Under the pieces are notes generated by a model. It saw only the letters and a list, made by a program, of their open reading frames with translations, was not told the origin of the DNA and made no database searches. A DNA stretch of 64,000 bases from an uncultured Candidatus Saccharibacteria bacterium (GTDB lineage: Bacteria; Patescibacteriota; WWE3; UBA101185; UBA10185), in NCBI GenBank assembly GCA_964434935.1, contig CAYSWS010000002.1, positions 8,320-72,319 on the forward strand. The letters are read 5' to 3'. Of this stretch, positions 1-64,000 are shown piece after piece (positions within the stretch are counted from its first letter, which is position 1; every line of letters begins with the position of its first letter). Both the position numbers and the translations under genes were made by a program.

Positions 1-2
1 TA

Positions 3-218
3 TTCAACAGGATCATTGGTCGTGCCGTTACGGATAAAAAGTTTGGAGAAAAGTTGTTACACTTTCCAGCTCAAGCGATCCTGGATATGGATGAGAAGAC
101 CGGTCGCACCTTCCAAGACTCTTTAACATATCCGGAGCACGTTTTCCTCATCACCCACCGATGTTCCAGTCTTCAGGAGTTGGCTAAGTTGTTTACAGCC
201 CAGCTTGATAAAAACTAA
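3..218 (+). CDS. 3' end of an upstream gene (C-terminal 71 aa, ...HVFLITHRCSSLQELAKLFTAQLDKN*); function not recognised
   Basis: Frame 3 is open from the window start to the TAA at 216-218 and is followed immediately by a strong terminator hairpin. No family assignment is possible from this fragment. Confidence 0.4.
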   Translation, partial: FNRIIGRAVTDKKFGEKLLHFPAQAILDMDEKTGRTFQDSLTYPEHVFLITHRCSSLQELAKLFTAQLDKN

Positions 219-239
219 TACTCCTTGATGACCAGCCTT

Positions 240-280
240 AAGGCTGAAGCGCACTTTTAGGCTTCAGCCTTTTTCTTTTT
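240..280 (+). terminator. Rho-independent terminator
   Basis: Perfect 11-bp stem AAGGCTGAAGC / GCTTCAGCCTT with a 10-nt loop, followed by TTTCTTTTT, right after the stop of the partial upstream gene. Confidence 0.75.
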
Positions 281-284
281 AAGA

Positions 285-290
285 TATAAT
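285..290 (+). promoter_or_regulatory. Candidate -10 box (TATAAT) 6 nt upstream of the GT4 start codon; possible leaderless transcript
   Basis: An exact TATAAT lies at 285-290 and the ATG is at 297, with no Shine-Dalgarno between them. A -35 element would lie inside the terminator, so this call is weak. Confidence 0.25.
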
Positions 291-296
291 CACCCT

Positions 297-1460
297 ATGA
301 AGATAGGCATCGACGCCAGGTTCTACGGTAAGGCCGGCCCAGGTCGTTACACTAAAAATATAATTCAGCATTTGGAAAAAGTTGACCATAAAAATCATTA
401 CCTCATATTTCTTAGGCAAGATAACTTTAGTATGTTCGAACCTAAGAACAAGAATTTTACCAAAGTGTTGGCCGACCATAGCTGGTATTCTCTAGATGAG
501 CAGACCAGGTTTCTGCTGGCTCTAGTAAAAGAGAAGCTTGATCTTTACTACGTTCCCCACTTTAATATTCCTATTTTATATCCGGGAAAGATAGTTACCG
601 CCATTCCGGACATGACCATGCATACCTACAGCACGGAAAAAGGCACCACGCTTCCCATTTGGTATTTCAGGCTAAAAAAGATCATCTACAAATTTGTTTT
701 CTGGTGGGCAGTGTTTAAGTCATACAAGGTCATTGTGCCTTCCAAGACCGTTCGTCAGGAATTTTTAGAGCACATTAGGGGCTTCGGTGAAAATAAATAT
801 GTTTTGGCTTATGAAGGCGTCGATCCTGATTTCATCGAACATAAAATTGAACCTGAGAGTGTTTTGAAAAAGTATGGCATCGCCAAGAACTTTATTCTCA
901 GCGTGGGCAGCATGTACGAACATAAGAACGTGGAAGGGCTGATCGCCATGTTCAAGATCTTAAAACAAAAATATGGTTATAACGGACAGTTTGTTCTGGT
1001 GAGCAAGAAGGATAAGTTCTCGGAAAGATACTATAAAAGGCTTAAAGATGAAGGTTTGGAAAAGGATATTTTAATGCTGGCCTTTCTGGGGGAAGACACA
1101 GGTTCGGAAATTGTCGTGTCTGATGTGGAGATAACAGCCCTGCGTACTCAAGCGGAAGTTTATGTCATGGCGGCTTTTAAAGAAGGTTTTAGCTTGACGG
1201 CTTTGGAGGGCATGGCCCTAGGGTTACCGGCGGCTTTGTCGGACATTGCTTGTCACCGGGAGGTCTATGGAGATTCCGTACTTTATTTTGACCCTCATAA
1301 TAATGAAGACATGGCCGAGAAGGTTCACACGTTACTTAGCCATGAGGCAACAAGAGAAACTTACATTAAAAGAGGCTACGAACAGGTAAAAAAGTATGAC
1401 TGGCACAAAACGGCTGAGATCACTCTACAAGTGTTTAACCAAGCTTTGGAACAAAGTTAG
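297..1460 (+). CDS. Glycosyltransferase family 4 (GT-B, GT1 superfamily)
   Basis: The C-terminal motif EGFSLTALEGMALGLPAALSDIA is typical of the Glycos_transf_1 domain, with the E-x7-E region. Length 387 aa. Confidence 0.85.
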   Translation: MKIGIDARFYGKAGPGRYTKNIIQHLEKVDHKNHYLIFLRQDNFSMFEPKNKNFTKVLADHSWYSLDEQTRFLLALVKEKLDLYYVPHFNIPILYPGKIVTAIPDMTMHTYSTEKGTTLPIWYFRLKKIIYKFVFWWAVFKSYKVIVPSKTVRQEFLEHIRGFGENKYVLAYEGVDPDFIEHKIEPESVLKKYGIAKNFILSVGSMYEHKNVEGLIAMFKILKQKYGYNGQFVLVSKKDKFSERYYKRLKDEGLEKDILMLAFLGEDTGSEIVVSDVEITALRTQAEVYVMAAFKEGFSLTALEGMALGLPAALSDIACHREVYGDSVLYFDPHNNEDMAEKVHTLLSHEATRETYIKRGYEQVKKYDWHKTAEITLQVFNQALEQS

Positions 1461-2570
1461 CAGCTGTTCGGCAGTATTTTCCCAGGTATATTTCTGAGAG
1501 ATCTCTCTAGCTTTTTTTATATCTTCAGCCGGGCGCTTTTTTGTAAGCGCTTTTTTGATGCCGTCGCGGATGCTGTAGATGCTGTAGGGGTCTACATAGA
1601 TGGGGAATTCCCTGCCCAATTCTCTGAAAGCCGGAATGTCGGAAACAATGGCTGGAGTTTCGCAGGCCATGGCTTCCAATAAAGGTATGCCAAAGCCCTC
1701 CTCTAAGGAGAGGTTGATAAAGTATTCGGCGCCGGAATATAGAATGGGCAGATCAACATCAGGTGTTCGGCCTAGGAACATGACATTGTCCTGCACACCG
1801 TACTTTTTAGGAGCATCCAAGGAATCTTGGTACATCCAGCCCAGCTTGCCGGAAATGAGCAGTTTAGCGTCGCGCAGATCCTTATTTTCTTCCAACGCCA
1901 GACTAAATCCATGCACCATGCGCGGGATGTTCTTTCTGGGCTGGATGGTGGAAACAAAGAAAAGGTATCTTCCGGCACCGATCTTATATTTTTCCCTTAT
2001 CTTATCTATTTCTTCCCGGCCGCGTTTATAATAAGTGTCATTGACACCTTCGGGAACCACCCGCACCTTTTCCTGATCGATGAAAGGCCAGCTCAGGTTG
2101 GAAATAGCTTTTTTAACGGAAACCGAGGGTACGATGACAAGCTTGGAAAACCTCATAACGCGCCACAAGATAAGGGGATGGACAAGATATTTGAAAGAAA
2201 ACTTTTTTAGGTTTCGATTAACTTTATATTCCAAGCCATGGACCATGGATACAAAAACCGTCTTTGGTGGCCGGAAGAGGGGAATGGTATGCACAGCGTT
2301 GAAAAAGACGTCTACCCGGTCTTTAAAAAGCTGTTTGGCCAGGGCCACGTGCGTCCAAGACAACGGGCTGAACACTACTTTATAAGAGAAGTTAGGGTTG
2401 CCCAGACTTAGTTCCTGCCATAATTTCTCCGACGGCTGCCTGTCAAAATAGACAATATATTCGTTAGCCTGATCTATCTTGGCAAATGATCTGAAGGTAT
2501 TGAAAGTGTAGACCTCAGGACCGGCGAGTTTTTCGATCAATAAATGTTGACCGTTCAATCCTATTTTCAC
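1425..2570 (-). CDS. Glycosyltransferase family 4
   Basis: Glycos_transf_1 signature EEGFGIPLLEAMACETPAIVSDIPAFRE. Its 3' end overlaps the preceding GT convergently by 36 nt. Confidence 0.85.
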   Translation of the reverse strand: MKIGLNGQHLLIEKLAGPEVYTFNTFRSFAKIDQANEYIVYFDRQPSEKLWQELSLGNPNFSYKVVFSPLSWTHVALAKQLFKDRVDVFFNAVHTIPLFRPPKTVFVSMVHGLEYKVNRNLKKFSFKYLVHPLILWRVMRFSKLVIVPSVSVKKAISNLSWPFIDQEKVRVVPEGVNDTYYKRGREEIDKIREKYKIGAGRYLFFVSTIQPRKNIPRMVHGFSLALEENKDLRDAKLLISGKLGWMYQDSLDAPKKYGVQDNVMFLGRTPDVDLPILYSGAEYFINLSLEEGFGIPLLEAMACETPAIVSDIPAFRELGREFPIYVDPYSIYSIRDGIKKALTKKRPAEDIKKAREISQKYTWENTAEQLLTLFQSLVKHL

Positions 2571-2613
2571 AACTCAATTTTATCAAAGGCCAAGGTTTTA
2601 GTAGAATGCAATT

Positions 2614-3750
2614 ATGAAGATGGCAATTGTTTGTGACGATCTCATACAGCACGGCGGTCACGAACATATAATCATGGAGTTTTGCCGGCTGTACCCTCAG
2701 GCCACGCTTTTTACTACCATGGCCACCAAAAAGTGGCAGACGATCTGCCGGGAAAACAAGATAGAGCTTAAGACCTCCTTCATGCAGAAGCTGCCTTTTA
2801 AGCGCAGATTAAATAGGTTTTACGCGCCTTTTCTCTTGTACATACTGGCTTTGGAGAGTTTTAGCTTTGACGATTATGACGTAGTGGTTTCTCTGACTTC
2901 GAGGTTTTCTCAAGGAGTGATAACCAAACCGGGCACCTTGCACATTTGTTATTTGAGCACGGTGGGTAGGATGTTTTGGGAACCTCAAGGGTATTTCATG
3001 CACGAAGGATTTGGCCGTTTACCGATCTTCAAAAAACTGGCCCGGACTTTTTTAAGCCTACCCCTTTCTTACATCAGGCTCTGGGACCGAACGGCTTCAC
3101 AGCGACCTGATATTTTCATCACCATTTCCAAGACCTCGCAGGAGAGGATCAGGAAATATTATCAGAGGGAAGCGCAAGTAATATACCCGCCGGTGGATAT
3201 TAGAAAGTATATTCCCGGACCGGCCACTGCCGGCGAGGATTATTTTTTAGTGGCCACCAGGCTGGCGTCGTGGAAGAGAGTGGACATAGCCATAAAAGCT
3301 TGCCTGGAGCAAAATATGAGGTTGAAGATCATGGGAGAAGGTCCGGATAAAAGCAGGTTGGAGAAACTAGCCGGCGGTTCGGATCTGATAAAATTCTTAG
3401 GTTTTGTGTCCGAAGCGGAAAAGATCTCTTATATGCAAAACTGTCAGGCCCTGATCATGACGCAGTTCGAAGATTTTGGGCTGGTGCCCATTGAGGCGGG
3501 TGCCTGTGGTAAGCCAACCATTGCCTTTGCCAAAGGTGGCGTGCTGGAAACCGTCGTAGAGGGCAGGACAGGCATGTTCTATGACGAACAGAACGAGCAT
3601 TCTCTGGGGCAGGTTTTAAAAAAGTTCGAGGCAAAAAAGTACCGGGCAGAAGATTGTCAGGCTCAGGCTAAAAAGTTCAGCTTAGAAGAATTTCAAAGCC
3701 GCATGAGCCGATCCGTATCAGACAACCTTAAAAGCTACAATGCACGTTAG
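2614..3750 (+). CDS. Glycosyltransferase family 4
   Basis: Motif EDFGLVPIEAGACGKPTIAFAKGGVLETV of the GT1 superfamily. 378 aa. Confidence 0.85.
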   Translation: MKMAIVCDDLIQHGGHEHIIMEFCRLYPQATLFTTMATKKWQTICRENKIELKTSFMQKLPFKRRLNRFYAPFLLYILALESFSFDDYDVVVSLTSRFSQGVITKPGTLHICYLSTVGRMFWEPQGYFMHEGFGRLPIFKKLARTFLSLPLSYIRLWDRTASQRPDIFITISKTSQERIRKYYQREAQVIYPPVDIRKYIPGPATAGEDYFLVATRLASWKRVDIAIKACLEQNMRLKIMGEGPDKSRLEKLAGGSDLIKFLGFVSEAEKISYMQNCQALIMTQFEDFGLVPIEAGACGKPTIAFAKGGVLETVVEGRTGMFYDEQNEHSLGQVLKKFEAKKYRAEDCQAQAKKFSLEEFQSRMSRSVSDNLKSYNAR

Positions 3751-3788
3751 CCTTGCTGTAGTGTATACTTTAATTATTAATCTCATAT

Positions 3789-4421
3789 ATGATCTATAAA
3801 GCAGGAAAAAGGATGTTCGACATTGTTGGTTCGCTGGTAGGTATTGTTTTATTTTCCCCGGTCATGTTCTTGGCCGCCCTTTGGATCAAACTCGTCTCTC
3901 CCGAAGGACCGGTCTTTGCCGATATTCCCAAAAGAGTAGGCAAGGACGGTCGAGAGTTTAATATGCTCAAATTCAGGTCCATGATTCCTAACGCTCAGAA
4001 ATGGCTTGAGGACAGACCCGAATGGCTGAAAAAATACCGCGAGAACAGTTACAAGTTGGACCCGGATCCCAGAATGATAAAAGGAGCTAAGTTCATAAGA
4101 AAGACCAGCATTGACGAAATGCCCCAATTCATAAACATCCTTTTAGGGCAAATGAGTCTGGTGGGTCCTAGGGCATACTTTCCTTTTGAACTGAGGGAAC
4201 AAATGTCGAGGTACCCGCAGACGGAAAAATATATAAAAAGGGTGCTGACCATAAAACCGGGCTTGACCGGTCCCTGGCAGGTGGGGGGCAGATCTGAGAT
4301 AGGTTTTGAAGAGAGGATCAAGATGGATGCGGAATATGCCACCAAAAGGTCATTGATCTACGACATATGCATAATAATAAAAACACCCTTGGTGGTTTTG
4401 TTGCAAAAGGGCGCAGTTTGA
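3789..4421 (+). CDS. Polyprenyl-phosphate sugar phosphotransferase (bacterial sugar transferase, WbaP/WcaJ/EpsL-like priming enzyme)
   Basis: N-terminal TM helix followed by the Bac_transf core: KRMFDIVGSLVGIVLFSP...KDGREFNMLKFRSM...PGLTGPWQVGGRSE. At 210 aa it matches the short single-domain priming transferases. Confidence 0.85.
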   Translation: MIYKAGKRMFDIVGSLVGIVLFSPVMFLAALWIKLVSPEGPVFADIPKRVGKDGREFNMLKFRSMIPNAQKWLEDRPEWLKKYRENSYKLDPDPRMIKGAKFIRKTSIDEMPQFINILLGQMSLVGPRAYFPFELREQMSRYPQTEKYIKRVLTIKPGLTGPWQVGGRSEIGFEERIKMDAEYATKRSLIYDICIIIKTPLVVLLQKGAV

Positions 4422-6445
4422 CTATCAGGAAAGGGAATGGTAAATTGCAAAATGTCGATGAAGAACCTACAATTAACTCCTCGGATTTATCACTTTCAAC
4501 CGGCCGCAAGATCCAGGATAATACTATGATTCAGGACAAATTTAGTGCCATTAAAACAAAGAATAAGAAGGGTTTGCTAAAAGGCTTTGGTGTTACAGGT
4601 GTTATTCTGCTGGCTTTGGGTAGCATCCTGCTGCTAATTTCCTACATTTTTGTTATCAGCCCGGCCCTTTCTCTCTATGGACATGTTAATACCTTAAAGA
4701 ACGATTTTTCCTCGATCTCGGAGGATCTCAGAGCTCGTGACCTGGTGGAATTGGAAAAAGCCACGCTGTTGACTGACGAAGATCTGGACGGTCTAAGAGC
4801 CGCCAGAGAAAGCAAGTTCGGTTGGGCCAAGAACATCTCATTTATGCGCATCAATGAGTTTTATAGCGATTCAGAAAGATTTATAAATGCCGGCCATTTG
4901 GGTATGGATGCTTTAAGAGAAACATCACGTATAGTCACGCCTTTTGCTGATGCCGCCGGTTTGCGAGTTTCTGAAGAGGAAGAGGCCGCGAGTGACGACA
5001 CGGGACTTATGGAAGCATTTCAATCCTGGGTTTCCATCATGCCTCAAGTGTCGGAGGAGATGGATGGCGTGCTGGATATACTCACCCGGATCGGCGAAGA
5101 GCTGGCCCCCATCGATACCTCAAAATATCCTGAATCCTTCAGGGGGGTGGCCGTACGAAATAACGTAGAGTTTGCCAAGAACTCCTTGGTTAATGCTAAA
5201 GAATATGGTCCCGACATTAAACGGGCGCTAGTGATCATTCCCGAACTTTTGGGTATCAATAGCGCTGTGGACAAAAGGTACATGGTCATCATGCAAAATG
5301 ATAAGGAAATAAGGCCTACGGGTGGTTTTTGGACCAATTACGCTACTTTCAAGATCAAAGATGGTTTGCTGCAATCGGATTTTACTTCCAAAGATTTTTA
5401 TAGTATCGATTATGCCATAGATGTCATTGATGCTTTTTATGATTTCCCGGACGCCCCGCCTGCCTATACAAAATATCTAAAAGTGGAAAGATGGTTTGCC
5501 AGAGATACCAACAGCTCGCCTGATCTGCCAACCTCCATAGACAACTTCATGTTCTATTACGATCTGGGTATGAAATACGATCCTGTAGACATTAAACCGG
5601 TAGACGGCATCATCACCATCGACACCAGGGTCATCGAAGAATTAATGAGCGTAACCGGTCCGGTTACCGTGAATGGCCTGACATACGATGCCGACAACGT
5701 GGTGCTTGAGCTGGAAAGAATAGCCTCTCTAAGCCAAAGAGAACAGATAAATAGAAAAGGCGTACTGGGAGACCTCATGGAAGCCATGCTCATAAACGTG
5801 TTCGAATCCCGAACCGATGTTTGGAGCAAGTTGATAGACACCTCCGTGGATCTGGCCGTAAGAAAACACATACAAGCGTATATGTTCAACGAAGAGGCAC
5901 AGGCATTATTGGAGAAATACAATTTTGCCGGTAGGATCAAGGACCCCGTAGAAGGTGATTACTCTTACGTGGTGCAAACCAATTTAGGTGGAGACAAAAC
6001 AAACTGGTTTGTCACCAAGGTGGTGGACCATGAATTAGCCAAGGAAGGTGATAGGTGGGTACGCACGGTAAAGATCACTTACACATATGACCAACCGGGG
6101 GAGGAATACGCACCTTTTGTTAAAAGGTTCAGAGATTGGGTGCGAGTGTACACACCTCTAAATACAGAGCTCATTAGTATCAATGGCAGTGAGGATGAAA
6201 CAGGTACCGGAGAAGAGAGAGGAAAGACATACTATCATGCCTATATTGAACTCGGTCCGGGAGAATCAAAAGAGATGACCTTTAGATACTACCTTCCTCA
6301 AGGGGTGATCAAGGACAATAAATATCAATTACTGATCCAAAAACAACCGGGTATAGATTCGGAGGTTCATGTTGTGACTACGCCCAGCAAATCATCTACT
6401 ATTGAGATTAATAAAGATTATACTTTTTCCACCACTTTGAATTAG
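4367..6445 (+). CDS. Large membrane-anchored protein, DUF4012-like, common in polysaccharide loci; an alternative start at 4526 (MIQDKF...) avoids the 55-nt overlap with the upstream gene
   Basis: One TM helix (GVTGVILLALGSILLLISYIFVI) precedes a roughly 600-aa extracytoplasmic domain. The motif VIMQNDKEIRPTGGFWTNYA resembles the QNxAExRxTGGF motif I associate with DUF4012. It sits immediately after the priming sugar transferase. Confidence 0.55.
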   Translation: MHNNKNTLGGFVAKGRSLTIRKGNGKLQNVDEEPTINSSDLSLSTGRKIQDNTMIQDKFSAIKTKNKKGLLKGFGVTGVILLALGSILLLISYIFVISPALSLYGHVNTLKNDFSSISEDLRARDLVELEKATLLTDEDLDGLRAARESKFGWAKNISFMRINEFYSDSERFINAGHLGMDALRETSRIVTPFADAAGLRVSEEEEAASDDTGLMEAFQSWVSIMPQVSEEMDGVLDILTRIGEELAPIDTSKYPESFRGVAVRNNVEFAKNSLVNAKEYGPDIKRALVIIPELLGINSAVDKRYMVIMQNDKEIRPTGGFWTNYATFKIKDGLLQSDFTSKDFYSIDYAIDVIDAFYDFPDAPPAYTKYLKVERWFARDTNSSPDLPTSIDNFMFYYDLGMKYDPVDIKPVDGIITIDTRVIEELMSVTGPVTVNGLTYDADNVVLELERIASLSQREQINRKGVLGDLMEAMLINVFESRTDVWSKLIDTSVDLAVRKHIQAYMFNEEAQALLEKYNFAGRIKDPVEGDYSYVVQTNLGGDKTNWFVTKVVDHELAKEGDRWVRTVKITYTYDQPGEEYAPFVKRFRDWVRVYTPLNTELISINGSEDETGTGEERGKTYYHAYIELGPGESKEMTFRYYLPQGVIKDNKYQLLIQKQPGIDSEVHVVTTPSKSSTIEINKDYTFSTTLN

Positions 6446-6468
6446 CACCATTGTTGTATCATTGACCT

Positions 6469-7047
6469 ATGCAGGGATTTACCACGCAAGCCGTTGTTTT
6501 AAAAAACATCAATTACCAAGATACGGATAAGATATACACATTTCTTTCCCGTGATAAAGGCAAAATAACGGGTATTGCCAAAGGTGTGAGGAAAATAACT
6601 TCCCGACGGAGCGGCAGCCTGGATTCGTTAAATTTGGTACAAGTGCATCTAAACCCTCACCAAAGTGGCCAAAACTACATAACAGAGGTCAAGACCGTAG
6701 AAACTTATAAAAAAGCCAAAGAGAAACTTCCCTTGTCAAAGCAAGGATTTTACATTGCAGAATTGATCAACAAGTTTCTGAGGGAGGATGATGAAGCTCA
6801 GGGTGTTTATGATCTGGTGATAGACATTCTTAAGAGAATAGAAAATGATGGCGAGAACCTAGGCCTGGAAATTAACAAGTTTGAGATCAAGTTATTGGTC
6901 ATGCTGGGCTATCAGCCGGAAAATACTTTTATGAGCAGGTGGAAAGAAGCTGTGGATCGTAAGGAATTTGAGCAAGCAGACAGGCTGATTAAAGGCTTCA
7001 TGCACGAAGTGCTGCAGGAAGATATAAAAAGCTTGGAGCTAGGTTAA
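6469..7047 (+). CDS. recO: DNA repair protein RecO (short form)
   Basis: N-terminal OB-fold region QGFTTQAVVLKNINYQDTDKIYTFLSRDKGKITGIAKGVRKITSRRSGSLDSLNLVQV matches the RecO_N pattern. It is only 192 aa. Confidence 0.7.
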   Translation: MQGFTTQAVVLKNINYQDTDKIYTFLSRDKGKITGIAKGVRKITSRRSGSLDSLNLVQVHLNPHQSGQNYITEVKTVETYKKAKEKLPLSKQGFYIAELINKFLREDDEAQGVYDLVIDILKRIENDGENLGLEINKFEIKLLVMLGYQPENTFMSRWKEAVDRKEFEQADRLIKGFMHEVLQEDIKSLELG

Positions 7048-7071
7048 GAAAGATAGTATACTACAATCAAT

Positions 7072-8424
7072 ATGGCAGCAAACATATCGCAAAAGATCAT
7101 AAGTTTATGCAAAAGGAGAGGCTTTGTCTTTCCCTCCAGTGAGATATATGGCGGTTTTGCCTCCACCTACGACTACGGTCCTTTGGGAGCGCAAATGTTA
7201 AAGAACATCAAGGACTCTTGGTGGGCTTATTTTGTGGAATCCAGAGAAGATGTTTATGGTTTGGATGGGGCTATTTTTTGCCACCCCAAGACCTGGGAAG
7301 CCAGCGGTCACGTGGGTTCCTTTAACGACCCCTTGGTAGAGGACAAGGTGACACACAAAAGATATAGAGCCGATCATTTACTAGAAGAGAAGCTGGGTAT
7401 AGAGACGGCCAAGTTGTCTTTCGAAGAGATGCAAAAACTTTTGGCCAAGCATCAGATCAAAAGTCCTGAGGGCAACGATCTGACAGAGTTAAAATCATTT
7501 AACCTGTTGGTAGAAGCAGAAATGGGAAGTACGGAACAAAATAAAGAAAAAGTATATATGAGAGGGGAAACATGCCAGATAATTTTTCTGCAATATCTAA
7601 ATGTATTAAATTCCATGCGTGCCAAGATACCTTTTGGCATTGCCCAGATCGGCAAATCTTTCAGAAATGAGATCACTACCAAGGACTTTATTTACCGCAC
7701 CAGGGAATTCACACAAATGGAGATGGAATTTTTTATAAATCCCAAGGAAGGAGACAAATGGTATGCATACTGGCAGGAGGAAATGTTGAACTGGACTTCA
7801 AAAGGATTGGGTCTGCCCAGGAACAATTTTAGATATAGAGATATTCCGGAAGAAGAAAAATCACACTATGCCAAGATACAAAAAGATTTTGAATTCAAAT
7901 CACAAAGCGGCAAGTGGTTCGAGCTTTCACCTTTAAATCATAGGGGAGACTGGGATCTAGGAAGTCATCAAAAATACAGCGGTCAGAACTTTATGTATAG
8001 GGACCCCTATTCCAGCGAAGAGTTCTTACCTCAAGTTATTGAGATTTCCATGGGTTTGGACAGGATCTTATATTCGCTGTTGGATAATGCTTATACTGAA
8101 GATGGAGAACGCATTGTTCTTAAGTTGGACAAGAGAATAGCTCCCTACAAAGCTGCCGTTTTTCCCCTATTGAAAAACAAGCCCAAGATGATCAATAAAG
8201 CCAAGCAGATCCATAAAATGCTCATTGACAGCGGCATTAAGGTAGATTGGGATGATAGAGGAAACATTGGTAAAAGATATTTGGCTCAGGATGAGATCGG
8301 CACGCCCAGCTGTATTACGGTGGATTTTCAAACGTTGGATAATGACACCGTAACTATTAGAGACAGGGATACCACAGCTCAGATAAGAGTGGGCATTGAT
8401 GATATAGTGAGCTCGTTAAAATAA
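7072..8424 (+). CDS. glyQS: Glycine--tRNA ligase (dimeric class II GlyQS type)
   Basis: N-terminus KRRGFVFPSSEIYGGFASTYDYGPLGAQMLKNIKDSWW and class II motifs; 450 aa. Confidence 0.9.
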   Translation: MAANISQKIISLCKRRGFVFPSSEIYGGFASTYDYGPLGAQMLKNIKDSWWAYFVESREDVYGLDGAIFCHPKTWEASGHVGSFNDPLVEDKVTHKRYRADHLLEEKLGIETAKLSFEEMQKLLAKHQIKSPEGNDLTELKSFNLLVEAEMGSTEQNKEKVYMRGETCQIIFLQYLNVLNSMRAKIPFGIAQIGKSFRNEITTKDFIYRTREFTQMEMEFFINPKEGDKWYAYWQEEMLNWTSKGLGLPRNNFRYRDIPEEEKSHYAKIQKDFEFKSQSGKWFELSPLNHRGDWDLGSHQKYSGQNFMYRDPYSSEEFLPQVIEISMGLDRILYSLLDNAYTEDGERIVLKLDKRIAPYKAAVFPLLKNKPKMINKAKQIHKMLIDSGIKVDWDDRGNIGKRYLAQDEIGTPSCITVDFQTLDNDTVTIRDRDTTAQIRVGIDDIVSSLK

Positions 8425-8438
8425 TGTTTTAACTTCGT

Positions 8439-8460
8439 TAAAAAAAAGCCTGATCAGGCT
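8439..8460. terminator. Bidirectional intrinsic terminator (perfect 14-bp palindrome AGCCTGATCAGGCT flanked by an A8 run)
   Basis: On the plus strand it reads AAAAAAAAGCCTGATCAGGCT; on the minus strand it reads AGCCTGATCAGGCTTTTTTTT directly after the stop of the minus-strand small ORF. It sits between the convergent glyQS and the 87-aa ORF. Confidence 0.65.
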
Positions 8461-8722
8461 ATGGCCCAACCAGGCTTGCGTTCCCGTTCAAGTGATCTAA
8501 ATACTGTCGAAGAAGTTCATTACTAGTGTCTTTCTTTTCCAGCTTCGTCTCTTCAGACTCTTTACCCCTTTCGTATTTGACTCTCACCAATCTGCGGTCT
8601 GTTCTGAATCCGCAGCAGCACTGTGCGTACAAAATAAGCCTGGTAGTCTTTTTGCCGTTTTGTTTCCTTTCGATTCTCAATGAAAATGTATCGTGGATCT
8701 CTTCAAAAAGACTTGTACTCAT
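8459..8722 (-). CDS. Small hypothetical protein (87 aa, Lys/Glu-rich, CCC triplet)
   Basis: Strong Shine-Dalgarno GGAGGCAGTC precedes the ATG on the minus strand, and the stop overlaps the palindromic terminator. No family recognised. Confidence 0.5.
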   Translation of the reverse strand: MSTSLFEEIHDTFSLRIERKQNGKKTTRLILYAQCCCGFRTDRRLVRVKYERGKESEETKLEKKDTSNELLRQYLDHLNGNASLVGP

Positions 8723-8853
8723 GACTGCCTCCTAACCTATATTTAAAAATCATCATAGGACATTGCCTTTTAAGAAGCAAGGATTAGGCAGTATCGATAG
8801 AGATGTTGATACAGCAACATTTCGGGTTTTATTTGTCTTGACGAACGGATAAT

Positions 8854-8913
8854 AAATGGCGCATTATAGATATAGATTGGTGACAAATGGTGAAAACTGC
8901 CCCTTCACCATTT
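8854..8913 (+). promoter_or_regulatory. Candidate MraZ operator upstream of mraZ: repeated AAATGG(C/T)G boxes (two direct, one inverted)
   Basis: AAATGGCG (8854-8861) and AAATGGTG (8885-8892) are 31 bp apart, and the inverted copy CACCATTT (8904-8913) forms a perfect 10-bp inverted repeat with AAATGGTGAA. A TTGACG -35-like hexamer lies at 8838-8843. MraZ is known to bind direct TGGxx-type repeats in its own promoter. Confidence 0.4.
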
Positions 8914-8923
8914 ACAGACGGTT

Positions 8924-9337
8924 ATGAAAATGTTTTTAGGCGAGTACAATCCGAGTGTCACGGAGGGCAGCAGAGTCGCTCTTCCCAAGAAGATGAGAGA
9001 CCAAATTGCCGGAGATTCTGTTGTCTTGACGCGAGGATTCGAAAAGTGTGTTTATGTTTATGACAAAGCCGATTGGCAGGAGGAAGCCCAGAAGTACATT
9101 GAAAATTCCAAAGTCGACGAACGCGCAAAGATCAGAGATTTAGAAAGATATGTGTTCAGCTCAGCCGCTGAAACATCTATCGACAGTCAAGGCAGAATTG
9201 TCATCCCCGCGAACCTTCTGGAATACGCCCGTATAAACGATGAAACATCAGTGGTGGGTGTGGGTAACAGAATAGAACTGTGGGATAAGAACACTTGGAG
9301 TGAATATCTGGAACGTATTTCTGCCGAACTATCATGA
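8924..9337 (+). CDS. mraZ: Transcriptional regulator MraZ
   Basis: MFLGEYNPSVTEGSRVALPKKMRDQI...; tandem MraZ repeats; first gene of the dcw cluster. The start could be the third codon at 8930. Confidence 0.9.
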   Translation: MKMFLGEYNPSVTEGSRVALPKKMRDQIAGDSVVLTRGFEKCVYVYDKADWQEEAQKYIENSKVDERAKIRDLERYVFSSAAETSIDSQGRIVIPANLLEYARINDETSVVGVGNRIELWDKNTWSEYLERISAELS

Positions 9338-10239
9338 ACCATTCGTACCATACGCCGGTAATGCTTAATGAAGCCCTTGAATTTTTAAAACCTTTGCCAG
9401 GCCTTAGCTTCATTGATTGCACCCTGGGAGATGGCGGGCACGCTATAGAACTCCTTAAAGCCGGAAGTAAAGTATTAGGTATGGATGTAAATGCTAAATC
9501 GTTGGAAAAAGCCTCTACAAAGATAAAAAATGAAGGCTTGAGTGGTAGATTTGTGGCCGTACAAGCCAATTTTAAAGATCTGGAGAACATAGCCAATAAT
9601 GCCGGTTTTAATGAGGTAAATGGTGTGCTTTTTGATCTGGGATATAGTTCGACACAACTTGAGGATGAGAGTCTTGGTCTCAGCTTTTTACAAGATGGGC
9701 TTTTGGATATGAGATTGGATAGTTCTCTAAGCGTTACTGCCGCGGACCTATTAAATACACTTAGTGAAAAACAGCTCACATTTATCATTGGAGAATACGG
9801 CGGCGAAAGACTGGCAAAAAGATTTGCTAAAAAAATAATTGAATTTCGTGAATTGAAGAAGTTTCAGACTTCCAAACAACTGGCACAAGTTTTGGAAAAT
9901 GCAGCTCCTTCAGGGTACGAAAAGGGCAGGATACATCCTGCCACCAGAACTTTTCAGGCTCTGAGAATTGCCGTTAATGATGAAATTGACAATTTGAGAA
10001 AAGCACTGCCTCAGGCTGCACGCCTTCTACTGCCTGGTGGTCGAATGGTAGCTATTAGTTTCCATTCGCTAGAAGATAGAGTGGTCAAACAGTTTGGCCG
10101 CCACGGCGTGCAGCCTAGAATGGTGGAGTTGACCAAGAAACCGTTAACTCCGTCACCTGAGGAAGTGCAAAAGAATGTCAGGGCACGCAGTGCCAAAATG
10201 CGTATTTATGAAAGATCGACAGACGAAAACAATATGTAA
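9334..10239 (+). CDS. rsmH: 16S rRNA (cytosine1402-N4)-methyltransferase RsmH (MraW)
   Basis: HTPVMLNEALEFL...FIDCTLGDGGHA SAM-binding motif. It overlaps the mraZ stop by 4 nt. Confidence 0.9.
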   Translation: MNHSYHTPVMLNEALEFLKPLPGLSFIDCTLGDGGHAIELLKAGSKVLGMDVNAKSLEKASTKIKNEGLSGRFVAVQANFKDLENIANNAGFNEVNGVLFDLGYSSTQLEDESLGLSFLQDGLLDMRLDSSLSVTAADLLNTLSEKQLTFIIGEYGGERLAKRFAKKIIEFRELKKFQTSKQLAQVLENAAPSGYEKGRIHPATRTFQALRIAVNDEIDNLRKALPQAARLLLPGGRMVAISFHSLEDRVVKQFGRHGVQPRMVELTKKPLTPSPEEVQKNVRARSAKMRIYERSTDENNM

Positions 10240-10516
10240 AAAAATAAGTGTCTTCACCTTTGGAATTTTTGTTATCAGCTTGTTATCACAGATGTATATC
10301 TCGAACACCACAGCCCTCAAGGGTAAGGCTTTTCAGCACTTAAACGATGAAAAAGCCAGGTTGGACAAAGAATTAGCCTTATTAAAATACGAAGACTCTA
10401 AACTTTCCTCATTGGAATACGTAGAGGAAAAAGCTCTGCAAATGGGATTTGTAAATATGACGGAACCCCTTCTTTCCATATCGTCGCCAGCTTTAGCCTC
10501 ATTGAGCACACAATAA
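10175..10516 (+). CDS. ftsL: FtsL-like cell division protein (small bitopic membrane protein with coiled coil)
   Basis: Position between rsmH and ftsI. A short cytoplasmic tail is followed by a TM helix (VFTFGIFVISLLSQMYI) and a coiled-coil region (ARLDKELALLKYEDSKL). An alternative start exists at 10208 (MKDRQTK). Confidence 0.6.
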   Translation: MSGHAVPKCVFMKDRQTKTICKKISVFTFGIFVISLLSQMYISNTTALKGKAFQHLNDEKARLDKELALLKYEDSKLSSLEYVEEKALQMGFVNMTEPLLSISSPALASLSTQ

Positions 10517-10536
10517 CTATATAATGAACCTACACT

Positions 10537-12351
10537 ATGACAGCCAGAAAAAAGGTTAAAATACGAAACCTGCGCATTAGCTTTATCTCTATAACATACG
10601 GTTTAGCTATCCTGGTGTTTATAGTACGCCTCTTTTCCATACAGGTCCTTAAACACGGTCAATATACAGCTCTGGCGCAAAATCAATACTGGAACTTGTC
10701 CGTCATACCGGCAAAAAGAGGGGACATTGTCAGCTCTGACGGATTTGTACTGGCTGGAACGCAAACACACTATTTGATGTACCTGGAACCTAAAAAAGTA
10801 ACGGATGCGCAGAAAGTAGCCCAAGCACTAGCGGAAGAACTAACTAATGTGCGTATGCAGGAACAATCTGTTAATGAACCGGAGAGCGAACCTCTGGACC
10901 CGGAGTTTCGTCAAGCGTATATTTTCCAGGATTACTATGATCGTATTTTCGATGATCTGAACTCGGATCTTTACTGGGTAATAGTCGAGCATGATCTGAC
11001 TCCTTTGGACAAAGAACATATAGAATCCCTAAACATCGAAGGGGTAGGTTTTGAGGAAGAACCGGTCAGATATTATCCTGAGGGCAGCTTGGCCTCGCAT
11101 ATACTGGGGTTTGTAGCTTTTAACGAACAGGGTGAGAAGCAGGGGTATTTTGGCATAGAAGGCTCGTTGAACGGTGACCTGAAAGGTAAGCCGGGTAGAA
11201 TATTGGAGGAAAGAGATGCTTTGGGAAAACCTATACTTATAGGCGGCTACAAAAAGGCAGACCCCATCAAAGGCAGAGATATTTACCTCACCATAAATCG
11301 TACCGTTCAGTACGTTGTGGAAAAAAAACTTAAAGAAGGGGTGGAAAAATACGACGCCAGGTCAGGTAGTATTATCGTCATGGACCCGTACACCGACGAA
11401 GTGCTGGCTATGGCAAACTATCCCACTTACAGTCCTGATGTCTTTGATTACGATGAGGAAGATGAGGACGCTCATAGAAAGTTGGAGGAAAGGAAGAATC
11501 TAGCTATATCACAAACTTATGAGCCTGGTTCGGTCATGAAGCCCTTTACCATTTCAGCGGCTGTTGAATTGGGTTTGGTTAATCCCCAGACCACTTTTAA
11601 TGACAAAGGACCGGTTCAGTACTCGGATTATGTAATTGATAACTGGGATGGCAAGCACCATGGTATACAAACCATAGAACAGTTACTGGAGAAATCTAAC
11701 AACATCGGTGCGGCTTGGGTAGGACATCAAGTAGGATCACAGAACTTGACCAGATTTTTAACTGAATTCGGGTTTGGAAATAAAACAGAGATCGAATTAG
11801 AAGGTGAGGATACGGGAAACATAAGAGACTATAATACTTGGACAGATATTGACCTGGCCACCATCTCATTTGGGCAAGGAATTTCAGCCACTCCCTTACA
11901 GGTTCTGAACGGCTTTAATACTATTGCTAACGGAGGTTTCCTTCTTCAGCCTAAGATAATATCCAAGATCGTTGATGAGGATAAAGAAATTGTTATGCCT
12001 TCGAAACAAGTGGATAGAGTGATCTCCAAAGAAACATCCAATACCATGACCAATATGCTCATCAAAGCCACGGAAAGCGGTGAAGCTAAATATTTTGTCA
12101 TGAAGAACTATAAAATAGCCGGCAAAACAGGTACCGCGCAAATTCCTGAAGAAGGTAAGTACAACGCTGAGAAAACCAACGCAACTTTTGTAGGATATTT
12201 GGCCAATAGTAAAAGATTTTCCATGATAGTTAAACTTGAAGAACCCAGGGCCAGCATTTATGCTGCTGAAACAGCCGTCCCTCTCTGGATGGATACGGCC
12301 GATGAGCTGATAAAATATTTTGGCATACCAGCCGACCTTCCCACTGAGTAA
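10537..12351 (+). CDS. ftsI: Peptidoglycan D,D-transpeptidase (class B PBP, FtsI/PBP2-like)
   Basis: N-terminal TM helix, PBP dimerisation region, and a transpeptidase domain with the SxxK-type core (SVMKPFT), SxN and KTG(T) motifs (YKIAGKTGTAQ). Confidence 0.88.
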   Translation: MTARKKVKIRNLRISFISITYGLAILVFIVRLFSIQVLKHGQYTALAQNQYWNLSVIPAKRGDIVSSDGFVLAGTQTHYLMYLEPKKVTDAQKVAQALAEELTNVRMQEQSVNEPESEPLDPEFRQAYIFQDYYDRIFDDLNSDLYWVIVEHDLTPLDKEHIESLNIEGVGFEEEPVRYYPEGSLASHILGFVAFNEQGEKQGYFGIEGSLNGDLKGKPGRILEERDALGKPILIGGYKKADPIKGRDIYLTINRTVQYVVEKKLKEGVEKYDARSGSIIVMDPYTDEVLAMANYPTYSPDVFDYDEEDEDAHRKLEERKNLAISQTYEPGSVMKPFTISAAVELGLVNPQTTFNDKGPVQYSDYVIDNWDGKHHGIQTIEQLLEKSNNIGAAWVGHQVGSQNLTRFLTEFGFGNKTEIELEGEDTGNIRDYNTWTDIDLATISFGQGISATPLQVLNGFNTIANGGFLLQPKIISKIVDEDKEIVMPSKQVDRVISKETSNTMTNMLIKATESGEAKYFVMKNYKIAGKTGTAQIPEEGKYNAEKTNATFVGYLANSKRFSMIVKLEEPRASIYAAETAVPLWMDTADELIKYFGIPADLPTE

Positions 12352-12412
12352 ATTCTCTTCCCGCGAGAAATTTGCATTATTTTCTTCTTGTGACAATAGG
12401 TAAATTAAAAAT

Positions 12413-12766
12413 GTGGAAAAAAAAGCTAAAGGATCGGTTGGAGAAAAACTGGCCGCGCTTTATCTGCAAAGGAAAGGTTACAAGATCGTGGATACAAATT
12501 GGTATTGCCGTTGGGGAGAGATAGATATCATTGCTCTGGATCAAGAACACTTGGTGTTTGTGGAGGTCAAGTTCAGATGCACTTATAATTTTGGCGCAGC
12601 CAGCAGTGCTGTGCATGAGCACAAGTTAAGATCATTAAAAAGAAGTATTTGGCGTTATCTATATTTATACGACAAGTTCGACCGTCCCTGTCGTCTTGAT
12701 GTTATCAGCATACAGGGTGAAAATGGACGTTACCACTTAGAGCATTATAGATCTGTGGATTTTTAA
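12413..12766 (+). CDS. yraN: YraN family (UPF0102) putative endonuclease
   Basis: GEKLAALYLQRKGYKIVDTNWYCRWGEIDIIALDQEHLVFVEVKFR is the canonical UPF0102 PD-(D/E)xK-like core. Confidence 0.8.
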   Translation: MEKKAKGSVGEKLAALYLQRKGYKIVDTNWYCRWGEIDIIALDQEHLVFVEVKFRCTYNFGAASSAVHEHKLRSLKRSIWRYLYLYDKFDRPCRLDVISIQGENGRYHLEHYRSVDF

Positions 12767-13755
12767 CGATCTACCGGTGCGTCACTCTGGAGCTTGTTCA
12801 GGATATCAGTTTTAAAGGTTTGGTAATTACCGTCCAGCGGCACTACCGTCCAGGCACCTCCGTAATCTTCTGCCGGGGGTGAATAAAGGTATTCATAGTC
12901 GAGATATAAAGAACTAAATGTATATTTATCCTTGTCTTTGTAAAAATCCCAGAGATATTTGGTATCCGCTAGCTCAAGATTGGTGCTCATTCTGCCCTGG
13001 GTCACGGTTTTGAAAGCATTTTCCACTACCATGGGATTAAAAAGGCTGCTAGGCTGCATGATCGCCCTCAGCATACCGATCAAGATCTTGTGCTGCCTTC
13101 TCATGCGTGCCCAGTCGCTGCCTTCGCCGTTATCTCCCTTTCTTGACCGGGCAAAGACAAGGGCATCCTGGCCTGAAAGCTGTTCTTCGCCCTGGGTGAA
13201 AGTGACTGTTTGTATGTCCAAGGTCTCATCGACCGGGTAATTAGGGTCAGTAAAAGTTCTATCCACAGTGACCGGAACTCCGCCCATGGCATCTACAATC
13301 CAGGAAAAGTCTTCAAAATCGGTCAAAATGTATCTCTGGGGCTCAAGACCGGTAATTTCGGTCACGGCTCTTTTCATAGCCTCCCAGCCGGAATTTACGA
13401 ACAAACCGTTTATTTTACTTCCCTCATACCACAAGTCTCTGGGAATTGATGCCAGGACCACGTTGTTCTTTAAAGGATTAATAGACACCAGGATCATGAC
13501 GTCGCTTCTAAAACCATATTCCAGTTTGCTTCTCCTATCTATGCCCAAAAGTAGAATATTGATGGGATTGCCCAGCGGATAAAGTTCCTCGAGCCTTTGC
13601 GGCTGCTCTTTTTCTTTGGCCATCCTCGAAAAAGGACTTATAGTCACGCTGGTATCAGCACCAGCGGATCTTGGTTCCTTATTAGCTTGATGGGCCACAT
13701 AGCCCAAAACACCAAGAGAAATTACTAAAGTAATAGCTAATACTCGTTTCCACAT
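12763..13755 (-). CDS. LytR-CpsA-Psr (LCP) family cell-envelope phosphotransferase
   Basis: N-terminal TM helix then the LCP core NILLLGIDRR...RSDVMILVSINP. 330 aa. Confidence 0.85.
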   Translation of the reverse strand: MWKRVLAITLVISLGVLGYVAHQANKEPRSAGADTSVTISPFSRMAKEKEQPQRLEELYPLGNPINILLLGIDRRSKLEYGFRSDVMILVSINPLKNNVVLASIPRDLWYEGSKINGLFVNSGWEAMKRAVTEITGLEPQRYILTDFEDFSWIVDAMGGVPVTVDRTFTDPNYPVDETLDIQTVTFTQGEEQLSGQDALVFARSRKGDNGEGSDWARMRRQHKILIGMLRAIMQPSSLFNPMVVENAFKTVTQGRMSTNLELADTKYLWDFYKDKDKYTFSSLYLDYEYLYSPPAEDYGGAWTVVPLDGNYQTFKTDILNKLQSDAPVDR

Positions 13756-13836
13756 AAGAATAAGGATAGTTTAAATACCTTTTTTTCTCAACAACATAGT
13801 CTTGATGATTGATGCGACTTTGTATATGATTAGTCT

Positions 13837-14238
13837 ATGCCCAAAAAGATAGTCGTGGTCGAAGACGATCAAGCCTTTTACAATTTGTGTGCCACCGAAC
13901 TCAAGCTCAAGGGCTATGATGTGGTGCATGTGGCCGACGGTAACATGGCGGTATCGCGTATTAGGGAAGAGCTGCCGGACCTCATACTGCTCGATATCAT
14001 TCTCCCGGGAATAAATGGCCTGGATATCCTAAAAGAACTCAAAGAAGCTGAAGAGACAGCAGAAATTGCTGTCATTATGCTTACTAATTTTGGTACGGAT
14101 GAGAATATTTCCAAAGCCGTAGAGCTAGGAGCCGACGATTACCTCATGAAATATAACCTGGTACCCTCAGAACTGCCTGAAAAACTTGCTTCCTATCTGG
14201 GTGAAGACTCAGAAGCAGGTGTTTCTCTGACTGGTTAA
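13837..14238 (+). CDS. Stand-alone response regulator receiver domain (CheY-like, no output domain)
   Basis: VVVEDDQ...DLILLDIILPGINGLDILKELK includes the conserved phospho-acceptor Asp region. The 133 aa are the REC domain only. Confidence 0.85.
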   Translation: MPKKIVVVEDDQAFYNLCATELKLKGYDVVHVADGNMAVSRIREELPDLILLDIILPGINGLDILKELKEAEETAEIAVIMLTNFGTDENISKAVELGADDYLMKYNLVPSELPEKLASYLGEDSEAGVSLTG

Positions 14239-14240
14239 AT

Positions 14241-15104
14241 ATGATAGACCCTACACTAAGCCTATTTTTAGTCATCGCTATGAGCGTTTTAACCCTGATG
14301 TTCTTTTTGCTGTTGTTCCTGTTCTTGAAAAAAGACCAAGACCTCTTGCAGCTTAAAGCAAAATATGAGCACCTACTGAAAATGGAATCTGAGCACTTCA
14401 AGCAAAGCAAGCAAAGAGATGATTACGTGGCTATGATGGTGCATGAGTTACGCTCTCCGCTATCTGTTATCAAAGGTTCGGCGGATCTGGTGGTGCGGGA
14501 AGAGAAGAATTTACAAGAAGATCAAAAATATACTTTATTAGGGCAGATCAAGGAGTCAGCTAATGATCTGCTGGAAGTGGTCAATGACATCCTGGATGTT
14601 TCCAAGATAGAATCAGGCCGATTTGAGATCAAGAAGAAGAAAGGCAATATTAACAAAGTCTTACAGGAAGAGGCGGAGTACTATATGGCGTTAGCCAGAG
14701 ATAGAGAGATCGGTGTGCAAACGGAGCTCTCTAACGAGATCCCTGAATTTGAATTTGATGAGGACAGGATCAAGCATGTCATGAACAATTTATTATCGAA
14801 CGCTTTAAAATTCACTGAGGCTGGGGGAAAGGTAGTGATCCAGTCTAATTCCATTGATAAATACCATGTTGAAGTTATTGTGTCCGATACGGGCAGCGGC
14901 GTTCCGGATGATATGAAAGGCAAATTATTTAATAAATTTGTGCAAATGGAAAATAGGAAAGAAGTTAAGGAGAAGGGAACCGGCCTGGGATTAGTAATAG
15001 CTAAAGGAATTGTTGAGGCACACGGCGGCAGCATTTGGGTGGAGGATAATCAACCGGTGGGAGCTAAGTTCATATTCACTATACCTGTGTCCGATCCCGT
15101 ATAG
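14241..15104 (+). CDS. Sensor histidine kinase (single TM, HisKA + HATPase_c, no extracytoplasmic sensor domain)
   Basis: H-box MVHELRSPLSVIKGSADL; N, G1 and G2 boxes (NLLSNALKFT, DTGSGV, GTGLGL). It starts 3 nt after the response regulator stop. Confidence 0.85.
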   Translation: MIDPTLSLFLVIAMSVLTLMFFLLLFLFLKKDQDLLQLKAKYEHLLKMESEHFKQSKQRDDYVAMMVHELRSPLSVIKGSADLVVREEKNLQEDQKYTLLGQIKESANDLLEVVNDILDVSKIESGRFEIKKKKGNINKVLQEEAEYYMALARDREIGVQTELSNEIPEFEFDEDRIKHVMNNLLSNALKFTEAGGKVVIQSNSIDKYHVEVIVSDTGSGVPDDMKGKLFNKFVQMENRKEVKEKGTGLGLVIAKGIVEAHGGSIWVEDNQPVGAKFIFTIPVSDPV

Positions 15105-15106
15105 TC

Positions 15107-16492
15107 ATGGAAATTCCAAAAAATATATTCAGAAATTATGATATCAGAGGTACGTATCCAGAAGAGATAAACTACCAGAATTCAAAGCTTATAGGCAGAG
15201 TGCTGGGCACTCATATTTGGAAAAAAGGTTTTAATAATGTGGTTGTGGCCAGAGACGACAGAGAAAGCTCGCCCGAGATCTCTAAGGCTTTGATCGAAGG
15301 TTTGATCAGCACGGGATGTAATGTAACGGATATAGGCATCTCTTTAACACCGGTCATACATTTTCTTACTTGTACACAGAATTTTGATCTGGGAGTGGTG
15401 GTAACAGCCAGCCACAATCCCAAGCAGTTCAATGGTTTCAGGATAGATTACAAACACGCCAAATCCATGTATGGGGACCTTATACTTATGCTGAGGTTCA
15501 TGATCGAAAGGGAGGAGTTCTTGAGCGGAGAAGGCTCAGCGGAAGTAAAAGATCTTTCGCCTTATTATATAGACTATTTATCGGATAAATTCAATTTCAA
15601 GTCGTCTTTGAGAGTGGTCATTGATTGTGGTTGCGGAGCGGCCAGTGAGATAGCGCCCAAGATCTATCAGAACATTGGTTGCAGCGTCATCCCGGTGAAC
15701 TGCAATTATGATAGTAACTTTCCGCACGGTGTGCCCGACCCCGAGAACACTCTTTTTATGGATGAGATAAAAGAAAATGTCCTTAAACATAAGGCCGATG
15801 TTGGTTTTGGCTATGACACTGACGGGGATAGGTTTGGTGTGGTAGATGAAAAAGGTAATATTTACGACACGGACATGATCTTGCTTCTCTTCGCTGAGTA
15901 TGTGCTCAAGGAAAATCCCGGCAGGATAGTGTGCTACGACGTAAAATGTTCCTCGGCTGTGGACGACTATATTAGAAAGATGGGAGGTGTGCCTAAGATC
16001 ATGCGCACCGGACATCCCTATTTTGCCGAAGAAGTGCAAACCGAGGCAGTACTGGGAGCGGAGTTTTCAGGTCACGTGTATTTTTCCGACGACTATTTTG
16101 GCTATGACGATGGTGTATATGCTTCCTGCAGGGTATTAAAGATCATGCAGGAAAGCGGTAAAAGTTTATCTGAGCTTATGGCTAAGTACCCTAAGAAAGC
16201 CTCCACGCATGAGATAAAGGTCAGTTGCCCGGATGAAGAAAAGTTCAAAGTCGTGAACGGCATAAAAATATATCTCATGAACGAAGTTTCGTACCGAAAA
16301 ATGATAGATATTGATGGGGTGAGGGCCAACATTACGGATACCGGCTGGTTTTTGATCCGCGCTTCAAATACGTCGCCTTATTTAAGTATCAGGGTGGAGG
16401 GTAAGGACGAGGAGGAAAAGGAAAAAATATTGGAAATTGTGAGAAGCGCTTTAAAAAGTGTTAGTATTGTACAGTTGGAAATAAATTTTTAA
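15107..16492 (+). CDS. Phosphoglucomutase/phosphomannomutase family (alpha-D-phosphohexomutase)
   Basis: Active-site serine loop VTASHNPKQFNGFRI and the metal-binding DTDGDR motif. Confidence 0.85.
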   Translation: MEIPKNIFRNYDIRGTYPEEINYQNSKLIGRVLGTHIWKKGFNNVVVARDDRESSPEISKALIEGLISTGCNVTDIGISLTPVIHFLTCTQNFDLGVVVTASHNPKQFNGFRIDYKHAKSMYGDLILMLRFMIEREEFLSGEGSAEVKDLSPYYIDYLSDKFNFKSSLRVVIDCGCGAASEIAPKIYQNIGCSVIPVNCNYDSNFPHGVPDPENTLFMDEIKENVLKHKADVGFGYDTDGDRFGVVDEKGNIYDTDMILLLFAEYVLKENPGRIVCYDVKCSSAVDDYIRKMGGVPKIMRTGHPYFAEEVQTEAVLGAEFSGHVYFSDDYFGYDDGVYASCRVLKIMQESGKSLSELMAKYPKKASTHEIKVSCPDEEKFKVVNGIKIYLMNEVSYRKMIDIDGVRANITDTGWFLIRASNTSPYLSIRVEGKDEEEKEKILEIVRSALKSVSIVQLEINF

Positions 16493-16522
16493 AATATAAT
16501 ATAAAGTTAGGATATTTTTCTT

Positions 16523-18790
16523 ATGAACAAAAAAACTGCCCCCATATTGAGATTTAATGAGGTTCGAAAGACTGACATACCATTGGTGGGAGGAAAAGGT
16601 GCCAATTTAGGAGAAATGGTTCACGCCGGCATCCCCGTGCCTGATGGTTTCATCGTTACAGCTAAGGCTTATTACGATTTTCTCAAGCTCACATCGTTAA
16701 AACAGAAGATCTTGACCGAACTTTCGGGTTTGGATGTAGATGACTCTAAAAAGCTGCAGCAAGCCTCAGAAAGAGTGAAGACCGCTATTTTAAGAGCTAA
16801 GATGCCTGACGAATTGGCGGAAAAGATCAAGAAATCCTATCACGAGCTGTGCGGTAGCCACGATAAACTGGTAGCCGTCAGGTCCTCAGCTACGGCCGAG
16901 GATCTTCCCGATGCCTCATTTGCCGGACAGCAGGAGACTTACTTGAATATTAAGGGTTGGGAACAAGTTGTTAAGAATACTCAGAAATGCTGGGCTTCGC
17001 TTTTTACTTCCAGAGCTATTTTTTATCGTACGGAAAAGGGGTTTAGCCACTTTAAGATAGGCATCGCCGTACCGGTGCAGCTCATGGTGCAGTCTGAGGT
17101 TTCGGGGATCATGTTCACGGTCAATCCCCTGACCAATAATCCCAAAGAAGTGTCCATAGAGGCAGGTTTTGGCCTTGGCCAGCCCATAGTTTCCGGTGAG
17201 ATCACGCCTGACCAGTATATCGTGAGGAAAAAGACCAAAGAAGTGTTATCCAAGGAGATCATGAAACAGACCTGGCAGTACACCATAGAAAAGAAAGTAC
17301 CCATTTCTAAAGCTCACCAGAAAAAGCAGAAGTTAAGTGATAAAAAGATTGTTGAGTTGGCTGAGATAGGCATGAAGATCGAGGAGCACTACGGACATCC
17401 CCAGGACATTGAATGGGGTATGGAGAATAACAAACTTTATATTGTGCAGTCCAGACCGGTGACCACGTTGGATTCTCTGACCAAGCAGGAAACCGTTACT
17501 ACCAAGATGGACGCTTCCAAAAAAGGCAAGAAGTTATTGGAAGGTTTAGGCGCTTCACCGGGGGCTGCTTCAGGACCGGTGCGTATAATTGGCAATCCCA
17601 ACGAGATCAACAAGGTTAAAGAGGGCGATGTTCTGGTGGCCGTTATGACCAACCCCGATTATGTGCCGGCCATGAGAAGAGCCGCCGCCATTGTGACCGA
17701 TGAAGGAGGTAGGACCAGCCATGCGGCTATTGTCTCCAGAGAGTTGGGAGTGCCGGCGGTGGTCGGTTCCGGACAAGCCACTAAAATGCTAAAAGACGGT
17801 GAGATCATCACAGTTGATGGTTCTGAAGGCTTTGTTTATGCCGGGGATCTTACCAAAGAGGTCGAGCTGGAAAAAGTCGATACCTCAAAAATGAAAACTG
17901 CCACCAAGATCTATCTTAATCTAGGCGAACCCCAGCTGGCGGTGGAGATGGCACAAAGGAACGTTGACGGTATAGGGTTACTGCGGGCAGAGTTCATGAT
18001 CGCTAACATTGGCAAGCACCCCAGGTTGTTCATCAAGGAGAAAAAGCAGAAAGAGTTCATCGAACAATTGGCTGAAGACTTGGAAACATTTGCCTCAGCC
18101 TTTGATCCCAGGCCGGTGGTCTACAGATTTACCGATTTCAGGACCAACGAGTACCGCGGCCTTAAAGGCGGCGAGGAGTTTGAGGATGTGGAAGCTAATC
18201 CTATGATAGGTTACAGAGGTGTGAGCCGCTACATAGAAGATGCAGATGTCTTTAAGCTTGAGGTTGAGGCTATTAAGATCGTGCGCAATAAGAAAGGCTA
18301 TAAAAATCTGCACGTCATGTTCCCCTTTGTACGAACTGTTGAGCAGCTGCAGGAAGTTAAAACAATTATGGCCTCATACGGTCTAAGACGAAGTGGTTCC
18401 TTCAAAGTCTGGATGATGGTGGAGGTTCCCTCCAACGTCATTTTACTGGACGACTTCATAGATGTGGGTATTGATGGTGTTTCCGTAGGTACGAATGACC
18501 TGACCATGCTCACTTTGGGGGTGGACAGGGATAATGAGCGCGTGGCCAACGTCTACAGCGAAATGAACCAAGCCATACTTAATAGCTTGGAGAAGATCAT
18601 TACCACAGCCAGAAAGAGAGGCATAACCTCATCCATTTGCGGACAAGCACCCTCGGTCTATCCTGAGCTGGTGAAGATGTTAGTGGACTGGGGCATGACC
18701 TCGGTTTCGGTAAGCCCGGACGTTATAGAAAAGACCAGAGCCATTGTCTATGAAATGGAAAAGAAAGTATTGAGCAAGCCCAAGAAATAG
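16523..18790 (+). CDS. ppsA: Phosphoenolpyruvate synthase (pyruvate, water dikinase)
   Basis: N-terminal ATP-grasp (PLVGGKGANLGEM), central phosphohistidine domain GGRTSHAAIVSRELGVPAVVG, and a C-terminal PEP-utilising TIM-barrel. 755 aa. Confidence 0.85.
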   Translation: MNKKTAPILRFNEVRKTDIPLVGGKGANLGEMVHAGIPVPDGFIVTAKAYYDFLKLTSLKQKILTELSGLDVDDSKKLQQASERVKTAILRAKMPDELAEKIKKSYHELCGSHDKLVAVRSSATAEDLPDASFAGQQETYLNIKGWEQVVKNTQKCWASLFTSRAIFYRTEKGFSHFKIGIAVPVQLMVQSEVSGIMFTVNPLTNNPKEVSIEAGFGLGQPIVSGEITPDQYIVRKKTKEVLSKEIMKQTWQYTIEKKVPISKAHQKKQKLSDKKIVELAEIGMKIEEHYGHPQDIEWGMENNKLYIVQSRPVTTLDSLTKQETVTTKMDASKKGKKLLEGLGASPGAASGPVRIIGNPNEINKVKEGDVLVAVMTNPDYVPAMRRAAAIVTDEGGRTSHAAIVSRELGVPAVVGSGQATKMLKDGEIITVDGSEGFVYAGDLTKEVELEKVDTSKMKTATKIYLNLGEPQLAVEMAQRNVDGIGLLRAEFMIANIGKHPRLFIKEKKQKEFIEQLAEDLETFASAFDPRPVVYRFTDFRTNEYRGLKGGEEFEDVEANPMIGYRGVSRYIEDADVFKLEVEAIKIVRNKKGYKNLHVMFPFVRTVEQLQEVKTIMASYGLRRSGSFKVWMMVEVPSNVILLDDFIDVGIDGVSVGTNDLTMLTLGVDRDNERVANVYSEMNQAILNSLEKIITTARKRGITSSICGQAPSVYPELVKMLVDWGMTSVSVSPDVIEKTRAIVYEMEKKVLSKPKK

Positions 18791-18799
18791 CACTGCCTT

Positions 18800-20032
18800 A
18801 TGCCCAAAATTAAAGAAATCAAAGCTCATAAGATAGTCAATTCCAGAGGAAGTTGGACTGTTGATACCAGGATCACTCTGGAGGATGGTATGTTCATAGA
18901 GCAACCTGTCCCCAGCGGAGCTTCCAGAGGAGAAAATGAGGCTGCTTATCTTCCTGTAGAAAAAGCTGTGAGCGTCATATCCACTGTCATCAACGACGCC
19001 TTGAAAGGGGAGGATCCCACACAGCAAAGACGCATTGATAACATATTGTTGGAAATGGACGGCACGGGAAATAAGAAGAATTTGGGTGGTAACAGTATTT
19101 TGTCCGTATCCTTGGGCATAGCTCAGTTGAGTGCCCGGTTTTTAGGCATTGAGCTGTTCGAATATGTCTCTGATCTCTATGGCAAGAAGATCGTAAAAGA
19201 TCCGCACATGAAATTTCCCACACCGGTTTTCAATATTCTCAATGGCGGCAAACATGCCTACAATAATCTCTCCTTCCAAGAATTTATGGTTATTCCGGCG
19301 CAAAACAGGAATTTCCTCCAGCAAATGGAGATGGGTGTGAACGTCTACATCAAGCTTAAAGATAATTTGCTCAAAAAGGAGTACAGCGTTGGAGTGGGTG
19401 ACGAAGGTGGATTTGCTCCTGAAGGATTTACGGCCGACAAAGCACTGACTTTTATAAGAGATGCGGCCAAAAGTATGTATAAATTGGGCGAAGATGTGTT
19501 CATGGGCATGGACGTGGCAGCCGAGTCCTTCGTCGAACACGATGAATACAAGATCTCGGAAGAGGACCTGTCTTTGGGCGTGAGTGAATTCACAGACTAC
19601 TATGAGCAAATGATCAACAAGTTCCCGCTCATTTACATTGAAGATCCGTTCTACGAAAAAGATTATGAGGGTTGGGACAAGTTCTACAAGAGATTTTCTC
19701 AGCGTTTGCTGGTAGTAGCTGATGACCTGGTCGTGACCAACACAAAATATCTGCAAAAAGCCATAGATAAGAGGCTGGCTAATGCAGTCATTGTAAAGCC
19801 AAATCAAGTCGGTACGTTATCCGAGACCCTGGATTTTATAAGAATGGCCAAGGGTAATAACATGGCTATAGTTGTGTCTCACAGAAGCGGTGACACAGCC
19901 GAAGACAGTTTTATAGCCGATCTAGCCCTGGCCGTGGAGGCGGAATTTCTAAAATCAGGTGCTCCCGTAAGGGGAGAACGAGTGGTCAAGTACAATAGGC
20001 TGTTGGATATTTTTTCTGAGATCTCGTCTTAA
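18800..20032 (+). CDS. eno: Enolase (phosphopyruvate hydratase)
   Basis: MPKIKEIKAHKIVNSRGSWTVDTRITLEDG...; the enolase signature is conserved throughout. Confidence 0.92.
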   Translation: MPKIKEIKAHKIVNSRGSWTVDTRITLEDGMFIEQPVPSGASRGENEAAYLPVEKAVSVISTVINDALKGEDPTQQRRIDNILLEMDGTGNKKNLGGNSILSVSLGIAQLSARFLGIELFEYVSDLYGKKIVKDPHMKFPTPVFNILNGGKHAYNNLSFQEFMVIPAQNRNFLQQMEMGVNVYIKLKDNLLKKEYSVGVGDEGGFAPEGFTADKALTFIRDAAKSMYKLGEDVFMGMDVAAESFVEHDEYKISEEDLSLGVSEFTDYYEQMINKFPLIYIEDPFYEKDYEGWDKFYKRFSQRLLVVADDLVVTNTKYLQKAIDKRLANAVIVKPNQVGTLSETLDFIRMAKGNNMAIVVSHRSGDTAEDSFIADLALAVEAEFLKSGAPVRGERVVKYNRLLDIFSEISS

Positions 20033-20041
20033 AAGAGCGGC

Positions 20042-20728
20042 TTACCTTAAAACATAAGCGGCATAATCTTTACCTAAAGGAGTTTCCACGGCGGCTGTTT
20101 GTTCGTCAGAAAGTTCTTCAAAATATTTTCTAAAGCCTCTTATGGAATTACCATGGCAGGAAATAGCCACGTTCACTCCTGTTTGCTTTACTAAAGGCAC
20201 GATCTCATCGCAAAAATCTTTGACCCGGGTGCAGACCATGGCTAGGTTCTCGCCGCCGGGAGGAATGACATTATAATCTCTTCTAAAAGCATGCAGCAGT
20301 TCCTTGTTCCACAAATAAAGTTCCAATTTACTGTACCCTTCCAGCACACCGTATCCTCTTTCTTTGATACGTGGATCCTTGACGATCTCCAGAGACTTGG
20401 CTGTTTGATTTTGCGACATGACGATCTCCATAGTTTTTATAGCTCTTTTTAGATCAGAAGAAATAAGCATGCCGATCTTCTTATCCTTTAATTTAGGTGT
20501 CAGTTCCTCAGCCTGTTCTCTTCCTTTTTCAGTAATATCGCAGTCTCGCCAACCGCTGAAGATAAAATTAGCATTATCTTCCGATTGCCCATGCCTGAAA
20601 ATATACATGACCGGATATTTTGTTGATTCTTCTTTAGGTAGGGGATCGACCTTTTTGTAAGTAAGAAGTTCAACAGCTCTGTCCACTTCTTCTTGGGAAT
20701 ATCTTTGGTAGAAGGCAGTAAGGTCCAT
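20042..20728 (-). CDS. Histidine phosphatase family protein (phosphoglycerate mutase-like, GpmA/GpmB type)
   Basis: RHG catalytic motif in IFRHGQSEDNANFIFSGWRDCDITEKGREQAEEL. It is convergent with eno. Confidence 0.75.
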   Translation of the reverse strand: MDLTAFYQRYSQEEVDRAVELLTYKKVDPLPKEESTKYPVMYIFRHGQSEDNANFIFSGWRDCDITEKGREQAEELTPKLKDKKIGMLISSDLKRAIKTMEIVMSQNQTAKSLEIVKDPRIKERGYGVLEGYSKLELYLWNKELLHAFRRDYNVIPPGGENLAMVCTRVKDFCDEIVPLVKQTGVNVAISCHGNSIRGFRKYFEELSDEQTAAVETPLGKDYAAYVLR

Positions 20729-20773
20729 GTATAAATATTAGCACATGAATTAATTTATGATATCATCACCTTT

Positions 20774-21448
20774 GTGAACCAAATAGTCGATGCCTTTTTA
20801 AATCATGATCTCATGAGATTCATACAGCTTATAGGGCTGGTGGGTGTATTTACGGTCGTCTTTTCCGAATCAGGTCTCTTGATCGGATTTTTCTTACCCG
20901 GCGACAGCCTGCTTTTCACAGCCGGTCTTCTGGCTTCTCCGGGATTTCATTTGTTTAGCATCTGGACATTAGCCATTGGTGCTAATATAGCCGCTGTGTT
21001 GGGCGACAATGTAGGATACGAATTCGGCAAGAGAGTAGGCAGGAAGTTGTTTAGGAAGGAAGAGTCCCTGTTATTCAAACCGAAAAATGTCATCAAGGCC
21101 CAGGAATTCTACGAAAAGCACGGTGGTAAGGCTATAGTCATCGCCAGATTCATGCCTATTGTGAGAACTTTCGTACCGGTGGTGGCGGGCATAGGCAAGA
21201 TGGACCATAAACGTTTTACTTTTTTTAATTTTTTAGGCGGGACCATGTGGACGTGGGGCATGAGTTGGTTGGGTTACTATTTGGGTAGCATAATACCTGA
21301 TGTTGATAAATATCTCTTACCTATTGTACTGGTGATCATTATTATTTCCGTGTTGCCTCCCATTTGGCATGTTTATAAGGAAAATAAGGAATCCTGGCAC
21401 GAAAAACTAAGGGAAAAGGTCAGGAATAAGATAAAATATGGTGCTTAA
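20774..21448 (+). CDS. DedA family (SNARE-associated) inner membrane protein
   Basis: FLPGDSLLFTAGLLAS core and ARFMPIVRTFVPVVAGIG motif of DedA/TVP38. Confidence 0.85.
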   Translation: MNQIVDAFLNHDLMRFIQLIGLVGVFTVVFSESGLLIGFFLPGDSLLFTAGLLASPGFHLFSIWTLAIGANIAAVLGDNVGYEFGKRVGRKLFRKEESLLFKPKNVIKAQEFYEKHGGKAIVIARFMPIVRTFVPVVAGIGKMDHKRFTFFNFLGGTMWTWGMSWLGYYLGSIIPDVDKYLLPIVLVIIIISVLPPIWHVYKENKESWHEKLREKVRNKIKYGA

Positions 21449-22074
21449 TCGTACCTTCTGATAATACCCGTCACCTTACCCTGGACTTGCACTTCGCTGG
21501 CTTTGACTATGATGGGATCCATGTTCTGGTTGGCCGGCTGCAATCTTATCTTGCCGTTTTCCTCACGGTAGAACTTTTTCAAGGTAGCAAAGCCGTTATC
21601 CAATAAGGCCACCACTATATCACCGTTGTTAGCTGTGTCCTGGTGCTGAATGACCACATTATCGCCGTCAAAAATACCCTCATCGATCATCGAATCTCCT
21701 CTAACTTGCAGCACGTAGCACCTTTTTGTCTTGGAAACCAGGTCCGAAGACACCAAGACAGTATTTATGGGATTCTCAATAGCCTCAATAGGTTCGCCAG
21801 CGGCTATGTAGCCCACTACAGGCAGTTCTATGGCGTTCATGGATGTGCTGAAGGCATCGTCTATCACCTCAATGCCTCTGACAGCTCCCTCATACCTTTT
21901 TATAACACCTTTTTTACTGAGAGCCTGTAAATGTTCATGTACGGTAGCCAAAGAAGAAAGACTCATGGCATCGGCTATCTCCTGTAATGTGGGTGAGGTG
22001 CCGTTTAGCTGAATATACTGGGAAATATAATCTAGGATCTGTCTTTGTCTTTTATATAGTGTAATTGGGCTCAT
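21445..22074 (-). CDS. lexA: LexA repressor (SOS regulator, S24 peptidase)
   Basis: N-terminal wHTH (LTKRQRQILDYI...LQEIADAMSLSSLATVHEHLQALSKKGVI), the Ala-Gly cleavage site region (VGYIAAGEP) and the S24 Ser/Lys dyad (VRGDSMIDEGI...GKVTGIIRRY). Confidence 0.9.
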   Translation of the reverse strand: MSPITLYKRQRQILDYISQYIQLNGTSPTLQEIADAMSLSSLATVHEHLQALSKKGVIKRYEGAVRGIEVIDDAFSTSMNAIELPVVGYIAAGEPIEAIENPINTVLVSSDLVSKTKRCYVLQVRGDSMIDEGIFDGDNVVIQHQDTANNGDIVVALLDNGFATLKKFYREENGKIRLQPANQNMDPIIVKASEVQVQGKVTGIIRRYD

Positions 22075-22190
22075 GTGGTGCCTTTCGTAAAAACTTTGTA
22101 TTTTCTTTGGTAATTATATGCTACCGAACAAACACCAAACATGTCAACAACTTTCCATAGAAAACCCAAACATTGTGCTAAAATCTTTTT

Positions 22191-24269
22191 ATGTTCAAAT
22201 TGCAGGCAGACTTTGTGCCTACGGGCGATCAGCCCCAGGCTATAGACTTTCTCAAGCATAATCTGGAGCAGGGAGCGCGTCATCAGGTGTTGCTGGGGGT
22301 CACCGGCAGCGGCAAGACCTTTACCATGGCCAATGTCATCCAGGAAGTACAAAAGCCAACCTTAGTTCTATCTCACAACAAAACTCTGGCTGCCCAGCTC
22401 TATCAGGAGTTCAAAGAGTTTTTCCCCCATAACGCCGTCGAATATTTTGTGAGCTACTATGATTATTATCAGCCGGAGAGTTATTTGCCGGCCACCGATA
22501 CCTATATTGAAAAGGATGCTGACATCAATGAACGCATTGATAGGCTGCGCTTGGCGGCTACCACATCTCTCATGACGCGGCAGGATGTGATCGTGGTGAG
22601 TTCTGTGTCCTGTATTTATAACCTTGGTTCGCCGGCTGAGTATTCCAAATTTGCTGTAGAGCTCAGAAAAGGCATGAAGATAAGGTTGCAGGATCTTCTC
22701 AAAAGACTCAATCAGATCTTTTATGAACGATCGGAATTTGATTTTAAAAGGGGAACTTACAGAGTCAGGGGTAATATTGTCGATGTCTATCCTGCCTATG
22801 TTGATTACGCTCTCAGGCTGGAAATATTTGATGATAATCTGATCGATATAGATTATTTTGACCCTCTTACAGGAACAAGTGTGGGGTTTGAGGATCTACC
22901 GCAAACAAGACGTGGCAGTTACATAAAAGCTCTCACTCAGAACGAGCTGCAGCACCTGAGAGATATGTTAAGAAGCCACAGTCCTATAAGCATCTTTCCC
23001 GCCAAGCACTATATTACGGCTGAAGAAAAAAGAGAAGGTGCTCTGCAGCAGATACGTCACGATCTGGACTTTAGGGTCAAAGAGCTGGAATCAGCGGGAA
23101 AGAACATTGAAGCCTATCGATTAAAACAGCGCACTAATTACGATCTGGAAATGATGCAGGAAATAGGTTATTGCAAAGGTATAGAGAATTATTCCAGATA
23201 TTTTGATGGTAGAAAACCGGGCGAACCTCCGTATACACTAATGGATTTTTTCCCTGATGATTATTTGCTGGTGATCGATGAGTCTCACATCACGGTCCCC
23301 CAGGTCAGAGGCATGTACAATGGCGACAGGTCCCGCAAGGAGAATCTTATCAACTATGGTTTTAGGCTGCCCTCAGCATTGGATAATCGCCCCCTGAACT
23401 TTGAGGAATTCTTAAGAAAGATCAATCAGGCGGTTTATATAAGCGCTACGCCTGCAGAGTGGGAGCTAAGCATGTCCCAGGGTTTGGTAGCTGAACAGCT
23501 TATCAGGCCCACCGGCATTGTGGATCCACGAGTAACCATTTTGCCCTCCGAAAATCAGATCGAAGACCTGTTGCAAAGGATCCAGCAGCGGGTCAAGGAC
23601 AGGCAAAGGGTGCTGGTGACAACCTTGACCAAGAGAATGGCGGAAGAGCTCTCCACTTATCTCAAGGAAAAAGGCATAAACGTCACTTATCTACATTCGG
23701 ACATAGATACTTTGGAAAGGACCGACATTTTGGACGATCTGAGAAAAGGTAATTATGATGTTCTGGTTGGCATCAATCTCTTAAGAGAAGGTTTAGATTT
23801 ACCGGAAGTGTCTCTAGTGGCCATCCTCGATGCCGATAAAGAGGGCTTTTTAAGATCGGACACCTCTTTGGTGCAGACCATGGGCAGAGCAGCCAGGCAT
23901 ATATTAGGAGAAGTGGTCATGTATGCCGATAAGGTCACCGGTAGCATGGAGAGAGCTATTAACGAAGTCGACAGGCGTCGTGAGATACAGGTAGCTTACA
24001 ATAAGGAACATGACGTGACCCCGGTGCAGATCGAAAAACCCTTCCGAGACAAGCTCATAGACGAGGTCATCGAAGAACAGATCACTAAAAAAGACCATGA
24101 CCGAGATACGGAGATCGATTATATGCAGTTGCCGCCACGGGAATTGAAAGCCGAGATCAAGAAAATGGAAAAGCTTATGAAGTTCGAAGCCGAAATGTTG
24201 AATTTTGAAGCTGCGGCTGAGCTTAGAGATAAAATAATTAGGATCAAGAAAAACTCCAATATTGACTAG
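22191..24269 (+). CDS. uvrB: Excinuclease ABC subunit B
   Basis: FKLQADFVPTGDQPQAIDFL; Walker A GVTGSGKT; C-terminal UVR domain (ELRDKIIRIKK). 692 aa. Confidence 0.95.
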   Translation: MFKLQADFVPTGDQPQAIDFLKHNLEQGARHQVLLGVTGSGKTFTMANVIQEVQKPTLVLSHNKTLAAQLYQEFKEFFPHNAVEYFVSYYDYYQPESYLPATDTYIEKDADINERIDRLRLAATTSLMTRQDVIVVSSVSCIYNLGSPAEYSKFAVELRKGMKIRLQDLLKRLNQIFYERSEFDFKRGTYRVRGNIVDVYPAYVDYALRLEIFDDNLIDIDYFDPLTGTSVGFEDLPQTRRGSYIKALTQNELQHLRDMLRSHSPISIFPAKHYITAEEKREGALQQIRHDLDFRVKELESAGKNIEAYRLKQRTNYDLEMMQEIGYCKGIENYSRYFDGRKPGEPPYTLMDFFPDDYLLVIDESHITVPQVRGMYNGDRSRKENLINYGFRLPSALDNRPLNFEEFLRKINQAVYISATPAEWELSMSQGLVAEQLIRPTGIVDPRVTILPSENQIEDLLQRIQQRVKDRQRVLVTTLTKRMAEELSTYLKEKGINVTYLHSDIDTLERTDILDDLRKGNYDVLVGINLLREGLDLPEVSLVAILDADKEGFLRSDTSLVQTMGRAARHILGEVVMYADKVTGSMERAINEVDRRREIQVAYNKEHDVTPVQIEKPFRDKLIDEVIEEQITKKDHDRDTEIDYMQLPPRELKAEIKKMEKLMKFEAEMLNFEAAAELRDKIIRIKKNSNID

Positions 24270-24314
24270 TCTTATTTTGGTTTGTACAATCAATAAAACT
24301 TAGCTGTCTCAATT

Positions 24315-26579
24315 ATGACAAATAAATATCTACGAAATGCTTCCGGACTATTAAAACATATCAAAAATATCCTTATTTTGATCGGGCAAGTTCTCATTTC
24401 CCTTTTTGATGAAATTATCATTTTAATTGGGAGACTGAGAAACAAAGCTAAAGAGATAAAAAAACAGCAGGACTTCTCATCACTAAAAAAAATATTGGAC
24501 AAAATGACTGCCCTAAAAGCCCCAACTTTAAGCGTAAGAAAAAAAGTAAAAAAGAACTGGGTTCCCGGTTATAAGGAGGTAGAGTATAAACCCAGGAAAA
24601 CGACACTCAGGATCTTGGTCAGAAGATTTTTGATCTTCTTTTCCGGTGTTTTGTTCGCTGTAATATTTTTGCTCATCCCTTCACATGTTCTGGTCTGGCT
24701 CCACGATCTGCCCAATCCTGACCTTTTAGTTACTCGGCAAATACCCACACCTACCAGGATATTGGATAGGAATGGCAGATTACTTTACGAGATCTTCATC
24801 GAAAAAAGATACGAGCCCGTAAAAATTAAGCAAATACCTCAGCATATGATCGATGCCACTATTGCTGTAGAGGATGCCCAGTTTTACACCCACGCGGGCT
24901 TTGAGCCTAAGAGCATGCTTAGGGCAGCCAAGTCAACCTTTGTCGATAATAACCTGCAAGGAGGTTCCACTATAACTCAGCAGTTGATAAAAAATGTTTT
25001 ACTTTCTCCGGAGAGAACGATTTCCAGGAAATTGAAGGAACTGGTCCTATCCGTTGCCGCTGAGGCTAGGTATTCTAAGGCACAGATCTTGGAACTGTAC
25101 TTGAACAATATATCCTACGGAGGATCCGCTTGGGGGATCCAATCAGCGGCGCAAAAGTTCTTTGCTAAAAATGTTTGGGAATTAGACCTGGCCGAAGCTG
25201 CTTTACTGGCAGGTTTGCCAACAGCGCCAACCACTTATTCTCCCCTGACGGGAAATTTCGAGGTGGCCAAGCAAAGACAAAAGTATGTATTGGATCGGAT
25301 GAAGGACCTGGGTTATATCACCAAGCAGGAAGCTGAGGATGCTTATGCGGAGGAGTTGATCTTCGCTCCACAGACAGAATATATACGAGCACCGCACTTT
25401 GTGGCCTATGTACGCAAAGATCTGGAGGAAAGGTTCGGCAAGAATTTTGTTGATCTGGGCGGACTGACCGTGACCACTACTTTAGATCTGGACCTGCAGG
25501 AAGAAGTGCAGCGCATAGTTAAGGAGGAGGTGGAAAAGAACGCCCGGCTTAAGATCTCCAATGGAGCTGCCGTGGTCCTGGATTCGAAAACCGGGGAAAT
25601 TCTGGCTTATGTTGGCTCTATAGATTATTTTAAAGAAAATTGGGGAGCTTTTGATGTCATAACTTCCTACCGTCAACCGGGGTCTTCCATAAAACCTGTG
25701 ACCTACGCCTTGGCCCTGGAGAACGGATACACGGCCGCTTCTATTTTAAAAGATGAGCCGGTTAGTTATAAAATTAAAGGTCAGCCTGATTACACTCCCA
25801 GAAATTATGATGGAAAATACCACGGTAACGTGACTGTGAGACAAGCTTTGTCTAACTCCTATAATATACCGGCCGTGAGGTTAGCCAAAGCTTTAGGCCC
25901 GGACAATATTGTGGCTTTCGGGAAGAGGTTCGGATTGACTAATTGGGAAGTTGACGGTTCGTATGGCCTTTCGGTCACACTGGGCGGTAAGGAAGTAAGA
26001 TTATTGGATCACACAAATCTTTATGCCGCGCTAGCCAGGCAGGGGAACTATTTAGAGCCAACTCCATATCTTTCTATTGTGGACGGCATGGGGTTTGATG
26101 TTTATAAGGATGAGAGGCAGCCCCAAAAAGTAATTAATGAAGGCACAGCCTATATTTTGTGGAGCATTTTATCGGATAGCGTTTCCAGGCTACCGGCCTT
26201 TGGTCCTAATAACTATTTGGACATTCCCGGTAAGACGGTAGCTGTAAAAACAGGCACCACGGATCAGATCAAGGATAATTTTACTTTGGGATTCACGCCA
26301 AGTTATACGACAGGTGTTTGGGTAGGCAACAATGACGGTACACCTCTGGATAGAAGCCTGGCCTCAGGCTTGAGTGGCGCAGCCCCCATGTGGAACAGGA
26401 TCATGACTTTGGTGCTGAAAGATAAAGGAGATGAAAAAATGGTAATGCCGTCAAATGTTTTTATGAAATATGACGAAAGCTGTAAGAAAAGCGAGGTTTT
26501 CATTAAAGGTTCCAAAGTACCGGACCATTTGTGTGCCGTAAAAGATGATAAAAAGGACAAAAATGGTGAAAATAATTAA
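24315..26579 (+). CDS. Class A penicillin-binding protein (bifunctional transglycosylase/transpeptidase, PBP1A-like)
   Basis: GT51 motifs (EDAQFYTHAGFEPKSMLRAA, GGSTITQQLIKN) followed by a transpeptidase domain (SxxK-type SSIKP, KTGT). Confidence 0.88.
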   Translation: MTNKYLRNASGLLKHIKNILILIGQVLISLFDEIIILIGRLRNKAKEIKKQQDFSSLKKILDKMTALKAPTLSVRKKVKKNWVPGYKEVEYKPRKTTLRILVRRFLIFFSGVLFAVIFLLIPSHVLVWLHDLPNPDLLVTRQIPTPTRILDRNGRLLYEIFIEKRYEPVKIKQIPQHMIDATIAVEDAQFYTHAGFEPKSMLRAAKSTFVDNNLQGGSTITQQLIKNVLLSPERTISRKLKELVLSVAAEARYSKAQILELYLNNISYGGSAWGIQSAAQKFFAKNVWELDLAEAALLAGLPTAPTTYSPLTGNFEVAKQRQKYVLDRMKDLGYITKQEAEDAYAEELIFAPQTEYIRAPHFVAYVRKDLEERFGKNFVDLGGLTVTTTLDLDLQEEVQRIVKEEVEKNARLKISNGAAVVLDSKTGEILAYVGSIDYFKENWGAFDVITSYRQPGSSIKPVTYALALENGYTAASILKDEPVSYKIKGQPDYTPRNYDGKYHGNVTVRQALSNSYNIPAVRLAKALGPDNIVAFGKRFGLTNWEVDGSYGLSVTLGGKEVRLLDHTNLYAALARQGNYLEPTPYLSIVDGMGFDVYKDERQPQKVINEGTAYILWSILSDSVSRLPAFGPNNYLDIPGKTVAVKTGTTDQIKDNFTLGFTPSYTTGVWVGNNDGTPLDRSLASGLSGAAPMWNRIMTLVLKDKGDEKMVMPSNVFMKYDESCKKSEVFIKGSKVPDHLCAVKDDKKDKNGENN

Positions 26580-26638
26580 AAAGCTGATAATTTAAGTTCT
26601 TCACAAACCCAAAGAAATACCGTAGAATTTTCTATGTT

Positions 26639-29632
26639 ATGGACAAGCCTTCAGCCTTGACACACATCGTTATAAAGGGTGCCAGACAACATAATTTAAA
26701 AAATATAGATCTTAGTATCCCTAAAAATAAGTTCATTGTCTTTACCGGAGTCTCAGGCTCAGGAAAATCGTCACTGGCTATGGACACTATATATGCGGAC
26801 GGGCAAAGAAGATATGTGGAAAGCCTTTCCGCCTATGCCAGGCAATTTTTAGGCATTATGGACAAACCGGATGTTGATTCTGTGGAGGGACTGGCCCCGG
26901 CCATTGCCATAGATCAAAAGACTACTTCCAGGAATCCACGCTCTACCGTAGGTACAGTCACGGAGGTATACGACTATTTGAGGTTGCTGTTTGCCCGAGT
27001 CGGACATCCGCATTGCCCGGAGTGCGGAAGAGAGATCCAAAGACAGTCAGCGCAGGAGATCACGGAGCAAATAGTTTCCACTCTGGAGATGAGCGAAGAT
27101 TTCAATACAGCTAAAGGAGTGAGATACTTTATTCTTTCTCCGATCATTAAAGACAGAAAAGGGGAGTACAGCAGTTTGTTCGAAAATCTGAGAAAACAAG
27201 GCCTGGTCAGAGCCAGGATAGATGGTGCGATCAGGGATCTCAGAGAAAGTCTGACATTGATCAAGACCAACAAGCACTCCATTGAAGCGGTCATTTCTAG
27301 GGAAGTGATCAATAAAAAAAGATTATCCGAACCCAAGGCCAGGAAAGACTTTATAAGTAGCATAAATCAAATTGTGGAGACCGCCCTAAGGCTTAGTAAT
27401 GGTAACGTGCTTTTAAGTATAGTTAAAGATAAGGAATTTGATTTTCCTGTATCTCCTAAGGAATTTGACGACCATCTCTATTCGGAGAACTTTGCCTGCC
27501 CTTTTTGCAATATATCTCTGCCTGATCTGGAACCAAGAACCTTTTCCTTTAACTCACCCCACGGTGCTTGCCCGGTGTGCGACGGGCTGGGCACACAGAT
27601 GGAAATTGACGTTAACTTATTGTTCAATCCCAACCTTTCCGTCTTGGAAGGCGGTTTTTATCCCTGGACCAGAGTGTTCGAGCACAGCTCCTGGACAGCT
27701 AACATCGTCAATGCCGTGGCTGCAGAATACGGCATTCCTTTGAATGTTCCCATTAAAGAACTTAAAAAGTCGGCCATGGACATTTTGCTATATGGCGCCC
27801 CTCAACAGAGACGTTTTTGGGTGACTTATAAAAATAGAGAGGGATTTACACATAGATACAAAGCCAGGTTCGAAGGGCTCATCCCCAACCTTATGAGAAG
27901 GTACAAGGAAACACAGTCAGATTTCATGAGACGGGAGATAGAAAAATACATGGTGCGGGACAATTGCGAGGGCTGCGGCGGCACCAGGCTTAAAAAAGCC
28001 TCATTATCGGTAACGTTGGATAAATTTAATATTGCCGAAGTGTCCGAATTCTCCATTAGAAAGATACAGGCCTGGCTGGATGATCTGGAAAATAAGTTGA
28101 CCAGCCGGGAGAAGCAAATTGCTGAGGCTCTGCTTAAAGAGATAGATTACCGTCTGCAATTTTTGATAGATGTGGGGATAGGTTACTTGACCCTGTCCAG
28201 GACCTCATCTCAGTTGTCGGGTGGAGAAGCGCAGAGGATCAGATTGGCATCACAAATAGGTTCAGGTCTGTCCGGTGTGCTCTATGTGCTGGATGAACCC
28301 TCCATCGGTTTGCACCAAAAAGATCAGGGTAAGTTGATAAGAACTCTTAAGCATTTGCGGGATCTGGGTAATACGGTCATTGTGGTAGAACATGATATGG
28401 AAACCATGCTGGAAGCTGATCATCTGGTTGATTTTGGGCCCGGAGCCGGCGAACATGGCGGAAAGATCGTGGCCGAAGGTACGCCTGAGGAGATCAAGCA
28501 GGCCAAAGATTCGTTAACGGGACAATATCTGTCCGGAAAAAAAGTTGTTGGGGCTAATGGCGTCAAGGAAGAGCACCAACTGCAGCAGTTGCTGGAAGAC
28601 GAATCCAACCACAAAGTTATAAAAAGGCTCTCCGGCAAGACGGTCGTGCTCAAGGGAGCCAGAGGCAGGAATTTGAAGAACATCAACTTTGAGATCCCCT
28701 TGGGAAAATTCACCTGTGTCACGGGAGTCTCCGGCAGCGGCAAGTCGACTTTGGTCATGGACACATTTCATAAAGGATTAAGGCAGCACTTTGGTCTAAA
28801 AAATGATGAGAGACCGGAAGAGTTTGATAGTTTGGAAGGTGCGGAGAATCTGGATAAGGTCATAGCCATCGATCAAAGTCCTATCGGCAGGACGCCAAAA
28901 TCAAATCCGGCTACCTACACTAAAACCTTCGATCATATCAGGGACCTTTTTGCCAAGACCGAAGAAGCCAGGATCAGAGGCTATAAACCCGGAAGATTTA
29001 GTTTTAATGTCAAGGGTGGACGATGCGAAGCCTGCCGGGGAGAAGGTCAGATCAAAATAGAAATGCAGTTCATGCCTGATGTCTACGTGAACTGCGAGGT
29101 CTGCCAGGGAAAAAGATACAACCGGGAAGCACAGGAAATATATTATAAGGGCAAGAATATCAGTGATGTGCTCAACATGACGGTGGAGGAAGCTCTGCGG
29201 TTCTTCGAAAATATACCGGCTATAAGAAGGAAGATACAAACTTTGCACGATGTCGGTTTGGGGTACATAAGACTGGGACAGCCGGCTCCTACTTTATCCG
29301 GAGGAGAAGCGCAAAGGGTTAAGTTGGCGCTGGAATTGTCCAAAAGACCTACCGGAAGCACGCTTTATATCCTTGACGAACCTACCACCGGCTTGCATTT
29401 TGCCGATCTGGAAAGACTGATCGTCATACTAAAAAGATTGTCTGCCAGGGGAAATACCGTTGTCATCATCGAACACAACCTGGATATTATTTCGAATTCC
29501 GATTACGTGGTAGACCTGGGACCCGAAGGCGGCTCTGAAGGTGGAGAGATAGTTTTTTCCGGTACCCTTTCACAACTAAGAAATAATAAGCAAAGCTACA
29601 CAGCCCAAGCCCTAAGGCAATCGAAAAAATGA
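26639..29632 (+). CDS. uvrA: Excinuclease ABC subunit A
   Basis: Two ABC ATPase modules (GVSGSGKSSLA... and GVSGSGKSTLV), zinc-finger cysteines, LSGGEAQR signatures. 997 aa. Confidence 0.95.
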   Translation: MDKPSALTHIVIKGARQHNLKNIDLSIPKNKFIVFTGVSGSGKSSLAMDTIYADGQRRYVESLSAYARQFLGIMDKPDVDSVEGLAPAIAIDQKTTSRNPRSTVGTVTEVYDYLRLLFARVGHPHCPECGREIQRQSAQEITEQIVSTLEMSEDFNTAKGVRYFILSPIIKDRKGEYSSLFENLRKQGLVRARIDGAIRDLRESLTLIKTNKHSIEAVISREVINKKRLSEPKARKDFISSINQIVETALRLSNGNVLLSIVKDKEFDFPVSPKEFDDHLYSENFACPFCNISLPDLEPRTFSFNSPHGACPVCDGLGTQMEIDVNLLFNPNLSVLEGGFYPWTRVFEHSSWTANIVNAVAAEYGIPLNVPIKELKKSAMDILLYGAPQQRRFWVTYKNREGFTHRYKARFEGLIPNLMRRYKETQSDFMRREIEKYMVRDNCEGCGGTRLKKASLSVTLDKFNIAEVSEFSIRKIQAWLDDLENKLTSREKQIAEALLKEIDYRLQFLIDVGIGYLTLSRTSSQLSGGEAQRIRLASQIGSGLSGVLYVLDEPSIGLHQKDQGKLIRTLKHLRDLGNTVIVVEHDMETMLEADHLVDFGPGAGEHGGKIVAEGTPEEIKQAKDSLTGQYLSGKKVVGANGVKEEHQLQQLLEDESNHKVIKRLSGKTVVLKGARGRNLKNINFEIPLGKFTCVTGVSGSGKSTLVMDTFHKGLRQHFGLKNDERPEEFDSLEGAENLDKVIAIDQSPIGRTPKSNPATYTKTFDHIRDLFAKTEEARIRGYKPGRFSFNVKGGRCEACRGEGQIKIEMQFMPDVYVNCEVCQGKRYNREAQEIYYKGKNISDVLNMTVEEALRFFENIPAIRRKIQTLHDVGLGYIRLGQPAPTLSGGEAQRVKLALELSKRPTGSTLYILDEPTTGLHFADLERLIVILKRLSARGNTVVIIEHNLDIISNSDYVVDLGPEGGSEGGEIVFSGTLSQLRNNKQSYTAQALRQSKK

Positions 29633-31403
29633 TCTTCCAGGGATTTATAACGCTTTTTTTAGGATTTTTCTCGGCATATATAATTGACTGGGTGTGCAAT
29701 TCTCCGTTCAGATCTTCGAACCGTAACGTATCTTGCTTTTTAGGCAAGCTGAGTGACCTGACCTCAAAAGGCAGCAAGGTTTTACCTTCCAGGTTATAAA
29801 TGTAGGTTCCACCTTCGTTTTTCAAATAATATTTTTTATAACCGGCTAAGAGATAAAGAGGATTGAGAGTGAACCTTTTATAAAGGCTGACCAAATGGTC
29901 GAACTCCGCGTCGGCGGCATTTTCCGAGATAGCAACCTCCACTAGCTTTTTATTGTCCTCCAGACGGTAAAAACCGGCCGGCAGGGGTCTTTCCGAATCC
30001 GCACCCTTGATGACAAAAGCAAAGTGACTGTTGTCCAATTTAGAAAAGAAATCAAGTTGAGAAGTGTTGCCCCAGGTGGGGTCAACGGGCACCCAGCCGA
30101 AATTAGGATCATAATATTCAGGCCAGGCATGAAGTAAATCTCCGGATCTTAATTTTATGGACAGAGGCAAATTGACGTTTTGATAAACATTCACAGCGTA
30201 CCCATTCAACTCTCTGGCGGGTATACCTAGCGCTCTGGCCAAAGTGATAAAGAGATCGGTGAATTCCATGCAGGCGGCCGGAACTTCTTTATTGAGGGCT
30301 TTTAGAGCTCCACCCCTTTGCAAATAATCATTATTTATGACATCAAAATCATAATTAAGTGCATTGACTGTAAATGTATAGACCAGTTGAGCGTTTTGTG
30401 ACACGTTCAGTTCTTTATCTAAGATCTTGTTCTTTAAGTTTTGTATGAGCGGATCGTTGACCTCCCAGTATTTTTCCGCTCCGGTGTACCTTTCCACCAG
30501 ATCTTTGGGTATGTCATTGAAGGCTCCTCCCAACTCACTATTTATCTGCTTGCCTATGAGCCTGACTGAACCCGTTAATACCACCTCAAGCTTTGATCTT
30601 GGCCTGAGGACATACTGGGCTATCAGATTACCGTCCTTGTCCTCATAGACTTTGACCGGCTCAGGTTCGATCTTTTTATGGTGCACTTGCTGCAAATTCC
30701 TGATATCAGGCGGCAGGGCAATTTCCTGAATGCCGGCAAAAAAGGAAGTATTTTCCAGCTGGTAGGTCAACTTGTAATTTAACACCTGATACTTCCCGAA
30801 ACTGGCAGAAATGCCTTTATTTTCCAACCCCTCTTTAGTAAAGGTGTACTGGGTCCTGCTGCTTTCCGGGTTGATGAGCTTGGGTTCAGGTGTGATGAAA
30901 ATATTTGGTCCAAAGGAGGTGGGTACTGAAAGTATCACTTCATATTCACGAATGACATCCAGATCGGCTATTTTGGGTATGCGCACGGTATAGATCTCGC
31001 CGATCTTGGTAGCAATGTCCTTGGTCTTATATTTTAAGGTGAACTTATTGCTTCTGCTCTTGCCGATGACGTTTTCGTTAAAAAGGACCTTAATGATGTT
31101 TTGATCGTTGTTAATCTCATTCACGATCTCCATGGGACCGATCTCGTCCCGGGCCGAAAGATCGTATACCTGCATTTGCTTGAGTGTCAAAGAATAGTTA
31201 GTGGCAATAACATCATCTTTTAGGTTTGTTATGGTGATGTCCTGGGTTACAAAGGTTTCACTATTGGGTTGGACATCATATAAGACACTGAATTCGGTTT
31301 TGAACTCGTCAGCGGCCATGGTTTTGGTACCAAACATTACTGAGCATGCCAAAATAAACAAAACCAGCCATTTTCTTTTCATGAATATCATTTTACAACA
31401 CAT
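29487..31403 (-). CDS. Transglutaminase-like domain protein, secreted/membrane-anchored (signal peptide, C-terminal TM helix)
   Basis: Cys-containing transglutaminase core ACMEFTDLFITLARALGIPARELNGYAV plus downstream His/Asp. The N-terminal signal is MKRKWLVLFILACSVMF, with alternative starts at 31391 and 31382. The 3' end overlaps uvrA convergently by 146 nt. Confidence 0.65.
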   Translation of the reverse strand: MCCKMIFMKRKWLVLFILACSVMFGTKTMAADEFKTEFSVLYDVQPNSETFVTQDITITNLKDDVIATNYSLTLKQMQVYDLSARDEIGPMEIVNEINNDQNIIKVLFNENVIGKSRSNKFTLKYKTKDIATKIGEIYTVRIPKIADLDVIREYEVILSVPTSFGPNIFITPEPKLINPESSRTQYTFTKEGLENKGISASFGKYQVLNYKLTYQLENTSFFAGIQEIALPPDIRNLQQVHHKKIEPEPVKVYEDKDGNLIAQYVLRPRSKLEVVLTGSVRLIGKQINSELGGAFNDIPKDLVERYTGAEKYWEVNDPLIQNLKNKILDKELNVSQNAQLVYTFTVNALNYDFDVINNDYLQRGGALKALNKEVPAACMEFTDLFITLARALGIPARELNGYAVNVYQNVNLPLSIKLRSGDLLHAWPEYYDPNFGWVPVDPTWGNTSQLDFFSKLDNSHFAFVIKGADSERPLPAGFYRLEDNKKLVEVAISENAADAEFDHLVSLYKRFTLNPLYLLAGYKKYYLKNEGGTYIYNLEGKTLLPFEVRSLSLPKKQDTLRFEDLNGELHTQSIIYAEKNPKKSVINPWKIIFSIALGLGLCSFAYYFLVVKGYRKKLSLHLQSRLRVPGLPRNRNSK

Positions 31404-31431
31404 CTTCAGACTGCGATGTTAAAATTAGCCC

Positions 31432-32757
31432 ATGCGTGAAGACGTGATAAACAAAGTTAAGGAGTTACCTCGAGAACCGGGGGTATATTTGTTCAAGAAT
31501 TCCCAAGGCACCATTATTTACGTAGGCAAGGCCAAGAGATTAAAAAATAGGGTCTCTTCTTACTTTCAAAAAACCATTTCCCTGGAACCCAAGACCAAGG
31601 TCATGGTCAGCAAGATCAGTGATATGGAGATAATCCGCACAGCCTCGGAATTGGAGGCTCTCATCCTGGAAGCCGAACTCATAAAAAAGCACAAACCACG
31701 CTACAACATAATTTACAAGGATGATAAATCTCATCTTTATATTGTAGAAAGAAAAGATAATTTAAAAATAGGGGGTAAAGTGGTCAAACTATCAAAAGTG
31801 ATAACAGCCAGAAAAACTGACCTGAAGAAAAATGATATCAAATTCGGTCCATATACAAATAGCCGCACGACCAAACAGATACTACGTACATTAAGAAAGA
31901 TCTTTCCTTTCAGGGATTGTTCACCGGCTAAGTTTTACAGATATCAGAAGATAGACAAGCCTTGTTTATACGGCCATTTGGGTCTTTGCCCGGCACCTTG
32001 CTTATCCGGGGCTGACTTGGAAAAGAGCAAAAAAGAACTCATAAGATTGAAAAAATTCTTACGAGGTAAAAGTTCAAGCATCATCAACGAATACGAGAAG
32101 CTAATGGCAGAAGCGGCCAAGCACAAAGATTACGAGCAGGCCGCAGATTATAGGGATATGCTCAGGAGGTTCGAATATATCAGAGCCAGCTTCAAACCGG
32201 CCCAGCAATATATGGAAAATCCTAACTTGTTCCAAGACATGGCGCAAAGATCTTTACGGGAGTTGAGAGATAGTATACCTATTTTGGATAAGCTGCCCGT
32301 AAAAATAGAGTGTTATGACATTTCCAACATTTCCGGCCATGAGGCTGTCGGATCTTTAGTTGTCAGCAAGAATGGCAGTCTAAATAGTGACGAATACAAA
32401 AAGTTCAGGATCAAATTGAAGTCGGAGCCGGATGATGTGGGTATGATGGCGGAAGTGCTGTCAAGAAGATTAAAGAACAAAAAGTGGGAACTTCCGGATC
32501 TCATAGTTTTGGATGGAGGGAAGGGACAGGTGTCTGCTATAGAGGCGGTATTGAAGGATAACGGTCTCAAGATCCCGCTGGTGGGTCTAGCCAAAAGAAA
32601 AGAAACACTGATATTTTTGCAGGGTGGAGAATTTATGAAGCTTCAACTTCCAGAGGACAACGAAGGTTTAAAACTCATCATCAGATTGAGAGACGAAGCC
32701 CATCGTTTTGCTCAAAGTTATCACCATTATTTAAGACGTAAAAAAATTCAAGTATAA
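31432..32757 (+). CDS. uvrC: Excinuclease ABC subunit C (short form, 441 aa)
   Basis: GIY-YIG domain (PREPGVYLFKNSQGTIIYVGKAKRLKNRVSSYF), UVR domain (DYEQAADYRDMLRRFEYI) and RNase H-like endonuclease domain (IECYDISNISGHEAVGSLVV). It ends without an obvious C-terminal (HhH)2 region. Confidence 0.85.
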   Translation: MREDVINKVKELPREPGVYLFKNSQGTIIYVGKAKRLKNRVSSYFQKTISLEPKTKVMVSKISDMEIIRTASELEALILEAELIKKHKPRYNIIYKDDKSHLYIVERKDNLKIGGKVVKLSKVITARKTDLKKNDIKFGPYTNSRTTKQILRTLRKIFPFRDCSPAKFYRYQKIDKPCLYGHLGLCPAPCLSGADLEKSKKELIRLKKFLRGKSSSIINEYEKLMAEAAKHKDYEQAADYRDMLRRFEYIRASFKPAQQYMENPNLFQDMAQRSLRELRDSIPILDKLPVKIECYDISNISGHEAVGSLVVSKNGSLNSDEYKKFRIKLKSEPDDVGMMAEVLSRRLKNKKWELPDLIVLDGGKGQVSAIEAVLKDNGLKIPLVGLAKRKETLIFLQGGEFMKLQLPEDNEGLKLIIRLRDEAHRFAQSYHHYLRRKKIQV

Positions 32758-32764
32758 TGTTTTA

Positions 32765-33178
32765 GTGTTAAAGTCATTAATTAGATTATCGCTGTTTATT
32801 ACTATTTCCCTTAATATTACTCAATACATCATTGGCTGTTTTTCTTTCGATCATCCCAGCGCCATCATCTTGTTCATCATGGGTTTGACCCTTTTATATA
32901 TGTTCATGCGCCCCTTACTCATTCTCATCTCCTTGCCCAATGAAGGACCGGGCTACATTTTCATGAGTTTTATCTTAACCGCCATCACCGTCTATGTTCT
33001 TACTTTGTTCATACCGTTCTTTAAGATCAGATCCGCCACCATATCCGAGTTGATGTTTTTTGGCTATGTGTTACCATCTAAGCAATTGAGCGTGGCCTGG
33101 TCGATGGTATTTTCTTCGCTTCTCATAGCGGTTTTAATGGTATTTTTTAATTGGATCTGCGAAAGCAGAAAAAGATAA
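32765..33178 (+). CDS. Hypothetical integral membrane protein (4 TM, YvlD/DUF360-like)
   Basis: Four hydrophobic helices. The LPNEGPG loop is reminiscent of DUF360/phage_holin_4_2 proteins, but this is a weak assignment. Confidence 0.45.
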   Translation: MLKSLIRLSLFITISLNITQYIIGCFSFDHPSAIILFIMGLTLLYMFMRPLLILISLPNEGPGYIFMSFILTAITVYVLTLFIPFFKIRSATISELMFFGYVLPSKQLSVAWSMVFSSLLIAVLMVFFNWICESRKR

Positions 33179-33179
33179 T

Positions 33180-33398
33180 ATGTATAGGATCTTGCAAATA
33201 ACACATATCATAATGTCCGTGGCTGTAGTAGGACTGGTCCTGATCCAATCCAAAGGTGGGGGTTTTGCTTCTGGGATCGGAAATTCCATAGGATTTTATA
33301 GGTCTCGTCGAGGATTGGAAAAGCTTGTCTTCATTCTCACCATAATCATTGCTATTTTAGTGGTGGCAAATTCTCTGCTCTTAGTTCTGCTAAGCTGA
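33180..33398 (+). CDS. secG: Preprotein translocase subunit SecG
   Basis: Two TM helices with a central glycine-rich loop (LIQSKGGGFASGIGNS). 72 aa. Confidence 0.8.
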   Translation: MYRILQITHIIMSVAVVGLVLIQSKGGGFASGIGNSIGFYRSRRGLEKLVFILTIIIAILVVANSLLLVLLS

Positions 33399-33399
33399 T

Positions 33400-34728
33400 A
33401 TGTCAACATACATCATCGAAGGGGCCCATCAACTTGAGGGCACCATAAAACCGTCAGGTAGCAAAGATGCCGCCGTAAAACTACTATCTGCCTCATTACT
33501 ATCAAATGAAGATATTGTGCTGGAAAATGTCCCTAGAACATCGGATATTGAACTAATGATAGAGATCATAAAAGCGGTTGGAGGTACTATTTCCTGGATA
33601 GGCGATAACAAACTAAGTATTAACGGCTCAACAGTAAAAACGCACATCATACCCTTTGATATTGGGTCCAAAAGCCGCTTCGCCCTGCTACTGGCAGGAC
33701 CGTTGCTGTTTAGATTCGGCAAGGCAACACTACCCAGGACTTTAAGTGCATCTAGTAAGCCCCAGCCTATCAATAGGTGGATAGATACTTGGAAGGCTTT
33801 AGGAAATGATGTGGAGACCGATAAAGAACATATATATTTGGAGGCAAAGGAACAATACGGTACTGCGGTGAATTTTAAGATCAGCACCCATATGGGAACA
33901 GCCAACGCCCTCCTAACCGCCGCTTTTACTCCCGGACAAACAGTTATTACAAATGCTGCTGAAGAAAGTGAGATAGACGATCTCATAGAATTTCTTAATG
34001 TCATAGGCGGACAGGCAGAGAGGTTCGAGCCCAGAAAGATCAGGGTTATTGGCCGTAATGTTTTTACCAAGGGGTATTTTGAGATCCAGCCGGATATTAT
34101 TGAAACAGTAGCTTTTGCTACGGCCGCCTTGGTGACAAAAGGCAGCATTGTCATAAAGGGCATCAAGAAACTTCACTTAACTTCGTTTGTAAATTTTCTC
34201 ACTAACATAGGAGCTAGGTTCGAATACGACCGTGAGCAGATGTGCGTGTGGTACGGGGGAGAGGAATTCCAGCCTCTTAAGCTGGAAAGCGCTCCAGCTC
34301 CGGGATTTTTAGCGGACTGGCTTCCCTTTGCTGCCACACTGCTTACTTTTGCTCAAGGGGAAAGCTACATCCACGATACCATCTTTGTGGACAGATTCGG
34401 CTTTGCTCAGGATCTCAACCGCATGGGTGCCGATATAAGTTTGAAAAAACCTACTGAGGTGGGTTTCCAGGTTGTCATCAGCGATGAATCCTATGACTAT
34501 GAGAAATTGGGCGAACCCAATTCGGTTTTGGAGATATGTGGACCCACCAAGCTTAGAGGTATACGGCTGAACATGGATGATGAAAGGTTCAATTCGGCTT
34601 TGGTCATTGCTGCTCTTGGCGCCGAAGGAAGGAACGAGCTCATAGGTGTGGAAGAAATGTTTGTTAGATATGAGAATTTCTTTGAGAAATTAGGTAGTTT
34701 AGGGGCCGTTATTTCTTCGAACCCATGA
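33400..34728 (+). CDS. murA: UDP-N-acetylglucosamine 1-carboxyvinyltransferase homolog (MurA/EPSP-synthase fold); catalytic-loop Cys apparently absent
   Basis: KPSGSKDAAVKLLSASLLS matches ISGAKNAALPIL, and PGFLADWLPFAATLLTFAQGESYIHDTIFVDRFGFAQDLNRMGA matches PGFPTDMQAQFT...RMGA. The PGGC(A/T)IGARP loop is replaced by PRTLSASSKP. Confidence 0.8.
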   Translation: MSTYIIEGAHQLEGTIKPSGSKDAAVKLLSASLLSNEDIVLENVPRTSDIELMIEIIKAVGGTISWIGDNKLSINGSTVKTHIIPFDIGSKSRFALLLAGPLLFRFGKATLPRTLSASSKPQPINRWIDTWKALGNDVETDKEHIYLEAKEQYGTAVNFKISTHMGTANALLTAAFTPGQTVITNAAEESEIDDLIEFLNVIGGQAERFEPRKIRVIGRNVFTKGYFEIQPDIIETVAFATAALVTKGSIVIKGIKKLHLTSFVNFLTNIGARFEYDREQMCVWYGGEEFQPLKLESAPAPGFLADWLPFAATLLTFAQGESYIHDTIFVDRFGFAQDLNRMGADISLKKPTEVGFQVVISDESYDYEKLGEPNSVLEICGPTKLRGIRLNMDDERFNSALVIAALGAEGRNELIGVEEMFVRYENFFEKLGSLGAVISSNP

Positions 34729-35903
34729 AAGACACAAAAAACAGTTCTTATAAATCTTTCCTCTTGGTAATTTTTTCTCTGCTGGTGTTCGGATTATTTA
34801 TCATTTACAATTCTACGGCTTATTTTGCTCAATCCACCTTCGGCAATCCTTTCAAATTTGTCATGCTGCAGCTGGTTTGGATATTGGTAGGCCTCCTGGG
34901 TTTTGTATTTTTTTCTAAGTTTGATTACAGGAAGTTAGGCAACGTTTCATTTTTGCTTTTTGTATCAAGCATTGGGTTCTTACTGTTCTTGGCTTTCATC
35001 GGCTTATTTTTATGCCGAACTCCTGAAGATGCTGGTATAATCTTTGCCCCCTGCATAAACGGGGCTAGCCGCTGGTTCTACCTCAACCCCGAGCCTCTGC
35101 CGGCGCTACCTTTTCTTGGTGTTTTAGGGTTTCAACCTGTCGCTCTGGCAAAGTTAGCCCTGGTACTATATTTATCCACGCAGTTAAGTAAGTTTGAAAA
35201 TAGAAAAAGTTTTGGATATGATCCATTCATTGTCTATCTTGTCACGGTCATGATATTTTCTATTCTATTAATTCTGCAACCCAATATGTCAAATGCTGTG
35301 CTCATCTTTTTTATAGGCAGCATTATCTATTTTGTATCCGGCTACCCGCTAGTACCCATTTTGATCTCTACTCCAATTTTGAGTTTAGTAGGGACCGTAT
35401 TGATCTTCACATCAGAATACAGAAGAGAGCGCTTGTTAACTTTACTGGGGTTAACACCTGCAGGTGGAAATGAGGCCGGTTATCATATACAGCAAGTGCT
35501 GATCGCCTTGGGCTCAGGAGGGTTGCTGGGCTTAGGTTTTGGTCAATCACGGCAAAAATACCAATATTTGCCGGAAGTGGCCTCGGATTCAATATTTGCC
35601 ATTATAGGCGAGGAGTTTGGCTTCATGGGTACAACAGTAGTGATCTTGGTCTTTGCTTATTTGCTGCACATGGGCTTGAACATAGCTAAGAATGCTCCTG
35701 ATATGTTGGGGAGGATGCTGGCGGTGGGTATCACTTCGTGGATTGGGATGCAGTTTTTTATAAATATTGCCGCCATGACCAGGCTCATACCTTTGACAGG
35801 CATGCCCATACCTTTGATATCTTATGGTGGTTCGAGCATGGTCTTTACGCTCATGGGCTTGGGGGTTTTGAATAATATTCGCAGACAAACAAAAGAGTCA
35901 TAA
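34725..35903 (+). CDS. ftsW: SEDS family peptidoglycan glycosyltransferase (FtsW-like, in the dcw cluster)
   Basis: 10-TM protein with the conserved C-terminal LIPLTGMPIPLISYGGSSMV motif. Confidence 0.85.
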   Translation: MKDTKNSSYKSFLLVIFSLLVFGLFIIYNSTAYFAQSTFGNPFKFVMLQLVWILVGLLGFVFFSKFDYRKLGNVSFLLFVSSIGFLLFLAFIGLFLCRTPEDAGIIFAPCINGASRWFYLNPEPLPALPFLGVLGFQPVALAKLALVLYLSTQLSKFENRKSFGYDPFIVYLVTVMIFSILLILQPNMSNAVLIFFIGSIIYFVSGYPLVPILISTPILSLVGTVLIFTSEYRRERLLTLLGLTPAGGNEAGYHIQQVLIALGSGGLLGLGFGQSRQKYQYLPEVASDSIFAIIGEEFGFMGTTVVILVFAYLLHMGLNIAKNAPDMLGRMLAVGITSWIGMQFFINIAAMTRLIPLTGMPIPLISYGGSSMVFTLMGLGVLNNIRRQTKES

Positions 35904-35921
35904 TTTCTGCTAGAATCAGTA

Positions 35922-37022
35922 ATGATGAATACTATAGTGATCACAGGCGGACATCATAGTTCAGCTTTGCCCGTCATCGACGAATTAAAGAAAAGGTATC
36001 CCAATATAAACATGTATTGGTTTGGGCATAAAAAGACACTACCGGGAAGCAAGAACACTACTTTAGAATTTAGGGAGATACAAGAATTGCACATTCCTTT
36101 TTACGATCTTAAAGCCGGTAAATTTTACAGAACTTTCAATCCGTTCAGATTGATAAAGATCCCGGTAGGTTTTTTCCAAGCCCTATTTTTACTAAAAAAG
36201 ATAAAACCTGATGTTATTCTTTCTTTTGGCGGTTATTTGGCTGTGCCGGTCGTTCTTGCCGGATGGCTTTTGGGCATTCCTACCGTAACTCATGAACAAA
36301 CGGTGACCGCCGGATATGCCAATAAGTTGATCAGTAGGTTAGCTAAAAAAGTTTTATGTGCCTGGCCGCAGTCTATGGACGATCTGCCCCTGGAAAAAGC
36401 TGTTCTTACCGGACTACCTATTAGAAAAGAAGTGTTTATGAGAAATAACAAGGATTTTAATATCCAGAACAGGAAACCCACCATCTTCATAACTGCCGGT
36501 AAGACGGGCTCGCATATCATTAATCTGGCTGTGCAAAAGATCATGCCGGATCTGCTGCAGATAGCCAATGTTATACATCAAGCGGGTGACTATTCAAAAT
36601 ATAATGATTTTGACAAGTTAAGCGAAGAATACGAAAAAATAAAAACAAAGGTTGAGGGAGTTTATTATTTAAGAAAGTATATTTTTGCCGATACTATTGG
36701 CGATGCCTATGGAAATGCCTCTTTGGTCATCTCCAGAGCCGGTGCCCATACATGCATGGAAGTTATGATCCTGGGCAAGCCGAGCATACTCGTGCCCATA
36801 TCTTGGGCTTCTCATAATGAGCAATATAAAAATGCTCTTATGGTCAAGGAACTGGGGTTGGCGGAAATTGTAAATGAGGACAAGATAAAAGATGAGAAAT
36901 ATTTTTTGCAGGTCATCAAAGAAGTCTTGGATAATCTTGAGCAGTATGTTTATAAGCAGCCTTTCGAAAAAAATTTGCAAGCCGCCAAACTAATAGTTGA
37001 TGAAATCGTCAAGATCCTCTAA
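35922..37022 (+). CDS. murG: Undecaprenyldiphospho-muramoylpentapeptide beta-N-acetylglucosaminyltransferase MurG
   Basis: N-terminal IVITGGHHSSALPVIDEL (the GGTGGH-type motif) and a GT28 C-terminal domain. Confidence 0.85.
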   Translation: MMNTIVITGGHHSSALPVIDELKKRYPNINMYWFGHKKTLPGSKNTTLEFREIQELHIPFYDLKAGKFYRTFNPFRLIKIPVGFFQALFLLKKIKPDVILSFGGYLAVPVVLAGWLLGIPTVTHEQTVTAGYANKLISRLAKKVLCAWPQSMDDLPLEKAVLTGLPIRKEVFMRNNKDFNIQNRKPTIFITAGKTGSHIINLAVQKIMPDLLQIANVIHQAGDYSKYNDFDKLSEEYEKIKTKVEGVYYLRKYIFADTIGDAYGNASLVISRAGAHTCMEVMILGKPSILVPISWASHNEQYKNALMVKELGLAEIVNEDKIKDEKYFLQVIKEVLDNLEQYVYKQPFEKNLQAAKLIVDEIVKIL

Positions 37023-37791
37023 AAAAAGCCAAAGAATAAGAAAACACCGGGCATCACGCTTTAAGTATCTTTCCCGGAAATATGTTCCGATGCTGGTTTT
37101 TATCCTCAAAATGACAGTAATTCTTGTTATTTTGGCAGGTGCCGTCTATTTTATTCTCTTCTCCTCTTTGTTTAGCATCAACGTGATTTACGTTGAAGGC
37201 ACACGTGAATTTGTAAATAAGGAGGATGTGAGATTAATGTCGGAAAATAATGCTTTAGGACATAATATTTTTAAATTTGATGAAGCGCAGCTATCAGAAA
37301 AGCTGAGCAACAATCTATTGGGAGCCAGATCCTACTTAGTAAAAAAAGAACTTCCGCATACCATTAGAATAGTAGTGAATGAGAGAATACCTATAGCCGT
37401 GTTGTATAAAGAGAACGACGCCAGTTATTTTGTCGATGAAGACGGCTACGTTCTAGGATATGCCGATGACAACACGGAAGGGCTGCCTAAGATCCAATAT
37501 GACAAAGAGATAAAGGCGGGGCTGTTCATAGATAAGAATCTGGTGCCGGTTTATTTGGAATTGACCAGGCTTTTAAAAGAAGAAGATGTTAAGGTGACCA
37601 GTATGAGCTTTTCCGCCAAACATGTTAACCTCTACTTGGAGAATGAGGTGGAGGTGTTGGTAGGAAATGAGAAGAACAAGCAAGAAGCGCTAAAAACAGT
37701 GGCAGCTCTATTAAAAGAAGCTGTTATCGAACATAAAGAAATACGGCGCATTGATATGAGATATGATAAAGTTATAGTATTATTTAAGTGA
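36997..37791 (+). CDS. ftsQ: Cell division protein FtsQ/DivIB (POTRA domain)
   Basis: Basic N-terminus and TM helix, then POTRA (INVIYVEGTREFVNKEDV). Positioned between murG and ftsA. Confidence 0.75.
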   Translation: MMKSSRSSKKSQRIRKHRASRFKYLSRKYVPMLVFILKMTVILVILAGAVYFILFSSLFSINVIYVEGTREFVNKEDVRLMSENNALGHNIFKFDEAQLSEKLSNNLLGARSYLVKKELPHTIRIVVNERIPIAVLYKENDASYFVDEDGYVLGYADDNTEGLPKIQYDKEIKAGLFIDKNLVPVYLELTRLLKEEDVKVTSMSFSAKHVNLYLENEVEVLVGNEKNKQEALKTVAALLKEAVIEHKEIRRIDMRYDKVIVLFK

Positions 37792-37801
37792 TTTTCTAAA
37801 T

Positions 37802-39058
37802 ATGGCAAAAGAAAGAATCATTACCGGTATAGATGTAGGTTCGACTAAGATTGCTACGACTGTAGCCGTGGTGGACGATAAAAAAGTATCTGTCATAGGT
37901 GTTTCAGGCAATGTTGAGTCAAAGGGTATAAAAAAGGGTTTCGTCAGCAAAATAGACGGCGCCGTAGAAGCCATAGCCAATAGTTTGGAAAGAGCCGAAA
38001 GGATGGCCGGTGTATCAGTTTCCTCAGCCTTTGTGACCGTCAATGGTAGCCATATTGAGACCAGGAATTCTCACGGGGTGGTGGCTGTTTCGCCTCATTT
38101 GAGTTCGGAGATAACCCCTGAGGATGTGGCCAGAGTGACGGAAGCCGCCCAAGCCATCTCACTGCCTTCGTCTCGGGAGATCATCCATGTTCTTCCTCGT
38201 GATTTCATTGTTGATTCTCAGGATGGCATAAAAGATCCGGTGGGTATGACCGGAAACAGGCTGGAAGTGGAGACCAACATCATCCACGGCTTATCAACTG
38301 CTATTATCAACTTGACCAAATGTATCGAACAAGTGGGGGTCAGCGTGGATGAGCTAATTTATACCGGGATCGCTTCGGCTGAGTCTGTGCTTACCGATAC
38401 GGAGAAAGAGCTTGGTACATTGCTGGTAGATATCGGCGGAGGCACCACTTCAGTTATAGCTTATTTGGAAGGCAGTCCTATATTTTCTTCTGTCATACCC
38501 GTGGGAGCTAAGTACATTACCAACGACCTGGCCGTAGGCTTAAGGGTACGCATGGAGGATGCGGAGAGCATAAAACTTAAACTGAGCAATGAATACGCGC
38601 TGCAAGCAAAAAAACAGCTCGAACAGACAGACGATGAATTTGATGTGTCTGATCTGAATCTCGAGGCTGAAAGTATTTCCAAGAAGGTTTTATATAGGAT
38701 CATTGATGCCAGATTGGAAGAGATATTCAGCTTAGTGGCTTTGGAGATTGCCAAAGCTAACGTCAAGGGTAAACTTCCTGCTGGTACGGTTGTTACCGGT
38801 GGTGGAGCGCTTACAGCCGGTATGGAAAGAGTTGTAGGAAACGTCTTAAAGACGTCGGTTAGGATAGGCAAGCCCTCCGGAGTGACCGGATTGATAGATG
38901 AGATCCAAGGCCCGCAGTCGGCTGCCACAGTAGGAGCTGTTTTATATGGAGCCCACTTGTATAGGAGCGGTTCCATATTGTCTTTAGAGAAAAATCGCGG
39001 TAATATATCTAGTAAGATTAGTACAATCTTTAGTAAATTAAAAAACTTCCTGCCCTAA
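37802..39058 (+). CDS. ftsA: Cell division protein FtsA
   Basis: ITGIDVGSTKIATTVAVVD actin-like phosphate-1 motif and DIGGGTTSVIAY phosphate-2 motif. Confidence 0.92.
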   Translation: MAKERIITGIDVGSTKIATTVAVVDDKKVSVIGVSGNVESKGIKKGFVSKIDGAVEAIANSLERAERMAGVSVSSAFVTVNGSHIETRNSHGVVAVSPHLSSEITPEDVARVTEAAQAISLPSSREIIHVLPRDFIVDSQDGIKDPVGMTGNRLEVETNIIHGLSTAIINLTKCIEQVGVSVDELIYTGIASAESVLTDTEKELGTLLVDIGGGTTSVIAYLEGSPIFSSVIPVGAKYITNDLAVGLRVRMEDAESIKLKLSNEYALQAKKQLEQTDDEFDVSDLNLEAESISKKVLYRIIDARLEEIFSLVALEIAKANVKGKLPAGTVVTGGGALTAGMERVVGNVLKTSVRIGKPSGVTGLIDEIQGPQSAATVGAVLYGAHLYRSGSILSLEKNRGNISSKISTIFSKLKNFLP

Positions 39059-39070
39059 GTAAAAGTTAAT

Positions 39071-40267
39071 ATGCAGATAAAACCTGAGATTGAACGATTT
39101 GCGAATATTAGAGTTGTGGGCGTTGGCGGCGCCGGGTGTAACGTTATCAATACTATGATCGAATCACAACAGATAAATGGCGTGGAATTTATTGCTGTGA
39201 ACACAGATGCTCAGGCCTTATCCATCAGCAAAGCTTTTATTAAACTTCCCATAGGACAAAATCTGACTGGCGGTCTTGGTGCCGGCTCAGACCCTGAGTT
39301 GGGGAAAAAGGCCGCTGAAGAAGATGCCGACCTTATTAGATCAAACCTGGAGGGGTCGGATATGGTTTTTATAACCGCCGGCATGGGTGGTGGTACCGGT
39401 ACGGGGGCCGCCCCTATTATTGCGGGTATAGCCAGAGAACTTGGTGCTTTGACCATAGGAGTTGTAACCAAACCGTTCTCTTTTGAGGGTGTGCGCAGGA
39501 TGACCAATGCGGAGCGTGGTATTGCTGAGCTTAGCAAAGAAGTAGATGCCTTAATTACCATTCCCAACCAAAGGTTATTAGAGATCGCTGATGAGAAATT
39601 ACCGGTCTTGGAAGCTTTTAAAATGAGCGATAGCGTGCTTAACCAAGGGGTACAGGGTATCTCGGACTTGATAGTTATGCCCGGTCTTATAAATGTAGAT
39701 TTTGCCGACGTTAAAACCATTATGAAAAATGCCGGTACAGCCCTTATGGGTATAGGCATAGGTACCGGAGAAGACCGTGCAGCTGTGGCAGCCAGAGCGG
39801 CCATAACCTCTCCTTTGCTTGATATTTCCATAGACGGTGCCACAGGAATACTGTTCAATATTATCGGTGGTAGTGATATGAGCATGGCCGAAGTTGATGA
39901 GGCAGCTAAGATAATCATTGAGGCGGCTAGCGCAGAAGCCAATATTATATTTGGTACTACGATCGATGAAAGCATGTCGGAGCAGATAAAGATCACCGTC
40001 ATCGCCACGGGATTTGATACCGAAGATATAAGATCAAAACTGGGCATGAGAAAAGATTCCCCTTCTTACCAGAGAGACTCTTTTGAATCTTCAAAACCTA
40101 TAGGGGTTGCGCCGGGCGCACTTTCCGGTGATGAGGAGGATACTGACGAAAAGGATAGCGATGAGGACAAAGATGGGGGAAAGCAAAGAGACTCTTGGGG
40201 AAAACCCAGCCTAGGTGAGGACCCGGAAAGCAAGTATGACATTCCGGCATTTCTAAGAGGTAAATAA
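39071..40267 (+). CDS. ftsZ: Cell division GTPase FtsZ
   Basis: [15 protein letters not shown], tubulin signature [13 protein letters not shown], acidic C-terminal tail with the conserved DIPAFLR peptide. Confidence 0.95.
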
Positions 40268-40399
40268 CTATTCCCGTAACGGCAATTAAAATATGCATAT
40301 ATAGAAATTAAATGATTTCAGTTATGTATTTCCTTTGGTGACCGCAAATGCATATTATTACCACAACTTTTAATGTAACAATGAATATTTCATTGTAAT

Positions 40400-40427
40400 T
40401 TGTAAAAATTTATGTTTCGATTAGTAT
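40400..40427 (+). promoter_or_regulatory. Candidate sigma70-type promoter for nrdJ (TTGTAA-16-TAGTAT)
   Basis: The -35-like TTGTAA at 40400-40405 and -10-like TAGTAT at 40422-40427 sit in the 258-bp AT-rich leader, about 100 nt upstream of the nrdJ ATG. Confidence 0.3.
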
Positions 40428-40525
40428 TACACTGCCCTCATATATTTTCTACGGAAAATTGACCATAAGCTAGGCCTATAGGAAAGTAGGCTAGGTGGCT
40501 TTTTTACGTCAAAAAACACTATAAA

Positions 40526-43036
40526 ATGCAAGAGAATGTTAAAACAAAACCCAAAGACACATCTGTAAATGTAAGGTTGAGAAAGATACGTGACATGGAA
40601 AGAAAGAACGAGAACATCATTTTAAGTGAGAACTCCCGAGTTATTTTGGAAAAGAGATATTTAAGAAAAAGCGAATCTGGCGAAGCAGCGGAAACCATAC
40701 CGGAAATGTTTGAGAGGGTAGCTAGGGTAGTGGCTGAACCGGATACACCTTATACGGATATTACACGCACCAAGCAGGATTTTTACAACCTACTAACCAG
40801 TAAAAGATTTTTTCCCAACTCACCGACCTTTACCGGAGCCGGCACTCCCTTAGGTCAGTTAGCAGCCTGTTTTGTACTGCCTATAAATGATGACATGGGT
40901 AAAAATTCAGACGGTATATTTTCCACCTTAAAAGATGCCGCCTTGATACAACAAGTGGGAGGAGGAAATGGTTTTTCCTTTTCGGACCTGAGATCAAAAG
41001 GTGCGGTAGTAAAAAGCAGTAACGGTAAAGCTTCCGGGCCTGTGGGCTTTATGTCGGTTTACGATAAGGCTTTTGGTGAGATAGCCCAAGGCGGTGTGCG
41101 GCGAGGCGCCAACATGGCTGTATTAAGGGTGGACCATCCTGATATAAGAGAGTTCATAGCCTGTAAATCAACTGAGGGCGATATTGCTAATTTTAATATC
41201 TCGGTAGCCCTGACCGATTCATTTATGAAAGCCGTAGTGGACGACACTAATTATGAGCTTATTGACCCCGCGAGCAAAGAAGTAATAGAAACGCCCAGGG
41301 CCAGAGAGATCTTTGATCTTATCATCGAACATGCCTACAAGAACGGTGAGCCCGGTGCTTTATTTATAGACACAGCCAACAAAGAAAACCCTGTACCCCA
41401 ACTTTACGAACTCAAGGCTACCAACCCTTGCGGTGAGCAGTGGCTGGGGCCGTATGAGAACTGCTGTTTGGGTTCGATAAATTTGGCCGAACATCTTGAT
41501 GCCGATGGCAACCTAGATTGGGAGCTTTTTCAGGAGTCTATAGAGCTTTCTACTAAATTTTTGGATAACGTAGTGACCGCCAACAAGTATGTACCAACTG
41601 TGCCTCAGCTTAGGGAGGCAGCTTTGAATGCTCGCAGGATAGGTCTCGGCTTTATGGGTTTGGCTGATGCCATGTATGCTATGGGGATCAGATATGGCAG
41701 TCAAAAAGGTCAGGAGTTTGCTGCACAGATTACGGAATTTATGAGATACCATAGTATGCTGACCTCCATTCGTTTGGCCGAAGAAAGAGGTCCATTTAGA
41801 AAGATCTCCGGTAGCATCTACGATCCGGAAGATCTGCCGTGGGAGCCCCCGGTACCCCTTTCCCCCTACGAACACGACTTTAACCGGCCCGCCATTGATT
41901 GGAACAGGGTAGTTAATGGTATAAAACAGCACGGTATCAGGAACGCCGCACAAACAACCATTGCTCCCACAGGGACCATTTCCACGGTAGCTGGTGTAGA
42001 GGGTTACGGTTGCGAACCGGTCTTCGCTCTGGCTTACTTTAGGAATGTTTATCAGGCCGCGGGAGATGAGGAAGGTCTTACGCTGACCTATACCAGCCCG
42101 AGATTTATCGAGGCTTTGGATAAGGCCGGCATTGAAGGTGAACAAAGAGAAAGAATTATAGACCAGATCATAAAAAAAGGTTCCTGTCAGGATATTGACG
42201 AATTACCGCCCGGCCTCAAAGATACCTTTGTTGTCTCAGCGGACATAGCCCCGGAAGAACACATTTTAATGCAGGCTTCCATGCAGGCGTTTATAGATAA
42301 TTCTATCTCCAAGACCTGCAATTTTCCCTCTACAGCTACCAAGGAAGATGTGGCCGAGGTTTATATGAAGGGGTGGAAATTAGGATGCAAAGGCTTAACG
42401 GTCTATGTCACCGGTAGCAGGCAGGAAGTTGTCCTGGAAACAAAAGAAACTAAAAAAGCAAAGGCGGGGAAGGCTGAGGAGGAGTTCGAACAAAAAGTGT
42501 TCTCTCAACCTGTAGTAGAGGAGGTTAAAAGTGTGGAAATGGAAGAAGCCAGAGGGTACAAATTATCAGGCACTACCTATAAGATCAACACACCTCAAGG
42601 AAAGGCTTATGTGACCATAAATAGAAGTGATAGAGGAGAACCTCTGGAAGTATTCATCAATGTGGGCAAGGCCGGGTCCGACGTGGCCGCTTTGTCTGAA
42701 GCCATGGGCAGACTGGTTTCCGGCTGGCTGCGCGCTTCCAAAAATAGAGCCTACACTGTGAAGGATATAGTCGTGCAGTTGATCGGTATTGGCGGCGCCT
42801 CATCTATCGGGTTTGGCAAGAACAGAGTAAGCTCATTGCCCGACGCTCTAGCTAAAGTATTGGCGGAAGAATTTGATATCAGAGTGAGGGCTAACGGTTC
42901 GAACGTGGTCCACGAGGACGATAATGAAGTATCTTATTTTGCCCAAGCCGATATGTGTCCTGATTGCGGAAACTCAACTTTAGTGTTGGAAGAAGGCTGC
43001 GCTAAGTGCTACACCTGCGGTTTTAGTAAATGTTAA
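40526..43036 (+). CDS. nrdJ: Class II (adenosylcobalamin-dependent) ribonucleotide reductase, no ATP-cone
   Basis: N-terminal RNR region ([14 protein letters not shown]), [15 protein letters not shown] loop, thiyl-radical/active-site cysteines NPCGEQ...[10 protein letters not shown], and a C-terminal Cys4 ribbon CPDCGN...[12 protein letters not shown]. 836 aa. Confidence 0.9.
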
Positions 43037-43042
43037 GGGCAT

Positions 43043-45181
43043 ATGAATTTCAAGATCAAGAAGTTAAACGGAAATATTGAATTATTCCAAGCAGAGAAAA
43101 TATCAAATAGTGTTTTTTTGGCCGCCCAAAATGTAGGGGGAACAGATAAGGAACTGGCCAAAGAATTAAGCTGGCAGATAGTTGATATTTTAGAAAAGGA
43201 ATTCAAAGATAAGAGGTTCATTACTACCTTGGAGATAGGCAATATCGTGGAAAAAGTTCTCATCGAAAACGGACACGCCAGTACGGCCAAAGCCTTCATC
43301 CTCTACAGAGAGAATAAGAAGCACGCACATCAGGATAAGGATTCGCTGGGTATAAAAGATGATATAGGCCTGTCTTACAACACTTTATACATTCTCAAAC
43401 AGCGCTACCTGAAAAGAAAAGATACCGGGGAGATAGAGGAAACTCCGGCGGGTATGATACACCGCGTGGCAAAATTTCTCTCCGCTGTGGAAAAAGGTCA
43501 AAGAAAGCAAGCCAAATGGTACAAAGAGTTCAAAAACATCATGATGTCCTTTGATTTCTTACCCGGTTCCAGAACTTTAGCCAATGCCGGAAAGAACGCA
43601 CCTCAGCTGGCCAATTGTTTTGTCTGGCCGGTTGAGGATGACATAAACTCCATTTTTAATATCTTACACAAATCGACCTTGATCAAAAAGAATGGTGGCG
43701 GCTGCGGTTATAATTTTTCGCAGGTCAGGCCCGAAGGGGATATTGTGAACGGAATACCGGAACTGGCGGCCGGACCGGTCAAAATGATCGAAATGTTCAA
43801 TCTCATGACTTCACTTTTTAAGCAGGAAGGAAAATATGAAAGCGGTAACATGGCTATTTTAAATGCCGACCACCCCGACATTTTTAATTTTATCTCGGCT
43901 AAAAAGGATGATGGATATTTATCTAAGACGAATATTTCCGTGGGCGTCACCAACAAGTTCATGAAAGCTGCTTTAGAAGGTAAGGAGTGGGACCTTATTA
44001 ATCCCAGAACTAAAAAAGTCGTGAACACAGTCAATGCCAAATCTATTCTGGACCTCATGGCAAATTTAGCCTGGCAGACAGGCGACCCGGGCCTTATTAA
44101 TCTCTCGGCTATAAACAAAGGCACAGCCCTGGCAAATCCTCTCAAGAAGAAAAGAGGGGATATTATAACTACCAACCCTTGCGGAGAGGTCCCGCTATAT
44201 CCGTATGAGTCATGCAATTTGGGTTATGTTAATTTTGTTAATTTTGTTCGTGAGGGAAAATTTGATCTGGAAAGACTGGCTAAAGTCATCAGTGTGGCTG
44301 TGAGGTTAATGGACAATGTTATTGAGGCCTCATGGTTCCCAGTCGAAGAGGTGCAAAAGGCTGTGCATGAGCATAGAAGAATAGGTATTGGGGCAGTTGG
44401 CTGGGCAGAGGCTTTAGCTGAGCTGGAAATTTCCTATGATTCCCCGCAAGCCGTCAGGTTGGCTAAGAAAGTTACCAAAACCATGTACGAACACGCTTTT
44501 AACGCTTCCTGTTCTCTAGCTGAAGAAAAAGGGCCGTTCCCGCTGGTCAAGGATTCTATCTGGGCTGGAAAAAAGCACCAGCCCAGGAATGTAGCCCTGC
44601 TCACATTCCCTCCTAGCTCCAGCAACGCCGTCATCTGTGACACCACCTTTGGTATTGAGCCTTATTTTGCCTTGGCCTACGAGCAGAATGTATTAGAAGG
44701 TATGCGACTGAGGACCGTAGCCCCCGTCTTTATAAAAAAACTCAAACAGAGGGGTATTTATACGGACAAGTTGATACAAAAAGTAATTGATAATCATGGC
44801 AGTGCTCAGGGCATCAAAGAAATACCTCAGGATCTGCAAGTCATCTTCAAGGTAGCTCACGATATATCTTGGCGAGATCACATTAAAATGCAGGCTGCTT
44901 TCCAAACTTATACCGACAACGCAATTACCAAGACCATAAACATGCCCACAGAGACCACACCTAGTGAGATCAGGGAAGCCTTCATCTTAGCTTGGCAGCG
45001 GGGTTGTAAAGGTCTGACGGTATACAGGGATAGAACCAAATCAAATCAGGTGTTCGAATTTGGCAGTTCGCAGAGTTATAGGCCAGCCTTTACTATGTGC
45101 CCCAACTGCGATATACCGTTGGAAAAAGACAACAAATGCTATAAATGCGCCAGATGCGGTTTCAGCACTTGCGAACTGTAG
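43043..45181 (+). CDS. nrdJ: Class II ribonucleotide reductase paralog with N-terminal ATP-cone
   Basis: ATP-cone (residues 1-90: KIKKLNGNIELFQAEKISNSV...), KNGGGCGYNFSQVRPEG loop, TNPCGEVPLYPYESCNLGYVNF active site, and C-terminal CPNCD...CYKCARCGFSTC ribbon. 712 aa. Confidence 0.9.
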   Translation: MNFKIKKLNGNIELFQAEKISNSVFLAAQNVGGTDKELAKELSWQIVDILEKEFKDKRFITTLEIGNIVEKVLIENGHASTAKAFILYRENKKHAHQDKDSLGIKDDIGLSYNTLYILKQRYLKRKDTGEIEETPAGMIHRVAKFLSAVEKGQRKQAKWYKEFKNIMMSFDFLPGSRTLANAGKNAPQLANCFVWPVEDDINSIFNILHKSTLIKKNGGGCGYNFSQVRPEGDIVNGIPELAAGPVKMIEMFNLMTSLFKQEGKYESGNMAILNADHPDIFNFISAKKDDGYLSKTNISVGVTNKFMKAALEGKEWDLINPRTKKVVNTVNAKSILDLMANLAWQTGDPGLINLSAINKGTALANPLKKKRGDIITTNPCGEVPLYPYESCNLGYVNFVNFVREGKFDLERLAKVISVAVRLMDNVIEASWFPVEEVQKAVHEHRRIGIGAVGWAEALAELEISYDSPQAVRLAKKVTKTMYEHAFNASCSLAEEKGPFPLVKDSIWAGKKHQPRNVALLTFPPSSSNAVICDTTFGIEPYFALAYEQNVLEGMRLRTVAPVFIKKLKQRGIYTDKLIQKVIDNHGSAQGIKEIPQDLQVIFKVAHDISWRDHIKMQAAFQTYTDNAITKTINMPTETTPSEIREAFILAWQRGCKGLTVYRDRTKSNQVFEFGSSQSYRPAFTMCPNCDIPLEKDNKCYKCARCGFSTCEL

Positions 45182-45183
45182 CC

Positions 45184-45278
45184 AAATAGCTTATTTTCGA
45201 AGAAATACCTTATTTTCGAAGAAATACCTTATTTTCGAAGAAATAGCTAATTTTCGAAGAAATACCTAATTTTCTTTA
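45184..45278 (+). repeat. Tandem direct repeat: 5 copies of a 19-bp unit AAATACCTTATTTTCGAAG (4 near-perfect, 1 degenerate)
   Basis: Units occupy 45184-45202, 45203-45221, 45222-45240, 45241-45259 and 45260-45278. Each contains the palindrome TTCGAA. The array fills the whole nrdJ2-pduO intergenic space. Confidence 0.95.
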
Positions 45279-45283
45279 GTTAC

Positions 45284-45820
45284 ATGCCAATATATACAAA
45301 ACAGGGCGATAAGGGTGAAACCAACCTGAATAGTTCGACTCTTAAAAAAAGCCATCCCTTGTTGGACCTCATCGGTAACATCGATGAGCTGAATTCCTCA
45401 TTAGGGTTGCTGCATGCTATAAGAAATAAGAAAATAAGAGCTTTGGTCGAGGATTTGCAAAATGACCTATTTTCCTTAGGAGCCAAATTATCAGGTGCGA
45501 AAATAGATCTCAACTATTCTTCCAGGACAAATGATATCGAGCATGCTATCGATGAGTTGTCACTTTCTCTGCCCAAACTGTCCAACTTTATAATTCCCGG
45601 AGGCTCAAAGTTTGCTGCTCAGCTGCAGCTTTCACGGGCTGTGGCCAGAAGAACGGAAAGGAGTGCCGTCGCCTTGATGGAAAAAGGAGTTCTTAAAGAC
45701 AGTGAGGGAGAGGGCCTGATCACGTATCTGAACCGTTTATCTGATTTATTGTTTGTCATGGCGCGATATGTTAATTTTAAACTTGGTATAAAAGACACTA
45801 TTTGGCCTAAAAAAAGATGA
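45284..45820 (+). CDS. ATP:cob(I)alamin adenosyltransferase, PduO type
   Basis: N-terminal signature IYTKQGDKGETNLNSSTLKKSHPLLDLIGNIDELNSSLG matches the YTKTGDxGxT...GxIDEL motif of the PduO/MMAB family. 178 aa. Confidence 0.85.
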   Translation: MPIYTKQGDKGETNLNSSTLKKSHPLLDLIGNIDELNSSLGLLHAIRNKKIRALVEDLQNDLFSLGAKLSGAKIDLNYSSRTNDIEHAIDELSLSLPKLSNFIIPGGSKFAAQLQLSRAVARRTERSAVALMEKGVLKDSEGEGLITYLNRLSDLLFVMARYVNFKLGIKDTIWPKKR

Positions 45821-45963
45821 ACAAATTTTATTACTTATTATTAATGTCTCTGGTTGTTATAGGCATTGTCGTGGCAGGTGTACTAGCAAAAAGGGCTGAC
45901 CAAACGGATAGATTTTTTGAATATCAGAAATCCCAAAGTGGAAAAAACTATGAGGGAAACTAA
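45817..45963 (+). CDS. Possible 48-aa single-TM micro-protein (MNKFYYLLLMSLVVIGIVVAGVLAKRADQTDRFFEYQKSQSGKNYEGN)
   Basis: The ATG overlaps the pduO TGA (ATGA coupling) and is followed by one hydrophobic helix. It is below the 60-aa cutoff of the ORF track and has no homology support. Confidence 0.3.
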   Translation: MNKFYYLLLMSLVVIGIVVAGVLAKRADQTDRFFEYQKSQSGKNYEGN

Positions 45964-45983
45964 TTTTTTGTTATAGTACCAGC

Positions 45984-48851
45984 ATGTTTAAAGTACCGGA
46001 AAGAAAGAGCATCCCCCAAATAGAGGAAAAGATACTTAAATTTTGGCAGGAAAATAAGATCTTCGAAAAATCCGTCAAAAGCAGACCTGGATCCCAGCTT
46101 TACGTTTTCTATGACGGACCCCCGTTCATATCAGGCCTTCCCCATTATGGACATTTATTAAGTTCCATTGCCAAGGATATTATTCCCCGATATTGGACCA
46201 TGAAAGGGAAAAGAGTAGAAAGAGTCTGGGGTTGGGATGCGCATGGATTAACTGTAGAGAACAGCGTACAAAAAATTTTAGGCATAAAAAGCAGACGTGA
46301 TATAGAAGGTTACGGTTTAGAGAAATTCATAAAAGAATGTTATAAGTACACTTCCGAAACTTCAGAAGAATGGGTCTGGTACATAGATAAAATAGCTCGC
46401 TGGGTGGATATGGAGCATGCCTACAAAACTACGGACAAAGATTATATGGAGTCGGTCATCTGGGCCTTTAAGCAGCTTTATGACAAGGGCCACATTTACG
46501 AAGGTGTCTATACCTCACTTTTCTGTACCACTTGCGGCACTCCGGTCTCCAACTTTGAGATCGCCATGGACAACACCTATAAAGATGCGGAGGATCCCTC
46601 GATCATTGTAAAATTTGAGGTTTTGACGCCGGGTAAATTCAAAGGAGACTACATTTTGGCCTGGACTACTACTCCCTGGACCATGCCTTCCAACAGAGGT
46701 TTGGTAGTCGATAAAAAGGAAACTTATGTGAAGGCAGTCAGCCAGGGAGAAACTTATATTGTGGCTAAAAAGCTGGCAGACAGCGTGTTCTCCGGCAGAC
46801 CTTTTGCTATTAAAGCAGAGTTTTTGGGGGAAGAGCTTTTAGGTTTGGAATATCAACCGCCTTATGAATTTTTTACCAAGAATTTGGCTGATTTCAAAGT
46901 TTATGAGTATGAAGGCATGGTGAGTATGGAGGAGGGCACAGGCATTGTTCATTCGGCGCCCGGTTTTGGGGAAATTGATACGCAGATGGGCTATCACTAC
47001 GGTTTGCGTATCATGCTCAGTCTGGATGATGAGGGGAAATTTATAGCTGGAGATACGGGTAAGAATCCCTATGAAGGTATGTTCTATGCCCAAGCTAATG
47101 AACTCATAAATAAAGATCTCAAAGATCGTGGACTGATGTTTTACAGCGGTACCATCATGCACAGGTTTCCCTACCACGATAGGTGTGACACCTGGCTCAT
47201 ACAGAAGGCTCAAAATTCATGGTTTGTGAACATACAAAATCTTAAGGCCAAAATGCTTGAATATAATGAGAATATAAATTGGGTGCCCGAACATTTGAAA
47301 CATGGGCGTTTCCAGCATGTCATAGAAAATGCTCCCGACTGGTGTATATCCAGGTCAAGATTTTGGGGAGCTCCCATGCCCGTGTGGCGCGCTCCGGACG
47401 GGGAAACCATTGTCATCGGCTCTATTGCCGAGTTGGAAGAGTTATCAGGCGAAGAAGTAAAAGATCTGCACCGTCCTTATATTGACGACATCACCATAAA
47501 AAAAGATGGCAAGATCTTTACCAGGATATCTGAAGTGTTGGATTCCTGGTTCGAGGCCGGCTCCATGCCCTACGCTCAGCTCCACTATCCTTTTGAGAAC
47601 CAGGAGAAATTCGACAAGAATTTCCCCGGGGACTACATCATCGAATACATTGCCCAAGTCAGAGCTTGGTTCAATATGATGCACAGGCTTTCCACCGCCT
47701 TATTTGAGTCTAATTCTTTCAAGAATGTCATTTCCACCGGGGTCATGGCGGGAAACGACGGCAGAAAAATGAGCAAGACCTACAAGAACTTCACCGATCC
47801 TAAAGAGGTGTTGGAGACTATAGGCGGGGATGCATTGAGGCTGTACCTCATGAACTCACCTTTGATGGTGGGGGAAAACGCCAACTTTGATCTCATCGAA
47901 CTTAAGAATAAATCGAGAAATGTACTCAACCCCTTATTAAACAGTCTTAAATTCTTTTTGATCTACGCAAACTTGCATAATTGGCATCCAAAAGATATAA
48001 AAAAAGAGCCTGAAGGTGAACATGTATTGGATAAGTGGATCCTGACCAGACTGCACCAGGTCACAAGGGACTTTACGGTAAATATTGAGAAGTACTATGT
48101 ACCTCAAGCCATACAGCCTTTGGAAGATTTTGTCGATGATCTTTCCCGCTGGTATGTGAGGCGCTCCCGGGACAGGATCTCCGACAATGAGGGCAATGTG
48201 ATGGAGGTTTTTTACCACGTACTGGTGACATTTTCTAAGGTCTGTGCTCCGGTGACGCCTTTTTTGGCGGAAGAAATATATCAGCAATTGAAATTACCTC
48301 ATGACTTTGAAGAAAGTGTTCATCTGGAAACCTACCCACAGTATGATGAGGGCATCATCAGCCAGCATGAAGAGCTGTTGATGTTCATGCAGCAAGCTAG
48401 GGATATGGTCAGCGCCGCTTTATCGATCAGGGTAAATAACAAGATCCCCGTGAGGCAGCCCCTGGAAAGCTTGATCACCACCGAAAAATACAAACTACCC
48501 GAAGAGTACCTGACCATTATCAAGGATGAGACCAATATCAAGGACATCATATTCAAGAATGATCTGGAAGATCTGCCGGAAAATAGTAAAGATCAGCAGC
48601 AGATGGTAGCTCTCAACATAAATATCAGTGCCGAACTTAAGAAAGAAGGCTTACTCAGAGATATCATCAGAAGATTCCAGGACGAAAGGAAGAAAAATAA
48701 ATTAAGAGTAAATGACAGGATCATAGCTACCTATCCGGACCAAAAAGATATAAAAGAGGTTGTGCATAGTTTTGAGAGTGAACTTAAAGAAAAGATCTTG
48801 GCAGACAAATTGATATCCGGCAAAGATTATGCCGTTGAACTATCTGAATAA
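45984..48851 (+). CDS. ileS: Isoleucine--tRNA ligase, type 2 (eukaryote-like)
   Basis: Class I motifs PPFISGLPHYGH (HYGH variant typical of type-2 IleRS) and KMSKT; CP1 editing domain. 955 aa. Confidence 0.9.
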   Translation: MFKVPERKSIPQIEEKILKFWQENKIFEKSVKSRPGSQLYVFYDGPPFISGLPHYGHLLSSIAKDIIPRYWTMKGKRVERVWGWDAHGLTVENSVQKILGIKSRRDIEGYGLEKFIKECYKYTSETSEEWVWYIDKIARWVDMEHAYKTTDKDYMESVIWAFKQLYDKGHIYEGVYTSLFCTTCGTPVSNFEIAMDNTYKDAEDPSIIVKFEVLTPGKFKGDYILAWTTTPWTMPSNRGLVVDKKETYVKAVSQGETYIVAKKLADSVFSGRPFAIKAEFLGEELLGLEYQPPYEFFTKNLADFKVYEYEGMVSMEEGTGIVHSAPGFGEIDTQMGYHYGLRIMLSLDDEGKFIAGDTGKNPYEGMFYAQANELINKDLKDRGLMFYSGTIMHRFPYHDRCDTWLIQKAQNSWFVNIQNLKAKMLEYNENINWVPEHLKHGRFQHVIENAPDWCISRSRFWGAPMPVWRAPDGETIVIGSIAELEELSGEEVKDLHRPYIDDITIKKDGKIFTRISEVLDSWFEAGSMPYAQLHYPFENQEKFDKNFPGDYIIEYIAQVRAWFNMMHRLSTALFESNSFKNVISTGVMAGNDGRKMSKTYKNFTDPKEVLETIGGDALRLYLMNSPLMVGENANFDLIELKNKSRNVLNPLLNSLKFFLIYANLHNWHPKDIKKEPEGEHVLDKWILTRLHQVTRDFTVNIEKYYVPQAIQPLEDFVDDLSRWYVRRSRDRISDNEGNVMEVFYHVLVTFSKVCAPVTPFLAEEIYQQLKLPHDFEESVHLETYPQYDEGIISQHEELLMFMQQARDMVSAALSIRVNNKIPVRQPLESLITTEKYKLPEEYLTIIKDETNIKDIIFKNDLEDLPENSKDQQQMVALNINISAELKKEGLLRDIIRRFQDERKKNKLRVNDRIIATYPDQKDIKEVVHSFESELKEKILADKLISGKDYAVELSE

Positions 48852-49906
48852 TGATAAGAAAACTTAACATATCGCTTATTTTAATGCCCGTTCTCATTTT
48901 TGTTTTCGGCTTTATAACGTTGCTTTCCACATCTCCTTCGCTAATAAAGAACCACATGTTGTTCTTTCTGGTGGGCTTATTGTTTTATGGAGTTTTTGTT
49001 TTCATCGATTACACCTTATATAGATACGCCTGGAAGTACCTGTATTTTTTAGGAGCCGTCTTACTACTGATAACCGACTTTTTTGCCGAATTCAGATCAG
49101 GCGCCGCTCGTTGGTTGAGCGTCGGGCAGGCTAGTTTTCAAACTTCCGAAATAGCCAAATTGTTCTTGATCATAGCTGTGGCTTCATTTGTGGTGGAGAA
49201 TAAAGGCAGCTTAAATAATATAAAAAATGTTTTGCTGGTGTCTTTTCTCACCCTAACTTATGTCATCCTCATTCTCGTTCAGCCGGACCTGGGATCTTCC
49301 ATAGTGGTTTTACTTGTCACCGCCGGCATAATGTTCTATGGGGGTTTTAGCAAGCTTTATATGTTGGTAGGGATCTTCGTGACCGGTATCTTTTCTACCC
49401 CTTTGTGGCATTTGCTCAAGGACTATCAAAAAGAAAGGATCTTGGTATTCCTAAATCCTCAGCTGGATGTGCTGGGATCAGGATATAATGTTATCCAGTC
49501 TTTGATAGCCGTAGGTTCGGGAGGCTTGACGGGAAAAGGTTTTGGACAAGGAACTCAGGCAAATCTGCAATTTCTGCCTGCTTATTGGACGGACTTCATC
49601 TTTGCTTCTTTTTCCGAGGAGTGGGGATTTGTGGGTGTCTTTTTATTCATTTCGATTTACACATTAATGTTATATTTCTTTTTACGGATCATCAGCGAAA
49701 TAGAAGACCTATTTGGTAAGCTGTTATGCGTGGGAATTTTTATGATGTATTTTTCACAGTTTACCATCAATGTGGGTATGAACTTAGGTATATTGCCCGT
49801 GACGGGAGTCACCCTGCCTCTGGTGTCGTATGGAGGGAGCTCAATTCTCATCTCCCTGGTCTCCTTAGGAATAGTACAAAATATATGGGTGAAAAGCAGA
49901 CCGTAG
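48851..49906 (+). CDS. SEDS family protein (RodA/FtsW-like), second copy
   Basis: Multi-TM protein with the C-terminal LPVTGVTLPLVSYGGSSILISL motif. Its start overlaps the ileS stop. Confidence 0.85.
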   Translation: MIRKLNISLILMPVLIFVFGFITLLSTSPSLIKNHMLFFLVGLLFYGVFVFIDYTLYRYAWKYLYFLGAVLLLITDFFAEFRSGAARWLSVGQASFQTSEIAKLFLIIAVASFVVENKGSLNNIKNVLLVSFLTLTYVILILVQPDLGSSIVVLLVTAGIMFYGGFSKLYMLVGIFVTGIFSTPLWHLLKDYQKERILVFLNPQLDVLGSGYNVIQSLIAVGSGGLTGKGFGQGTQANLQFLPAYWTDFIFASFSEEWGFVGVFLFISIYTLMLYFFLRIISEIEDLFGKLLCVGIFMMYFSQFTINVGMNLGILPVTGVTLPLVSYGGSSILISLVSLGIVQNIWVKSRP

Positions 49907-49945
49907 TAAATTTATATAAATATTTGGTTATGTTATATTAAGAAT

Positions 49946-51310
49946 ATGCAAGATATCACCGTTTCTTTAAGCGACAACGTACTCAAAGTTAGCATTATCG
50001 AAAATAAGGAATTCAAAGGTGTCTCAGCTGACGTTACTAAAGACGTAGTAGATGATAATAGGATCCTGAACAACCAGGAGTTCGCTGTAGCTTTGAAAGA
50101 GCTTATCTCAGCCGTCACGGATAAAAAGCCCAGAAATCTAGCCCTTAACATTCTCATAGAACCCAACGACGTACTCTTTAAATTTGTCACGGTTAACAAG
50201 CATGGCGGAGAGATAGAGGATCAGATCATTAACGAGGTCAAGACCAAAGATAAAGATTTCCCGTTGGAAGAAATGTATTTTTCTTACCAAAAGATCGCAC
50301 CTTTTGTTTACCAATTCATAGGTGTAAAGAAAGAGGTTCTTGATAGTTACCTTGAGGTGGCGACCCTGCTGGAAATGAGCTTAAAGTGCGTTATTCCCTG
50401 GACCATACTTTTACCTCGGTTTACCAACAAGAATGAGCCAGCTATTTATATCTCCAAAGTAGCCGGTAAACAGGTAGTGGTCTTATCTGAATTCAACGGT
50501 GTGTTCTTCTCAGGTATTTACGAAGAAGATAAATCGACCAAAGAACTGCAAAAAATAGTCCAAGAGCTTTCTGTCTTTAAGAGGTCTGATCCCATCAACA
50601 AAGTTTATATTTATAATTACGACAATTTTAGCCTCAATCCTGATTATCAGGTGCTGGATATAGAGATTCCCAACAGTGACCTGGAAGAGGCCAAAGGCTA
50701 TGAAATGCACTTATTGCAGGGTTACATGAAGGATAACGACAAAGACATTTTGACCACGCAGGTCAACTTGCTAAATCTGCTGCCTGTTCCCGTGGTGGTA
50801 AAGGAAAGGAATATGGCGCTGGTTTACAGTGGAGCAGCAAGCTTGATCTTACTGCTGGGTTTGTTGATAGGCGGGGGGATCCTCATGAACAGAAGTCGAC
50901 AGCATGATAAAGATATGGCAGGAAACAATGCAAACAAGGAAGTTTTAAGCGAAGATACTCAAGTTAACAACCAGGATGAACAAAACCAGCCTCAGCCAGC
51001 GGAGAAAAAACTAGACCTAAAACAAGAGGACCTGACGTTACGAATCGAGAACGGCGCTGGAATTCCCGGAGTAGCAGGTAGGACGGAGACGTTTCTCAGT
51101 GAAAAAGGGTATGTTGTGGACAGTATAGGTAATGCAAATGAGGTGGGATTGGAACAAACACTGATCAGGATCAAGCCGGATAAAAGTTCCTATAAGGATC
51201 TGTTGCTGGAAGATATGAAGCAGTATTTTGATGCCAAGGTACAGGAAGATCTGCCGGCTGATTCTGCCTACGACGCTTTGATAATTGTCGGAACTGATGC
51301 AAAAATCTAA
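49946..51310 (+). CDS. Hypothetical membrane protein with C-terminal LytR_C domain
   Basis: A roughly 270-aa cytoplasmic region is followed by one TM helix (LVYSGAASLILLLGLLIGGGILM), a low-complexity Q/N-rich linker, and a C-terminal segment (LTLRIENGAGIPGVAGRTETFLSEKGYVVDSIGNANEVGLEQTLIRI) matching the LytR_C pattern. Confidence 0.55.
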   Translation: MQDITVSLSDNVLKVSIIENKEFKGVSADVTKDVVDDNRILNNQEFAVALKELISAVTDKKPRNLALNILIEPNDVLFKFVTVNKHGGEIEDQIINEVKTKDKDFPLEEMYFSYQKIAPFVYQFIGVKKEVLDSYLEVATLLEMSLKCVIPWTILLPRFTNKNEPAIYISKVAGKQVVVLSEFNGVFFSGIYEEDKSTKELQKIVQELSVFKRSDPINKVYIYNYDNFSLNPDYQVLDIEIPNSDLEEAKGYEMHLLQGYMKDNDKDILTTQVNLLNLLPVPVVVKERNMALVYSGAASLILLLGLLIGGGILMNRSRQHDKDMAGNNANKEVLSEDTQVNNQDEQNQPQPAEKKLDLKQEDLTLRIENGAGIPGVAGRTETFLSEKGYVVDSIGNANEVGLEQTLIRIKPDKSSYKDLLLEDMKQYFDAKVQEDLPADSAYDALIIVGTDAKI

Positions 51311-51602
51311 TAGTTTTATCTGCAAACATTGTAAAAAAGAGGTTTTATATAAAGCTCCCGGTACCAGGCACAGGAACCACTGCCCTTTTTGTCTACACTC
51401 CTTTCATGTAGATAAGCAGGTGGGTGATAGAAGATCTGCCTGTTGGGGGTTGATGGTCCCGGTGGGGAAAATATATAAAAAAGATGGAGAAGAGGTTTTA
51501 GTGCACGAATGCGTTAAGTGCGGTTTTATCCGCAAGAATAGGATTGCCGGTGATGATAGCTGGGAATTGGTGGAAAAACTGCCCGTGCTGGAATTCTTTT
51601 AG
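51285..51602 (+). CDS. RNHCP domain zinc-ribbon protein
   Basis: FICKHCKKEVLYKAPGTRHRNHCPFCLHSFHVD...CVKCGF includes the literal RNHCP motif and two CxxC pairs. The likely start is 51297 (MQKSN), overlapping the upstream gene by 14 nt. Confidence 0.7.
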   Translation: MSELMQKSNSFICKHCKKEVLYKAPGTRHRNHCPFCLHSFHVDKQVGDRRSACWGLMVPVGKIYKKDGEEVLVHECVKCGFIRKNRIAGDDSWELVEKLPVLEFF

Positions 51603-51659
51603 GGATGGTCGTAAACTTGCTCTTGAAGTGTCTTTATAGTACTATTCTTTCTGTTTGTT

Positions 51660-52049
51660 ATGACATATGCAGTGATCCGCCTAGGCGGAAGACAATTTAA
51701 AGTATCTGAAGGTGAGGTTATAAAACTGGAACGACAAGCCAGCGACAAAAATGAGGTATTGCTTTACTCTGACGGGAAGAACGTAGCTATTGGCGATCCG
51801 GTGTTGACAAATATTGAGGTAGTGCTAAAGAATCTGGAGGATAGAAGGGATAGAAAAGTCCGCATAGGTAGGTTCAAAGGCAAATCCAGATACCGAAAAA
51901 TTCGGGGGCACAAACAACCTTTAAGTGTTTTCTCAGTGGAAAAGATAGGTGAAAAAGGTAAAAAGGCCGCTGTAGAAGAAAAGAAGGTTGAGGTTAAACC
52001 GTCAGCGGCTAAAAAAAGAGGTAGACCTGCCAAGAAAAAGGAAGAATAA
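51660..52049 (+). CDS. rplU: 50S ribosomal protein bL21 with Lys-rich C-terminal extension
   Basis: MTYAVIRLGGRQFKVSEGEVIKLE... L21 core (about 100 aa) plus a 30-aa tail that includes AAKKRGRPAKKK. Confidence 0.92.
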   Translation: MTYAVIRLGGRQFKVSEGEVIKLERQASDKNEVLLYSDGKNVAIGDPVLTNIEVVLKNLEDRRDRKVRIGRFKGKSRYRKIRGHKQPLSVFSVEKIGEKGKKAAVEEKKVEVKPSAAKKRGRPAKKKEE

Positions 52050-52056
52050 TTAATAT

Positions 52057-52314
52057 ATGGCACATAAAAAAGCCGGCGGTGCGCAGGCAAGACAATCAGG
52101 TAATGTTGTAGGAAAAAGGTTAGGACTTAAAGTGTCCGGAGGTCAAGCTGTAAAACCTGGCCAGATCATTGTTAGACAAAGAGGAAAAAGGTTCGATCCG
52201 GGAGAGAATGTGGGCATGGGCAAAGATTTCACCATTTTTTCCAAGGTAAGCGGAATTGTGGAGTTTGTGTGGAAAAACAAAAAAAAGAAAAAGATCAATG
52301 TTCGATCAGTCTGA
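52057..52314 (+). CDS. rpmA: 50S ribosomal protein bL27
   Basis: [32 protein letters not shown]... canonical L27. Confidence 0.95.
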
Positions 52315-52849
52315 TGCTGTTTAACGGATAATAGACCAGGAGCGCCCTTCCTACTATCAATTCCTCCCTTATGGCCCCGAGAGTTCTTGAATCTGAGCTT
52401 TTCTCCCTGTTATCTCCCATGAGAACGTAACTGTACGGTGGCACATTATACTCTTCACCCTCTTCAATACTTTGATTCCCCAGGGTCAATATCCCCGGCG
52501 CAAGGTAAGGTTCTGCCAGAACCACATCGTTAATAAATACCTGACCGTTTTCCAACTTGATCTTTTCCAAGGGTAAGGCGATGACCCTTTTTATCAGCAG
52601 CCGTGTATGTTCCTCAGGATGTCTAAAAATAACAATTTCTCCCCGTTCCAGGGGTTTAAATCTGGTAGACAACTTTTCCGCTATCACCTGTTCCTTATCA
52701 TGAAGAGTAGGTTCCATGGATTCACCGGTGACTTCCAGAAGTTGCCCTAGGAAAAGGTATACCAGCAAGAAAATTGTGGCACCAATGATAGTAATTTCGA
52801 TGAAATCAAGTAAAATATCAAATATAGATCTCTTGGCCGAGGCAGACAT
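52295..52849 (-). CDS. lepB: Signal peptidase I (S26 family)
   Basis: TM helix, catalytic Ser in GESMEPTL, and a Lys box in the C-terminal half. 184 aa. Confidence 0.85.
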
Positions 52850-52893
52850 TAATTAATTTTAGTCGAAATATTGTAAAATAACAGTACTAATTT

Positions 52894-52970
52894 GGACTCA
52901 TAGCTCAGTTGGTTAGAGCGTTCGGGTCACATCCGAAAGGCCCCAGGTTCGAATCCTGGTGAGTCCACCA
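52894..52970 (+). tRNA. tRNA-Val (anticodon CAC), CCA encoded
   Basis: Cloverleaf read by hand: acceptor GGACTCA/TGAGTCC, D-arm GCTC-AGTTGGTTA-GAGC, anticodon arm TTCGG-GTCACAT-CCGAA, T-arm CCAGG-TTCGAAT-CCTGG, ACCA tail. Confidence 0.9.
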
Positions 52971-52971
52971 A

Positions 52972-54288
52972 TTAATCAATGAACTCCTGCTGCAGCAGGC
53001 TCCACAGCTCAGCATAACCTCCGTCATAGCCCAGCGCCCATATACCCACTCCAGCCAGGTCCAGGTCATTGATCATGTCATATTTAACCTTCAGAGAATC
53101 CACATCGTCATAGAACACCTCACGCACAGAGCCTGTTTCCGGGCTTATATATGTGAAATAAGGTGTTTTTGCCAGATCATCCCACTTCACGTCAGGTTTT
53201 ACTGTAAGAACAGTCTCCATAATGGCTTCATAAGTTTGGGATTGAGAATATCCCGAATCATCACTGCCGCTTATGCGCTTGGCGTATTTGTCATCTCTTT
53301 CCACTACCCAGTTGTAGCCGTAGTAAGGTACTCCCAAAACGATCTTATTAGGTGGAACATAAGCTAGATAATCGTGCATCATGGTGCCCAGGTCGTATTC
53401 TGCATGAACACCTTTGCCGCCAATGGGAGAGACCGGTCCGGCTGTATCGGAAGAAGGACGGTGAAAATCATAGCCCATGATAAATATAAGATCAGCGGCT
53501 TTTCCCAGACCCTCGATATCAGTTATCCGGTCCTTGACCACGGAATCGGCAAAGGTTGAAACGGTCAAGGTTGAATCCCCGATGGTTTCGTCCAGTTTCT
53601 TGTTCAAAAAGTCAACAAATTCGGTGTATTGGCGAGCCTTTTCCTTGGGCGTATATTGCACATACTCAAAATTCAAATTCACATCCTTGATGTCTTTTTC
53701 GATAAGCTCGTTAATGATGTTGTTGGAAAGGTTAAGCCAGCACTCCCGACAATCGAGGAATTTATCGGAAACATCATCCACGTGTGAGATGATGGTCAGC
53801 GCAAAATTCACATTGTGCTTTTTAGCTTCAGCTATAATATCGGTAAGCTCTTTACTGTTCTTCCATTGATTGTAACCGGGTACCGTTTCTCCATTCTGGT
53901 ATTTAAGAAAATCACCGTTGGCATCGATGTAAAGCCCAAAATAAGCGATATCGGTCAGTTTATCGTATTGGAAATATTTAGCTTCTTCTAACGTCCAATA
54001 AGGTAAATAACCGTAAATTATTTTTTTGGGCGGTTCCCGCACATTGTTAAAAGACAAAATACTAAAGGAGCTACCCATAGGGGAAAGGATCTTAAGCTCG
54101 GGGTTTCTTTTATTTACAATGCGATCCAAACTAAAGAACGCTCCGGATAAAAGTACCAACACCAAAGATGCGACCATGGCAGTTTTAATCTTCACAAAAC
54201 TCATTTTACTTGAATTTATGCACTTTATGAAGATGTCGCGGCAAATGATAGAATATCCTTGTGCATAAAAGGCTTGTCTTGTATTCAA
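52972..54288 (-). CDS. Glycoside hydrolase family 18-like secreted protein (chitinase/YaaH-like fold); probable start at 54204 (MSFVKIK... signal peptide)
   Basis: Signal peptide/TM helix, a GH18-type motif ending in the catalytic Glu (KDVNLNFEY is a DxxNxNxE variant), and the C-terminal W-rich segment GVGIWALGYDGGY typical of GH18 barrels. Confidence 0.65.
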   Translation of the reverse strand: MNTRQAFYAQGYSIICRDIFIKCINSSKMSFVKIKTAMVASLVLVLLSGAFFSLDRIVNKRNPELKILSPMGSSFSILSFNNVREPPKKIIYGYLPYWTLEEAKYFQYDKLTDIAYFGLYIDANGDFLKYQNGETVPGYNQWKNSKELTDIIAEAKKHNVNFALTIISHVDDVSDKFLDCRECWLNLSNNIINELIEKDIKDVNLNFEYVQYTPKEKARQYTEFVDFLNKKLDETIGDSTLTVSTFADSVVKDRITDIEGLGKAADLIFIMGYDFHRPSSDTAGPVSPIGGKGVHAEYDLGTMMHDYLAYVPPNKIVLGVPYYGYNWVVERDDKYAKRISGSDDSGYSQSQTYEAIMETVLTVKPDVKWDDLAKTPYFTYISPETGSVREVFYDDVDSLKVKYDMINDLDLAGVGIWALGYDGGYAELWSLLQQEFID

Positions 54289-55436
54289 TAATTTCCTTTC
54301 TGGTCACTCTAACTGCTCTTTTGGGCATCTACTTCTTTGTCTTCCCTAAACAAGAATATGCTGTGAGGGAAGATATTTTAAGTTTTGTGCAGCACAGGAT
54401 ATATCAGAGCGGTAATTGTGACTATGGAGAGAGCCTGGGCTATGTAAGATATTCCGGAGACCAATGGGACAAGAACAATAAATTTGGTTTATATGTCTAC
54501 GCTGAGAACAGGAACTATTTTGAGTTTGCCCAACAGCTGGTAAATTCTCATGGCGGAGATTGGGGCTATGTTCTCATTCCTTTTAATGTTAAAGACAAAG
54601 ACATGGAAAAGTGGGGTAGAGTGTTCGAACAATTAAGGAACAAACATTTGATCCCAATAATACAGCTTTGGGATGTGGACCTGAATAAATATAAAGAGCA
54701 AACCAAAGAGGCGGCTGAGTTTCTAAACATCTTCATCTGGCCCATCAAAGAAAGATATGTCAGTGTTTATAATGAGCCCAATTCAGCCGATTTTTGGTAT
54801 GGTGCCATTGACCCTGCAGAGTATGCACAAATATTGGACTACACCATAAAAACTTTTAAAGATATGAACGGAGATTATTTTATGCTTAATGGGGCTTTTA
54901 ATGTCAGCGCTCCTACGGAGAAGAACCATTTGGACTCATTTATTTTTATGGAGAGAATGAACGAAGAGATACCTGGCATATTCGATGAGCTTGATGGCTG
55001 GGCCTCCCACTCTTATCCCCAGCCTAACTTCAGCGGCAGCCCATTTGCCAGCGGCAGGTGGAGCATCAGAGCTTACGAGAATGAGTTGGAAGAGTTAAAG
55101 CAGTTGGGTGTGACAAAAGAGCTGCCTGTCTTTATTACGGAAACCGGCTGGGCGCACGCCCAAGGCAAGGACCATAACGATAGCTATTATGATGCTGAGC
55201 TTGTGGCTGAGTATTTTAAGATTAGTTTTGAGCAAGTGTGGCTGCCGGATGATCGGGTGCGTGCTGTGACCCCATTTACCATTAGCTACCCCGCGCCTTT
55301 TGACCATTTTTCCTGGATAAACTCGGACTATGTGCCCTATAAACAGTACGATGAAATAAAGTCCATGGAAAAAGTGGCCGGGAATCCACCGCACTTTGAA
55401 GAAGATAGTTTAAGAATTTCAGGCTGCAATGAATAA
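54261..55436 (+). CDS. Membrane-anchored putative clan GH-A (GH5-like) glycoside hydrolase
   Basis: N-terminal TM helix, acid/base-type motif VSVYNEPN and nucleophile-type motif PVFITETGW about 120 aa downstream, the spacing expected for (beta/alpha)8 clan A enzymes. Confidence 0.5.
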   Translation: MHKRLVLYSIISFLVTLTALLGIYFFVFPKQEYAVREDILSFVQHRIYQSGNCDYGESLGYVRYSGDQWDKNNKFGLYVYAENRNYFEFAQQLVNSHGGDWGYVLIPFNVKDKDMEKWGRVFEQLRNKHLIPIIQLWDVDLNKYKEQTKEAAEFLNIFIWPIKERYVSVYNEPNSADFWYGAIDPAEYAQILDYTIKTFKDMNGDYFMLNGAFNVSAPTEKNHLDSFIFMERMNEEIPGIFDELDGWASHSYPQPNFSGSPFASGRWSIRAYENELEELKQLGVTKELPVFITETGWAHAQGKDHNDSYYDAELVAEYFKISFEQVWLPDDRVRAVTPFTISYPAPFDHFSWINSDYVPYKQYDEIKSMEKVAGNPPHFEEDSLRISGCNE

Positions 55437-56703
55437 ACAGACAACCTCATTTAAAATAGCTACCAACACGGTTTACCAATTCATCGGCAAAGCCGGCACC
55501 ATGTCCATTACTATATTAGCTACCATTCTTATCACCAGGCTTTATGGCAGAGAGGCCTATGGGCAATTCAGCCTCATGCAAGGATGGCCGGCACTCATGT
55601 TCATTATTGTGGACTTTGGTTTTAACGCCATTGCCACCAGGGAATTGAGTAAAGACTTTAGCCGCGTAGCAAAGATCCTAGGCAGTATTCTGGTCATCAG
55701 GATCCTGGTTTCCCTGTTTTTTATAGTTCTCCTGGCTGTACTGTTGACATTTTTTCCCTATTCTGCGACTCTAAAGTTTGGCATTCGCTTGAGCTTGTTC
55801 CTCATCCTCACGCAGTCCCTTTTCACCACAGCTAACGTGGTTTTTCAAACCAAACTCAGATATGACCTTTCCACTTACTCCCTGTTTGCAGGATATCTGG
55901 TAGTCCTAGCCGCAGTAGCGATCTTTTCTTATCTACGCATAAGTGTGATATGGATAAGTTTTAGCTATGTGATAGGGGGGTTTGTGACCTTTTTAACTTC
56001 TCTGTATTTTCTTAACCGTATTGGTGTGCCCATAAAATTAACCTATGATCGAGCCACGGCCAAATACTTGTTCTGGCAAACACTACCTTTAGGCATCATG
56101 TTCATTTTTAGCCAGATCAATTTCAAGGATGATGAGATACTGCTCTCAATTTTAAGACTGCCACAAAAATATAACTTGACCAACACCGAATCAGTAGCTG
56201 TTTACGCCCTACCTTATAAAGTATTCGAAGTCGCTTTAGTGGTACCGACCTTTTTCATGAATGCCGTCTATCCGGTCATGGTGCGCCACATGACGGAGAG
56301 TTCGCACAAGCTGAAAAAGACCTTTTTGTCTTCTATGAAAGTACTGATATTTGCCGGTATACTGTCAGGTTTGATGGGCATAACGCTTTCCAAGCCGGCT
56401 ATTGACCTTCTGGGAGGTTCAGAATTTATGCAGTCGGTTATAGTGCTGAAGATACTTTTAGGAGGTTTGATCTTTTATTATTTAACGCAACCTTTGTCCT
56501 GGCTGATCGTGACCCTAGGAAAACAAGTTTACCTGCCTTACATTTACTTATCTGCCGCTATTTTTAACTTTATAGCCAACCTTGTCTTTATCCCCAGATA
56601 TTCTTTTTACGCGGCGGCTATAATTACTCATTCATCCGAAGTCTTGATCCTCATTCTTTTAATTGCCGCTGCCAGGAAGGCTTGGAAATTAAATTATGCT
56701 TAA
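55429..56703 (+). CDS. Polysaccharide biosynthesis protein / oligosaccharide flippase (Wzx, MOP superfamily)
   Basis: Twelve or more TM helices. The N-terminal IATNTVYQFIGKAGTMSITILATILITRLYGREAYGQFS is typical of Polysacc_synt (Wzx) proteins. Confidence 0.75.
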   Translation: MNKQTTSFKIATNTVYQFIGKAGTMSITILATILITRLYGREAYGQFSLMQGWPALMFIIVDFGFNAIATRELSKDFSRVAKILGSILVIRILVSLFFIVLLAVLLTFFPYSATLKFGIRLSLFLILTQSLFTTANVVFQTKLRYDLSTYSLFAGYLVVLAAVAIFSYLRISVIWISFSYVIGGFVTFLTSLYFLNRIGVPIKLTYDRATAKYLFWQTLPLGIMFIFSQINFKDDEILLSILRLPQKYNLTNTESVAVYALPYKVFEVALVVPTFFMNAVYPVMVRHMTESSHKLKKTFLSSMKVLIFAGILSGLMGITLSKPAIDLLGGSEFMQSVIVLKILLGGLIFYYLTQPLSWLIVTLGKQVYLPYIYLSAAIFNFIANLVFIPRYSFYAAAIITHSSEVLILILLIAAARKAWKLNYA

Positions 56704-57886
56704 ATTGGGGTTTTACGGCAGTGTATTTGCCCTCTTATTAGGCCAACTAGCCTTGATAGGCACCTTGGGTGAGACAAAAATTTATCTTTTCGATCTTGTA
56801 ATGGCGGCTCTTGCCATATTGGGGACATTACAGCTCTTGTTAAAGTCAGGGCAGCTCAAGATATCACTGTTTTTGGCCCCGTTTTATATTTTTTGTCTAT
56901 TGGCTGGAGTGTCTTTGGTTTTTAACGCAGCTAGTTTGGATGGCAGAGATATGTTGGAGGCTGTTTCTTATTTAGCCAGGTTCATTATTTATGTTTCGGC
57001 CGCCAATGTGGTTTATAACATGCTTTGCCTTGGCATCATCGACATTTCCCGTATCGGTAAAACTTATGTTCTTTCGGCCTTGGCGTTGTCTGTGGCCGGT
57101 TTTATACAACTAAAAGTTCTACCCGATTTTTCAGTGCTGGATCAGGCGCTGGGATGGGACCCGCATAAGTTTAGGTTGGCCTCAACATTTTTCGATCCAA
57201 ATTATGTAGGTGGATTTTTGGTCCTGACGCTGACATTTCTCTTATTTAAAGACGATCTCTTTACAGGCAAAAATGCTCTGAAGAAAAAACAATTCTTTGT
57301 CTTAATTTCCATTACTTTACTGGCCGTATTCTTGACCTACTCACGAAGCGCCTGGGGCATGCTGGGCGTAATGCTCTTTATTTATGGCCTGGCCAGATCG
57401 CCCAAGATCATATTTTTGTCTCTGATCTTAGCTTTTTTCACTTATTTTGCTGTGCCCAGGATACAAACCCGTTTGGCCGGCATCACCGATCCGGCCGATT
57501 CGGCCCAATTCAGACTCATATCCTGGAAAAACACCTTAAATATTGCCAAGGATAATCTATTTTTAGGTGTAGGTTTTAATAATTTTAAGAACTCCCAAGT
57601 GGCGTACGGTTATTTGACACCGGATACTATAAAAGACCATAGCGCCGCCGGCTCGGATTCCAGTTTACTACTGGTGCTGGCCACAACAGGTATTATGGGT
57701 TTTCTTGTCTTTACCGCGGGCATGCTTATGCCTATTGTAAAAACAAAAAGTCTCTACAGTTTGGTAGCGATCGTGCCCCTGCTGCTGGAATCAAATTTTG
57801 TGAATTCACTGTTCTATCCCCAGATCATGTTTTTATGGCTTGTTATGTTCGCTCTGATGGAATATGGTAAAAAGGCTTTAAGTTAA
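56696..57886 (+). CDS. O-antigen ligase / Wzy_C family membrane protein
   Basis: Multi-TM protein with the Wzy_C hallmark loop LTYSRSAWGMLGVMLF. It overlaps the flippase stop by 8 nt. Confidence 0.7.
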   Translation: MLKLGFYGSVFALLLGQLALIGTLGETKIYLFDLVMAALAILGTLQLLLKSGQLKISLFLAPFYIFCLLAGVSLVFNAASLDGRDMLEAVSYLARFIIYVSAANVVYNMLCLGIIDISRIGKTYVLSALALSVAGFIQLKVLPDFSVLDQALGWDPHKFRLASTFFDPNYVGGFLVLTLTFLLFKDDLFTGKNALKKKQFFVLISITLLAVFLTYSRSAWGMLGVMLFIYGLARSPKIIFLSLILAFFTYFAVPRIQTRLAGITDPADSAQFRLISWKNTLNIAKDNLFLGVGFNNFKNSQVAYGYLTPDTIKDHSAAGSDSSLLLVLATTGIMGFLVFTAGMLMPIVKTKSLYSLVAIVPLLLESNFVNSLFYPQIMFLWLVMFALMEYGKKALS

Positions 57887-57889
57887 GGC

Positions 57890-58633
57890 TTATTCGGACT
57901 CTTTTTGATATTTAATGTTAAAAGCCTCGATTTTGGAGTTTCCGGCCTCGTCAACCGCCTCGACGGTTATTTTGACATCCCCTTCGACCACTCCCAGTAA
58001 ATATTCAAAAGTGAGATCCGGCTTTTGCACCACCAGTTTTTTATTTATAGTGATCTTCGCCTTTTCGCTGACCTTGCCCCTGATGAGAACACGTTCATTA
58101 AGGTTTTTTATGGTATCACCGGGTTTAGGACTTTCAATGTCTATGTCCGGCTTGCTATTGTCGACCATGATGATCTGGGTTTCTGACTTTTCGCTCTCGT
58201 GGCCTTTTTCATCGACTGATTTAGCAAAAACAGTATTCCTGGATTCTATAAGAAAGATGTTTTCGAACATGAATTTGCCTTCGGCATCAGCTATAACCTC
58301 ACCTTTTTCCGGTCCGTTCACGAATATCTTCACGGTCGAACCCGGCGCGGCATAGCCCTCAATATTAATTGTGTCTTGATTGGTAGCTTTAGGCAGATCG
58401 GCAAACGAAGGAGGGTTTACGGTAACGTCGGCTATGGTGTCCTCATCATTTTTGTGTATGGAGACAAAGCCCAGTAGAGCCCCAATTTCAGGTCCAAAGA
58501 AATTCAATATGAGGAGCCCGCCAAGGAGAAAACCAAAAATGCCCAATAAGCTCATCCTTAGTCTTTTAGACAACTGCTCCTGGTCATATTTTTGTGTCGG
58601 TTTGCGCCTGCGGCTAGTGTACGATGTGGTCAT
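57890..58633 (-). CDS. Membrane-anchored Ig-like (Big-type) domain protein
   Basis: Basic N-terminus and TM helix, then beta-rich repeats (GSTVKIFVNG...ADAEGKF; GDTIKNLNERVLIRGKV...TVEAVDEAGNS) resembling bacterial Ig-like domains. Confidence 0.5.
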   Translation of the reverse strand: MTTSYTSRRRKPTQKYDQEQLSKRLRMSLLGIFGFLLGGLLILNFFGPEIGALLGFVSIHKNDEDTIADVTVNPPSFADLPKATNQDTINIEGYAAPGSTVKIFVNGPEKGEVIADAEGKFMFENIFLIESRNTVFAKSVDEKGHESEKSETQIIMVDNSKPDIDIESPKPGDTIKNLNERVLIRGKVSEKAKITINKKLVVQKPDLTFEYLLGVVEGDVKITVEAVDEAGNSKIEAFNIKYQKESE

Positions 58634-58651
58634 AAAAAAATTCTAACAAAT

Positions 58652-59560
58652 TTACCTCACGGTAGCTTTTAGAAACTTGTTAAACTCCTTTTTAATATCT
58701 TTTCTTTGCTGAGCGTATTTCACGGTGGCTTTCAAGTAGTTCAGGGGATCTCCCGTGGTCAGCCACTCACCTTCGATAGGCAGAGCTATAACGGTTCTAC
58801 CTTGATTTGCCAGATTAGAGATGGCGTCAGTAAGCCACAGTTCGTTGCCTTTGCCCTTTTTTGTCTTGCTCAAAGCATCAACTACCTCATAGGAAAGTAC
58901 GAACCTGCCAAACTGAGCCATGCGCGAAGGTGCCTCCTTTATGGTGGGTTTTTCTATGATGTCTTCAACGGCGTATGGTATCTTCGAATACTTTTTATAT
59001 TTGAAAATGCCGTATTTGACCACTTCTTTCCTGGGCACTTCTTGCGCAGCTATAACGGCGGTAGGCTTGTACTTGTAAAAAGTGTTGATAAGCTGTTTGA
59101 CCACAGGCTTTTTGGATAACGTAAGATCATCACCGAACATGTAGACCACGGCCTCGTCATCATCTATAAGACTTTTGGCTGCCAAGAGGGGAGAGCCGTT
59201 GCCGTAGGGAAGGTGTTTTTGCCTCACGTAGATGAAGTTGGCCATATCAGGAATATTCCGTACCATTTCCAGTTGTTTGGTTTTTCCGGATTCTTTTAAG
59301 GAGTTTTCGATCTCATAATGACTGTCAAAATAGTCTTCCATGATGTGGTGGCCGGCCCTGGTGACGAGAATGATGTCTTTTATGCCTGAGTTGACTGCTT
59401 CTTCGACCAAATAATGAATGATGGGTTTATCAATGATGGGTAGCATTTCTTTAGGCTGGTTCTTAGTGGCAGGCAAAAATCTGGTGCCGTAGCCAGCGGC
59501 GGCTATAACGGCTTTGGTGATAGGTCTGTCCTTTTTCATAGTAATATCTATTATACCCAA
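58652..59560 (-). CDS. galU: UTP--glucose-1-phosphate uridylyltransferase
   Basis: KAVIAAAGYGTRFLPATKNQPKEMLPIIDKPIIHYLVEEAVNSGI nucleotidyltransferase signature and a VEKP motif region. 302 aa. Confidence 0.88.
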   Translation of the reverse strand: MGIIDITMKKDRPITKAVIAAAGYGTRFLPATKNQPKEMLPIIDKPIIHYLVEEAVNSGIKDIILVTRAGHHIMEDYFDSHYEIENSLKESGKTKQLEMVRNIPDMANFIYVRQKHLPYGNGSPLLAAKSLIDDDEAVVYMFGDDLTLSKKPVVKQLINTFYKYKPTAVIAAQEVPRKEVVKYGIFKYKKYSKIPYAVEDIIEKPTIKEAPSRMAQFGRFVLSYEVVDALSKTKKGKGNELWLTDAISNLANQGRTVIALPIEGEWLTTGDPLNYLKATVKYAQQRKDIKKEFNKFLKATVR

Positions 59561-59638
59561 TTGTAGTCACAAAAAAAGAAGACGCCACGTCTAGTTTATA
59601 ACTAAAAATGGCGTCCGGAATGTTTAAAAAACCAGATT

Positions 59639-60076
59639 CTAAGACAAGATGGCTCTTAGCAAGTATAAAACTGCTAGTGCAGCAGCTATAAAACCAATAA
59701 GAAGAAACCTTTTACCGTGCGCACTAGTTTCGTAGCATTTTTCTCTGTTTTCTTCAGCCTGCTGTCTCAACAAAGATCCCTGGTTTTTTAGCTCTAGAGC
59801 TTCTAGTCTTATTGCATCTGCCTCTGCTTTAAGACTTTCAGCCTCATCAATATCTCCTAGAATAGAAAGTTGAGTTGAAGTTAAGTACGCTTGTGATGAT
59901 TGATGCGCTTTTCTTGTTGATGTGGTGAAATAATTTGTCGACTGGTTATCGATGGAAGCTGATTCTAGGAAGCAGCTTGCAGCAATATTGAACTGTGTGA
60001 TTCCAATTAACAACAGCGTATTAGCTACAAGGAATAAGGATGTGTTTGAGAATCCAAATTTTACCCTTTTAGACAT
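59639..60076 (-). CDS. Hypothetical membrane protein (two terminal TM helices flanking a coiled-coil segment)
   Basis: TM1 is LFLVANTLLLIGI, the coiled-coil segment is EAESLKAEADAIRLEALELKNQ, and TM2 is LLIGFIAAALAVLYLL. No family recognised. Confidence 0.45.
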   Translation of the reverse strand: MSKRVKFGFSNTSLFLVANTLLLIGITQFNIAASCFLESASIDNQSTNYFTTSTRKAHQSSQAYLTSTQLSILGDIDEAESLKAEADAIRLEALELKNQGSLLRQQAEENREKCYETSAHGKRFLLIGFIAAALAVLYLLRAILS

Positions 60077-60167
60077 CTTATCTCCTCTTTTCTATTGTAA
60101 AGGACAGTTTTCATTATTATACCAATAAGGCTATATGTAGTCAACCTATAGTACGTTTAAAGTGGAG

Positions 60168-60242
60168 TGGAGCCAGCGGTCGGAGTCGAACCGACGACCC
60201 ATCCCTTACGAAGGGATTGCTCTACCTCTGAGCTACGCTGGC
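60168..60242 (-). tRNA. tRNA-Thr (anticodon CGT)
   Basis: Reverse complement is GCCAGCG-TA-GCTCAGAGGTAGAGC-A-ATCCC-TTCGTAA-GGGAT-GGGTC-GTCGG-TTCGACT-CCGAC-CGCTGGC-TCCA. Confidence 0.9.
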
Positions 60243-60254
60243 AAGCCAAAAAGT

Positions 60255-60329
60255 TGGAGCGGGTGATGGGATTCGAACCCACGATCTTCTCCTTGGGAAG
60301 GAGACGCTTTACCACTAAGCCACACCCGC
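60255..60329 (-). tRNA. tRNA-Gly (anticodon CCC)
   Basis: Reverse complement is GCGGGTG-TG-GCTTAGTGGTAAAGC-G-TCTCC-TTCCCAA-GGAGA-...-TTCGAAT-...-CACCCGC-TCCA. It lies 12 nt from tRNA-Thr. Confidence 0.9.
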
Positions 60330-60351
60330 AAAGGTTGGGCTAGCATATTAT

Positions 60352-60388
60352 AAACCAAAAACTCCCACTCATTTAGTGGGAGCTTTTA
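60352..60388. terminator. Bidirectional intrinsic terminator (8-bp stem CTCCCACT/AGTGGGAG, A-run upstream and T-run downstream)
   Basis: The sequence AAAAACTCCCACTCATTTAGTGGGAGCTTTT lies between the LysM gene (minus) and the tRNA pair. Confidence 0.7.
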
Positions 60389-60413
60389 ATATTCAAATTG
60401 TAGTTAAAAAAGT

Positions 60414-60941
60414 TCAAGGCAAGACTAATGTTTGTCCCGGAACGATCAGTGCTTGCGAACCATTTGGCAAATAGCCTATGTCAGAGCTATTAGCCTGAAG
60501 TATCTTTGTCCACTCTGCCCCATTTCCATATTTTGCCTCTGCAATTTCCCATAATGTATCACCTGATTTAACCGTATAAGAACTGCCGGTTATGTCTCCT
60601 TGCTGGTAATCGGTAGCCACCCACTGTGAAAAAACTGAAGTTTTAGTATCTGTCGAAGAATCGTCTATTTGCATGTCTATTGGACCTCCTGTTCCGGCCA
60701 TATCTGTGTCTTCTCCTTTATCTCCGGAAAACAATTCTCTTAGACGATCTCCTAGTGATGTGCTTTCATTCTCATCTGTTGTTTGGGTTGAGCCGCCTTT
60801 TACATCTTTATCCGAAACACTGCTGCGGTTAAAGTAGGAATAAGTTGCGAAAACTAATGCTAAAACAAACAAACCACCAATGATCAATGCCAAACCGTCG
60901 TTGCTGCCTGCGTCTTTTTTTGTTGCTTTTGCTTCTGCCAT
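60414..60941 (-). CDS. LysM domain-containing membrane-anchored protein
   Basis: Start set at the Met with a strong SD (AAGGAGGTGTATA-ATG). The N-terminal TM helix is followed by a disordered S/T/D-rich linker and a C-terminal LysM (YTVKSGDTLWEIAEAKYGNGAEWTKILQAN...VPGQTL). Confidence 0.8.
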   Translation of the reverse strand: MAEAKATKKDAGSNDGLALIIGGLFVLALVFATYSYFNRSSVSDKDVKGGSTQTTDENESTSLGDRLRELFSGDKGEDTDMAGTGGPIDMQIDDSSTDTKTSVFSQWVATDYQQGDITGSSYTVKSGDTLWEIAEAKYGNGAEWTKILQANSSDIGYLPNGSQALIVPGQTLVLP

Positions 60942-61067
60942 ATACACCTCCTTTTCTATTTTAACAGGGTGCTAACCCATAAACAAATACTCTATAGAAG
61001 GGCAGAATGAAAGGATTTCAAACGAACATGGGCAGTGTACTAATTTCTATTATACACATAACTATGC

Positions 61068-61144
61068 TGGCGGGATAGACGGGACTCGAACCCGCGACCT
61101 TCCGCGTGACAGGCGGACGCTCTAACCGACTGAGCTACTACCCC
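61068..61144 (-). tRNA. tRNA-Asp (anticodon GTC)
   Basis: Reverse complement is GGGGTAG-TA-GCTCAGTCGGTTAGAGC-G-TCCGC-CTGTCAC-GCGGA-AGGTC-GCGGG-TTCGAGT-CCCGT-CTATCCC-GCCA. Confidence 0.9.
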
Positions 61145-61246
61145 AAGAAAGACCAGAATATAGTAACAAGATGATATGTTATCTGCAAATGAATGGCAAC
61201 CCGTGTTTGCTAATTATTCGTTAAAACATTTATACTAAACCTACAC

Positions 61247-61603
61247 ATGGAACATCACGAAAAAAGGATCCTGGAAAGAAGGATATTTGGAGGCACCAAC
61301 TTTATTGTTGTGTTATGGACGTTGATATCGATCTTCAGGTTGGTTAGGCACATGACCGTTGATCCGGTGGAAACCTTCAAGCAGCCAGAGTTCTACATCT
61401 TTATTCTACCTTTGATCTTTTTAACCGTGCTTAACATTATTATGGGCATAACATTATTTTTCCCTCAGGAAAGCAATAAAATGTGGATCATCTCCATTTT
61501 GATCGTAAGCGCTACCTTACTGGCTTTAAATACGCTGCAGCTCAAAATAGAGTCTTTGGATAGGGCTCAGATGGAGCAGCAGAACAGAACTCTGGGATTT
61601 TAA
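61247..61603 (+). CDS. Hypothetical small membrane protein (3 TM)
   Basis: Three hydrophobic helices; no recognisable family. Confidence 0.4.
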   Translation: MEHHEKRILERRIFGGTNFIVVLWTLISIFRLVRHMTVDPVETFKQPEFYIFILPLIFLTVLNIIMGITLFFPQESNKMWIISILIVSATLLALNTLQLKIESLDRAQMEQQNRTLGF

Positions 61604-61606
61604 CCT

Positions 61607-63370
61607 GTGACAAAAACTTACAAGATCAGCAACAAAGAAATAGTTTTAACTCTTAAAGAAGTTCTGGCGGCTATGGAAGTGAAGAACTTTAACTATTTCC
61701 GCATCAGGGCTTATCAAAATGTGATCCCTATTATCGAAGGGCTGACCACGAGTTTATACAACCTATGGGAGAACAACAGATTGGATGAGGTTCCGGGTAT
61801 TGGTGCCGGTATAAAGGGGCAACTTAACGAACTTTTTACCACGGGTAAAGTTATGGAGTTTGATGTCATCAGGAGGGATCTGCCGCAGGGTATGTTCGCC
61901 CTTATTGGTCTAAGAGGAATCGGGGCTAAAAAAGCCTATAAATTGGCTACAGCTTTTGATCTCGATGATAGGGAACATGTTTACGAAATAATCAAAACCG
62001 CGGCGGAAGAAGGAAAAATAAGAGAGTTGGATGGTTTTGGCGAAAAATCAGAACAGATGGTCTTAGAGTCTATTTCCGAGATCAAAAAGACCAAGCAGGA
62101 AAAACCCAGGCTGCTTTTGATACAGGCGGAGGAGATAGCTGCCCGTGTCATCTCTTATCTGACCAGGCATCCGGAAATTGAGGAAGCGGTGGCTCTGGGT
62201 TCGTTAAGAAGGAGAAGTCCTACCGTGGGAGATCTGGATATTGCCATAAAGACCAAGAACCCGGAAGCAGCACTCAGCCACTTTGCCAAGTTCAGGGAGA
62301 TCGAAGAAGTCTTGGTGGAAGGGGATAAGCGCGTTTCCGTAGTTTTGGCCAATGATATTCAAGTTGACATAAGGATCTGTGAGGAAAAATATTTTGGTTC
62401 CATGATGCAATATTTCACCGGCTCAAAAGCGCATAATATTGTACTCAGGACCTTTGCTTTGGAAAAGGGATGCTCTCTTTCGGAGTACGGTATAAAGAAG
62501 ATAGGCAAGCTCAATGAATTTTCCCGTGAAGACGATTTCTACAAATTTTTGGGCCTTCCACTCATTCCTCCGGAACTAAGACAAGGCAAGCATGAGGTTG
62601 AGCTGGCGGCCGGGAACAAACTACCGCGCTTGGTAGAGATCTCGCAAGTAAAAGGTGACCTGCATACTCACACTATAGCCTCGGACGGTATAAACACTTT
62701 ACAGGAAATGGTGGAGGCAGCGGTTGTACTGGGATATGAATATATTGGCATCTCCGACCACGCTCCCAGCGTGCAAAGCCGCGGGTATGAGGAAACGCAA
62801 GAGATCATCGAAGATACCAGAAAAAAAATAGATGAGCTGAATGCAGCCCAAGACAGGATAAAAGTCCTTTACGGCTATGAGGTCAACATCCTGGCCGATG
62901 CCGAGATCTCCTTACCCGATGAGCTTTTAAAAAGACTGGACTATGCCATAGGCAGCATCCATGGTGCCTTTAACCAGGATAGGGAAACTATCACAAAAAG
63001 ACTTATTGCCGCGGCAGAGAACCCTTATATCAATATCATCGGGCACCCTAGCGGCCGCCTTATCAATGAAAGAGAACCCTGCGACATCAATTGGAGGAAA
63101 TTATTCGCCGCCGTTAATGCCAACAATAAGATCATAGAAATAAACTCACAGCCCAATAGACTGGATCTGGCTGAGGATCTCATCCCCCAAGCAACAGACC
63201 GCGGCATCAAGCTTATATTGAGCACGGATTCTCATGCCGTGGAGCAGCTGAATTTGCTGAAATACGGCATAGATACCGCCCGCCGGGGCTGGTGTTTGCC
63301 GGAAAATATTGTTAACACCGGCAGTTATGATATGATGCTGAGAGCATTAGAGACAAGCTCTGAGAGATAG
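61607..63370 (+). CDS. polX: DNA polymerase X family protein with C-terminal PHP phosphoesterase domain (PolX)
   Basis: HhH/8-kDa domain at the N-terminus, Pol-beta nucleotidyltransferase motif GSLRRRSPTVGDLDIAI, and a PHP domain (DLHTHTIASDG...GISDHAP...GHPSGR). Confidence 0.85.
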   Translation: MTKTYKISNKEIVLTLKEVLAAMEVKNFNYFRIRAYQNVIPIIEGLTTSLYNLWENNRLDEVPGIGAGIKGQLNELFTTGKVMEFDVIRRDLPQGMFALIGLRGIGAKKAYKLATAFDLDDREHVYEIIKTAAEEGKIRELDGFGEKSEQMVLESISEIKKTKQEKPRLLLIQAEEIAARVISYLTRHPEIEEAVALGSLRRRSPTVGDLDIAIKTKNPEAALSHFAKFREIEEVLVEGDKRVSVVLANDIQVDIRICEEKYFGSMMQYFTGSKAHNIVLRTFALEKGCSLSEYGIKKIGKLNEFSREDDFYKFLGLPLIPPELRQGKHEVELAAGNKLPRLVEISQVKGDLHTHTIASDGINTLQEMVEAAVVLGYEYIGISDHAPSVQSRGYEETQEIIEDTRKKIDELNAAQDRIKVLYGYEVNILADAEISLPDELLKRLDYAIGSIHGAFNQDRETITKRLIAAAENPYINIIGHPSGRLINEREPCDINWRKLFAAVNANNKIIEINSQPNRLDLAEDLIPQATDRGIKLILSTDSHAVEQLNLLKYGIDTARRGWCLPENIVNTGSYDMMLRALETSSER

Positions 63371-63442
63371 AGGTTTCGTGGATGCAATTTTAACGGAAAA
63401 TAGGTAGAATCTAAATGTATTTAGTTTAGAAAGGTAGAATTT

Positions 63443-63997
63443 ATGGGATCATTTGCATTTTTAGTAATTATTTTGGTGGTAGCTGCCTTTTTTATCATAG
63501 GTGTCTACAATTCACTGCAAACTCTCAAGGTAAGAATAAAAGAGGCCTGGAGTCAGATAGACGTACAGCTTAAAAGAAGGGTTGACCTGATCCCTAATTT
63601 GGTCGAAACCGTAAAAGGCTATGCCAAGCATGAAAAAGAAGTGTTCGAAAATGTCACCAAGGCCAGATCAGCCCTCATGAATGCCAAGACAGCCAAAGAA
63701 GCCGGTGAAGCTGACAACATGCTCACAGGTGCCTTGAAAAGTCTATTTGCCGTAGCTGAAGCATACCCTGAATTAAAAGCTCAGGAAGGGTTTTTAAATT
63801 TGCAAAAAGAGTTGTCCGATACTGAAGACAAGGTGGCTTACTCCAGACAATTTTATAATAGCGTGGTTAGAGATTTTAACCAAAAACTGGTGGTTTTCCC
63901 TTCTAATTTGATCGCCGGAATATTTGGTTTTAAGGCTGAAGAATTCTTCGCCGCCCAAGAGGGTGAAAGAGAAGCTGTAAAAGTAGACTTTAAATAA
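63443..63997 (+). CDS. lemA: LemA family protein
   Basis: N-terminal TM helix then [58 protein letters not shown], the canonical LemA core. Confidence 0.88.
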
Positions 63998-64000
63998 AAG

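What the first reader, a model, noticed from the sequence alone, without database searches (positions are those of the whole stretch)
40526..45820. Tandem duplicated class II (B12-dependent) RNR genes, only one carrying an ATP-cone, co-located with a PduO-type cobalamin adenosyltransferase
Two full-length nrdJ-like ORFs sit head-to-tail (836 aa and 712 aa). Both retain the GGG loop, both active-site cysteine motifs (NPCGE and E-x-C-x-L-G) and a C-terminal Cys4 ribbon, so neither looks like a pseudogene or an NrdJa/NrdJb split. Only the second carries an N-terminal ATP-cone for allosteric on/off control. They are followed directly by an ATP:cob(I)alamin adenosyltransferase that makes the AdoCbl cofactor. 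If the lineage is reduced-genome as inferred, it should lack de novo corrin synthesis, so the pairing implies a self-contained salvage-and-use module for dNTP supply. Two differently regulated NrdJ enzymes could serve different dNTP/cofactor regimes or form heteromers.
Basis: partly seen in the sequence, partly recalled or inferred. Interest (0 to 1): 0.6.

Follow-up and report, generated by a model that had tools for sequence, protein, structure and literature searches.

The report
Two unlike B12 ribonucleotide reductases, one operon
A small-genome (Patescibacteria/CPR) bacterium encodes two intact but only 34% identical vitamin-B12-dependent ribonucleotide reductases next to the enzyme that activates B12. 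Having several such reductases is a published pattern, but the second one belongs to an uncharacterised subtype with a rebuilt substrate pocket.

Summary
ORFs 40526-43036 (836 aa), 43043-45181 (712 aa) and 45284-45820 (178 aa) are two full-length class II RNRs (NrdJ) and a PduO-type adenosyltransferase.

"Tandem duplicated" is wrong. The two NrdJs share 34% identity and belong to separate, well-conserved clades.
- NrdJ1 is the standard CPR NrdJ. It has the P-N-S-P diphosphate-type phosphate loop and an IscU-like/TSCPD domain plus a six-Cys tail. In relatives it stands alone in the block ftsZ-nrdJ-pduO-ileS.
- NrdJ2 is an accessory gene inserted between nrdJ1 and pduO. It is present in one near relative and absent in another.

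The NrdJ2 clade carries an ATP-cone and an unusual P-G-S/T-R phosphate loop. An invariant Tyr replaces the near-universal loop-2 Arg (E. coli Arg298). In 30 of 30 informative genomes a different class II RNR lies directly upstream of it.

Multi-NrdJ genomes with mixed phosphate specificity are already published (Schell et al. 2021), as are the tail domains. No regulation by an ATP-cone has been observed in a class II enzyme.

Best reading: two independent, complementary reductases sharing one cofactor-activation gene. A heteromer is a weaker rival. Interest is moderate.

The parts
40268..40525 (+). ftsZ-nrdJ1 intergenic region (258 nt), the presumed promoter and leader of the nrdJ1-nrdJ2-pduO unit. 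It holds a perfect 8+8 inverted repeat ACAATGAA-TAT-TTCATTGT (40378-40396) and a terminator-like hairpin plus T-run (about 40466-40510) 20 nt before the start codon.
   Evidence: Sequence. Both elements are conserved in the relatives L056 and L057. No Rfam family matches, including the cobalamin riboswitch. The whole-leader fold is not unusually stable (z = -0.29). Function is not established.
40526..43036 (+). nrdJ1: 836-aa dimeric-type class II (AdoCbl) ribonucleotide reductase with no ATP-cone.
- Catalytic residues: C115, N300, C302, E304, C313.
- Apical phosphate loop: P97-N-S-P100 (diphosphate type).
- Loop 2: Q188-GGV-R192-RGANM.
   Evidence: invariant columns. This is the core CPR NrdJ, 65-82% identical to orthologs in WWE3, Nomurabacteria, Saccharimonadia and Patescibacteria records. 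It stands alone before pduO or ileS in L052-L055 and L057.
42578..43033 (+). C-terminal extension of NrdJ1. It comprises a TSCPD / IscU-like domain (aa 685-781; the eponymous Cys is Leu here, 'SSLPD') and a six-Cys zinc-finger/redox tail (C811, C814, C825, C828, C831, C836).
   Evidence: Pfam PF12637; invariant Cys. The architecture is described for class II RNRs in PMC5704485 and PMC9669993.
43043..45181 (+). nrdJ2: 712-aa class II RNR of a distinct clade, starting 6 nt after the nrdJ1 stop.
- Catalytic residues: C192, N378, C380, E382, C391.
- Apical loop: P174-G-S-R177 (family P-G-S/T-R).
- Loop 2: K260-Q-E-G-K-Y265-E-S-G-N-M, with Tyr at the Arg298(Ec)/R207(Tm) position.
- Distal phosphate loop: F522-P-P-S-S526.
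- Six-Cys tail: C686, C689, C699, C702, C705, C710. No IscU-like domain.
   Evidence: AF2 model with mean pLDDT 74. The best structural matches are T. maritima NrdJ entries (1xjn; target-normalised TM 0.79).
43052..43321 (+). ATP-cone domain of NrdJ2 (aa 4-93).
   Evidence: Pfam PF03477, E = 2.4e-18. Invariant K7, G10, F15, K19 and R89 in the family. There is a weak direct match to the L. blandensis NrdB cone 5olk. The AF2 model shows a beta-hairpin plus four helices. The canonical K-R-D-G reads K-L-N-G here.
45184..45274 (.). 19-nt tandem repeat (AAATACCTTATTTTCGAAG, 4.8 copies) filling the nrdJ2-pduO spacer.
   Evidence: It is unique to this site. It is absent from L056, where the spacer is about 23 nt. 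Significance unknown.
45284..45820 (+). pduO-type ATP:cob(I)alamin adenosyltransferase (178 aa) with the N-terminal ATP motif YTKQGDKGET.
   Evidence: PDB hits to ST2180, YvqK, L. reuteri PduO and human MMAB. A PduO gene lies within 1.5 kb downstream of the ORF2-type gene in 24 of 30 informative loci.
45817..45963 (+). 48-aa small hydrophobic ORF overlapping the pduO stop by 4 nt (MNKFYYLLLMSLVVIGIVVAGVLAKRADQTDRFFEYQKSQSGKNYEGN).
   Evidence: It is called and conserved (58-67% identity) at the same position in L056 and L057. It may belong to the same transcription unit. Function unknown.

Best explanation
The locus is a three-gene dNTP-supply unit set in the conserved CPR block dcw cluster-ftsA-ftsZ-nrdJ-pduO-ileS. 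PduO adenosylates salvaged cob(I)alamin to AdoCbl, the radical cofactor both reductases need.

NrdJ1 is the lineage's core enzyme. It is a dimeric-type NrdJ with the P-N-S-P apical loop of nucleoside-diphosphate reducers, a canonical loop 2, and an IscU-like domain plus six-Cys tail for re-reduction.

NrdJ2 is not a duplicate. It is an accessory NrdJ from a separate clade, inserted between nrdJ1 and pduO. It keeps the full radical machinery and its own six-Cys tail. All three substrate-contact elements are rebuilt:
- the apical loop is P-G-S/T-R;
- the distal loop is PPSS;
- loop 2 has Tyr in place of the Arg that clamps the beta-phosphate and base.
It also carries an ATP-cone.

The most likely division of labour is that the two act as separate homo-oligomeric enzymes on different substrate pools. 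NrdJ1 would act on NDPs. NrdJ2 would most probably act on NTPs, or show another altered phosphate or base preference, possibly gated by ATP/dATP through the cone.

Shown here: gene integrity, family membership, purifying selection, clade separation, conserved synteny, and presence/absence of nrdJ2.
Inferred: co-transcription, substrate phosphorylation level, cone function, and B12 salvage.
For: - Family tests are passed by both RNRs and by PduO. Both carry the class II finger loop NPCGE (PMC9669993).
- The two share 34% identity, while each is 65-82% identical to its own orthologs. In a rough NJ tree they fall in different clades. ORF2 groups with P-G-S-R proteobacterial NrdJs and near P-G-G-R enzymes; ORF1 groups with P-N-S-P enzymes.
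- Schell et al. (PMC8365446) showed experimentally that the apical loop sets NDP (P-N-S-P) versus NTP (P-A-G-R) specificity. They also found that 760 of 1108 genomes with more than one NrdJ mix the two types. ORF1 is P-N-S-P and ORF2 has the NTP-type Arg at position 4.
- ORF1-type is sufficient alone in L052-L055 and L057. The same trio as in the window occurs in L056.
- ORF1 and ORF2 have diverged equally from L056 (79% and 77% aa) with pN/pS of about 0.15. GC content matches the genome.
- ORF2-type has another class II RNR directly upstream in 28 of 30 loci by the automatic count. The other two have a NrdJm-like RNR there.
- The partners are of at least four unrelated types (clusters c6, c4, c1 and NrdJm-like). 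This fits functional complementarity better than a specific complex.
- The 6-nt spacing and the absence of a predicted terminator between the genes fit one operon.
Against: - P-G-S/T-R is not one of the motifs whose specificity was measured. The nearest test, a P-A-S-R point mutant, gave reduced GTP activity and only traces of GDP activity (PMC8365446). The NTP assignment is therefore an extrapolation.
- In some arrays the partner of ORF2-type already has the NTP motif P-A-G-R (L013, L015, L016, L026). NDP/NTP complementarity therefore cannot be the whole reason for pairing.
- Loss of the Arg298-equivalent abolishes activity in E. coli and is lethal in yeast (PMC4728125). ORF2's activity on ordinary substrates is therefore not guaranteed.
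- ATP-cone regulation has not been demonstrated in any class II RNR (PMC9669993).
- The rest of the genome was not available, so other RNRs, NDK, B12 uptake and corrin synthesis could not be checked outside the 64 kb.
Confidence: 0.55

Rival explanations
1. NrdJ1 and NrdJ2 assemble into a hetero-dimer or hetero-oligomer. The cone-bearing NrdJ2 would supply regulation or a second kind of active site, and the IscU-like/Cys tail of NrdJ1 would serve both subunits.
For: - The spacing is tight (6 nt) and the gene order is fixed, with ORF2-type always last.
- ORF2-type was never without a neighbouring RNR in 30 of 30 close loci.
- Natural single-ORF fusions of two complete NrdJ units with one tail exist: P0243 and P0244.
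- Some array members in L021 and L033 have no Cys tail at all.
- Cross-subunit electron transfer by the Cys-rich domain was shown in S. nassauensis NrdJ (PMC5704485).
Against: - NrdJ1-type works alone in many genomes, including an 82%-identical relative.
- NrdJ2 has its own complete six-Cys tail.
- Its partners belong to at least four unrelated NrdJ types, including a monomeric-like one. That is hard to reconcile with one co-evolved interface.
- More distant clade members (about 50% identity, CPR and Proteobacteria) have no partner within 10 kb.
- The fused proteins are only 35-38% identical to either window protein.
Confidence: 0.2
2. The two are redundant isozymes or condition-specific backups with the same substrates. 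For example, they might be used at different cobalamin, redox or growth states, with the cone-bearing copy throttled by dATP.
For: - Both have complete catalytic sets and tails.
- Schell et al. found that 31% of multi-NrdJ genomes have same-type enzymes (PMC8365446).
- nrdJ2 is dispensable in a close relative.
Against: - A single apparent operon gives little scope for differential expression.
- The substrate-contact loops differ systematically and are invariant within each clade. This argues for different substrate handling rather than mere redundancy.
Confidence: 0.15
3. NrdJ2 is a specialised reductase for a narrower or non-standard substrate set, or a mainly regulatory protein. It would be unable to act as the cell's sole RNR.
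For: - An invariant Tyr replaces the Arg that is essential in E. coli and yeast class I enzymes. Tyr is found in all 12 ORF2-clade sequences and Arg in 79 of 81 others in the tree alignment. All 42 loci copies carry the same YESGNM loop 2. The Arg's role is described in PMC4728125.
- The apical and distal loops are novel.
- In close CPR loci it is always accompanied by another RNR.
Against: - All radical-chemistry residues and the re-reduction tail are invariant.
- A conserved Lys/Arg sits one residue before the Tyr and an Arg sits in the apical loop. These could take over phosphate binding.
- Clade members in other lineages appear locally solitary.
Confidence: 0.1

Closest known systems
Thermotoga maritima NrdJ (dimeric class II RNR, NDP-specific; PDB 1XJE/1XJN/3O0O)
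   Same: It is the best sequence and structure match for both ORFs. Shared features are the ten-stranded barrel, the five catalytic residues, the NPCGE finger loop and the dimeric-type architecture. ORF1 also shares the P-N-S-P apical loop and the Q-x3-R-R-G-A loop 2.
   Different: ORF1 adds an IscU-like/TSCPD domain and a six-Cys tail. ORF2 adds an ATP-cone, has P-G-S-R instead of P-N-S-P, PPSS instead of APTG in the distal loop, and Tyr instead of R207 in loop 2. ORF2 is about 32-33% identical to the T. maritima enzyme.
Genomes with several NrdJs of differing phosphate specificity (Schell et al. 2021, JBC, PMC8365446)
   Same: This work gives the same general phenomenon and the same proposed rationale. 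More than one nrdJ occurs in 1108 GTDB genomes and 69% combine NDP-type and NTP-type apical loops. ORF1 carries the canonical NDP motif.
   Different: ORF2's P-G-S/T-R motif is not among the motifs that paper lists or tested (P-N-S-P, P-A/S/G-G-R, P-S-M-R, P-Q-G-S-P). The paper does not describe operon structure, CPR arrays of 2-4 paralogs, or the linkage to an adenosyltransferase. I found no paper that does.
Stackebrandtia nassauensis NrdJd with cysteine-rich C-terminal domain (Loderer et al. 2017, PMC5704485) and the IscU-like + zinc-finger tails of class II RNRs (Burnim et al. 2022, PMC9669993)
   Same: The six-Cys pattern C-x2-C-x9-C-x2-C-x2-C-x5-C (a Zn site plus a redox pair) matches both ORFs almost exactly. 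ORF1 also has the preceding folded domain (Pfam TSCPD).
   Different: ORF2 has only the short zinc-finger tail. In ORF1 the TSCPD-motif cysteine is replaced (SSLPD) and is not conserved in its family, so an Fe-S role is unlikely. The physiological reductant is unknown in all cases.
ATP-cone-bearing class II RNRs such as Thermoplasma acidophilum NrdJ
   Same: They share an N-terminal ATP-cone on a dimeric-type NrdJ. About 11% of class II sequences have one (PMC9669993).
   Different: The T. acidophilum enzyme is an NDP reducer (PMC8365446, Table 1) and showed no activity regulation (PMC9669993). The cone-bearing sequences nearest to ORF2's clade in the tree mostly have P-N-S-P loops and Arg in loop 2. 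ORF2's clade combines the cone with P-G-S/T-R and Tyr.
PduO-type ATP:cob(I)alamin adenosyltransferases (L. reuteri PduO 3CI1, human MMAB 2IDX, B. subtilis YvqK 1RTY)
   Same: ORF3 is a full-length match with E = 1e-20 to 1e-28 and the N-terminal T-K-x-G-D-x-G-x-T ATP motif. It passes the equivalog-domain model.
   Different: It is a stand-alone 178-aa protein linked to nrdJ rather than to a diol or ethanolamine operon or to methylmalonyl-CoA mutase. In L058 a CobA/BtuR-type enzyme occupies the same position.

Membership tests
Class II (AdoCbl-dependent) ribonucleotide reductase, NrdJ - ORF1 | Scores above the curated cutoff of the NrdJ equivalog model and below that of the class I alpha model | tested here: met
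   TIGR02504 NrdJ_Z gives 642.9 bits (cutoff 399.95). TIGR02506 NrdE_NrdA gives 328.5 bits (cutoff 341.05).
Class II (AdoCbl-dependent) ribonucleotide reductase, NrdJ - ORF2 | Scores above the curated cutoff of the NrdJ equivalog model and below that of the class I alpha model | tested here: met
   TIGR02504 gives 580.5 bits (cutoff 399.95). TIGR02506 gives 320.8 bits (cutoff 341.05).
Class II RNR - both ORFs | Five catalytic residues: redox Cys pair, thiyl Cys, Asn and Glu | tested here: met
   ORF1 has C115, N300, C302, E304 and C313. ORF2 has C192, N378, C380, E382 and C391. They align to T. maritima C134, N320, C322, E324 and C333 and are invariant in 25-sequence family alignments.
Class II RNR - both ORFs | Class-specific finger-loop motif N-P-C-x-E (class I has N-L-C-x-E) | tested here: met
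   Both read T-N-P-C-G-E. The motif statistics come from PMC9669993.
Class II RNR - both ORFs | Activity depends on adenosylcobalamin and needs no NrdB or NrdG partner | not testable with these tools
   Only indirect support. No nrdB or nrdG is in the window, and an adenosyltransferase is genetically linked across many genomes. Both have T-V-Y instead of the class I Y-Y radical-transfer pair (sequence; class I Y730/Y731 from my own knowledge).
Dimeric-type NrdJ with allosteric specificity site - ORF2 | Loop 2 with the conserved Gln and the Arg equivalent to E. coli Arg298 / T. maritima R207 | tested here: not met
   Gln261 is present, but the Arg position is an invariant Tyr265. Tyr is found in 12 of 12 clade members and Arg in 79 of 81 other NrdJs in the tree alignment. 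All 42 loci copies carry the same YESGNM loop 2. ORF1 meets the feature (Q188, R192).
NDP-reducing NrdJ (Schell et al. 2021) | Apical phosphate loop P-N-S-P | tested here: met
   ORF1 has P97-N-S-P100, invariant in its family. ORF2 does not (P-G-S-R).
NTP-reducing NrdJ (Schell et al. 2021) | Apical phosphate loop P-[A/S/G]-G-R, or the tested variants P-S-M-R and P-Q-G-S-P | tested here: inconclusive
   ORF2 has P174-G-S-R177 and its family has P-G-T/S-R. The Arg at position 4 fits. Position 3 is Ser/Thr instead of Gly, a combination not assayed in a natural enzyme.
ATP-cone domain (overall-activity site) - ORF2 | Match to the Pfam ATP-cone model with conserved nucleotide-binding residues | tested here: met
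   PF03477 gives 66.9 bits (cutoff 25.8). K7, G10, F15, K19 and R89 are invariant. The Arg of the usual K-R-D-G is Leu here. Whether it binds ATP/dATP or regulates activity was not testable.
Class II C-terminal zinc-finger / redox tail (Loderer et al. 2017) | Six cysteines, C-x2-C-x9-10-C-x2-C-x2-C-x4-5-C, at the extreme C-terminus | tested here: met
   Both ORFs have it, and all six Cys are invariant in each family. The pattern is compared with Cys-920, 923, 933, 936, 939 and 945 of S. nassauensis (PMC5704485).
PduO-type ATP:cob(I)alamin adenosyltransferase - ORF3 | Match to TIGR00636 / PF01923 over the full length, with the N-terminal ATP-binding motif | tested here: met
   TIGR00636 gives 161.8 bits (cutoff 108.45) and PF01923 gives 161.4 bits. 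PDB relatives have E down to 3e-28. The motif is YTKQGDKGET.
Split NrdJa/NrdJb class II RNR | Catalytic barrel and C-terminal redox domain encoded on two separate polypeptides | tested here: not met
   Each ORF holds a complete barrel plus its own Cys tail.

The most novel reading that the evidence does not exclude
ORF2-type NrdJs (ATP-cone, P-G-S/T-R apical loop, PPSS distal loop, Tyr for the loop-2 Arg) are a specialised subclass that does not serve as a cell's only RNR. On this reading, the CPR arrays of 2-4 diverged nrdJ paralogs, always ending in this gene and an adenosyltransferase, divide the substrates among paralogs by phosphate level or by base. Alternatively they build hetero-oligomers, as the natural NrdJ-NrdJ fusions hint. 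Either case would partly replace the usual 'one enzyme, four substrates, allosteric switching' design.
Probability: 0.12. Interest if true: 0.75.

Novelty: new variant of a known kind. Interest (0 to 1): 0.4.

Why it matters
Two questions are openly stated in the RNR literature:
- Why do some organisms keep several NrdJs and both NDP- and NTP-reducing forms (PMC8365446)?
- What does an ATP-cone do on a class II enzyme that needs no partner subunit (PMC9669993)?

This locus and its many CPR relatives offer a compact natural test case. It has one canonical NDP-type NrdJ and one cone-bearing NrdJ whose substrate pocket lacks the arginine considered essential elsewhere. Both are co-encoded with the cofactor-activating enzyme, and close relatives exist with and without the second gene.

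For CPR biology, the locus indicates that dNTP supply depends on acquired cobalamin. It also shows that this dependence sits next to the cell-division genes. If the enzymes turn out to be ordinary and redundant, the locus is just another multi-NrdJ genome.

Tried and rejected
- **Recent tandem duplication:** rejected. The two share 34% identity, fall in different clades and have different tails and N-termini.
- **Pseudogene, or two halves collapsing into one gene:** rejected. Both are complete, their families are highly conserved and pN/pS is about 0.15.
- **NrdJa/b split:** rejected.
- **Class I alpha without beta:** rejected. The finger loop is NPCGE, the NrdJ_Z model is passed and no nrdB is present.
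- **Cobalamin riboswitch or any Rfam element upstream:** none.
- **NrdR gene in the window:** none. The leader palindrome does not fit the 16-bp NrdR box that I recall, and it occurs once only, so no claim is made.
- **Foreign origin of nrdJ2 by composition:** GC and GC3 match the neighbouring genes.
- **Polarising gain versus loss of nrdJ2:** failed. The window, L056 and L057 are about equidistant.
- **Metagenome scan for ORF1-type loci:** the tool returned an error and the cap was consumed. I substituted six exact-protein look-ups.
- **Organism name:** cluster look-up gave no names. Many GTDB record titles for these loci ('uncultured Gammaproteobacteria') are evidently unreliable, so the lineage is inferred from the named Woesebacteria, WWE3, Nomurabacteria and Patescibacteria hits and from the synteny.
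- **Heteromer modelling:** not possible with the single-chain predictor.
- **Phylogeny:** only a rough midpoint-rooted NJ tree on 564 columns. It is good enough to show that the two genes are not sisters, but not to place the ORF2 clade relative to the NDP/NTP split.


Full report
**1. What is there**

The + strand carries three ORFs exactly as reported:
- ORF1, 40526-43036, 836 aa.
- ORF2, 43043-45181, 712 aa.
- ORF3, 45284-45820, 178 aa.

Domain content (Pfam):
- ORF1 has the RNR all-alpha and barrel domains plus a C-terminal TSCPD domain.
- ORF2 has an N-terminal ATP-cone plus the same two RNR domains.
- ORF3 is a cobalamin adenosyltransferase.

Curated NCBIfam models:
- Both RNRs pass the AdoCbl-dependent reductase equivalog TIGR02504 (643 and 580 bits, cutoff 400).
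- Both fall just below the class I alpha model.
- ORF3 passes TIGR00636 PduO_Nterm.

The best solved relative of both RNRs is the dimeric Thermotoga maritima NrdJ. An AlphaFold2 model of ORF2 (mean pLDDT 74) also matches T. maritima NrdJ best (target-normalised TM 0.79). It does not match the monomeric Lactobacillus type among the top hits.

Both proteins keep the five catalytic residues:
- ORF1: C115, N300, C302, E304, C313.
- ORF2: C192, N378, C380, E382, C391.

Both also carry the class II finger-loop signature NPCGE (PMC9669993).

**2. Setting**

Pfam scans of the other long ORFs and the gene calls on the identical contig L001 show an ordinary CPR core region:
- mraZ-mraW-PBP, then murA-ftsW-murG-ftsQ-ftsA-ftsZ directly upstream.
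- ileS-rodA/ftsW-LytR_C-L21 downstream.
- Also uvrABC, lexA, enolase and PPDK.

The 64 kb holds no nrdR, other RNR class, btu gene or corrin-synthesis gene. It has no cobalamin riboswitch or any other Rfam element apart from tRNAs.

Named database relatives are Patescibacteria: WWE3, Nomurabacteria, Saccharimonadia and Woesebacteria. The exact organism could not be named.

**3. Not a duplication**

ORF1 and ORF2 share 34% identity. Each has hundreds of orthologs at 65-82% identity. Family alignments show 70-76% mean column identity with all functional residues invariant.

In a rough NJ tree of 93 NrdJs the two sit in different clades:
- ORF1 groups with enzymes whose apical phosphate loop is P-N-S-P.
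- ORF2 groups with proteobacterial NrdJs (Roseibium and Kangiella records, 45-51% identity, no cone) that share its peculiar loops. This clade lies near P-G-G-R enzymes.

Against the relative L056, which has the same trio, both genes show pN of 0.12-0.14 with saturated pS of 0.83-0.86. Their protein divergence is the same (79% and 77%), and their GC content equals that of the neighbours. Both are therefore under purifying selection and have been co-inherited for a long time.

**4. Comparative genomics**

ORF1-type is the core CPR enzyme. In five loci it stands alone in the block ftsZ-nrdJ-(pduO)-ileS:
- L052, L054, L055 and L057 have pduO directly after nrdJ.
- L053 has nrdJ followed directly by ileS.
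- L057 is the closest known relative (82% identity).

L056 (78% identity) has nrdJ1-nrdJ2-pduO, as the window does. So nrdJ2 is a gene-sized presence/absence difference exactly between nrdJ1 and pduO. The three lineages are about equidistant, so gain and loss cannot be told apart.

I then started from ORF2-type genes in GTDB species representatives:
- 28 of 30 close loci with enough flank have another nrdJ immediately upstream.
- The other two have a NrdJm-like, cone-bearing class II RNR there.
- 24 of 30 have pduO within 1.5 kb downstream.

The partners are heterogeneous:
- a Woesebacteria P-N-S-P type (cluster c6);
- the ORF1 type (c4);
- a P-A-G-R type (c1), sometimes with a third paralog (c5).
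- Four-gene arrays occur in L021 (WWE3) and L033.

In L058 a CobA/BtuR-type adenosyltransferase replaces PduO after a nrdJ array. This non-orthologous replacement strengthens the functional link between the reductases and AdoCbl formation.

**5. What distinguishes ORF2**

Schell et al. showed by grafting experiments that the apical phosphate loop sets substrate phosphorylation level. P-N-S-P means NDP and P-A-G-R means NTP. They reported 1108 genomes with more than one NrdJ, 69% of them mixing types (PMC8365446).

ORF1 has P-N-S-P. ORF2 has P-G-S-R and its family has P-G-T/S-R. The Arg is that of the NTP type, but Ser/Thr sits where Gly makes room for the gamma-phosphate. This combination is not among the motifs they list. 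It was sampled only as a crippled point mutant.

Two further contact elements are changed:
- The distal loop reads F-P-P-S-S instead of I-A-P-T-G.
- Loop 2 reads K-Q-E-G-K-Y-E-S-G-N-M.

By alignment, Tyr265 takes the place of T. maritima R207 and E. coli Arg298. [quoted passage not shown] The yeast equivalent is lethal (PMC4728125).

In my tree alignment all 12 ORF2-clade sequences have Tyr at this position, while 79 of 81 other NrdJs have Arg. All 42 ORF2-type copies from the loci carry the same YESGNM loop 2.

So ORF2 is catalytically equipped but has a rebuilt substrate clamp. A conserved Lys/Arg one residue earlier, and the apical Arg, may compensate.

The ATP-cone is a solid Pfam match with conserved residues. 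However, no class II cone has yet been shown to regulate activity (PMC9669993).

**6. Mechanism proposed**

PduO makes AdoCbl from acquired cobalamin. NrdJ1 and NrdJ2 use it as independent enzymes with complementary substrate handling. NrdJ1 would act on NDPs. NrdJ2 would most likely act on NTPs or show another altered preference, perhaps under ATP/dATP control. All three genes are probably transcribed together, given the 6-nt gap and the absence of a predicted terminator. I give this reading 0.55.

The heteromer idea (0.2) gains from three observations:
- the invariable pairing;
- the tail-less paralogs in L021 and L033;
- two natural fusions of two NrdJ units, P0243 and P0244.

It loses from three others:
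- NrdJ1's independence in other genomes;
- NrdJ2's own complete tail;
- the diversity of partners.

Plain redundancy (0.15) and a specialised or non-autonomous NrdJ2 (0.1) remain open.

**7. Novelty**

The following are all published:
- genomes with multiple NrdJs;
- the NDP/NTP rationale for them;
- the zinc-finger and IscU-like tails;
- cone-bearing class II enzymes.

I could not find the following in the literature:
- the CPR-wide ftsZ-nrdJ(array)-adenosyltransferase arrangement;
- the rule that the cone-bearing clade always comes last and is always paired;
- that clade's P-G-S/T-R and Arg-to-Tyr substitutions.

The locus is therefore a real, well-formed example of a known kind that contains a biochemically uncharacterised variant. 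Interest is moderate at 0.4.

**8. Limits**

- Substrate specificity, cone function, oligomeric state, co-transcription and B12 salvage are inferences.
- The remainder of the genome was not examined.
- The tree is approximate.
- The locus samples are capped: 50 GTDB loci and a handful of look-ups.
- One planned metagenome scan failed.

Noticed in passing
L058:8001-12056 (protein P0243, 1351 aa); also P0244 (1600 aa): These are single ORFs containing two complete NrdJ catalytic units, each with its own Cys...NPCGE...Cys set, followed by one IscU-like/TSCPD + six-Cys tail. The L058 context is ftsA-ftsZ ... dCMP deaminase - nrdR - nrdJ (720 aa) - fused double nrdJ - CobA/BtuR-type adenosyltransferase ... 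two ndk genes. I am not aware of a description of such NrdJ-NrdJ fusions.
   Followed up: partly
L021:3909-12127 and L033:2280-12025: Four diverged nrdJ paralogs lie in tandem (a WWE3 MAG and a Patescibacteria MAG). Several end right after the barrel with no Cys tail and have odd apical loops (S-G-T-P, V-T-R-S, P-G-G-S). Three-gene arrays occur in L013, L015, L026 and L041.
   Followed up: partly
L023:7709-9973 and L024:6628-9547: In these two loci the gene upstream of the ORF2-type nrdJ is a 754/804-aa NrdJm-like RNR with its own ATP-cone and a C-terminal ACxGGAC motif. L024 also encodes NrdR directly upstream, so some CPR do have NrdR next to the RNR cluster.
   Followed up: no
window:45184-45274: A 19-nt tandem repeat (AAATACCTTATTTTCGAAG, 4.8 copies, 94% matches) fills the nrdJ2-pduO spacer. 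It occurs nowhere else in the window. It is absent from the relative L056, where the spacer is about 23 nt. A short-read assembly of the same sequence (L001) breaks inside it.
   Followed up: partly
window:45817-45963: A 48-aa ORF with one hydrophobic helix overlaps the pduO stop codon by 4 nt (ATGA). It is conserved in position and sequence (58-67% identity) in L056 and L057, so it is probably a real small membrane protein of the same unit.
   Followed up: partly
window:40378-40396 and 40466-40510: The nrdJ1 leader has a perfect 8+8 inverted repeat (ACAATGAA TAT TTCATTGT) and, 20 nt before the start codon, a hairpin followed by a T-run that looks like an intrinsic terminator or attenuator. 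Both are conserved in L056 and L057. There is no Rfam match, and the palindrome is unique in the window.
   Followed up: partly
proteins P0365, P0324, P0379 (50%-identity cluster representatives related to ORF2): These RNR-like sequences have ATP-cones but lack the catalytic cysteines (for example DGFVLP and TIPTGE, or SSTSIP). They may be RNR-derived pseudo-enzymes.
   Followed up: no
L002, L005-L007, L009, L013-L015 and others (record titles): Many GTDB representative MAGs carrying these CPR-type loci are titled 'uncultured Gammaproteobacteria', 'Pseudomonadales' or 'Saccharibacteria' in their TPA records. Their proteins are nevertheless 70% or more identical to Woesebacteria ones, so the titles look like mislabels.
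   Followed up: no

Follow-up and report, generated by a model that had tools for sequence, protein, structure and literature searches.

A 19-bp tandem array between nrdJ2 and pduO of a CPR bacterium: a probable young minisatellite

In the 64,000-nucleotide stretch of DNA analysed here (the window), the gap between nrdJ2, encoding an AdoCbl-dependent ribonucleotide reductase (RNR), and the adenosyltransferase gene pduO is filled by 19-bp units repeated head-to-tail. This raises the question of whether the array serves the expression of its neighbours or is a repeat that expanded there without a dedicated function. An earlier note on this DNA had suggested an iteron-like protein-binding array, a structured spacer tuning the coupling of the two genes, or a copy-number-variable locus. 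Our analysis points to a young, species-specific minisatellite (VNTR), generated by slippage and without a dedicated function, as the probable answer, albeit with appreciable room for doubt; on this best reading, the array would be neutral or at most a modulator of pduO expression.

The array, its units and the flanking genes

The five-copy, 19-bp array reported between nrdJ2 and pduO was borne out by direct reading of the sequence and by repeat finding (Table 1). TRF placed it at 45184-45274 with a period of 19, 4.8 copies, 94% matches, 0 indels and a score of 154. Unit 1 reads AAATAGCTTATTTTCGAAG, units 2 and 3 are identical to each other (AAATACCTTATTTTCGAAG), unit 4 is AAATAGCTAATTTTCGAAG and the degenerate unit 5 is AAATACCTAATTTTCTTTA(G). 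Unit-to-unit identity was 89-100%, the variable positions being 6 (C/G) and 9 (T/A). All four combinations of these two positions are present among the units, which would be the expected outcome of repeated slippage or unequal exchange between units. The A+T content of the array is 74%, neither ATG nor GTG nor TTG occurs inside it, and the unit length of 19 is not divisible by 3. The palindrome TTCGAA, which had been ascribed to each unit, forms the core of the imperfect palindrome ATTTTCGAAGAAAT and was found in four of the five units; unit 4 is its last carrier, and the fifth unit reads TTTTCTTTAG instead. Five nucleotides (GTTAC) separate the array from the pduO ATG, as the earlier note had it, but two (CC) rather than three lie between the nrdJ2 stop codon and the first unit; array and margins together make up a gap of 102 nt.

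Table 1. Features of the nrdJ1-nrdJ2-pduO-ileS region, with positions in the window.
Feature	Position	Strand	Remarks
nrdJ1, second class II ribonucleotide reductase	40526..43036	+	TIGR02504, 643 bits; C-terminal TSCPD domain
nrdJ2, AdoCbl-dependent ribonucleotide reductase	43043..45181	+	TIGR02504 NrdJ_Z, 580 bits (cut-off 400); N-terminal ATP-cone; TAG at 45179-45181
Tandem array	45184..45278	+	Units start at 45184, 45203, 45222 and 45241 (in register); degenerate fifth unit 45260-45278/9
Perfect 38-bp direct repeat (two identical neighbouring units)	45203..45240	+	Exact 19-nt gap in L001
TAATTT, only TAnnnT hexamer near the pduO start	45267..45272	+	11 nt before ATG; 3/6 versus TATAAT; no upstream TG
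pduO, PduO-type ATP:cob(I)alamin adenosyltransferase, 178 aa	45284..45820	+	PF01923; TIGR00636 PduO_Nterm (above cut-off)
ileS promoter, extended -10 TGTTATAGT	45969..45983	+	Followed by 6 nt (ACCAGC), then ATG (through 45986)

The 19-mer search that had been proposed was run in the 64 kb of the genome contained in the window and in the related loci, and the array locus alone was matched. In the window, four matches with up to three mismatches were obtained, all of them in the array, versus 0.08 expected from shuffles, and the 14-mer core of the unit had no occurrence outside the array. The runner-up tandem array in the window reached a TRF score of 44, and in 94 kb of related loci no array scored above 74, except for the copy of this same array on contig L001. 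The view that such arrays are rare in this genome was thus correct for the DNA examined.

Several other origins or roles of the unit were considered and rejected. A 69-aa ORF with a TTG start (45060-45269) crosses the array in a different frame; it is itself unsupported and coincides in part with the well-supported C-terminal region of nrdJ2. Derivation of the unit from nrdJ2 DNA was suggested by TCAAAGAAATACCT at 44814, which matches at 13 of 14 positions, but the similarity does not extend further and was treated as chance. The imperfect complementarity of the unit to GAAAATAAGAGCTTTGG (pduO, 45430) and to a similar ileS 14-mer, amounting to one 9-nt seed, was also treated as chance. Restriction-site avoidance does not apply to TTCGAA, with 34 sites found versus 20 expected.

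The gene names nrdJ2 and pduO given in the earlier note proved correct in Pfam and NCBIfam searches, with TIGR02504 and TIGR00636 above cut-off, and the ATG at 45284 was taken as the pduO start because the Pfam match begins at residue 3. The cluster nrdJ1-nrdJ2-pduO starts with nrdJ1, and the neighbourhood comprises ftsA, ftsZ, the two nrdJ genes, pduO, ileS and ftsW. Among GTDB species representatives, the closest nrdJ2 homologues share 69-75% identity and belong for the most part to Candidatus Woesebacteria MAGs, which assigns the window to an uncultivated CPR (Patescibacteria) bacterium of the Candidatus Woesebacteria. Only two contigs are recorded with the exact PduO protein, and its next homologue is 62% identical; therefore, the species is isolated in current databases.

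A separate observation concerns the 258-nt ftsZ-nrdJ1 spacer, which is 78% identical among the window, L009 and L008 (a WWE3 MAG) and is more conserved than the nrdJ1 protein (72-74%). At its end are a conserved hairpin and a T-run, some 20 nt ahead of the nrdJ1 ATG; a search of the spacer against Rfam gave no match. A pattern scan of the metagenome for the leader returned 92 stretches, of which an nhmmer profile recognised L108 alone, a metagenome contig where a shorter version of the leader core follows ftsZ; the other stretches, unrecognised by the profile, were set aside as chance matches of the 18-base gapped pattern. The spacer looks like an undescribed regulatory leader of B12-dependent reductase genes and may merit more attention than the tandem repeat.

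Related loci and copy number

An RNR gene and pduO occur in the same order at all nine related loci examined, and pduO is adjacent in seven; L009 has only nrdJ1. In the four closest loci (L009-L012; pduO 57-62% identical), the order RNR gene, pduO, 48-aa ORF and ileS is conserved. The array was absent from all nine loci. RNR-pduO gaps of 13 (L009), 25 (L010), 23 (L011) and 23 nt (L012) were found in the four closest ones, consisting of unrelated sequence, and gaps of 8 (L006), 15 (L003) and 58 nt (L007) in more distant Woesebacteria. At the same junction, a small membrane ORF is inserted in L004, and L005 has other repeats over about 430 nt, together with an ORF for a 124-aa four-helix bundle. 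The RNR-pduO junction is evolutionarily plastic as judged from these sequences, the array appearing as one lineage's version of it.

In an alignment with the relatives, the array behaved as a clean, pure insertion: removal of the first four units leaves a 26-nt spacer like those of the relatives. In the same alignment, CCTAAT/TAATTT of the window stands opposite TATAAT of L010, at the same distance to the pduO ATG. Absence from all relatives, together with the 13-25-nt gaps of the four closest ones, therefore indicates a young, lineage-specific expansion of a 19-bp spacer piece, where "young" is bounded loosely, the nearest database relative being 62% (pduO) or 75% (nrdJ2) identical. Absence from close relatives, or lack of conservation in them, had been named beforehand as a refuting observation, and absence, which counts against the functional readings, is what was found at the nine loci; it is, however, compatible with a species-specific role. 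The pattern TTTTCGAAGAAATASCTWATTTTC gave 0 matches in 241 million metagenome records, a weak result as that collection is also without the array-bearing L001, and 0 matches in IMG/VR viral contigs.

Exact-protein look-ups with pduO, nrdJ2 and the 48-aa ORF retrieved seven contigs besides the source, of which L001 is the sole one to span the array and L002 the sole other to reach it. L001, a JGI contig from another sample, encodes the identical PduO, and its alignment with the window over 1346 nt shows 2 SNPs (99.85% identity). It has four units where the window has five, an exact 19-nt gap deleting one identical central unit. L002, a Logan contig with 1 SNP versus the window, ends 38 nt past the stop codon, inside the array. 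As worked out from the unit sequences, the 4- and 5-copy alleles do not differ in any k-mer of about 37 nt or less; therefore, an assembly at k = 31, the Logan value, must break in the array, and one unit could be lost by collapse in an assembler working with small k.

That the array exists is secure, given that three SNP-distinguishable assemblies begin it right after the same stop codon. Its origin as a product of short-read mis-assembly, in whole or in length, is accordingly the most improbable of the explanations considered. Such an artefact would fit the unequal copy number, the termination of a k=31-type assembly within the array and the seemingly low coverage of the population, with many contigs of 1-2 kb, but the three assemblies stem from different runs or samples and two of them read through the array into pduO. 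In addition, L001 and the window agree in the order of the unit variants (G/C at position 6, T/A at position 9), which leaves doubt solely about how many copies of the identical central unit there are. The exact number of units is less certain: the two spanning assemblies make a one-unit polymorphism likely, but one of them may have collapsed a unit. As far as assemblies show, the proposal of a copy-number-variable locus is thus supported.

Promoters, transcript folding and protein binding at the junction

The 60 nt upstream of 53 likely genes in the window were surveyed for start signals. A -10 box, often of the extended form TGnTAnAAT, with exactly 6 nt to the start codon was recurrent. A TAnnnT hexamer matching TATAAT in at least 4 of 6 positions was present exactly 6 nt upstream of 15 of the 53 starts, compared with 1.4% of all ATGs in the window, and every other distance accounted for just 0-4 genes. 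For about nine of the genes, the best -10 box was 10-12 nt from the start, and Shine-Dalgarno (SD) sequences were visible at two or three genes only. This pattern suggests that most transcription units of this genome start as leaderless mRNAs. At ileS, the extended -10 arrangement is retained almost base for base in four relatives. A general result is, hence, that the genome, and its relatives at ileS, appear to lean on leaderless mRNAs with an extended -10 box at 6 nt; nothing specific on leaderless translation in CPR/Patescibacteria was found in the literature.

For pduO, a clear -10 box lies 5-6 nt before the ATG in the relatives L003, L004 and L007, and L011 and L012 have TGnTTAAAT at 6 nt; therefore, pduO of this clade is probably often transcribed from a leaderless promoter of its own. 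No extended -10 box stands 6 nt before the ATG of pduO in the window, where the TAATTT hexamer (Table 1) may be a weak -10 box at best. A consensus scan of both strands of the array revealed neither a sigma-70-like promoter nor an intrinsic-terminator-like site, and no terminator was predicted between nrdJ2 and pduO. The statement that the array leaves no room for a promoter was overstated, the local promoter type needing about 15 nt, but it was right to the extent that no such element is present.

The main rival to the minisatellite reading is a promoter tandem repeat, in which each unit would contribute a weak -10-like box (TATTTT/TAATTT). The last box, next to the ATG, would drive a short-leader pduO mRNA, and the upstream A/T-rich units would act as an UP element or as extra weak promoters, copy number tuning or phase-varying pduO. 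The compact, -10-only promoters of this genome, including those with a best box 10-12 nt away, make this conceivable, and a precedent exists in M. tuberculosis (PMC12817950). Every unit has a TAnnnT hexamer, yet the eight hexamers in the array match TATAAT at 3-4 of 6 positions, none with the TG extension seen at many local promoters, and with a background of about 1.5% of positions about 1.5 would be expected by chance in 102 nt. The alignment with TATAAT of L010 would allow descent of the unit from a promoter, but T1 and A2 of the box are gone from CCTAAT, the positional homologue. The clear boxes of L003, L004 and L007 imply that pduO is normally independently transcribed, and the likely strain difference in copy number would also fit; a -35/-10 pair, however, does not fit in a 19-bp unit, and the consensus scan was empty. 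With units devoid of a credible -10 box, we regard this rival as conceivable but rather unlikely. More doubtful still is a contingency locus, by which this ultra-small CPR bacterium would switch or tune pduO against the two B12-dependent RNRs through slippage in unit number. If the array were one, subpopulations would differ in the conversion of scavenged B12 to AdoCbl, amounting to a phase-variable cofactor supply for DNA-precursor synthesis.

At the RNA level, the array might act as a spacer in which a predicted 6-bp helix between UGUAGC of the stop region and GUUACA before the AUG closes the array domain, and a ribosome terminating on nrdJ2 would unmask or reach the pduO start; alternatively, the U-rich repeats, in an array of 74% A+U, could recruit ribosomes without an SD. 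With SD sequences rare in this genome, an internal start 102 nt past a stop does need some non-SD mechanism. The folding check that had been proposed was run on a 151-nt transcript, and both the MFE and the centroid fold have the closing helix and internal, A-U-rich, register-shifted hairpins, as had been anticipated for the array. The predicted fold (-25 kcal/mol) was, however, barely better than that of shuffles (-18.7 ± 3.2 kcal/mol; z = -1.95), 4 of 200 of which folded equally well, and the MFE structure had a frequency of 0.005 in the ensemble. A 6-bp helix with one G-U pair between two short windows is near chance expectation. The predicted mean unpaired probability around the pduO AUG was 0.52-0.65 for 1-5 units, with no trend. 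No Rfam family, including the cobalamin riboswitch, was found around the cluster at gathering threshold, and E ≤ 5 yielded one 15-bit chance match (threshold 290). The relatives, whose junctions contain either unrelated sequence of 8-58 nt or larger insertions that are likewise unrelated, lend no covariation support. A structured spacer tuning the coupling of the two genes, as put forward in the earlier note, is not supported by these results, and we consider an RNA-level role improbable.

Even less probable is an operator or iteron-like array, whose four to five 19-bp sites would be bound cooperatively by a protein regulating pduO or nrdJ2 or serving replication or partition. The four near-identical direct repeats with a palindromic core, of a length within the 17-22 bp of iterons, are what such a protein might bind. 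ATTTTCGAAGAAAT with up to two mismatches is over-represented in the window, but solely through the array itself; its other matches are all within ORFs away from the nrd cluster and do not exceed the chance range (4 versus 1.3 expected). The 19-bp spacing corresponds to 1.8 helical turns, by which geometry each unit would be rotated by about 70 degrees and successive sites would face different sides of the helix. The cluster contains no candidate regulator gene, and the motif is missing in all relatives despite the conserved gene cluster. The lack of rep or origin context around the array also speaks against the iteron-like reading: cumulative GC skew rises monotonically across the window, and no DnaA box occurs within about 1.5 kb, the nearest DnaA-like boxes being at 43486 and 46760. 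NrdR boxes are 16-bp palindromes upstream of nrd genes. The array, unlike these, is downstream of the nrd genes, and a search of the window for the NrdR box ACACWATATATWGTGT with up to three mismatches gave a single chance-level match, at 17432; the array and the surroundings of the nrd cluster had none.

The minisatellite reading and known systems

On the minisatellite reading, a 19-bp piece of an original nrdJ2-pduO spacer of about 25 nt would have been duplicated in tandem. Replication slippage or unequal recombination would then make the array grow and shrink, with the two identical central units, whose perfect 38-bp repeat is a likely slippage hotspot, as the easiest partners. Its effect would be positional: the gap, about 25 nt at the outset, would have been lengthened some four-fold, to 102 nt with five units and 83 nt with four, so that stop/start coupling and the very short gaps used elsewhere in the genome would be ruled out. 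It would also occupy the place at which, in several relatives, an extended -10 box would serve leaderless transcription of pduO. Most likely, pduO would be expressed by read-through from nrdJ1-nrdJ2 and its translation would be initiated independently of SD sequences on an A/U-rich, weakly structured leader, to which the weak TAATTT box may add.

Some points weigh against this reading or its neutrality. Two assemblies span the array, and their difference of four versus five units may be a collapse in one. The preservation of the units fits a recent origin, but homogenisation or selection as well. Uncompensated loss of both coupling and a leaderless promoter would be costly if pduO is needed to supply AdoCbl to two reductases, a hint that some signal for expression may come from the array or from its last unit. 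If neutral, the array may serve as a strain marker for this population and as a warning that short-read or k-mer assemblies break or collapse at it. If its copy number affects pduO, it would represent a rare repeat-mediated expression variation in a CPR bacterium, at a metabolically telling step: unable to produce B12 themselves, these organisms have to adenosylate the cobalamin they scavenge in order to run their only RNRs.

Minisatellites have units of 10-100 bp, a range that includes the 19 bp of this array. Among known systems, the array resembles the mycobacterial MIRU-VNTR loci in that head-to-tail repeats of tens of bp lie in a gap between co-oriented, probably co-transcribed genes and have no demonstrated function; like those loci, it may vary in copy number among close strains. 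MIRU units are reportedly longer (about 40-100 bp). They form a dispersed family of about 40 loci, compared with the single locus within the 64-kb window, and some contain small ORFs that overlap the stop and start codons on either side, in contrast to the 19-bp unit without a start codon found here. Most MIRUs are located between genes, and they are thought to be part of operon transcripts (PMC3635867). The promoter tandem repeats of M. tuberculosis (dop, lpdA-glpD2, cysG-efpA) have units of 54-58 bp with a whole promoter each; extra copies raise expression of lpdA, copy number varies between near-isogenic strains, and short-read assemblies tend to collapse the repeats (PMC12817950). They are similar to the present array in ending a few to tens of bp before the gene in a leaderless-rich organism, but differ from its 19-bp unit, in which no promoter of the local type is recognisable.

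With plasmid iterons, the array shares four to five A/T-rich direct repeats in the 17-22 bp range; it differs in its chromosomal position between metabolic genes, with no rep gene, plasmid or origin, and in a 19-bp instead of an approximately 22-bp phasing. In the simple-sequence-repeat contingency loci of Haemophilus and Neisseria, a slippage-prone repeat near a promoter changes expression. The array is likewise a probably slippage-prone repeat upstream of a gene that could alter expression with copy number. Those loci, however, consist of 1-7-nt units in many copies, with high switching and near defined promoter elements, whereas here 4-5 copies of 19 bp are not flanked by promoter elements. 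By its context the array does not qualify as a set of iterons or NrdR operators. We conclude that it is probably an ordinary bacterial intergenic minisatellite, standing outside the MIRU and M. tuberculosis promoter-repeat families.

Gene starts and the spacer upstream of nrdJ1

Among the 53 gene starts in the window, 15 carry a -10 box that is separated from the start codon by exactly 6 nt, as against 1.4% of all ATGs, and at this distance the box often reads TGnTAnAAT. SD sequences are rare at the window's gene starts, and the arrangement of -10 box and start codon at ileS is kept almost base for base in four relatives. The leaderless architecture is genome-wide; the literature library searched yielded no paper reporting it for Woesebacteria or CPR.

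The intergenic region between ftsZ and nrdJ1 was found to be 78% identical across three CPR genomes and is better kept than the nrdJ1 protein itself (72-74% amino acid identity). The conserved blocks comprise TATTCCCGTAACGGCAA, TACACTGCCC and a palindrome, ACAATGAATATTTCATTGT; a hairpin formed by CTAGGCCTATAG and TAGGCTnGGTGG, followed by T6, lies about 20 nt upstream of the nrdJ1 ATG. Searched against Rfam, the spacer had no hits even when matches up to E<=5 were admitted, and it contains no NrdR box. We regard the spacer as a candidate for an undescribed leader or attenuator of the B12-dependent RNR genes. A leader ahead of nrdJ1 would be unusual for a genome otherwise favouring leaderless mRNAs.

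Features with their coordinates and remarks
Feature	Location	Remark
Leaderless-type start, ileS	window 45969-45986	
Further leaderless-type starts	window 283-299; 31417-31434; 54246-54263	
ftsZ-nrdJ1 intergenic region	window 40268-40525; L009 230-479; L008 3660-3925; L108 1356-1463	
NrdJ paralogues, two class II RNRs in tandem	window 40526-43036 and 43043-45181	6 nt apart
48-aa ORF, begins MNKFYYLLLMSLVVIGIVVAGVLAKRADQ	window 45817-45963	one predicted hydrophobic helix
nrdJ2-pduO junction	L005 6122-6975	Patescibacteria MAG
Inserted small hydrophobic ORF in the nrdJ2-pduO junction	L004 6140-6375	
nrdJ2 match	L006 4001-6400	

Paired reductases, the ORF after pduO and population contigs

The nrdJ1 product has a TSCPD domain at its C-terminus and no ATP-cone; that of nrdJ2 has an ATP-cone at the N-terminus and a Cys-rich C-terminus. 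The pair recurs in three of the four nearest relatives (L010-L012) and in more distant Woesebacteria, while the fourth, L009, has nrdJ1 only. Both paralogues are retained despite a minimal genome. Downstream, the start of the 48-aa ORF overlaps the pduO stop (ATGA), and all four nearest relatives encode a counterpart of similar length (46-48 aa) in the same place; Pfam and NCBIfam searches matched this ORF to no family.

Regarding other contigs of the window's population, L013 (JGI) and L014 (Logan), from different assemblies, both start at window position 45402, and L015 (Logan) and L016 (JGI), likewise from different assemblies, both end at 46892. Because these endpoints coincide and an A-to-C SNP at 46151 is common to L013-L015 and L001, the near-identical JGI contig from another sample, low coverage and several co-existing strains are suggested for the samples yielding L013-L016.

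The nrdJ2-pduO region in distant Woesebacteria

In L006, the nrdJ2 match covers 2400 nt instead of ~2130, suggesting a putative insertion within the gene. The L005 junction comprises about 430 nt of noncoding sequence, in which a GC-rich segment is flanked by arrays of GATATTAAG-like 8-9-mers, followed by a 124-aa ORF; an Rfam search of this junction returned nothing. Its content looks like a small inserted element, and the 124-aa ORF presumably resembles four-helix-bundle proteins known from rRNA intervening sequences.

Follow-up and report, generated by a model that had tools for sequence, protein, structure and literature searches.

The window analyzed here, a stretch of 64,000 nucleotides, is a division and cell-wall region of a WWE3-like Patescibacterium, and contains genes for MraW, FtsI, an LCP protein, PGM, PBP1, MurA, FtsW, MurG, FtsQ, FtsA, FtsZ, and a second FtsW/RodA. 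Within it, seven ORFs fill the interval between tRNA-Val and tRNA-Thr (Table 1). ARAGORN reproduced exactly the coordinates that the original prediction had given for tRNA-Val and for the tRNA-Thr/tRNA-Gly pair, and all of the genes it had listed (a GH18, a second glycosidase, Wzx, a Wzy_C protein, an Ig-like protein, GalU, and a small membrane protein) are present. The 3' end of tRNA-Val lies 1 nt from the stop codon of the GH18 gene, which is divergent from the second glycosidase gene (ORF2), as had been described, at a spacing of 56 bp. Pfam matches and hydrophobic segments also bear out the pairing of membrane-anchored hydrolases with a flippase and a Wzy_C protein.

Table 1. Features of the tRNA-bounded interval and of putative partner loci, in positions of the window.
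Feature	Position	Strand	Basis	Remark
Three GT4 glycosyltransferases, Bac_transf initiating phosphoglycosyl transferase (3789-4421), DUF4012 protein	297..6445		Pfam	Putative partners
LytR-CpsA-Psr (LCP) protein	12763..13755	-	PF03816, E 4e-30	Putative partner
Phosphoglucomutase/phosphomannomutase	15107..16492	+	Four PGM_PMM domains	Putative partner
tRNA-Val(cac)	52894..52970	+	ARAGORN	Conserved positional landmark
GH18 glycosidase, membrane-anchored, YaaH/YdhD (SleL) type	52972..54204	-	PF00704	410 aa
ORF2, membrane-anchored clan GH-A (beta/alpha)8 glycosidase, PslG-like	54261..55436	+	Structure and motif	
Wzx-type (MOP superfamily) flippase	55429..56703	+	PF01943	424 aa
Wzy_C-family (WaaL/Wzy/O-OTase fold) polytopic membrane protein	56696..57886	+	PF04932	396 aa
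Ig-like protein, membrane-anchored, two Ig-like domains	57890..58633	-	Pfam	Fifth core member
GalU-like UTP-glucose-1-phosphate uridylyltransferase	58652..59539	-	TIGR01099	UDP-glucose supply; accessory to cassette
cc145	59639..60076	-	No family match	Lineage-specific ORFan, 145 aa, in GalU/tRNA-Thr slot
tRNA-Thr(cgt)	60168-60242	-	ARAGORN	Conserved landmark
tRNA-Gly(ccc)	60255-60329	-	ARAGORN	Conserved landmark
tRNA-Asp(gtc)	61068-61144	-	ARAGORN	

The interval had been proposed to be a tRNA-bounded island carrying a variable module. Several features are in line with this: like tRNA-associated genomic islands, it is flanked on either side by tRNA genes, next to which relatives carry small variable genes; in these relatives, the slot between tRNA-Val and GH18 holds 0–6 kb of variable genes. 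Within the interval, only GalU and the ORFan cc145 are variable, the latter with an atypical GC3 of 0.315 (the window averages 0.48). By tetranucleotide distance, the interval ranked 4th of 57 windows, a mild deviation that we ascribe to the change of strand and to the genes for membrane proteins. However, among 52 species-level relatives, the order of a five-gene core (GH18, ORF2, Wzx, Wzy, and Ig) was constant, save for a block inversion in 3, and the genes themselves were nearly always present (GH18 in 42/42, Wzx in 48/48, Wzy in 45/45, and Ig in 39/41). The recurring order was SPase I, tRNA-Val, GH18, ORF2, Wzx, Wzy, Ig, (GalU), tRNA-Thr, tRNA-Gly, LysM, tRNA-Asp, PolX, and LemA, and was seen in contigs whose GH18 is 51–72% identical. 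Of the 40 relatives that could be judged, 36 have tRNA-Val in the same place, with signal peptidase I on one side and GH18 on the other; tRNA-Thr was kept in 35/36 and tRNA-Gly in 21/31, with their order unchanged. tRNA-Val is thus a conserved positional landmark rather than an integration site.

Composition also failed to set the cassette apart: the GC profile across the interval is flat, and neither GC3 (p = 0.95) nor codon usage (p = 0.32) distinguishes the cassette from the remainder of the window. A search of the window for repeats of tRNA fragments of at least 14 nt, including partial copies of tRNA-Val, returned none; neither att-like repeats nor, in Pfam and NCBIfam profile searches, an integrase were found. 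Divergence of the cassette correlates with that of the flanking housekeeping genes (Spearman up to 0.89). Hence, in contrast to genomic islands, the interval lacks an integrase, direct repeats, compositional deviation, and presence/absence polymorphism of its core. The conserved order in relatives and the normal composition refute the island reading for the core. We regard it as very unlikely that the interval represents a horizontally acquired, tRNA-targeted island, the hydrolases of which might act on chitin-like or beta-glycan polymers of a host in an epibiotic lifestyle. Taken by itself, the processing of host glycans is neither strengthened nor weakened by these findings.

GH18s of Patescibacteria are usually interpreted as chitinases (PMC9868632), but the sequence of the GH18 encoded here (104.8 bits against PF00704, cut-off 29.6) points to a YaaH-type enzyme and not to a canonical chitinase, as its closest PDB sequence matches are YaaH (4s3k, E 8e-19) and YdhD (3cz8, E 8e-17). 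Its motif reads K-D-V-N-L-N-F-E, in which Asn replaces both canonical Asp residues, while the Glu is retained. Among 121 homologs, N176 was found in 120 and E180 in all 121, while position 178 was exclusively Asn (110) or Asp (11); M243, Y245, D246, W389, C152, and C155 were invariant. The conservation of the N-x-N-x-E residues, together with the invariance of the other catalytic residues, suggests that this protein probably acts as an enzyme and not as a lectin. The GH18 barrel and a relaxed D-x-x-D-x-D-x-E motif are shared with YaaH (D-I-H-F-D-F-E) and YdhD (T-I-D-F-E) of the Bacillus spore cortex. Unlike these, the WWE3 protein lacks LysM domains, in place of which it carries an N-terminal membrane anchor (one hydrophobic segment, residues 1–30), and in most homologs Asn takes the place of the Asp that lies two positions ahead of the catalytic Glu. 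An invariant C-x-x-C-W motif further distinguishes it from YaaH, and the organism, unlike the Bacillus hosts, is not known to sporulate. YaaH/SleL acts as an N-acetylglucosaminidase on cortex peptidoglycan fragments (PMC10653849), and the substitutions ChiB-D142N and ChiA-D313N lowered Km and raised transglycosylation (PMC5505975).

For ORF2, Pfam returned only a GH39 match below threshold (16.1 bits, cut-off 26) and no match to GH5/Cellulase, and NCBIfam returned none. A total of 3666 homologs was found, and none of the best 120 listed carried a Pfam domain. The AF2 model is a TIM barrel (pLDDT 90.3), for which the best Foldseek match was PslG (5bx9, E 1.4e-12, TM 0.55, 14% identity), followed in order by GH79, GH39, GH30, GH128, GH2, GH53, and GH5. 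The best PDB sequence match was also PslG, spanning the NEP motif. Two motifs are invariant, N171-E172-P-N174 and I292-T-E294-T-G-W297, in which E172 (N-E-P) and E294 (T-E-T-G) are candidate catalytic residues. We therefore consider ORF2, which has a single N-terminal hydrophobic anchor, a member of an unannotated clan GH-A family that lacks a Pfam entry. The description of this protein as GH5-like holds at the level of the clan, but at the family level it is PslG/GH39-like, and GH5 is not demonstrable. Paralogs away from Wzx/Wzy, between MutL and RecG in WWE3 and as a 580-aa form in Daviesbacteria, indicate that the family is not intrinsically tied to the Wzx/Wzy pathway. Within the cassette, however, the stop of ORF2 overlaps the start of Wzx by 8 nt, and the stop of Wzx overlaps the start of the Wzy_C gene, again by 8 nt; both overlaps recur in contig L005. 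This translational coupling points toward a self-made substrate.

Both the flippase and the Wzy_C protein pass their Pfam thresholds. The flippase, which contains multiple hydrophobic segments, matched PF01943 (58.2 bits) and the NCBIfam model Wzx_EPS (E 1.9e-8). The Wzy_C protein (59.8 bits against PF04932) yielded a confident AF2 model (pLDDT 92.2, pTM 0.92), the sole significant PDB neighbor of which was WaaL (7tpg, TM 0.60), followed by FtsW (8bh1, 0.41); solved polymerase structures gave no significant match. Invariant residues include R95, H157, R160, R217, R255, R259, and R273. Based on sequence and model, this protein is predicted to be a glycan polymerase or ligase, between which the fold cannot discriminate, given that WaaL was the only significant match. 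Although WaaL belongs to the same Wzy_C Pfam family, its acceptor is lipid A-core, and WWE3 genomes lack LPS biosynthesis genes while being rich in glycosyltransferases (PMC3812714), which rules out the canonical WaaL reaction.

A ligase could nevertheless act in protein O-glycosylation. The Wzy_C protein would then be an O-oligosaccharyltransferase (PglL/TfpO/WsaB-like) or other ligase, by which the flipped lipid-linked glycan is transferred, rather than polymerized, to surface proteins such as an S-layer or pilin, and the hydrolases would edit this glycan. The similarity to WaaL fits this reading, as do the best NCBIfam match, a "putative O-glycosylation ligase" model (under its cut-off), and the lack of a chain-length regulator in the cassette. 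Gram-positive S-layer O-OTases contain a Wzy_C domain as well, and the LPS-free WWE3 have been suggested to possess glycoproteins or a glycosylated S-layer (PMC3812714). On the other hand, the conserved block contains no gene for an acceptor (S-layer or pilin), and the LCP ligase and LytR_C protein encoded in the window suit a route from polymer to wall. In addition, PglL-type enzymes usually exceed the length of this Wzy_C protein. We therefore hold O-glycosylation to be a less probable alternative.

The Ig-like protein, with a single hydrophobic segment (residues 24–59), matched Big_13 (31.6 bits) and Glucodextran_B (45.9 bits), with no match among PDB sequences, and may serve as a scaffold or in glycan binding. 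GalU matched TIGR01099 over its full length (E 5e-83, 278.6 bits), under the equivalog cut-off of 326.8. It adjoins the Ig gene in 26/42 loci; in 3 of these 42, the vicinity of the Ig gene contains Ugd instead, with or without a GT2, and in 13, none of GalU, Ugd, or GT2 was found there. cc145 contains two hydrophobic segments flanking a charged, helix-like middle. It matched no family in Pfam or NCBIfam, found only itself among 1.84 billion representative proteins, and was absent from the loci of relatives except on a contig of the same strain (L001). A promoter-like site at 60144-60116 (-), matching 11/12 consensus positions, lies near this gene.

The cassette always adjoins FtsW/RodA-LytR_C, inside the division/cell-wall region, a location that would be accounted for if GH18 and ORF2 were autolysins acting in wall growth and in the separation of daughter cells, and the flippase transported lipid II or some modified precursor. 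The closest characterized relatives of the GH18 target peptidoglycan, some orthologous flippases show weak Pfam matches to MurJ, and MurJ was not found within the window. The flippase itself, however, scores as Polysacc_synt/Wzx, with no match to the MurJ NCBIfam model at E <= 0.01; PslG and other clan GH-A enzymes are not known to hydrolyze peptidoglycan; and peptidoglycan synthesis needs neither a Wzy_C protein nor GalU. A module centered on peptidoglycan is thus improbable.

The cassette resembles known surface-glycan systems. PslG, PslK (Wzx), and PslJ (Wzy) form a documented trio in the Psl pathway of Pseudomonas aeruginosa, where correct biosynthesis depends on PslG, which also serves as a failsafe by cutting misdirected polymer (PMC13434223). 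Both loci combine a Wzx flippase and a Wzy_C-family protein with a clan GH-A endoglycanase anchored in the membrane. Unlike Psl, a biofilm operon, the cassette is part of the conserved core and lies next to division genes in an LPS-free, probably monoderm organism; it lacks PCP/OPX (PslE/PslD), PslA, and glycosyltransferases, and has an additional GH18 and Ig-like protein. No glycosyltransferase, initiating transferase, or chain-length regulator was found inside the cassette. From pathway logic, the GT4/phosphoglycosyl transferase cluster some 50 kb away may provide its cytoplasmic partners, the LCP protein is a candidate ligase joining polymer to peptidoglycan, and PGM/PMM would give glucose-1-phosphate to GalU.

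With these, the window as a whole matches the parts list of Gram-positive loci for Wzx/Wzy capsules or secondary cell-wall polymers: Bac_transf, GT4s, Wzx, Wzy_C, an LCP ligase, and nucleotide-sugar enzymes. The general logic of such pathways is exemplified by pneumococcal cps (CpsE, GTs, Wzx, Wzy, and the LCP protein CpsA). In contrast to cps, the WWE3 parts are spread over approximately 55 kb rather than a single operon, no CpsBCD-type tyrosine-kinase regulator was seen, and the cassette is conserved rather than serotype-variable, with two hydrolases as integral members.

Taken together, we consider it probable that the interval is a vertically inherited core envelope cluster of WWE3, most likely the extracytoplasmic half of a Wzx/Wzy-type surface-glycan pathway. 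UDP-glucose would be made by PGM and GalU, and assembly of a lipid-linked repeat unit would fall to GT4 enzymes and the initiating phosphoglycosyl transferase, the genes of which lie elsewhere in the window. This unit would be flipped over the membrane by Wzx and polymerized by the Wzy_C protein, after which the LCP enzyme would join the polymer to the wall. By analogy with PslG, ORF2 may be a retaining endoglycanase that trims or clears the polymer, which favors the self-glycan remodeling originally suggested for these hydrolases. The target of the GH18 would be a GlcNAc-containing glycan, either peptidoglycan or the linkage region of the polymer; its natural Asn-x-Glu center probably lowers hydrolysis, and perhaps favors transglycosylation. 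The Ig-like protein would be a conserved accessory. Located at the edge of the division/cell-wall region, this cassette recurs in dozens of ultra-small relatives (WWE3/Patescibacteria).

Seven ORFs fill the interval between tRNA-Val and the tRNA-Thr/tRNA-Gly pair without gaps. Profile searches against Pfam and NCBIfam bore out the gene names and the glycan theme that the original prediction had given to it, and ARAGORN returned identical coordinates for the three tRNAs, so that the gene content is confirmed (see table). GH18 and ORF2 are divergently transcribed with a spacing of 56 bp. The GH18, ORF2, and Ig-like proteins have one hydrophobic anchor apiece, at the N-terminus. The wider window contains genes for MraW, FtsI, an LCP protein, a histidine kinase, PGM, PBP1, UvrABC, MurA, FtsW, MurG, FtsQ, FtsA, FtsZ, two RNRs, IleRS, a second FtsW/RodA, and LytR_C, and is a WWE3-like division and cell-wall region. 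The two large ribonucleotide reductase genes adjoin each other and encode proteins of 836 aa (TSCPD domain) and 712 aa (ATP-cone).

Features of the interval and its surroundings. The last column gives presence in cassette-type loci of relatives, counted only where the flanking sequence sufficed to judge.
Feature	Position	Strand	Evidence	Judgeable loci
Glycosyltransferase cluster	297-6445			
LCP protein	12763-13755			
PGM	15107-16492			
Two large ribonucleotide reductases	40526-45181			
SPase + L27				35/38
tRNA-Val(cac)	52894-52970	+	ARAGORN	36/40
GH18	52972-54204	-	PF00704, 104.8 bits (cut-off 29.6; profile positions 3-317 of 317)	42/42
ORF2	54261-55436	+	GH39, sub-threshold only	
Wzx-type flippase			PF01943 (Polysacc_synt), 58.2 bits (cut-off 28.2)	48/48
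Wzy_C protein			PF04932, 59.8 bits (cut-off 31.7)	45/45
Ig-like protein			Big_13 + Glucodextran_B domains	39/41
GalU-like nucleotidyltransferase			TIGR01099, E 5e-83	
cc145	59639-60076	-	145 aa, two hydrophobic segments, family-less	
Promoter-like site	60144-60116	-	11/12 consensus positions	
tRNA-Thr(cgt)	60168-60242	-	ARAGORN	35/36
tRNA-Gly(ccc)	60255-60329	-	ARAGORN	
LysM protein	60414-60947	-		22/31
tRNA-Asp(gtc), additional	61068-61144	-	ARAGORN	
PolX				22/31

The interval had been proposed to be a tRNA-bounded island. More than 1,300 homologs of its GH18 protein were found, and those with a source name were all labelled WWE3 or Patescibacteria. Six contigs bearing GH18 orthologs of 72, 64, 57, 54, 53, and 51% identity were compared, and all six shared the same arrangement, in which GH18 diverges from ORF2-Wzx-Wzy and the latter converge with the Ig-like gene. 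The left flank, consisting of FtsW/RodA, LytR_C, RNHCP, L21, L27, and signal peptidase I, was also kept in five of the six, and the three contigs checked for tRNAs all had tRNA-Val(cac) and tRNA-Thr(cgt) in the equivalent places. With each GTDB species represented by one genome, a profile scan detected an ORF2 relative in at least 586 genomes. Among 80 loci examined, 52 were of the cassette type, and the core was present in all of those that could be judged, apart from the Ig-like gene, which was found in 39 of 41. In three loci (L041, L042, and L050), GH18-ORF2-Wzx-Wzy is inverted en bloc between tRNA-Val and the Ig-like gene, and LytR_C is flipped as well; the inversion of the four genes as a unit indicates that this block moves together.

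No partial copies of at least 14 nt of any of the four tRNAs were present in the 64-kb window, including direct repeats of a tRNA 3′ end, and tRNA-fragment k-mers of 11-14 nt matched at chance level only. Direct and inverted repeats in general were likewise at chance level, comprising short two-copy families and a resemblance between tRNA-Val and tRNA-Asp, with nothing att-like among them, and no recombinase or integrase was detected by Pfam and NCBIfam among the ORFs of at least 140 aa in 52295-60947. GC content is flat (0.39-0.46 within the interval, against 0.39-0.49 elsewhere in the window), and the cassette genes deviate from the other 36 window genes neither in GC3 (Mann-Whitney p = 0.95) nor in synonymous codon usage (codon chi-square p = 0.32). 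By tetranucleotide distance, the interval stands out only mildly (rank 4 of 57 windows), and cc145, the small ORF between GalU and tRNA-Thr, is its only compositionally deviant gene. In addition, the identity of cassette proteins to those of the window correlates with that of SPase, LytR_C, PolX, and LemA (Spearman rho 0.39-0.89, highest for Wzx against LemA), which fits the expectation under vertical descent. As tRNAs are dense and syntenic in these tiny genomes, bounding by tRNAs is no sign of mobility. Conserved order together with an absence of compositional deviation was named by the original prediction itself as the outcome that refutes an island, and this is what we found. The interval is almost certainly a conserved core, an ordinary envelope locus of its lineage, and a variable island acting on host glycans is highly improbable.

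Variation is small in extent and confined to the immediate vicinity of the tRNAs. The tRNA-Val/GH18 slot contains no genes in the window, where a single nucleotide (52971) separates the tRNA 3′ end from the GH18 stop codon. In six relatives (L005, L006, L007, L009, L039, and L058), the same slot holds 0.4-6 kb of unrelated genes, with contents that include a beta-lactamase-like gene, an MFS fragment with a gene for a 247-aa protein, and a D-Ala-D-Ala ligase (Ddl) gene. This slot is a local indel hot spot by a conserved tRNA. On the other side, the Ig-like gene has GalU as its neighbor in 26 of 42 loci. In 3 others, Ugd lies nearby instead, sometimes accompanied by a GT2, and the remaining 13 had no match to GalU, Ugd, or GT2 near the Ig-like gene. 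These swaps suggest a lineage-specific change in the sugar supplied, glucose versus glucuronic acid. In some lineages (L006, L008, L010, and L044), a UDP-glucose 6-dehydrogenase gene, with or without GT2, lies near the cassette where GalU is missing.

In L005 and L007, only tens of bases separate GalU from tRNA-Thr, a slot that is occupied by cc145 here. The cc145 protein matched itself alone among 1.84 billion representative proteins and was absent from all relatives except a contig of the same strain, and its gene has a GC3 of 0.315, compared to about 0.48 for the window; by sequence comparison, it is a true ORFan. A promoter and terminator scan was at or under shuffle expectation overall; the best promoter-like site of the region, and the one strong one, lies upstream of cc145. 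Further along, between tRNA-Gly and tRNA-Asp, a LysM protein gene has the most atypical codon usage of the window (scaled chi-square 0.69, GC3 0.33) and is retained in relatives despite this; its product contains a long, low-complexity, acidic linker rich in serine and threonine.

ORF2 had been described as GH5-like, a designation that held at the level of clan GH-A and failed at the level of the family, as no match to PF00150 (GH5 cellulase) was obtained at E <= 0.01. Its best Pfam match was GH39, at 16.1 bits against a cut-off of 26. Neither Pfam nor NCBIfam assigned it to a family, and none of the best 120 of its 3666 homologs contained a Pfam domain. Two motifs, Y-N-E172-P-N (which includes N171-E172-P) and I-T-E294-T-G-W297, are invariant in 55 aligned sequences and match the clan GH-A signatures of the acid/base and the nucleophile. 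In the AlphaFold model, which is confident (pLDDT 90.3), an N-terminal transmembrane helix precedes strands and helices in alternation. Its top Foldseek match in the PDB was PslG, the endoglycosidase of the Pseudomonas aeruginosa Psl pathway, with moderate similarity (E 1.4e-12, TM 0.55, 14% identity), followed by GH79, GH39, GH30, GH128, GH2, GH53, and GH5 enzymes. Among the 50 matches listed (E 1.4e-12 to 7e-08), every one that could be assigned to a family belonged to clan GH-A, with GH5 structures far down at rank 46. Similarly, the best PDB sequence match of the ORF2 profile was PslG, spanning the NEP motif. ORF2 is therefore predicted to be a retaining (β/α)8 glycosidase of clan GH-A, with the two glutamates placed on strands 4 and 7 by the secondary-structure string of the model.

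The likeness to PslG extends to the genomic context. ORF2, Wzx, and Wzy are linked by start/stop overlaps of 8 nt, both in the window and in L005, which indicates one translationally coupled unit. PslG, an endoglycosidase anchored in the membrane, is encoded together with PslK (Wzx) and PslJ (Wzy). Normal Psl biosynthesis requires it, and a role in clearing misdirected polymer has been proposed for it (PMC13434223). The Psl pathway also has a PCP (PslE) and an OPX (PslD) export component. Neither type turned up in the interval or among the other window ORFs scanned, an absence to be expected where there is no outer membrane. A second WWE3 paralog of ORF2 is located between MutL and RecG (L061, L067, and L071), and Daviesbacteria/Microgenomates (L082, L085, and L087) encode a secreted form of about 580 aa between tRNA-Arg(tct) and tRNA-His(gtg). 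No Wzx or Wzy genes were found next to either, so these relatives add no support for a functional coupling.

The GH18 protein departs from the canonical D-x-x-D-x-D-x-E motif in the way that had been predicted, as it reads K-D-V-N176-L-N178-F-E180, with asparagine at both aspartate positions. Among 121 homologs, N176 is present in 120, and position 178 is asparagine in 110 and aspartate in 11, and never any other residue. E180, M243, Y245, D246, and W389 are invariant in all 121. The catalytic roles of E180, the M-x-Y-D motif, and the C-terminal tryptophan are presumably those of ChiB and other GH18 enzymes, and the conservation of M243-x-Y245-D246 and W389 suggests that the enzyme still works by substrate-assisted catalysis on a 2-acetamido sugar. 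Chitinase-like lectins lose the catalytic glutamate; unlike theirs, the residue pattern here points, to judge from the alignment, to an active site under constraint. An inactive chi-lectin was judged less likely, in view of the invariant Glu and Tyr-Asp and the restriction of position 178 to Asn or Asp. In Serratia ChiA and ChiB, an engineered Asp-to-Asn exchange at the equivalent position lowered the Km and raised transglycosylation (PMC5505975), which by analogy makes a bias toward transglycosylation or slow hydrolysis plausible. A C152-x-x-C155-W156 motif is invariant in the 121 homologs, specific to the subfamily, and absent from the aligned region of YaaH; it might form a disulfide or serve as a metal/redox site. 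The nearest solved structures are YaaH/SleL and YdhD of Bacillus. SleL works on fragments of cortex peptidoglycan as an N-acetylglucosaminidase (PMC10653849). Even with such neighbors and a window of division genes, a module centered on peptidoglycan is very unlikely; the two genes coupled to ORF2 encode proteins that score as Wzx and Wzy_C.

A crude Kyte-Doolittle scan detected at least 9 hydrophobic segments in the Wzx protein. Its assignment as MurJ was set aside, as this 424-aa protein scores as Wzx and has no NCBIfam match to MurJ at E <= 0.01. Of 42 nucleotidyltransferase models, TIGR01099 fitted the GalU-like protein best; the match spans the whole profile (1-261), and its 278.6 bits lie below the equivalog cut-off of 326.8. 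No PDB sequence matches were obtained for the Ig-like protein or the Wzy_C protein. The model of the latter (pLDDT 92.2, pTM 0.92) had the WaaL ligase (7tpg) as its sole significant Foldseek neighbor (TM 0.60, E 7e-6), with FtsW following weakly; because only WaaL matched significantly, the predicted fold does not separate a polymerase from a ligase. Candidate roles are those of a polymerase, a wall ligase, or a protein O-oligosaccharyltransferase. WWE3 genomes are reported to be rich in glycosyltransferases and to lack LPS genes, with neither lpxC nor kdsA present, and their surface has been proposed to bear polysaccharides, glycoproteins, or a glycosylated S-layer (PMC3812714). Given this lack of LPS genes, the canonical WaaL reaction is unlikely. 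Literature searches found no publications on WWE3 and O-antigen ligase. A protein O-glycosylation module, in which the Wzy_C protein would be an O-OTase or ligase, would suit the proposed glycoproteins; we consider such a module rather unlikely. The protein matched an NCBIfam O-glycosylation ligase model with 47.9 bits, far under the cut-off of 188.

We favor, with moderate confidence, a reading in which the cassette provides the extracytoplasmic steps of a surface-glycan pathway of the Wzx/Wzy type, in a Patescibacterium that resembles monoderms. The glycosyltransferase cluster, at a distance of about 50 kb, encodes three GT4 glycosyltransferases, a small Bac_transf initiating phosphoglycosyl transferase (PGT), and a 692-aa DUF4012 protein, and is a candidate for the cytoplasmic half. 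Together with the LCP protein and PGM, it appears to cover every cytoplasmic and ligation step missing from the cassette, a link that we infer. In the proposed pathway, PGM and GalU would supply UDP-glucose, and a lipid-linked unit made by the PGT and GT4 enzymes would be flipped by Wzx and polymerized by the Wzy_C protein, after which the LCP enzyme would join the polymer to the wall. ORF2 would trim or clear polymer in the manner of PslG, and GH18 would remodel a GlcNAc-containing glycan, either peptidoglycan or a linkage unit. A bolder version would make the five-gene block of GH18, ORF2, Wzx, the WaaL-fold Wzy_C protein, and the Ig-like anchor a lineage-defining envelope-assembly machine of WWE3, in which Wzy_C is a ligase, the naturally Asp-to-Asn GH18 serves mainly in transglycosylation, by which a GlcNAc-containing polymer is grafted or remodeled onto peptidoglycan or an S-layer, and ORF2 is the founder of a new glycoside hydrolase family; we regard this as distinctly unlikely.

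Literature searches found no prior description of the conserved cassette, and what is new here is limited to this cassette, the unannotated clan GH-A family, and the GH18 subfamily with its conserved N-x-N-x-E center. The attractive tRNA-island reading was wrong and is corrected. Metagenomic surveys usually count enzymes such as these as chitin or cellulose degradation potential (PMC9868632). In WWE3 genomes, GH18 and the second glycosidase are fixed parts of an envelope-biogenesis cassette by the division genes, which affects how inventories of carbohydrate-active genes in Patescibacteria are read. Two tractable targets for biochemistry emerge: the Pfam-less ORF2 family, with at least 3666 homologs, an occurrence in at least 586 species-level genomes, and clear clan GH-A catalytic residues, and the GH18 subfamily with a conserved Asn-x-Glu center.
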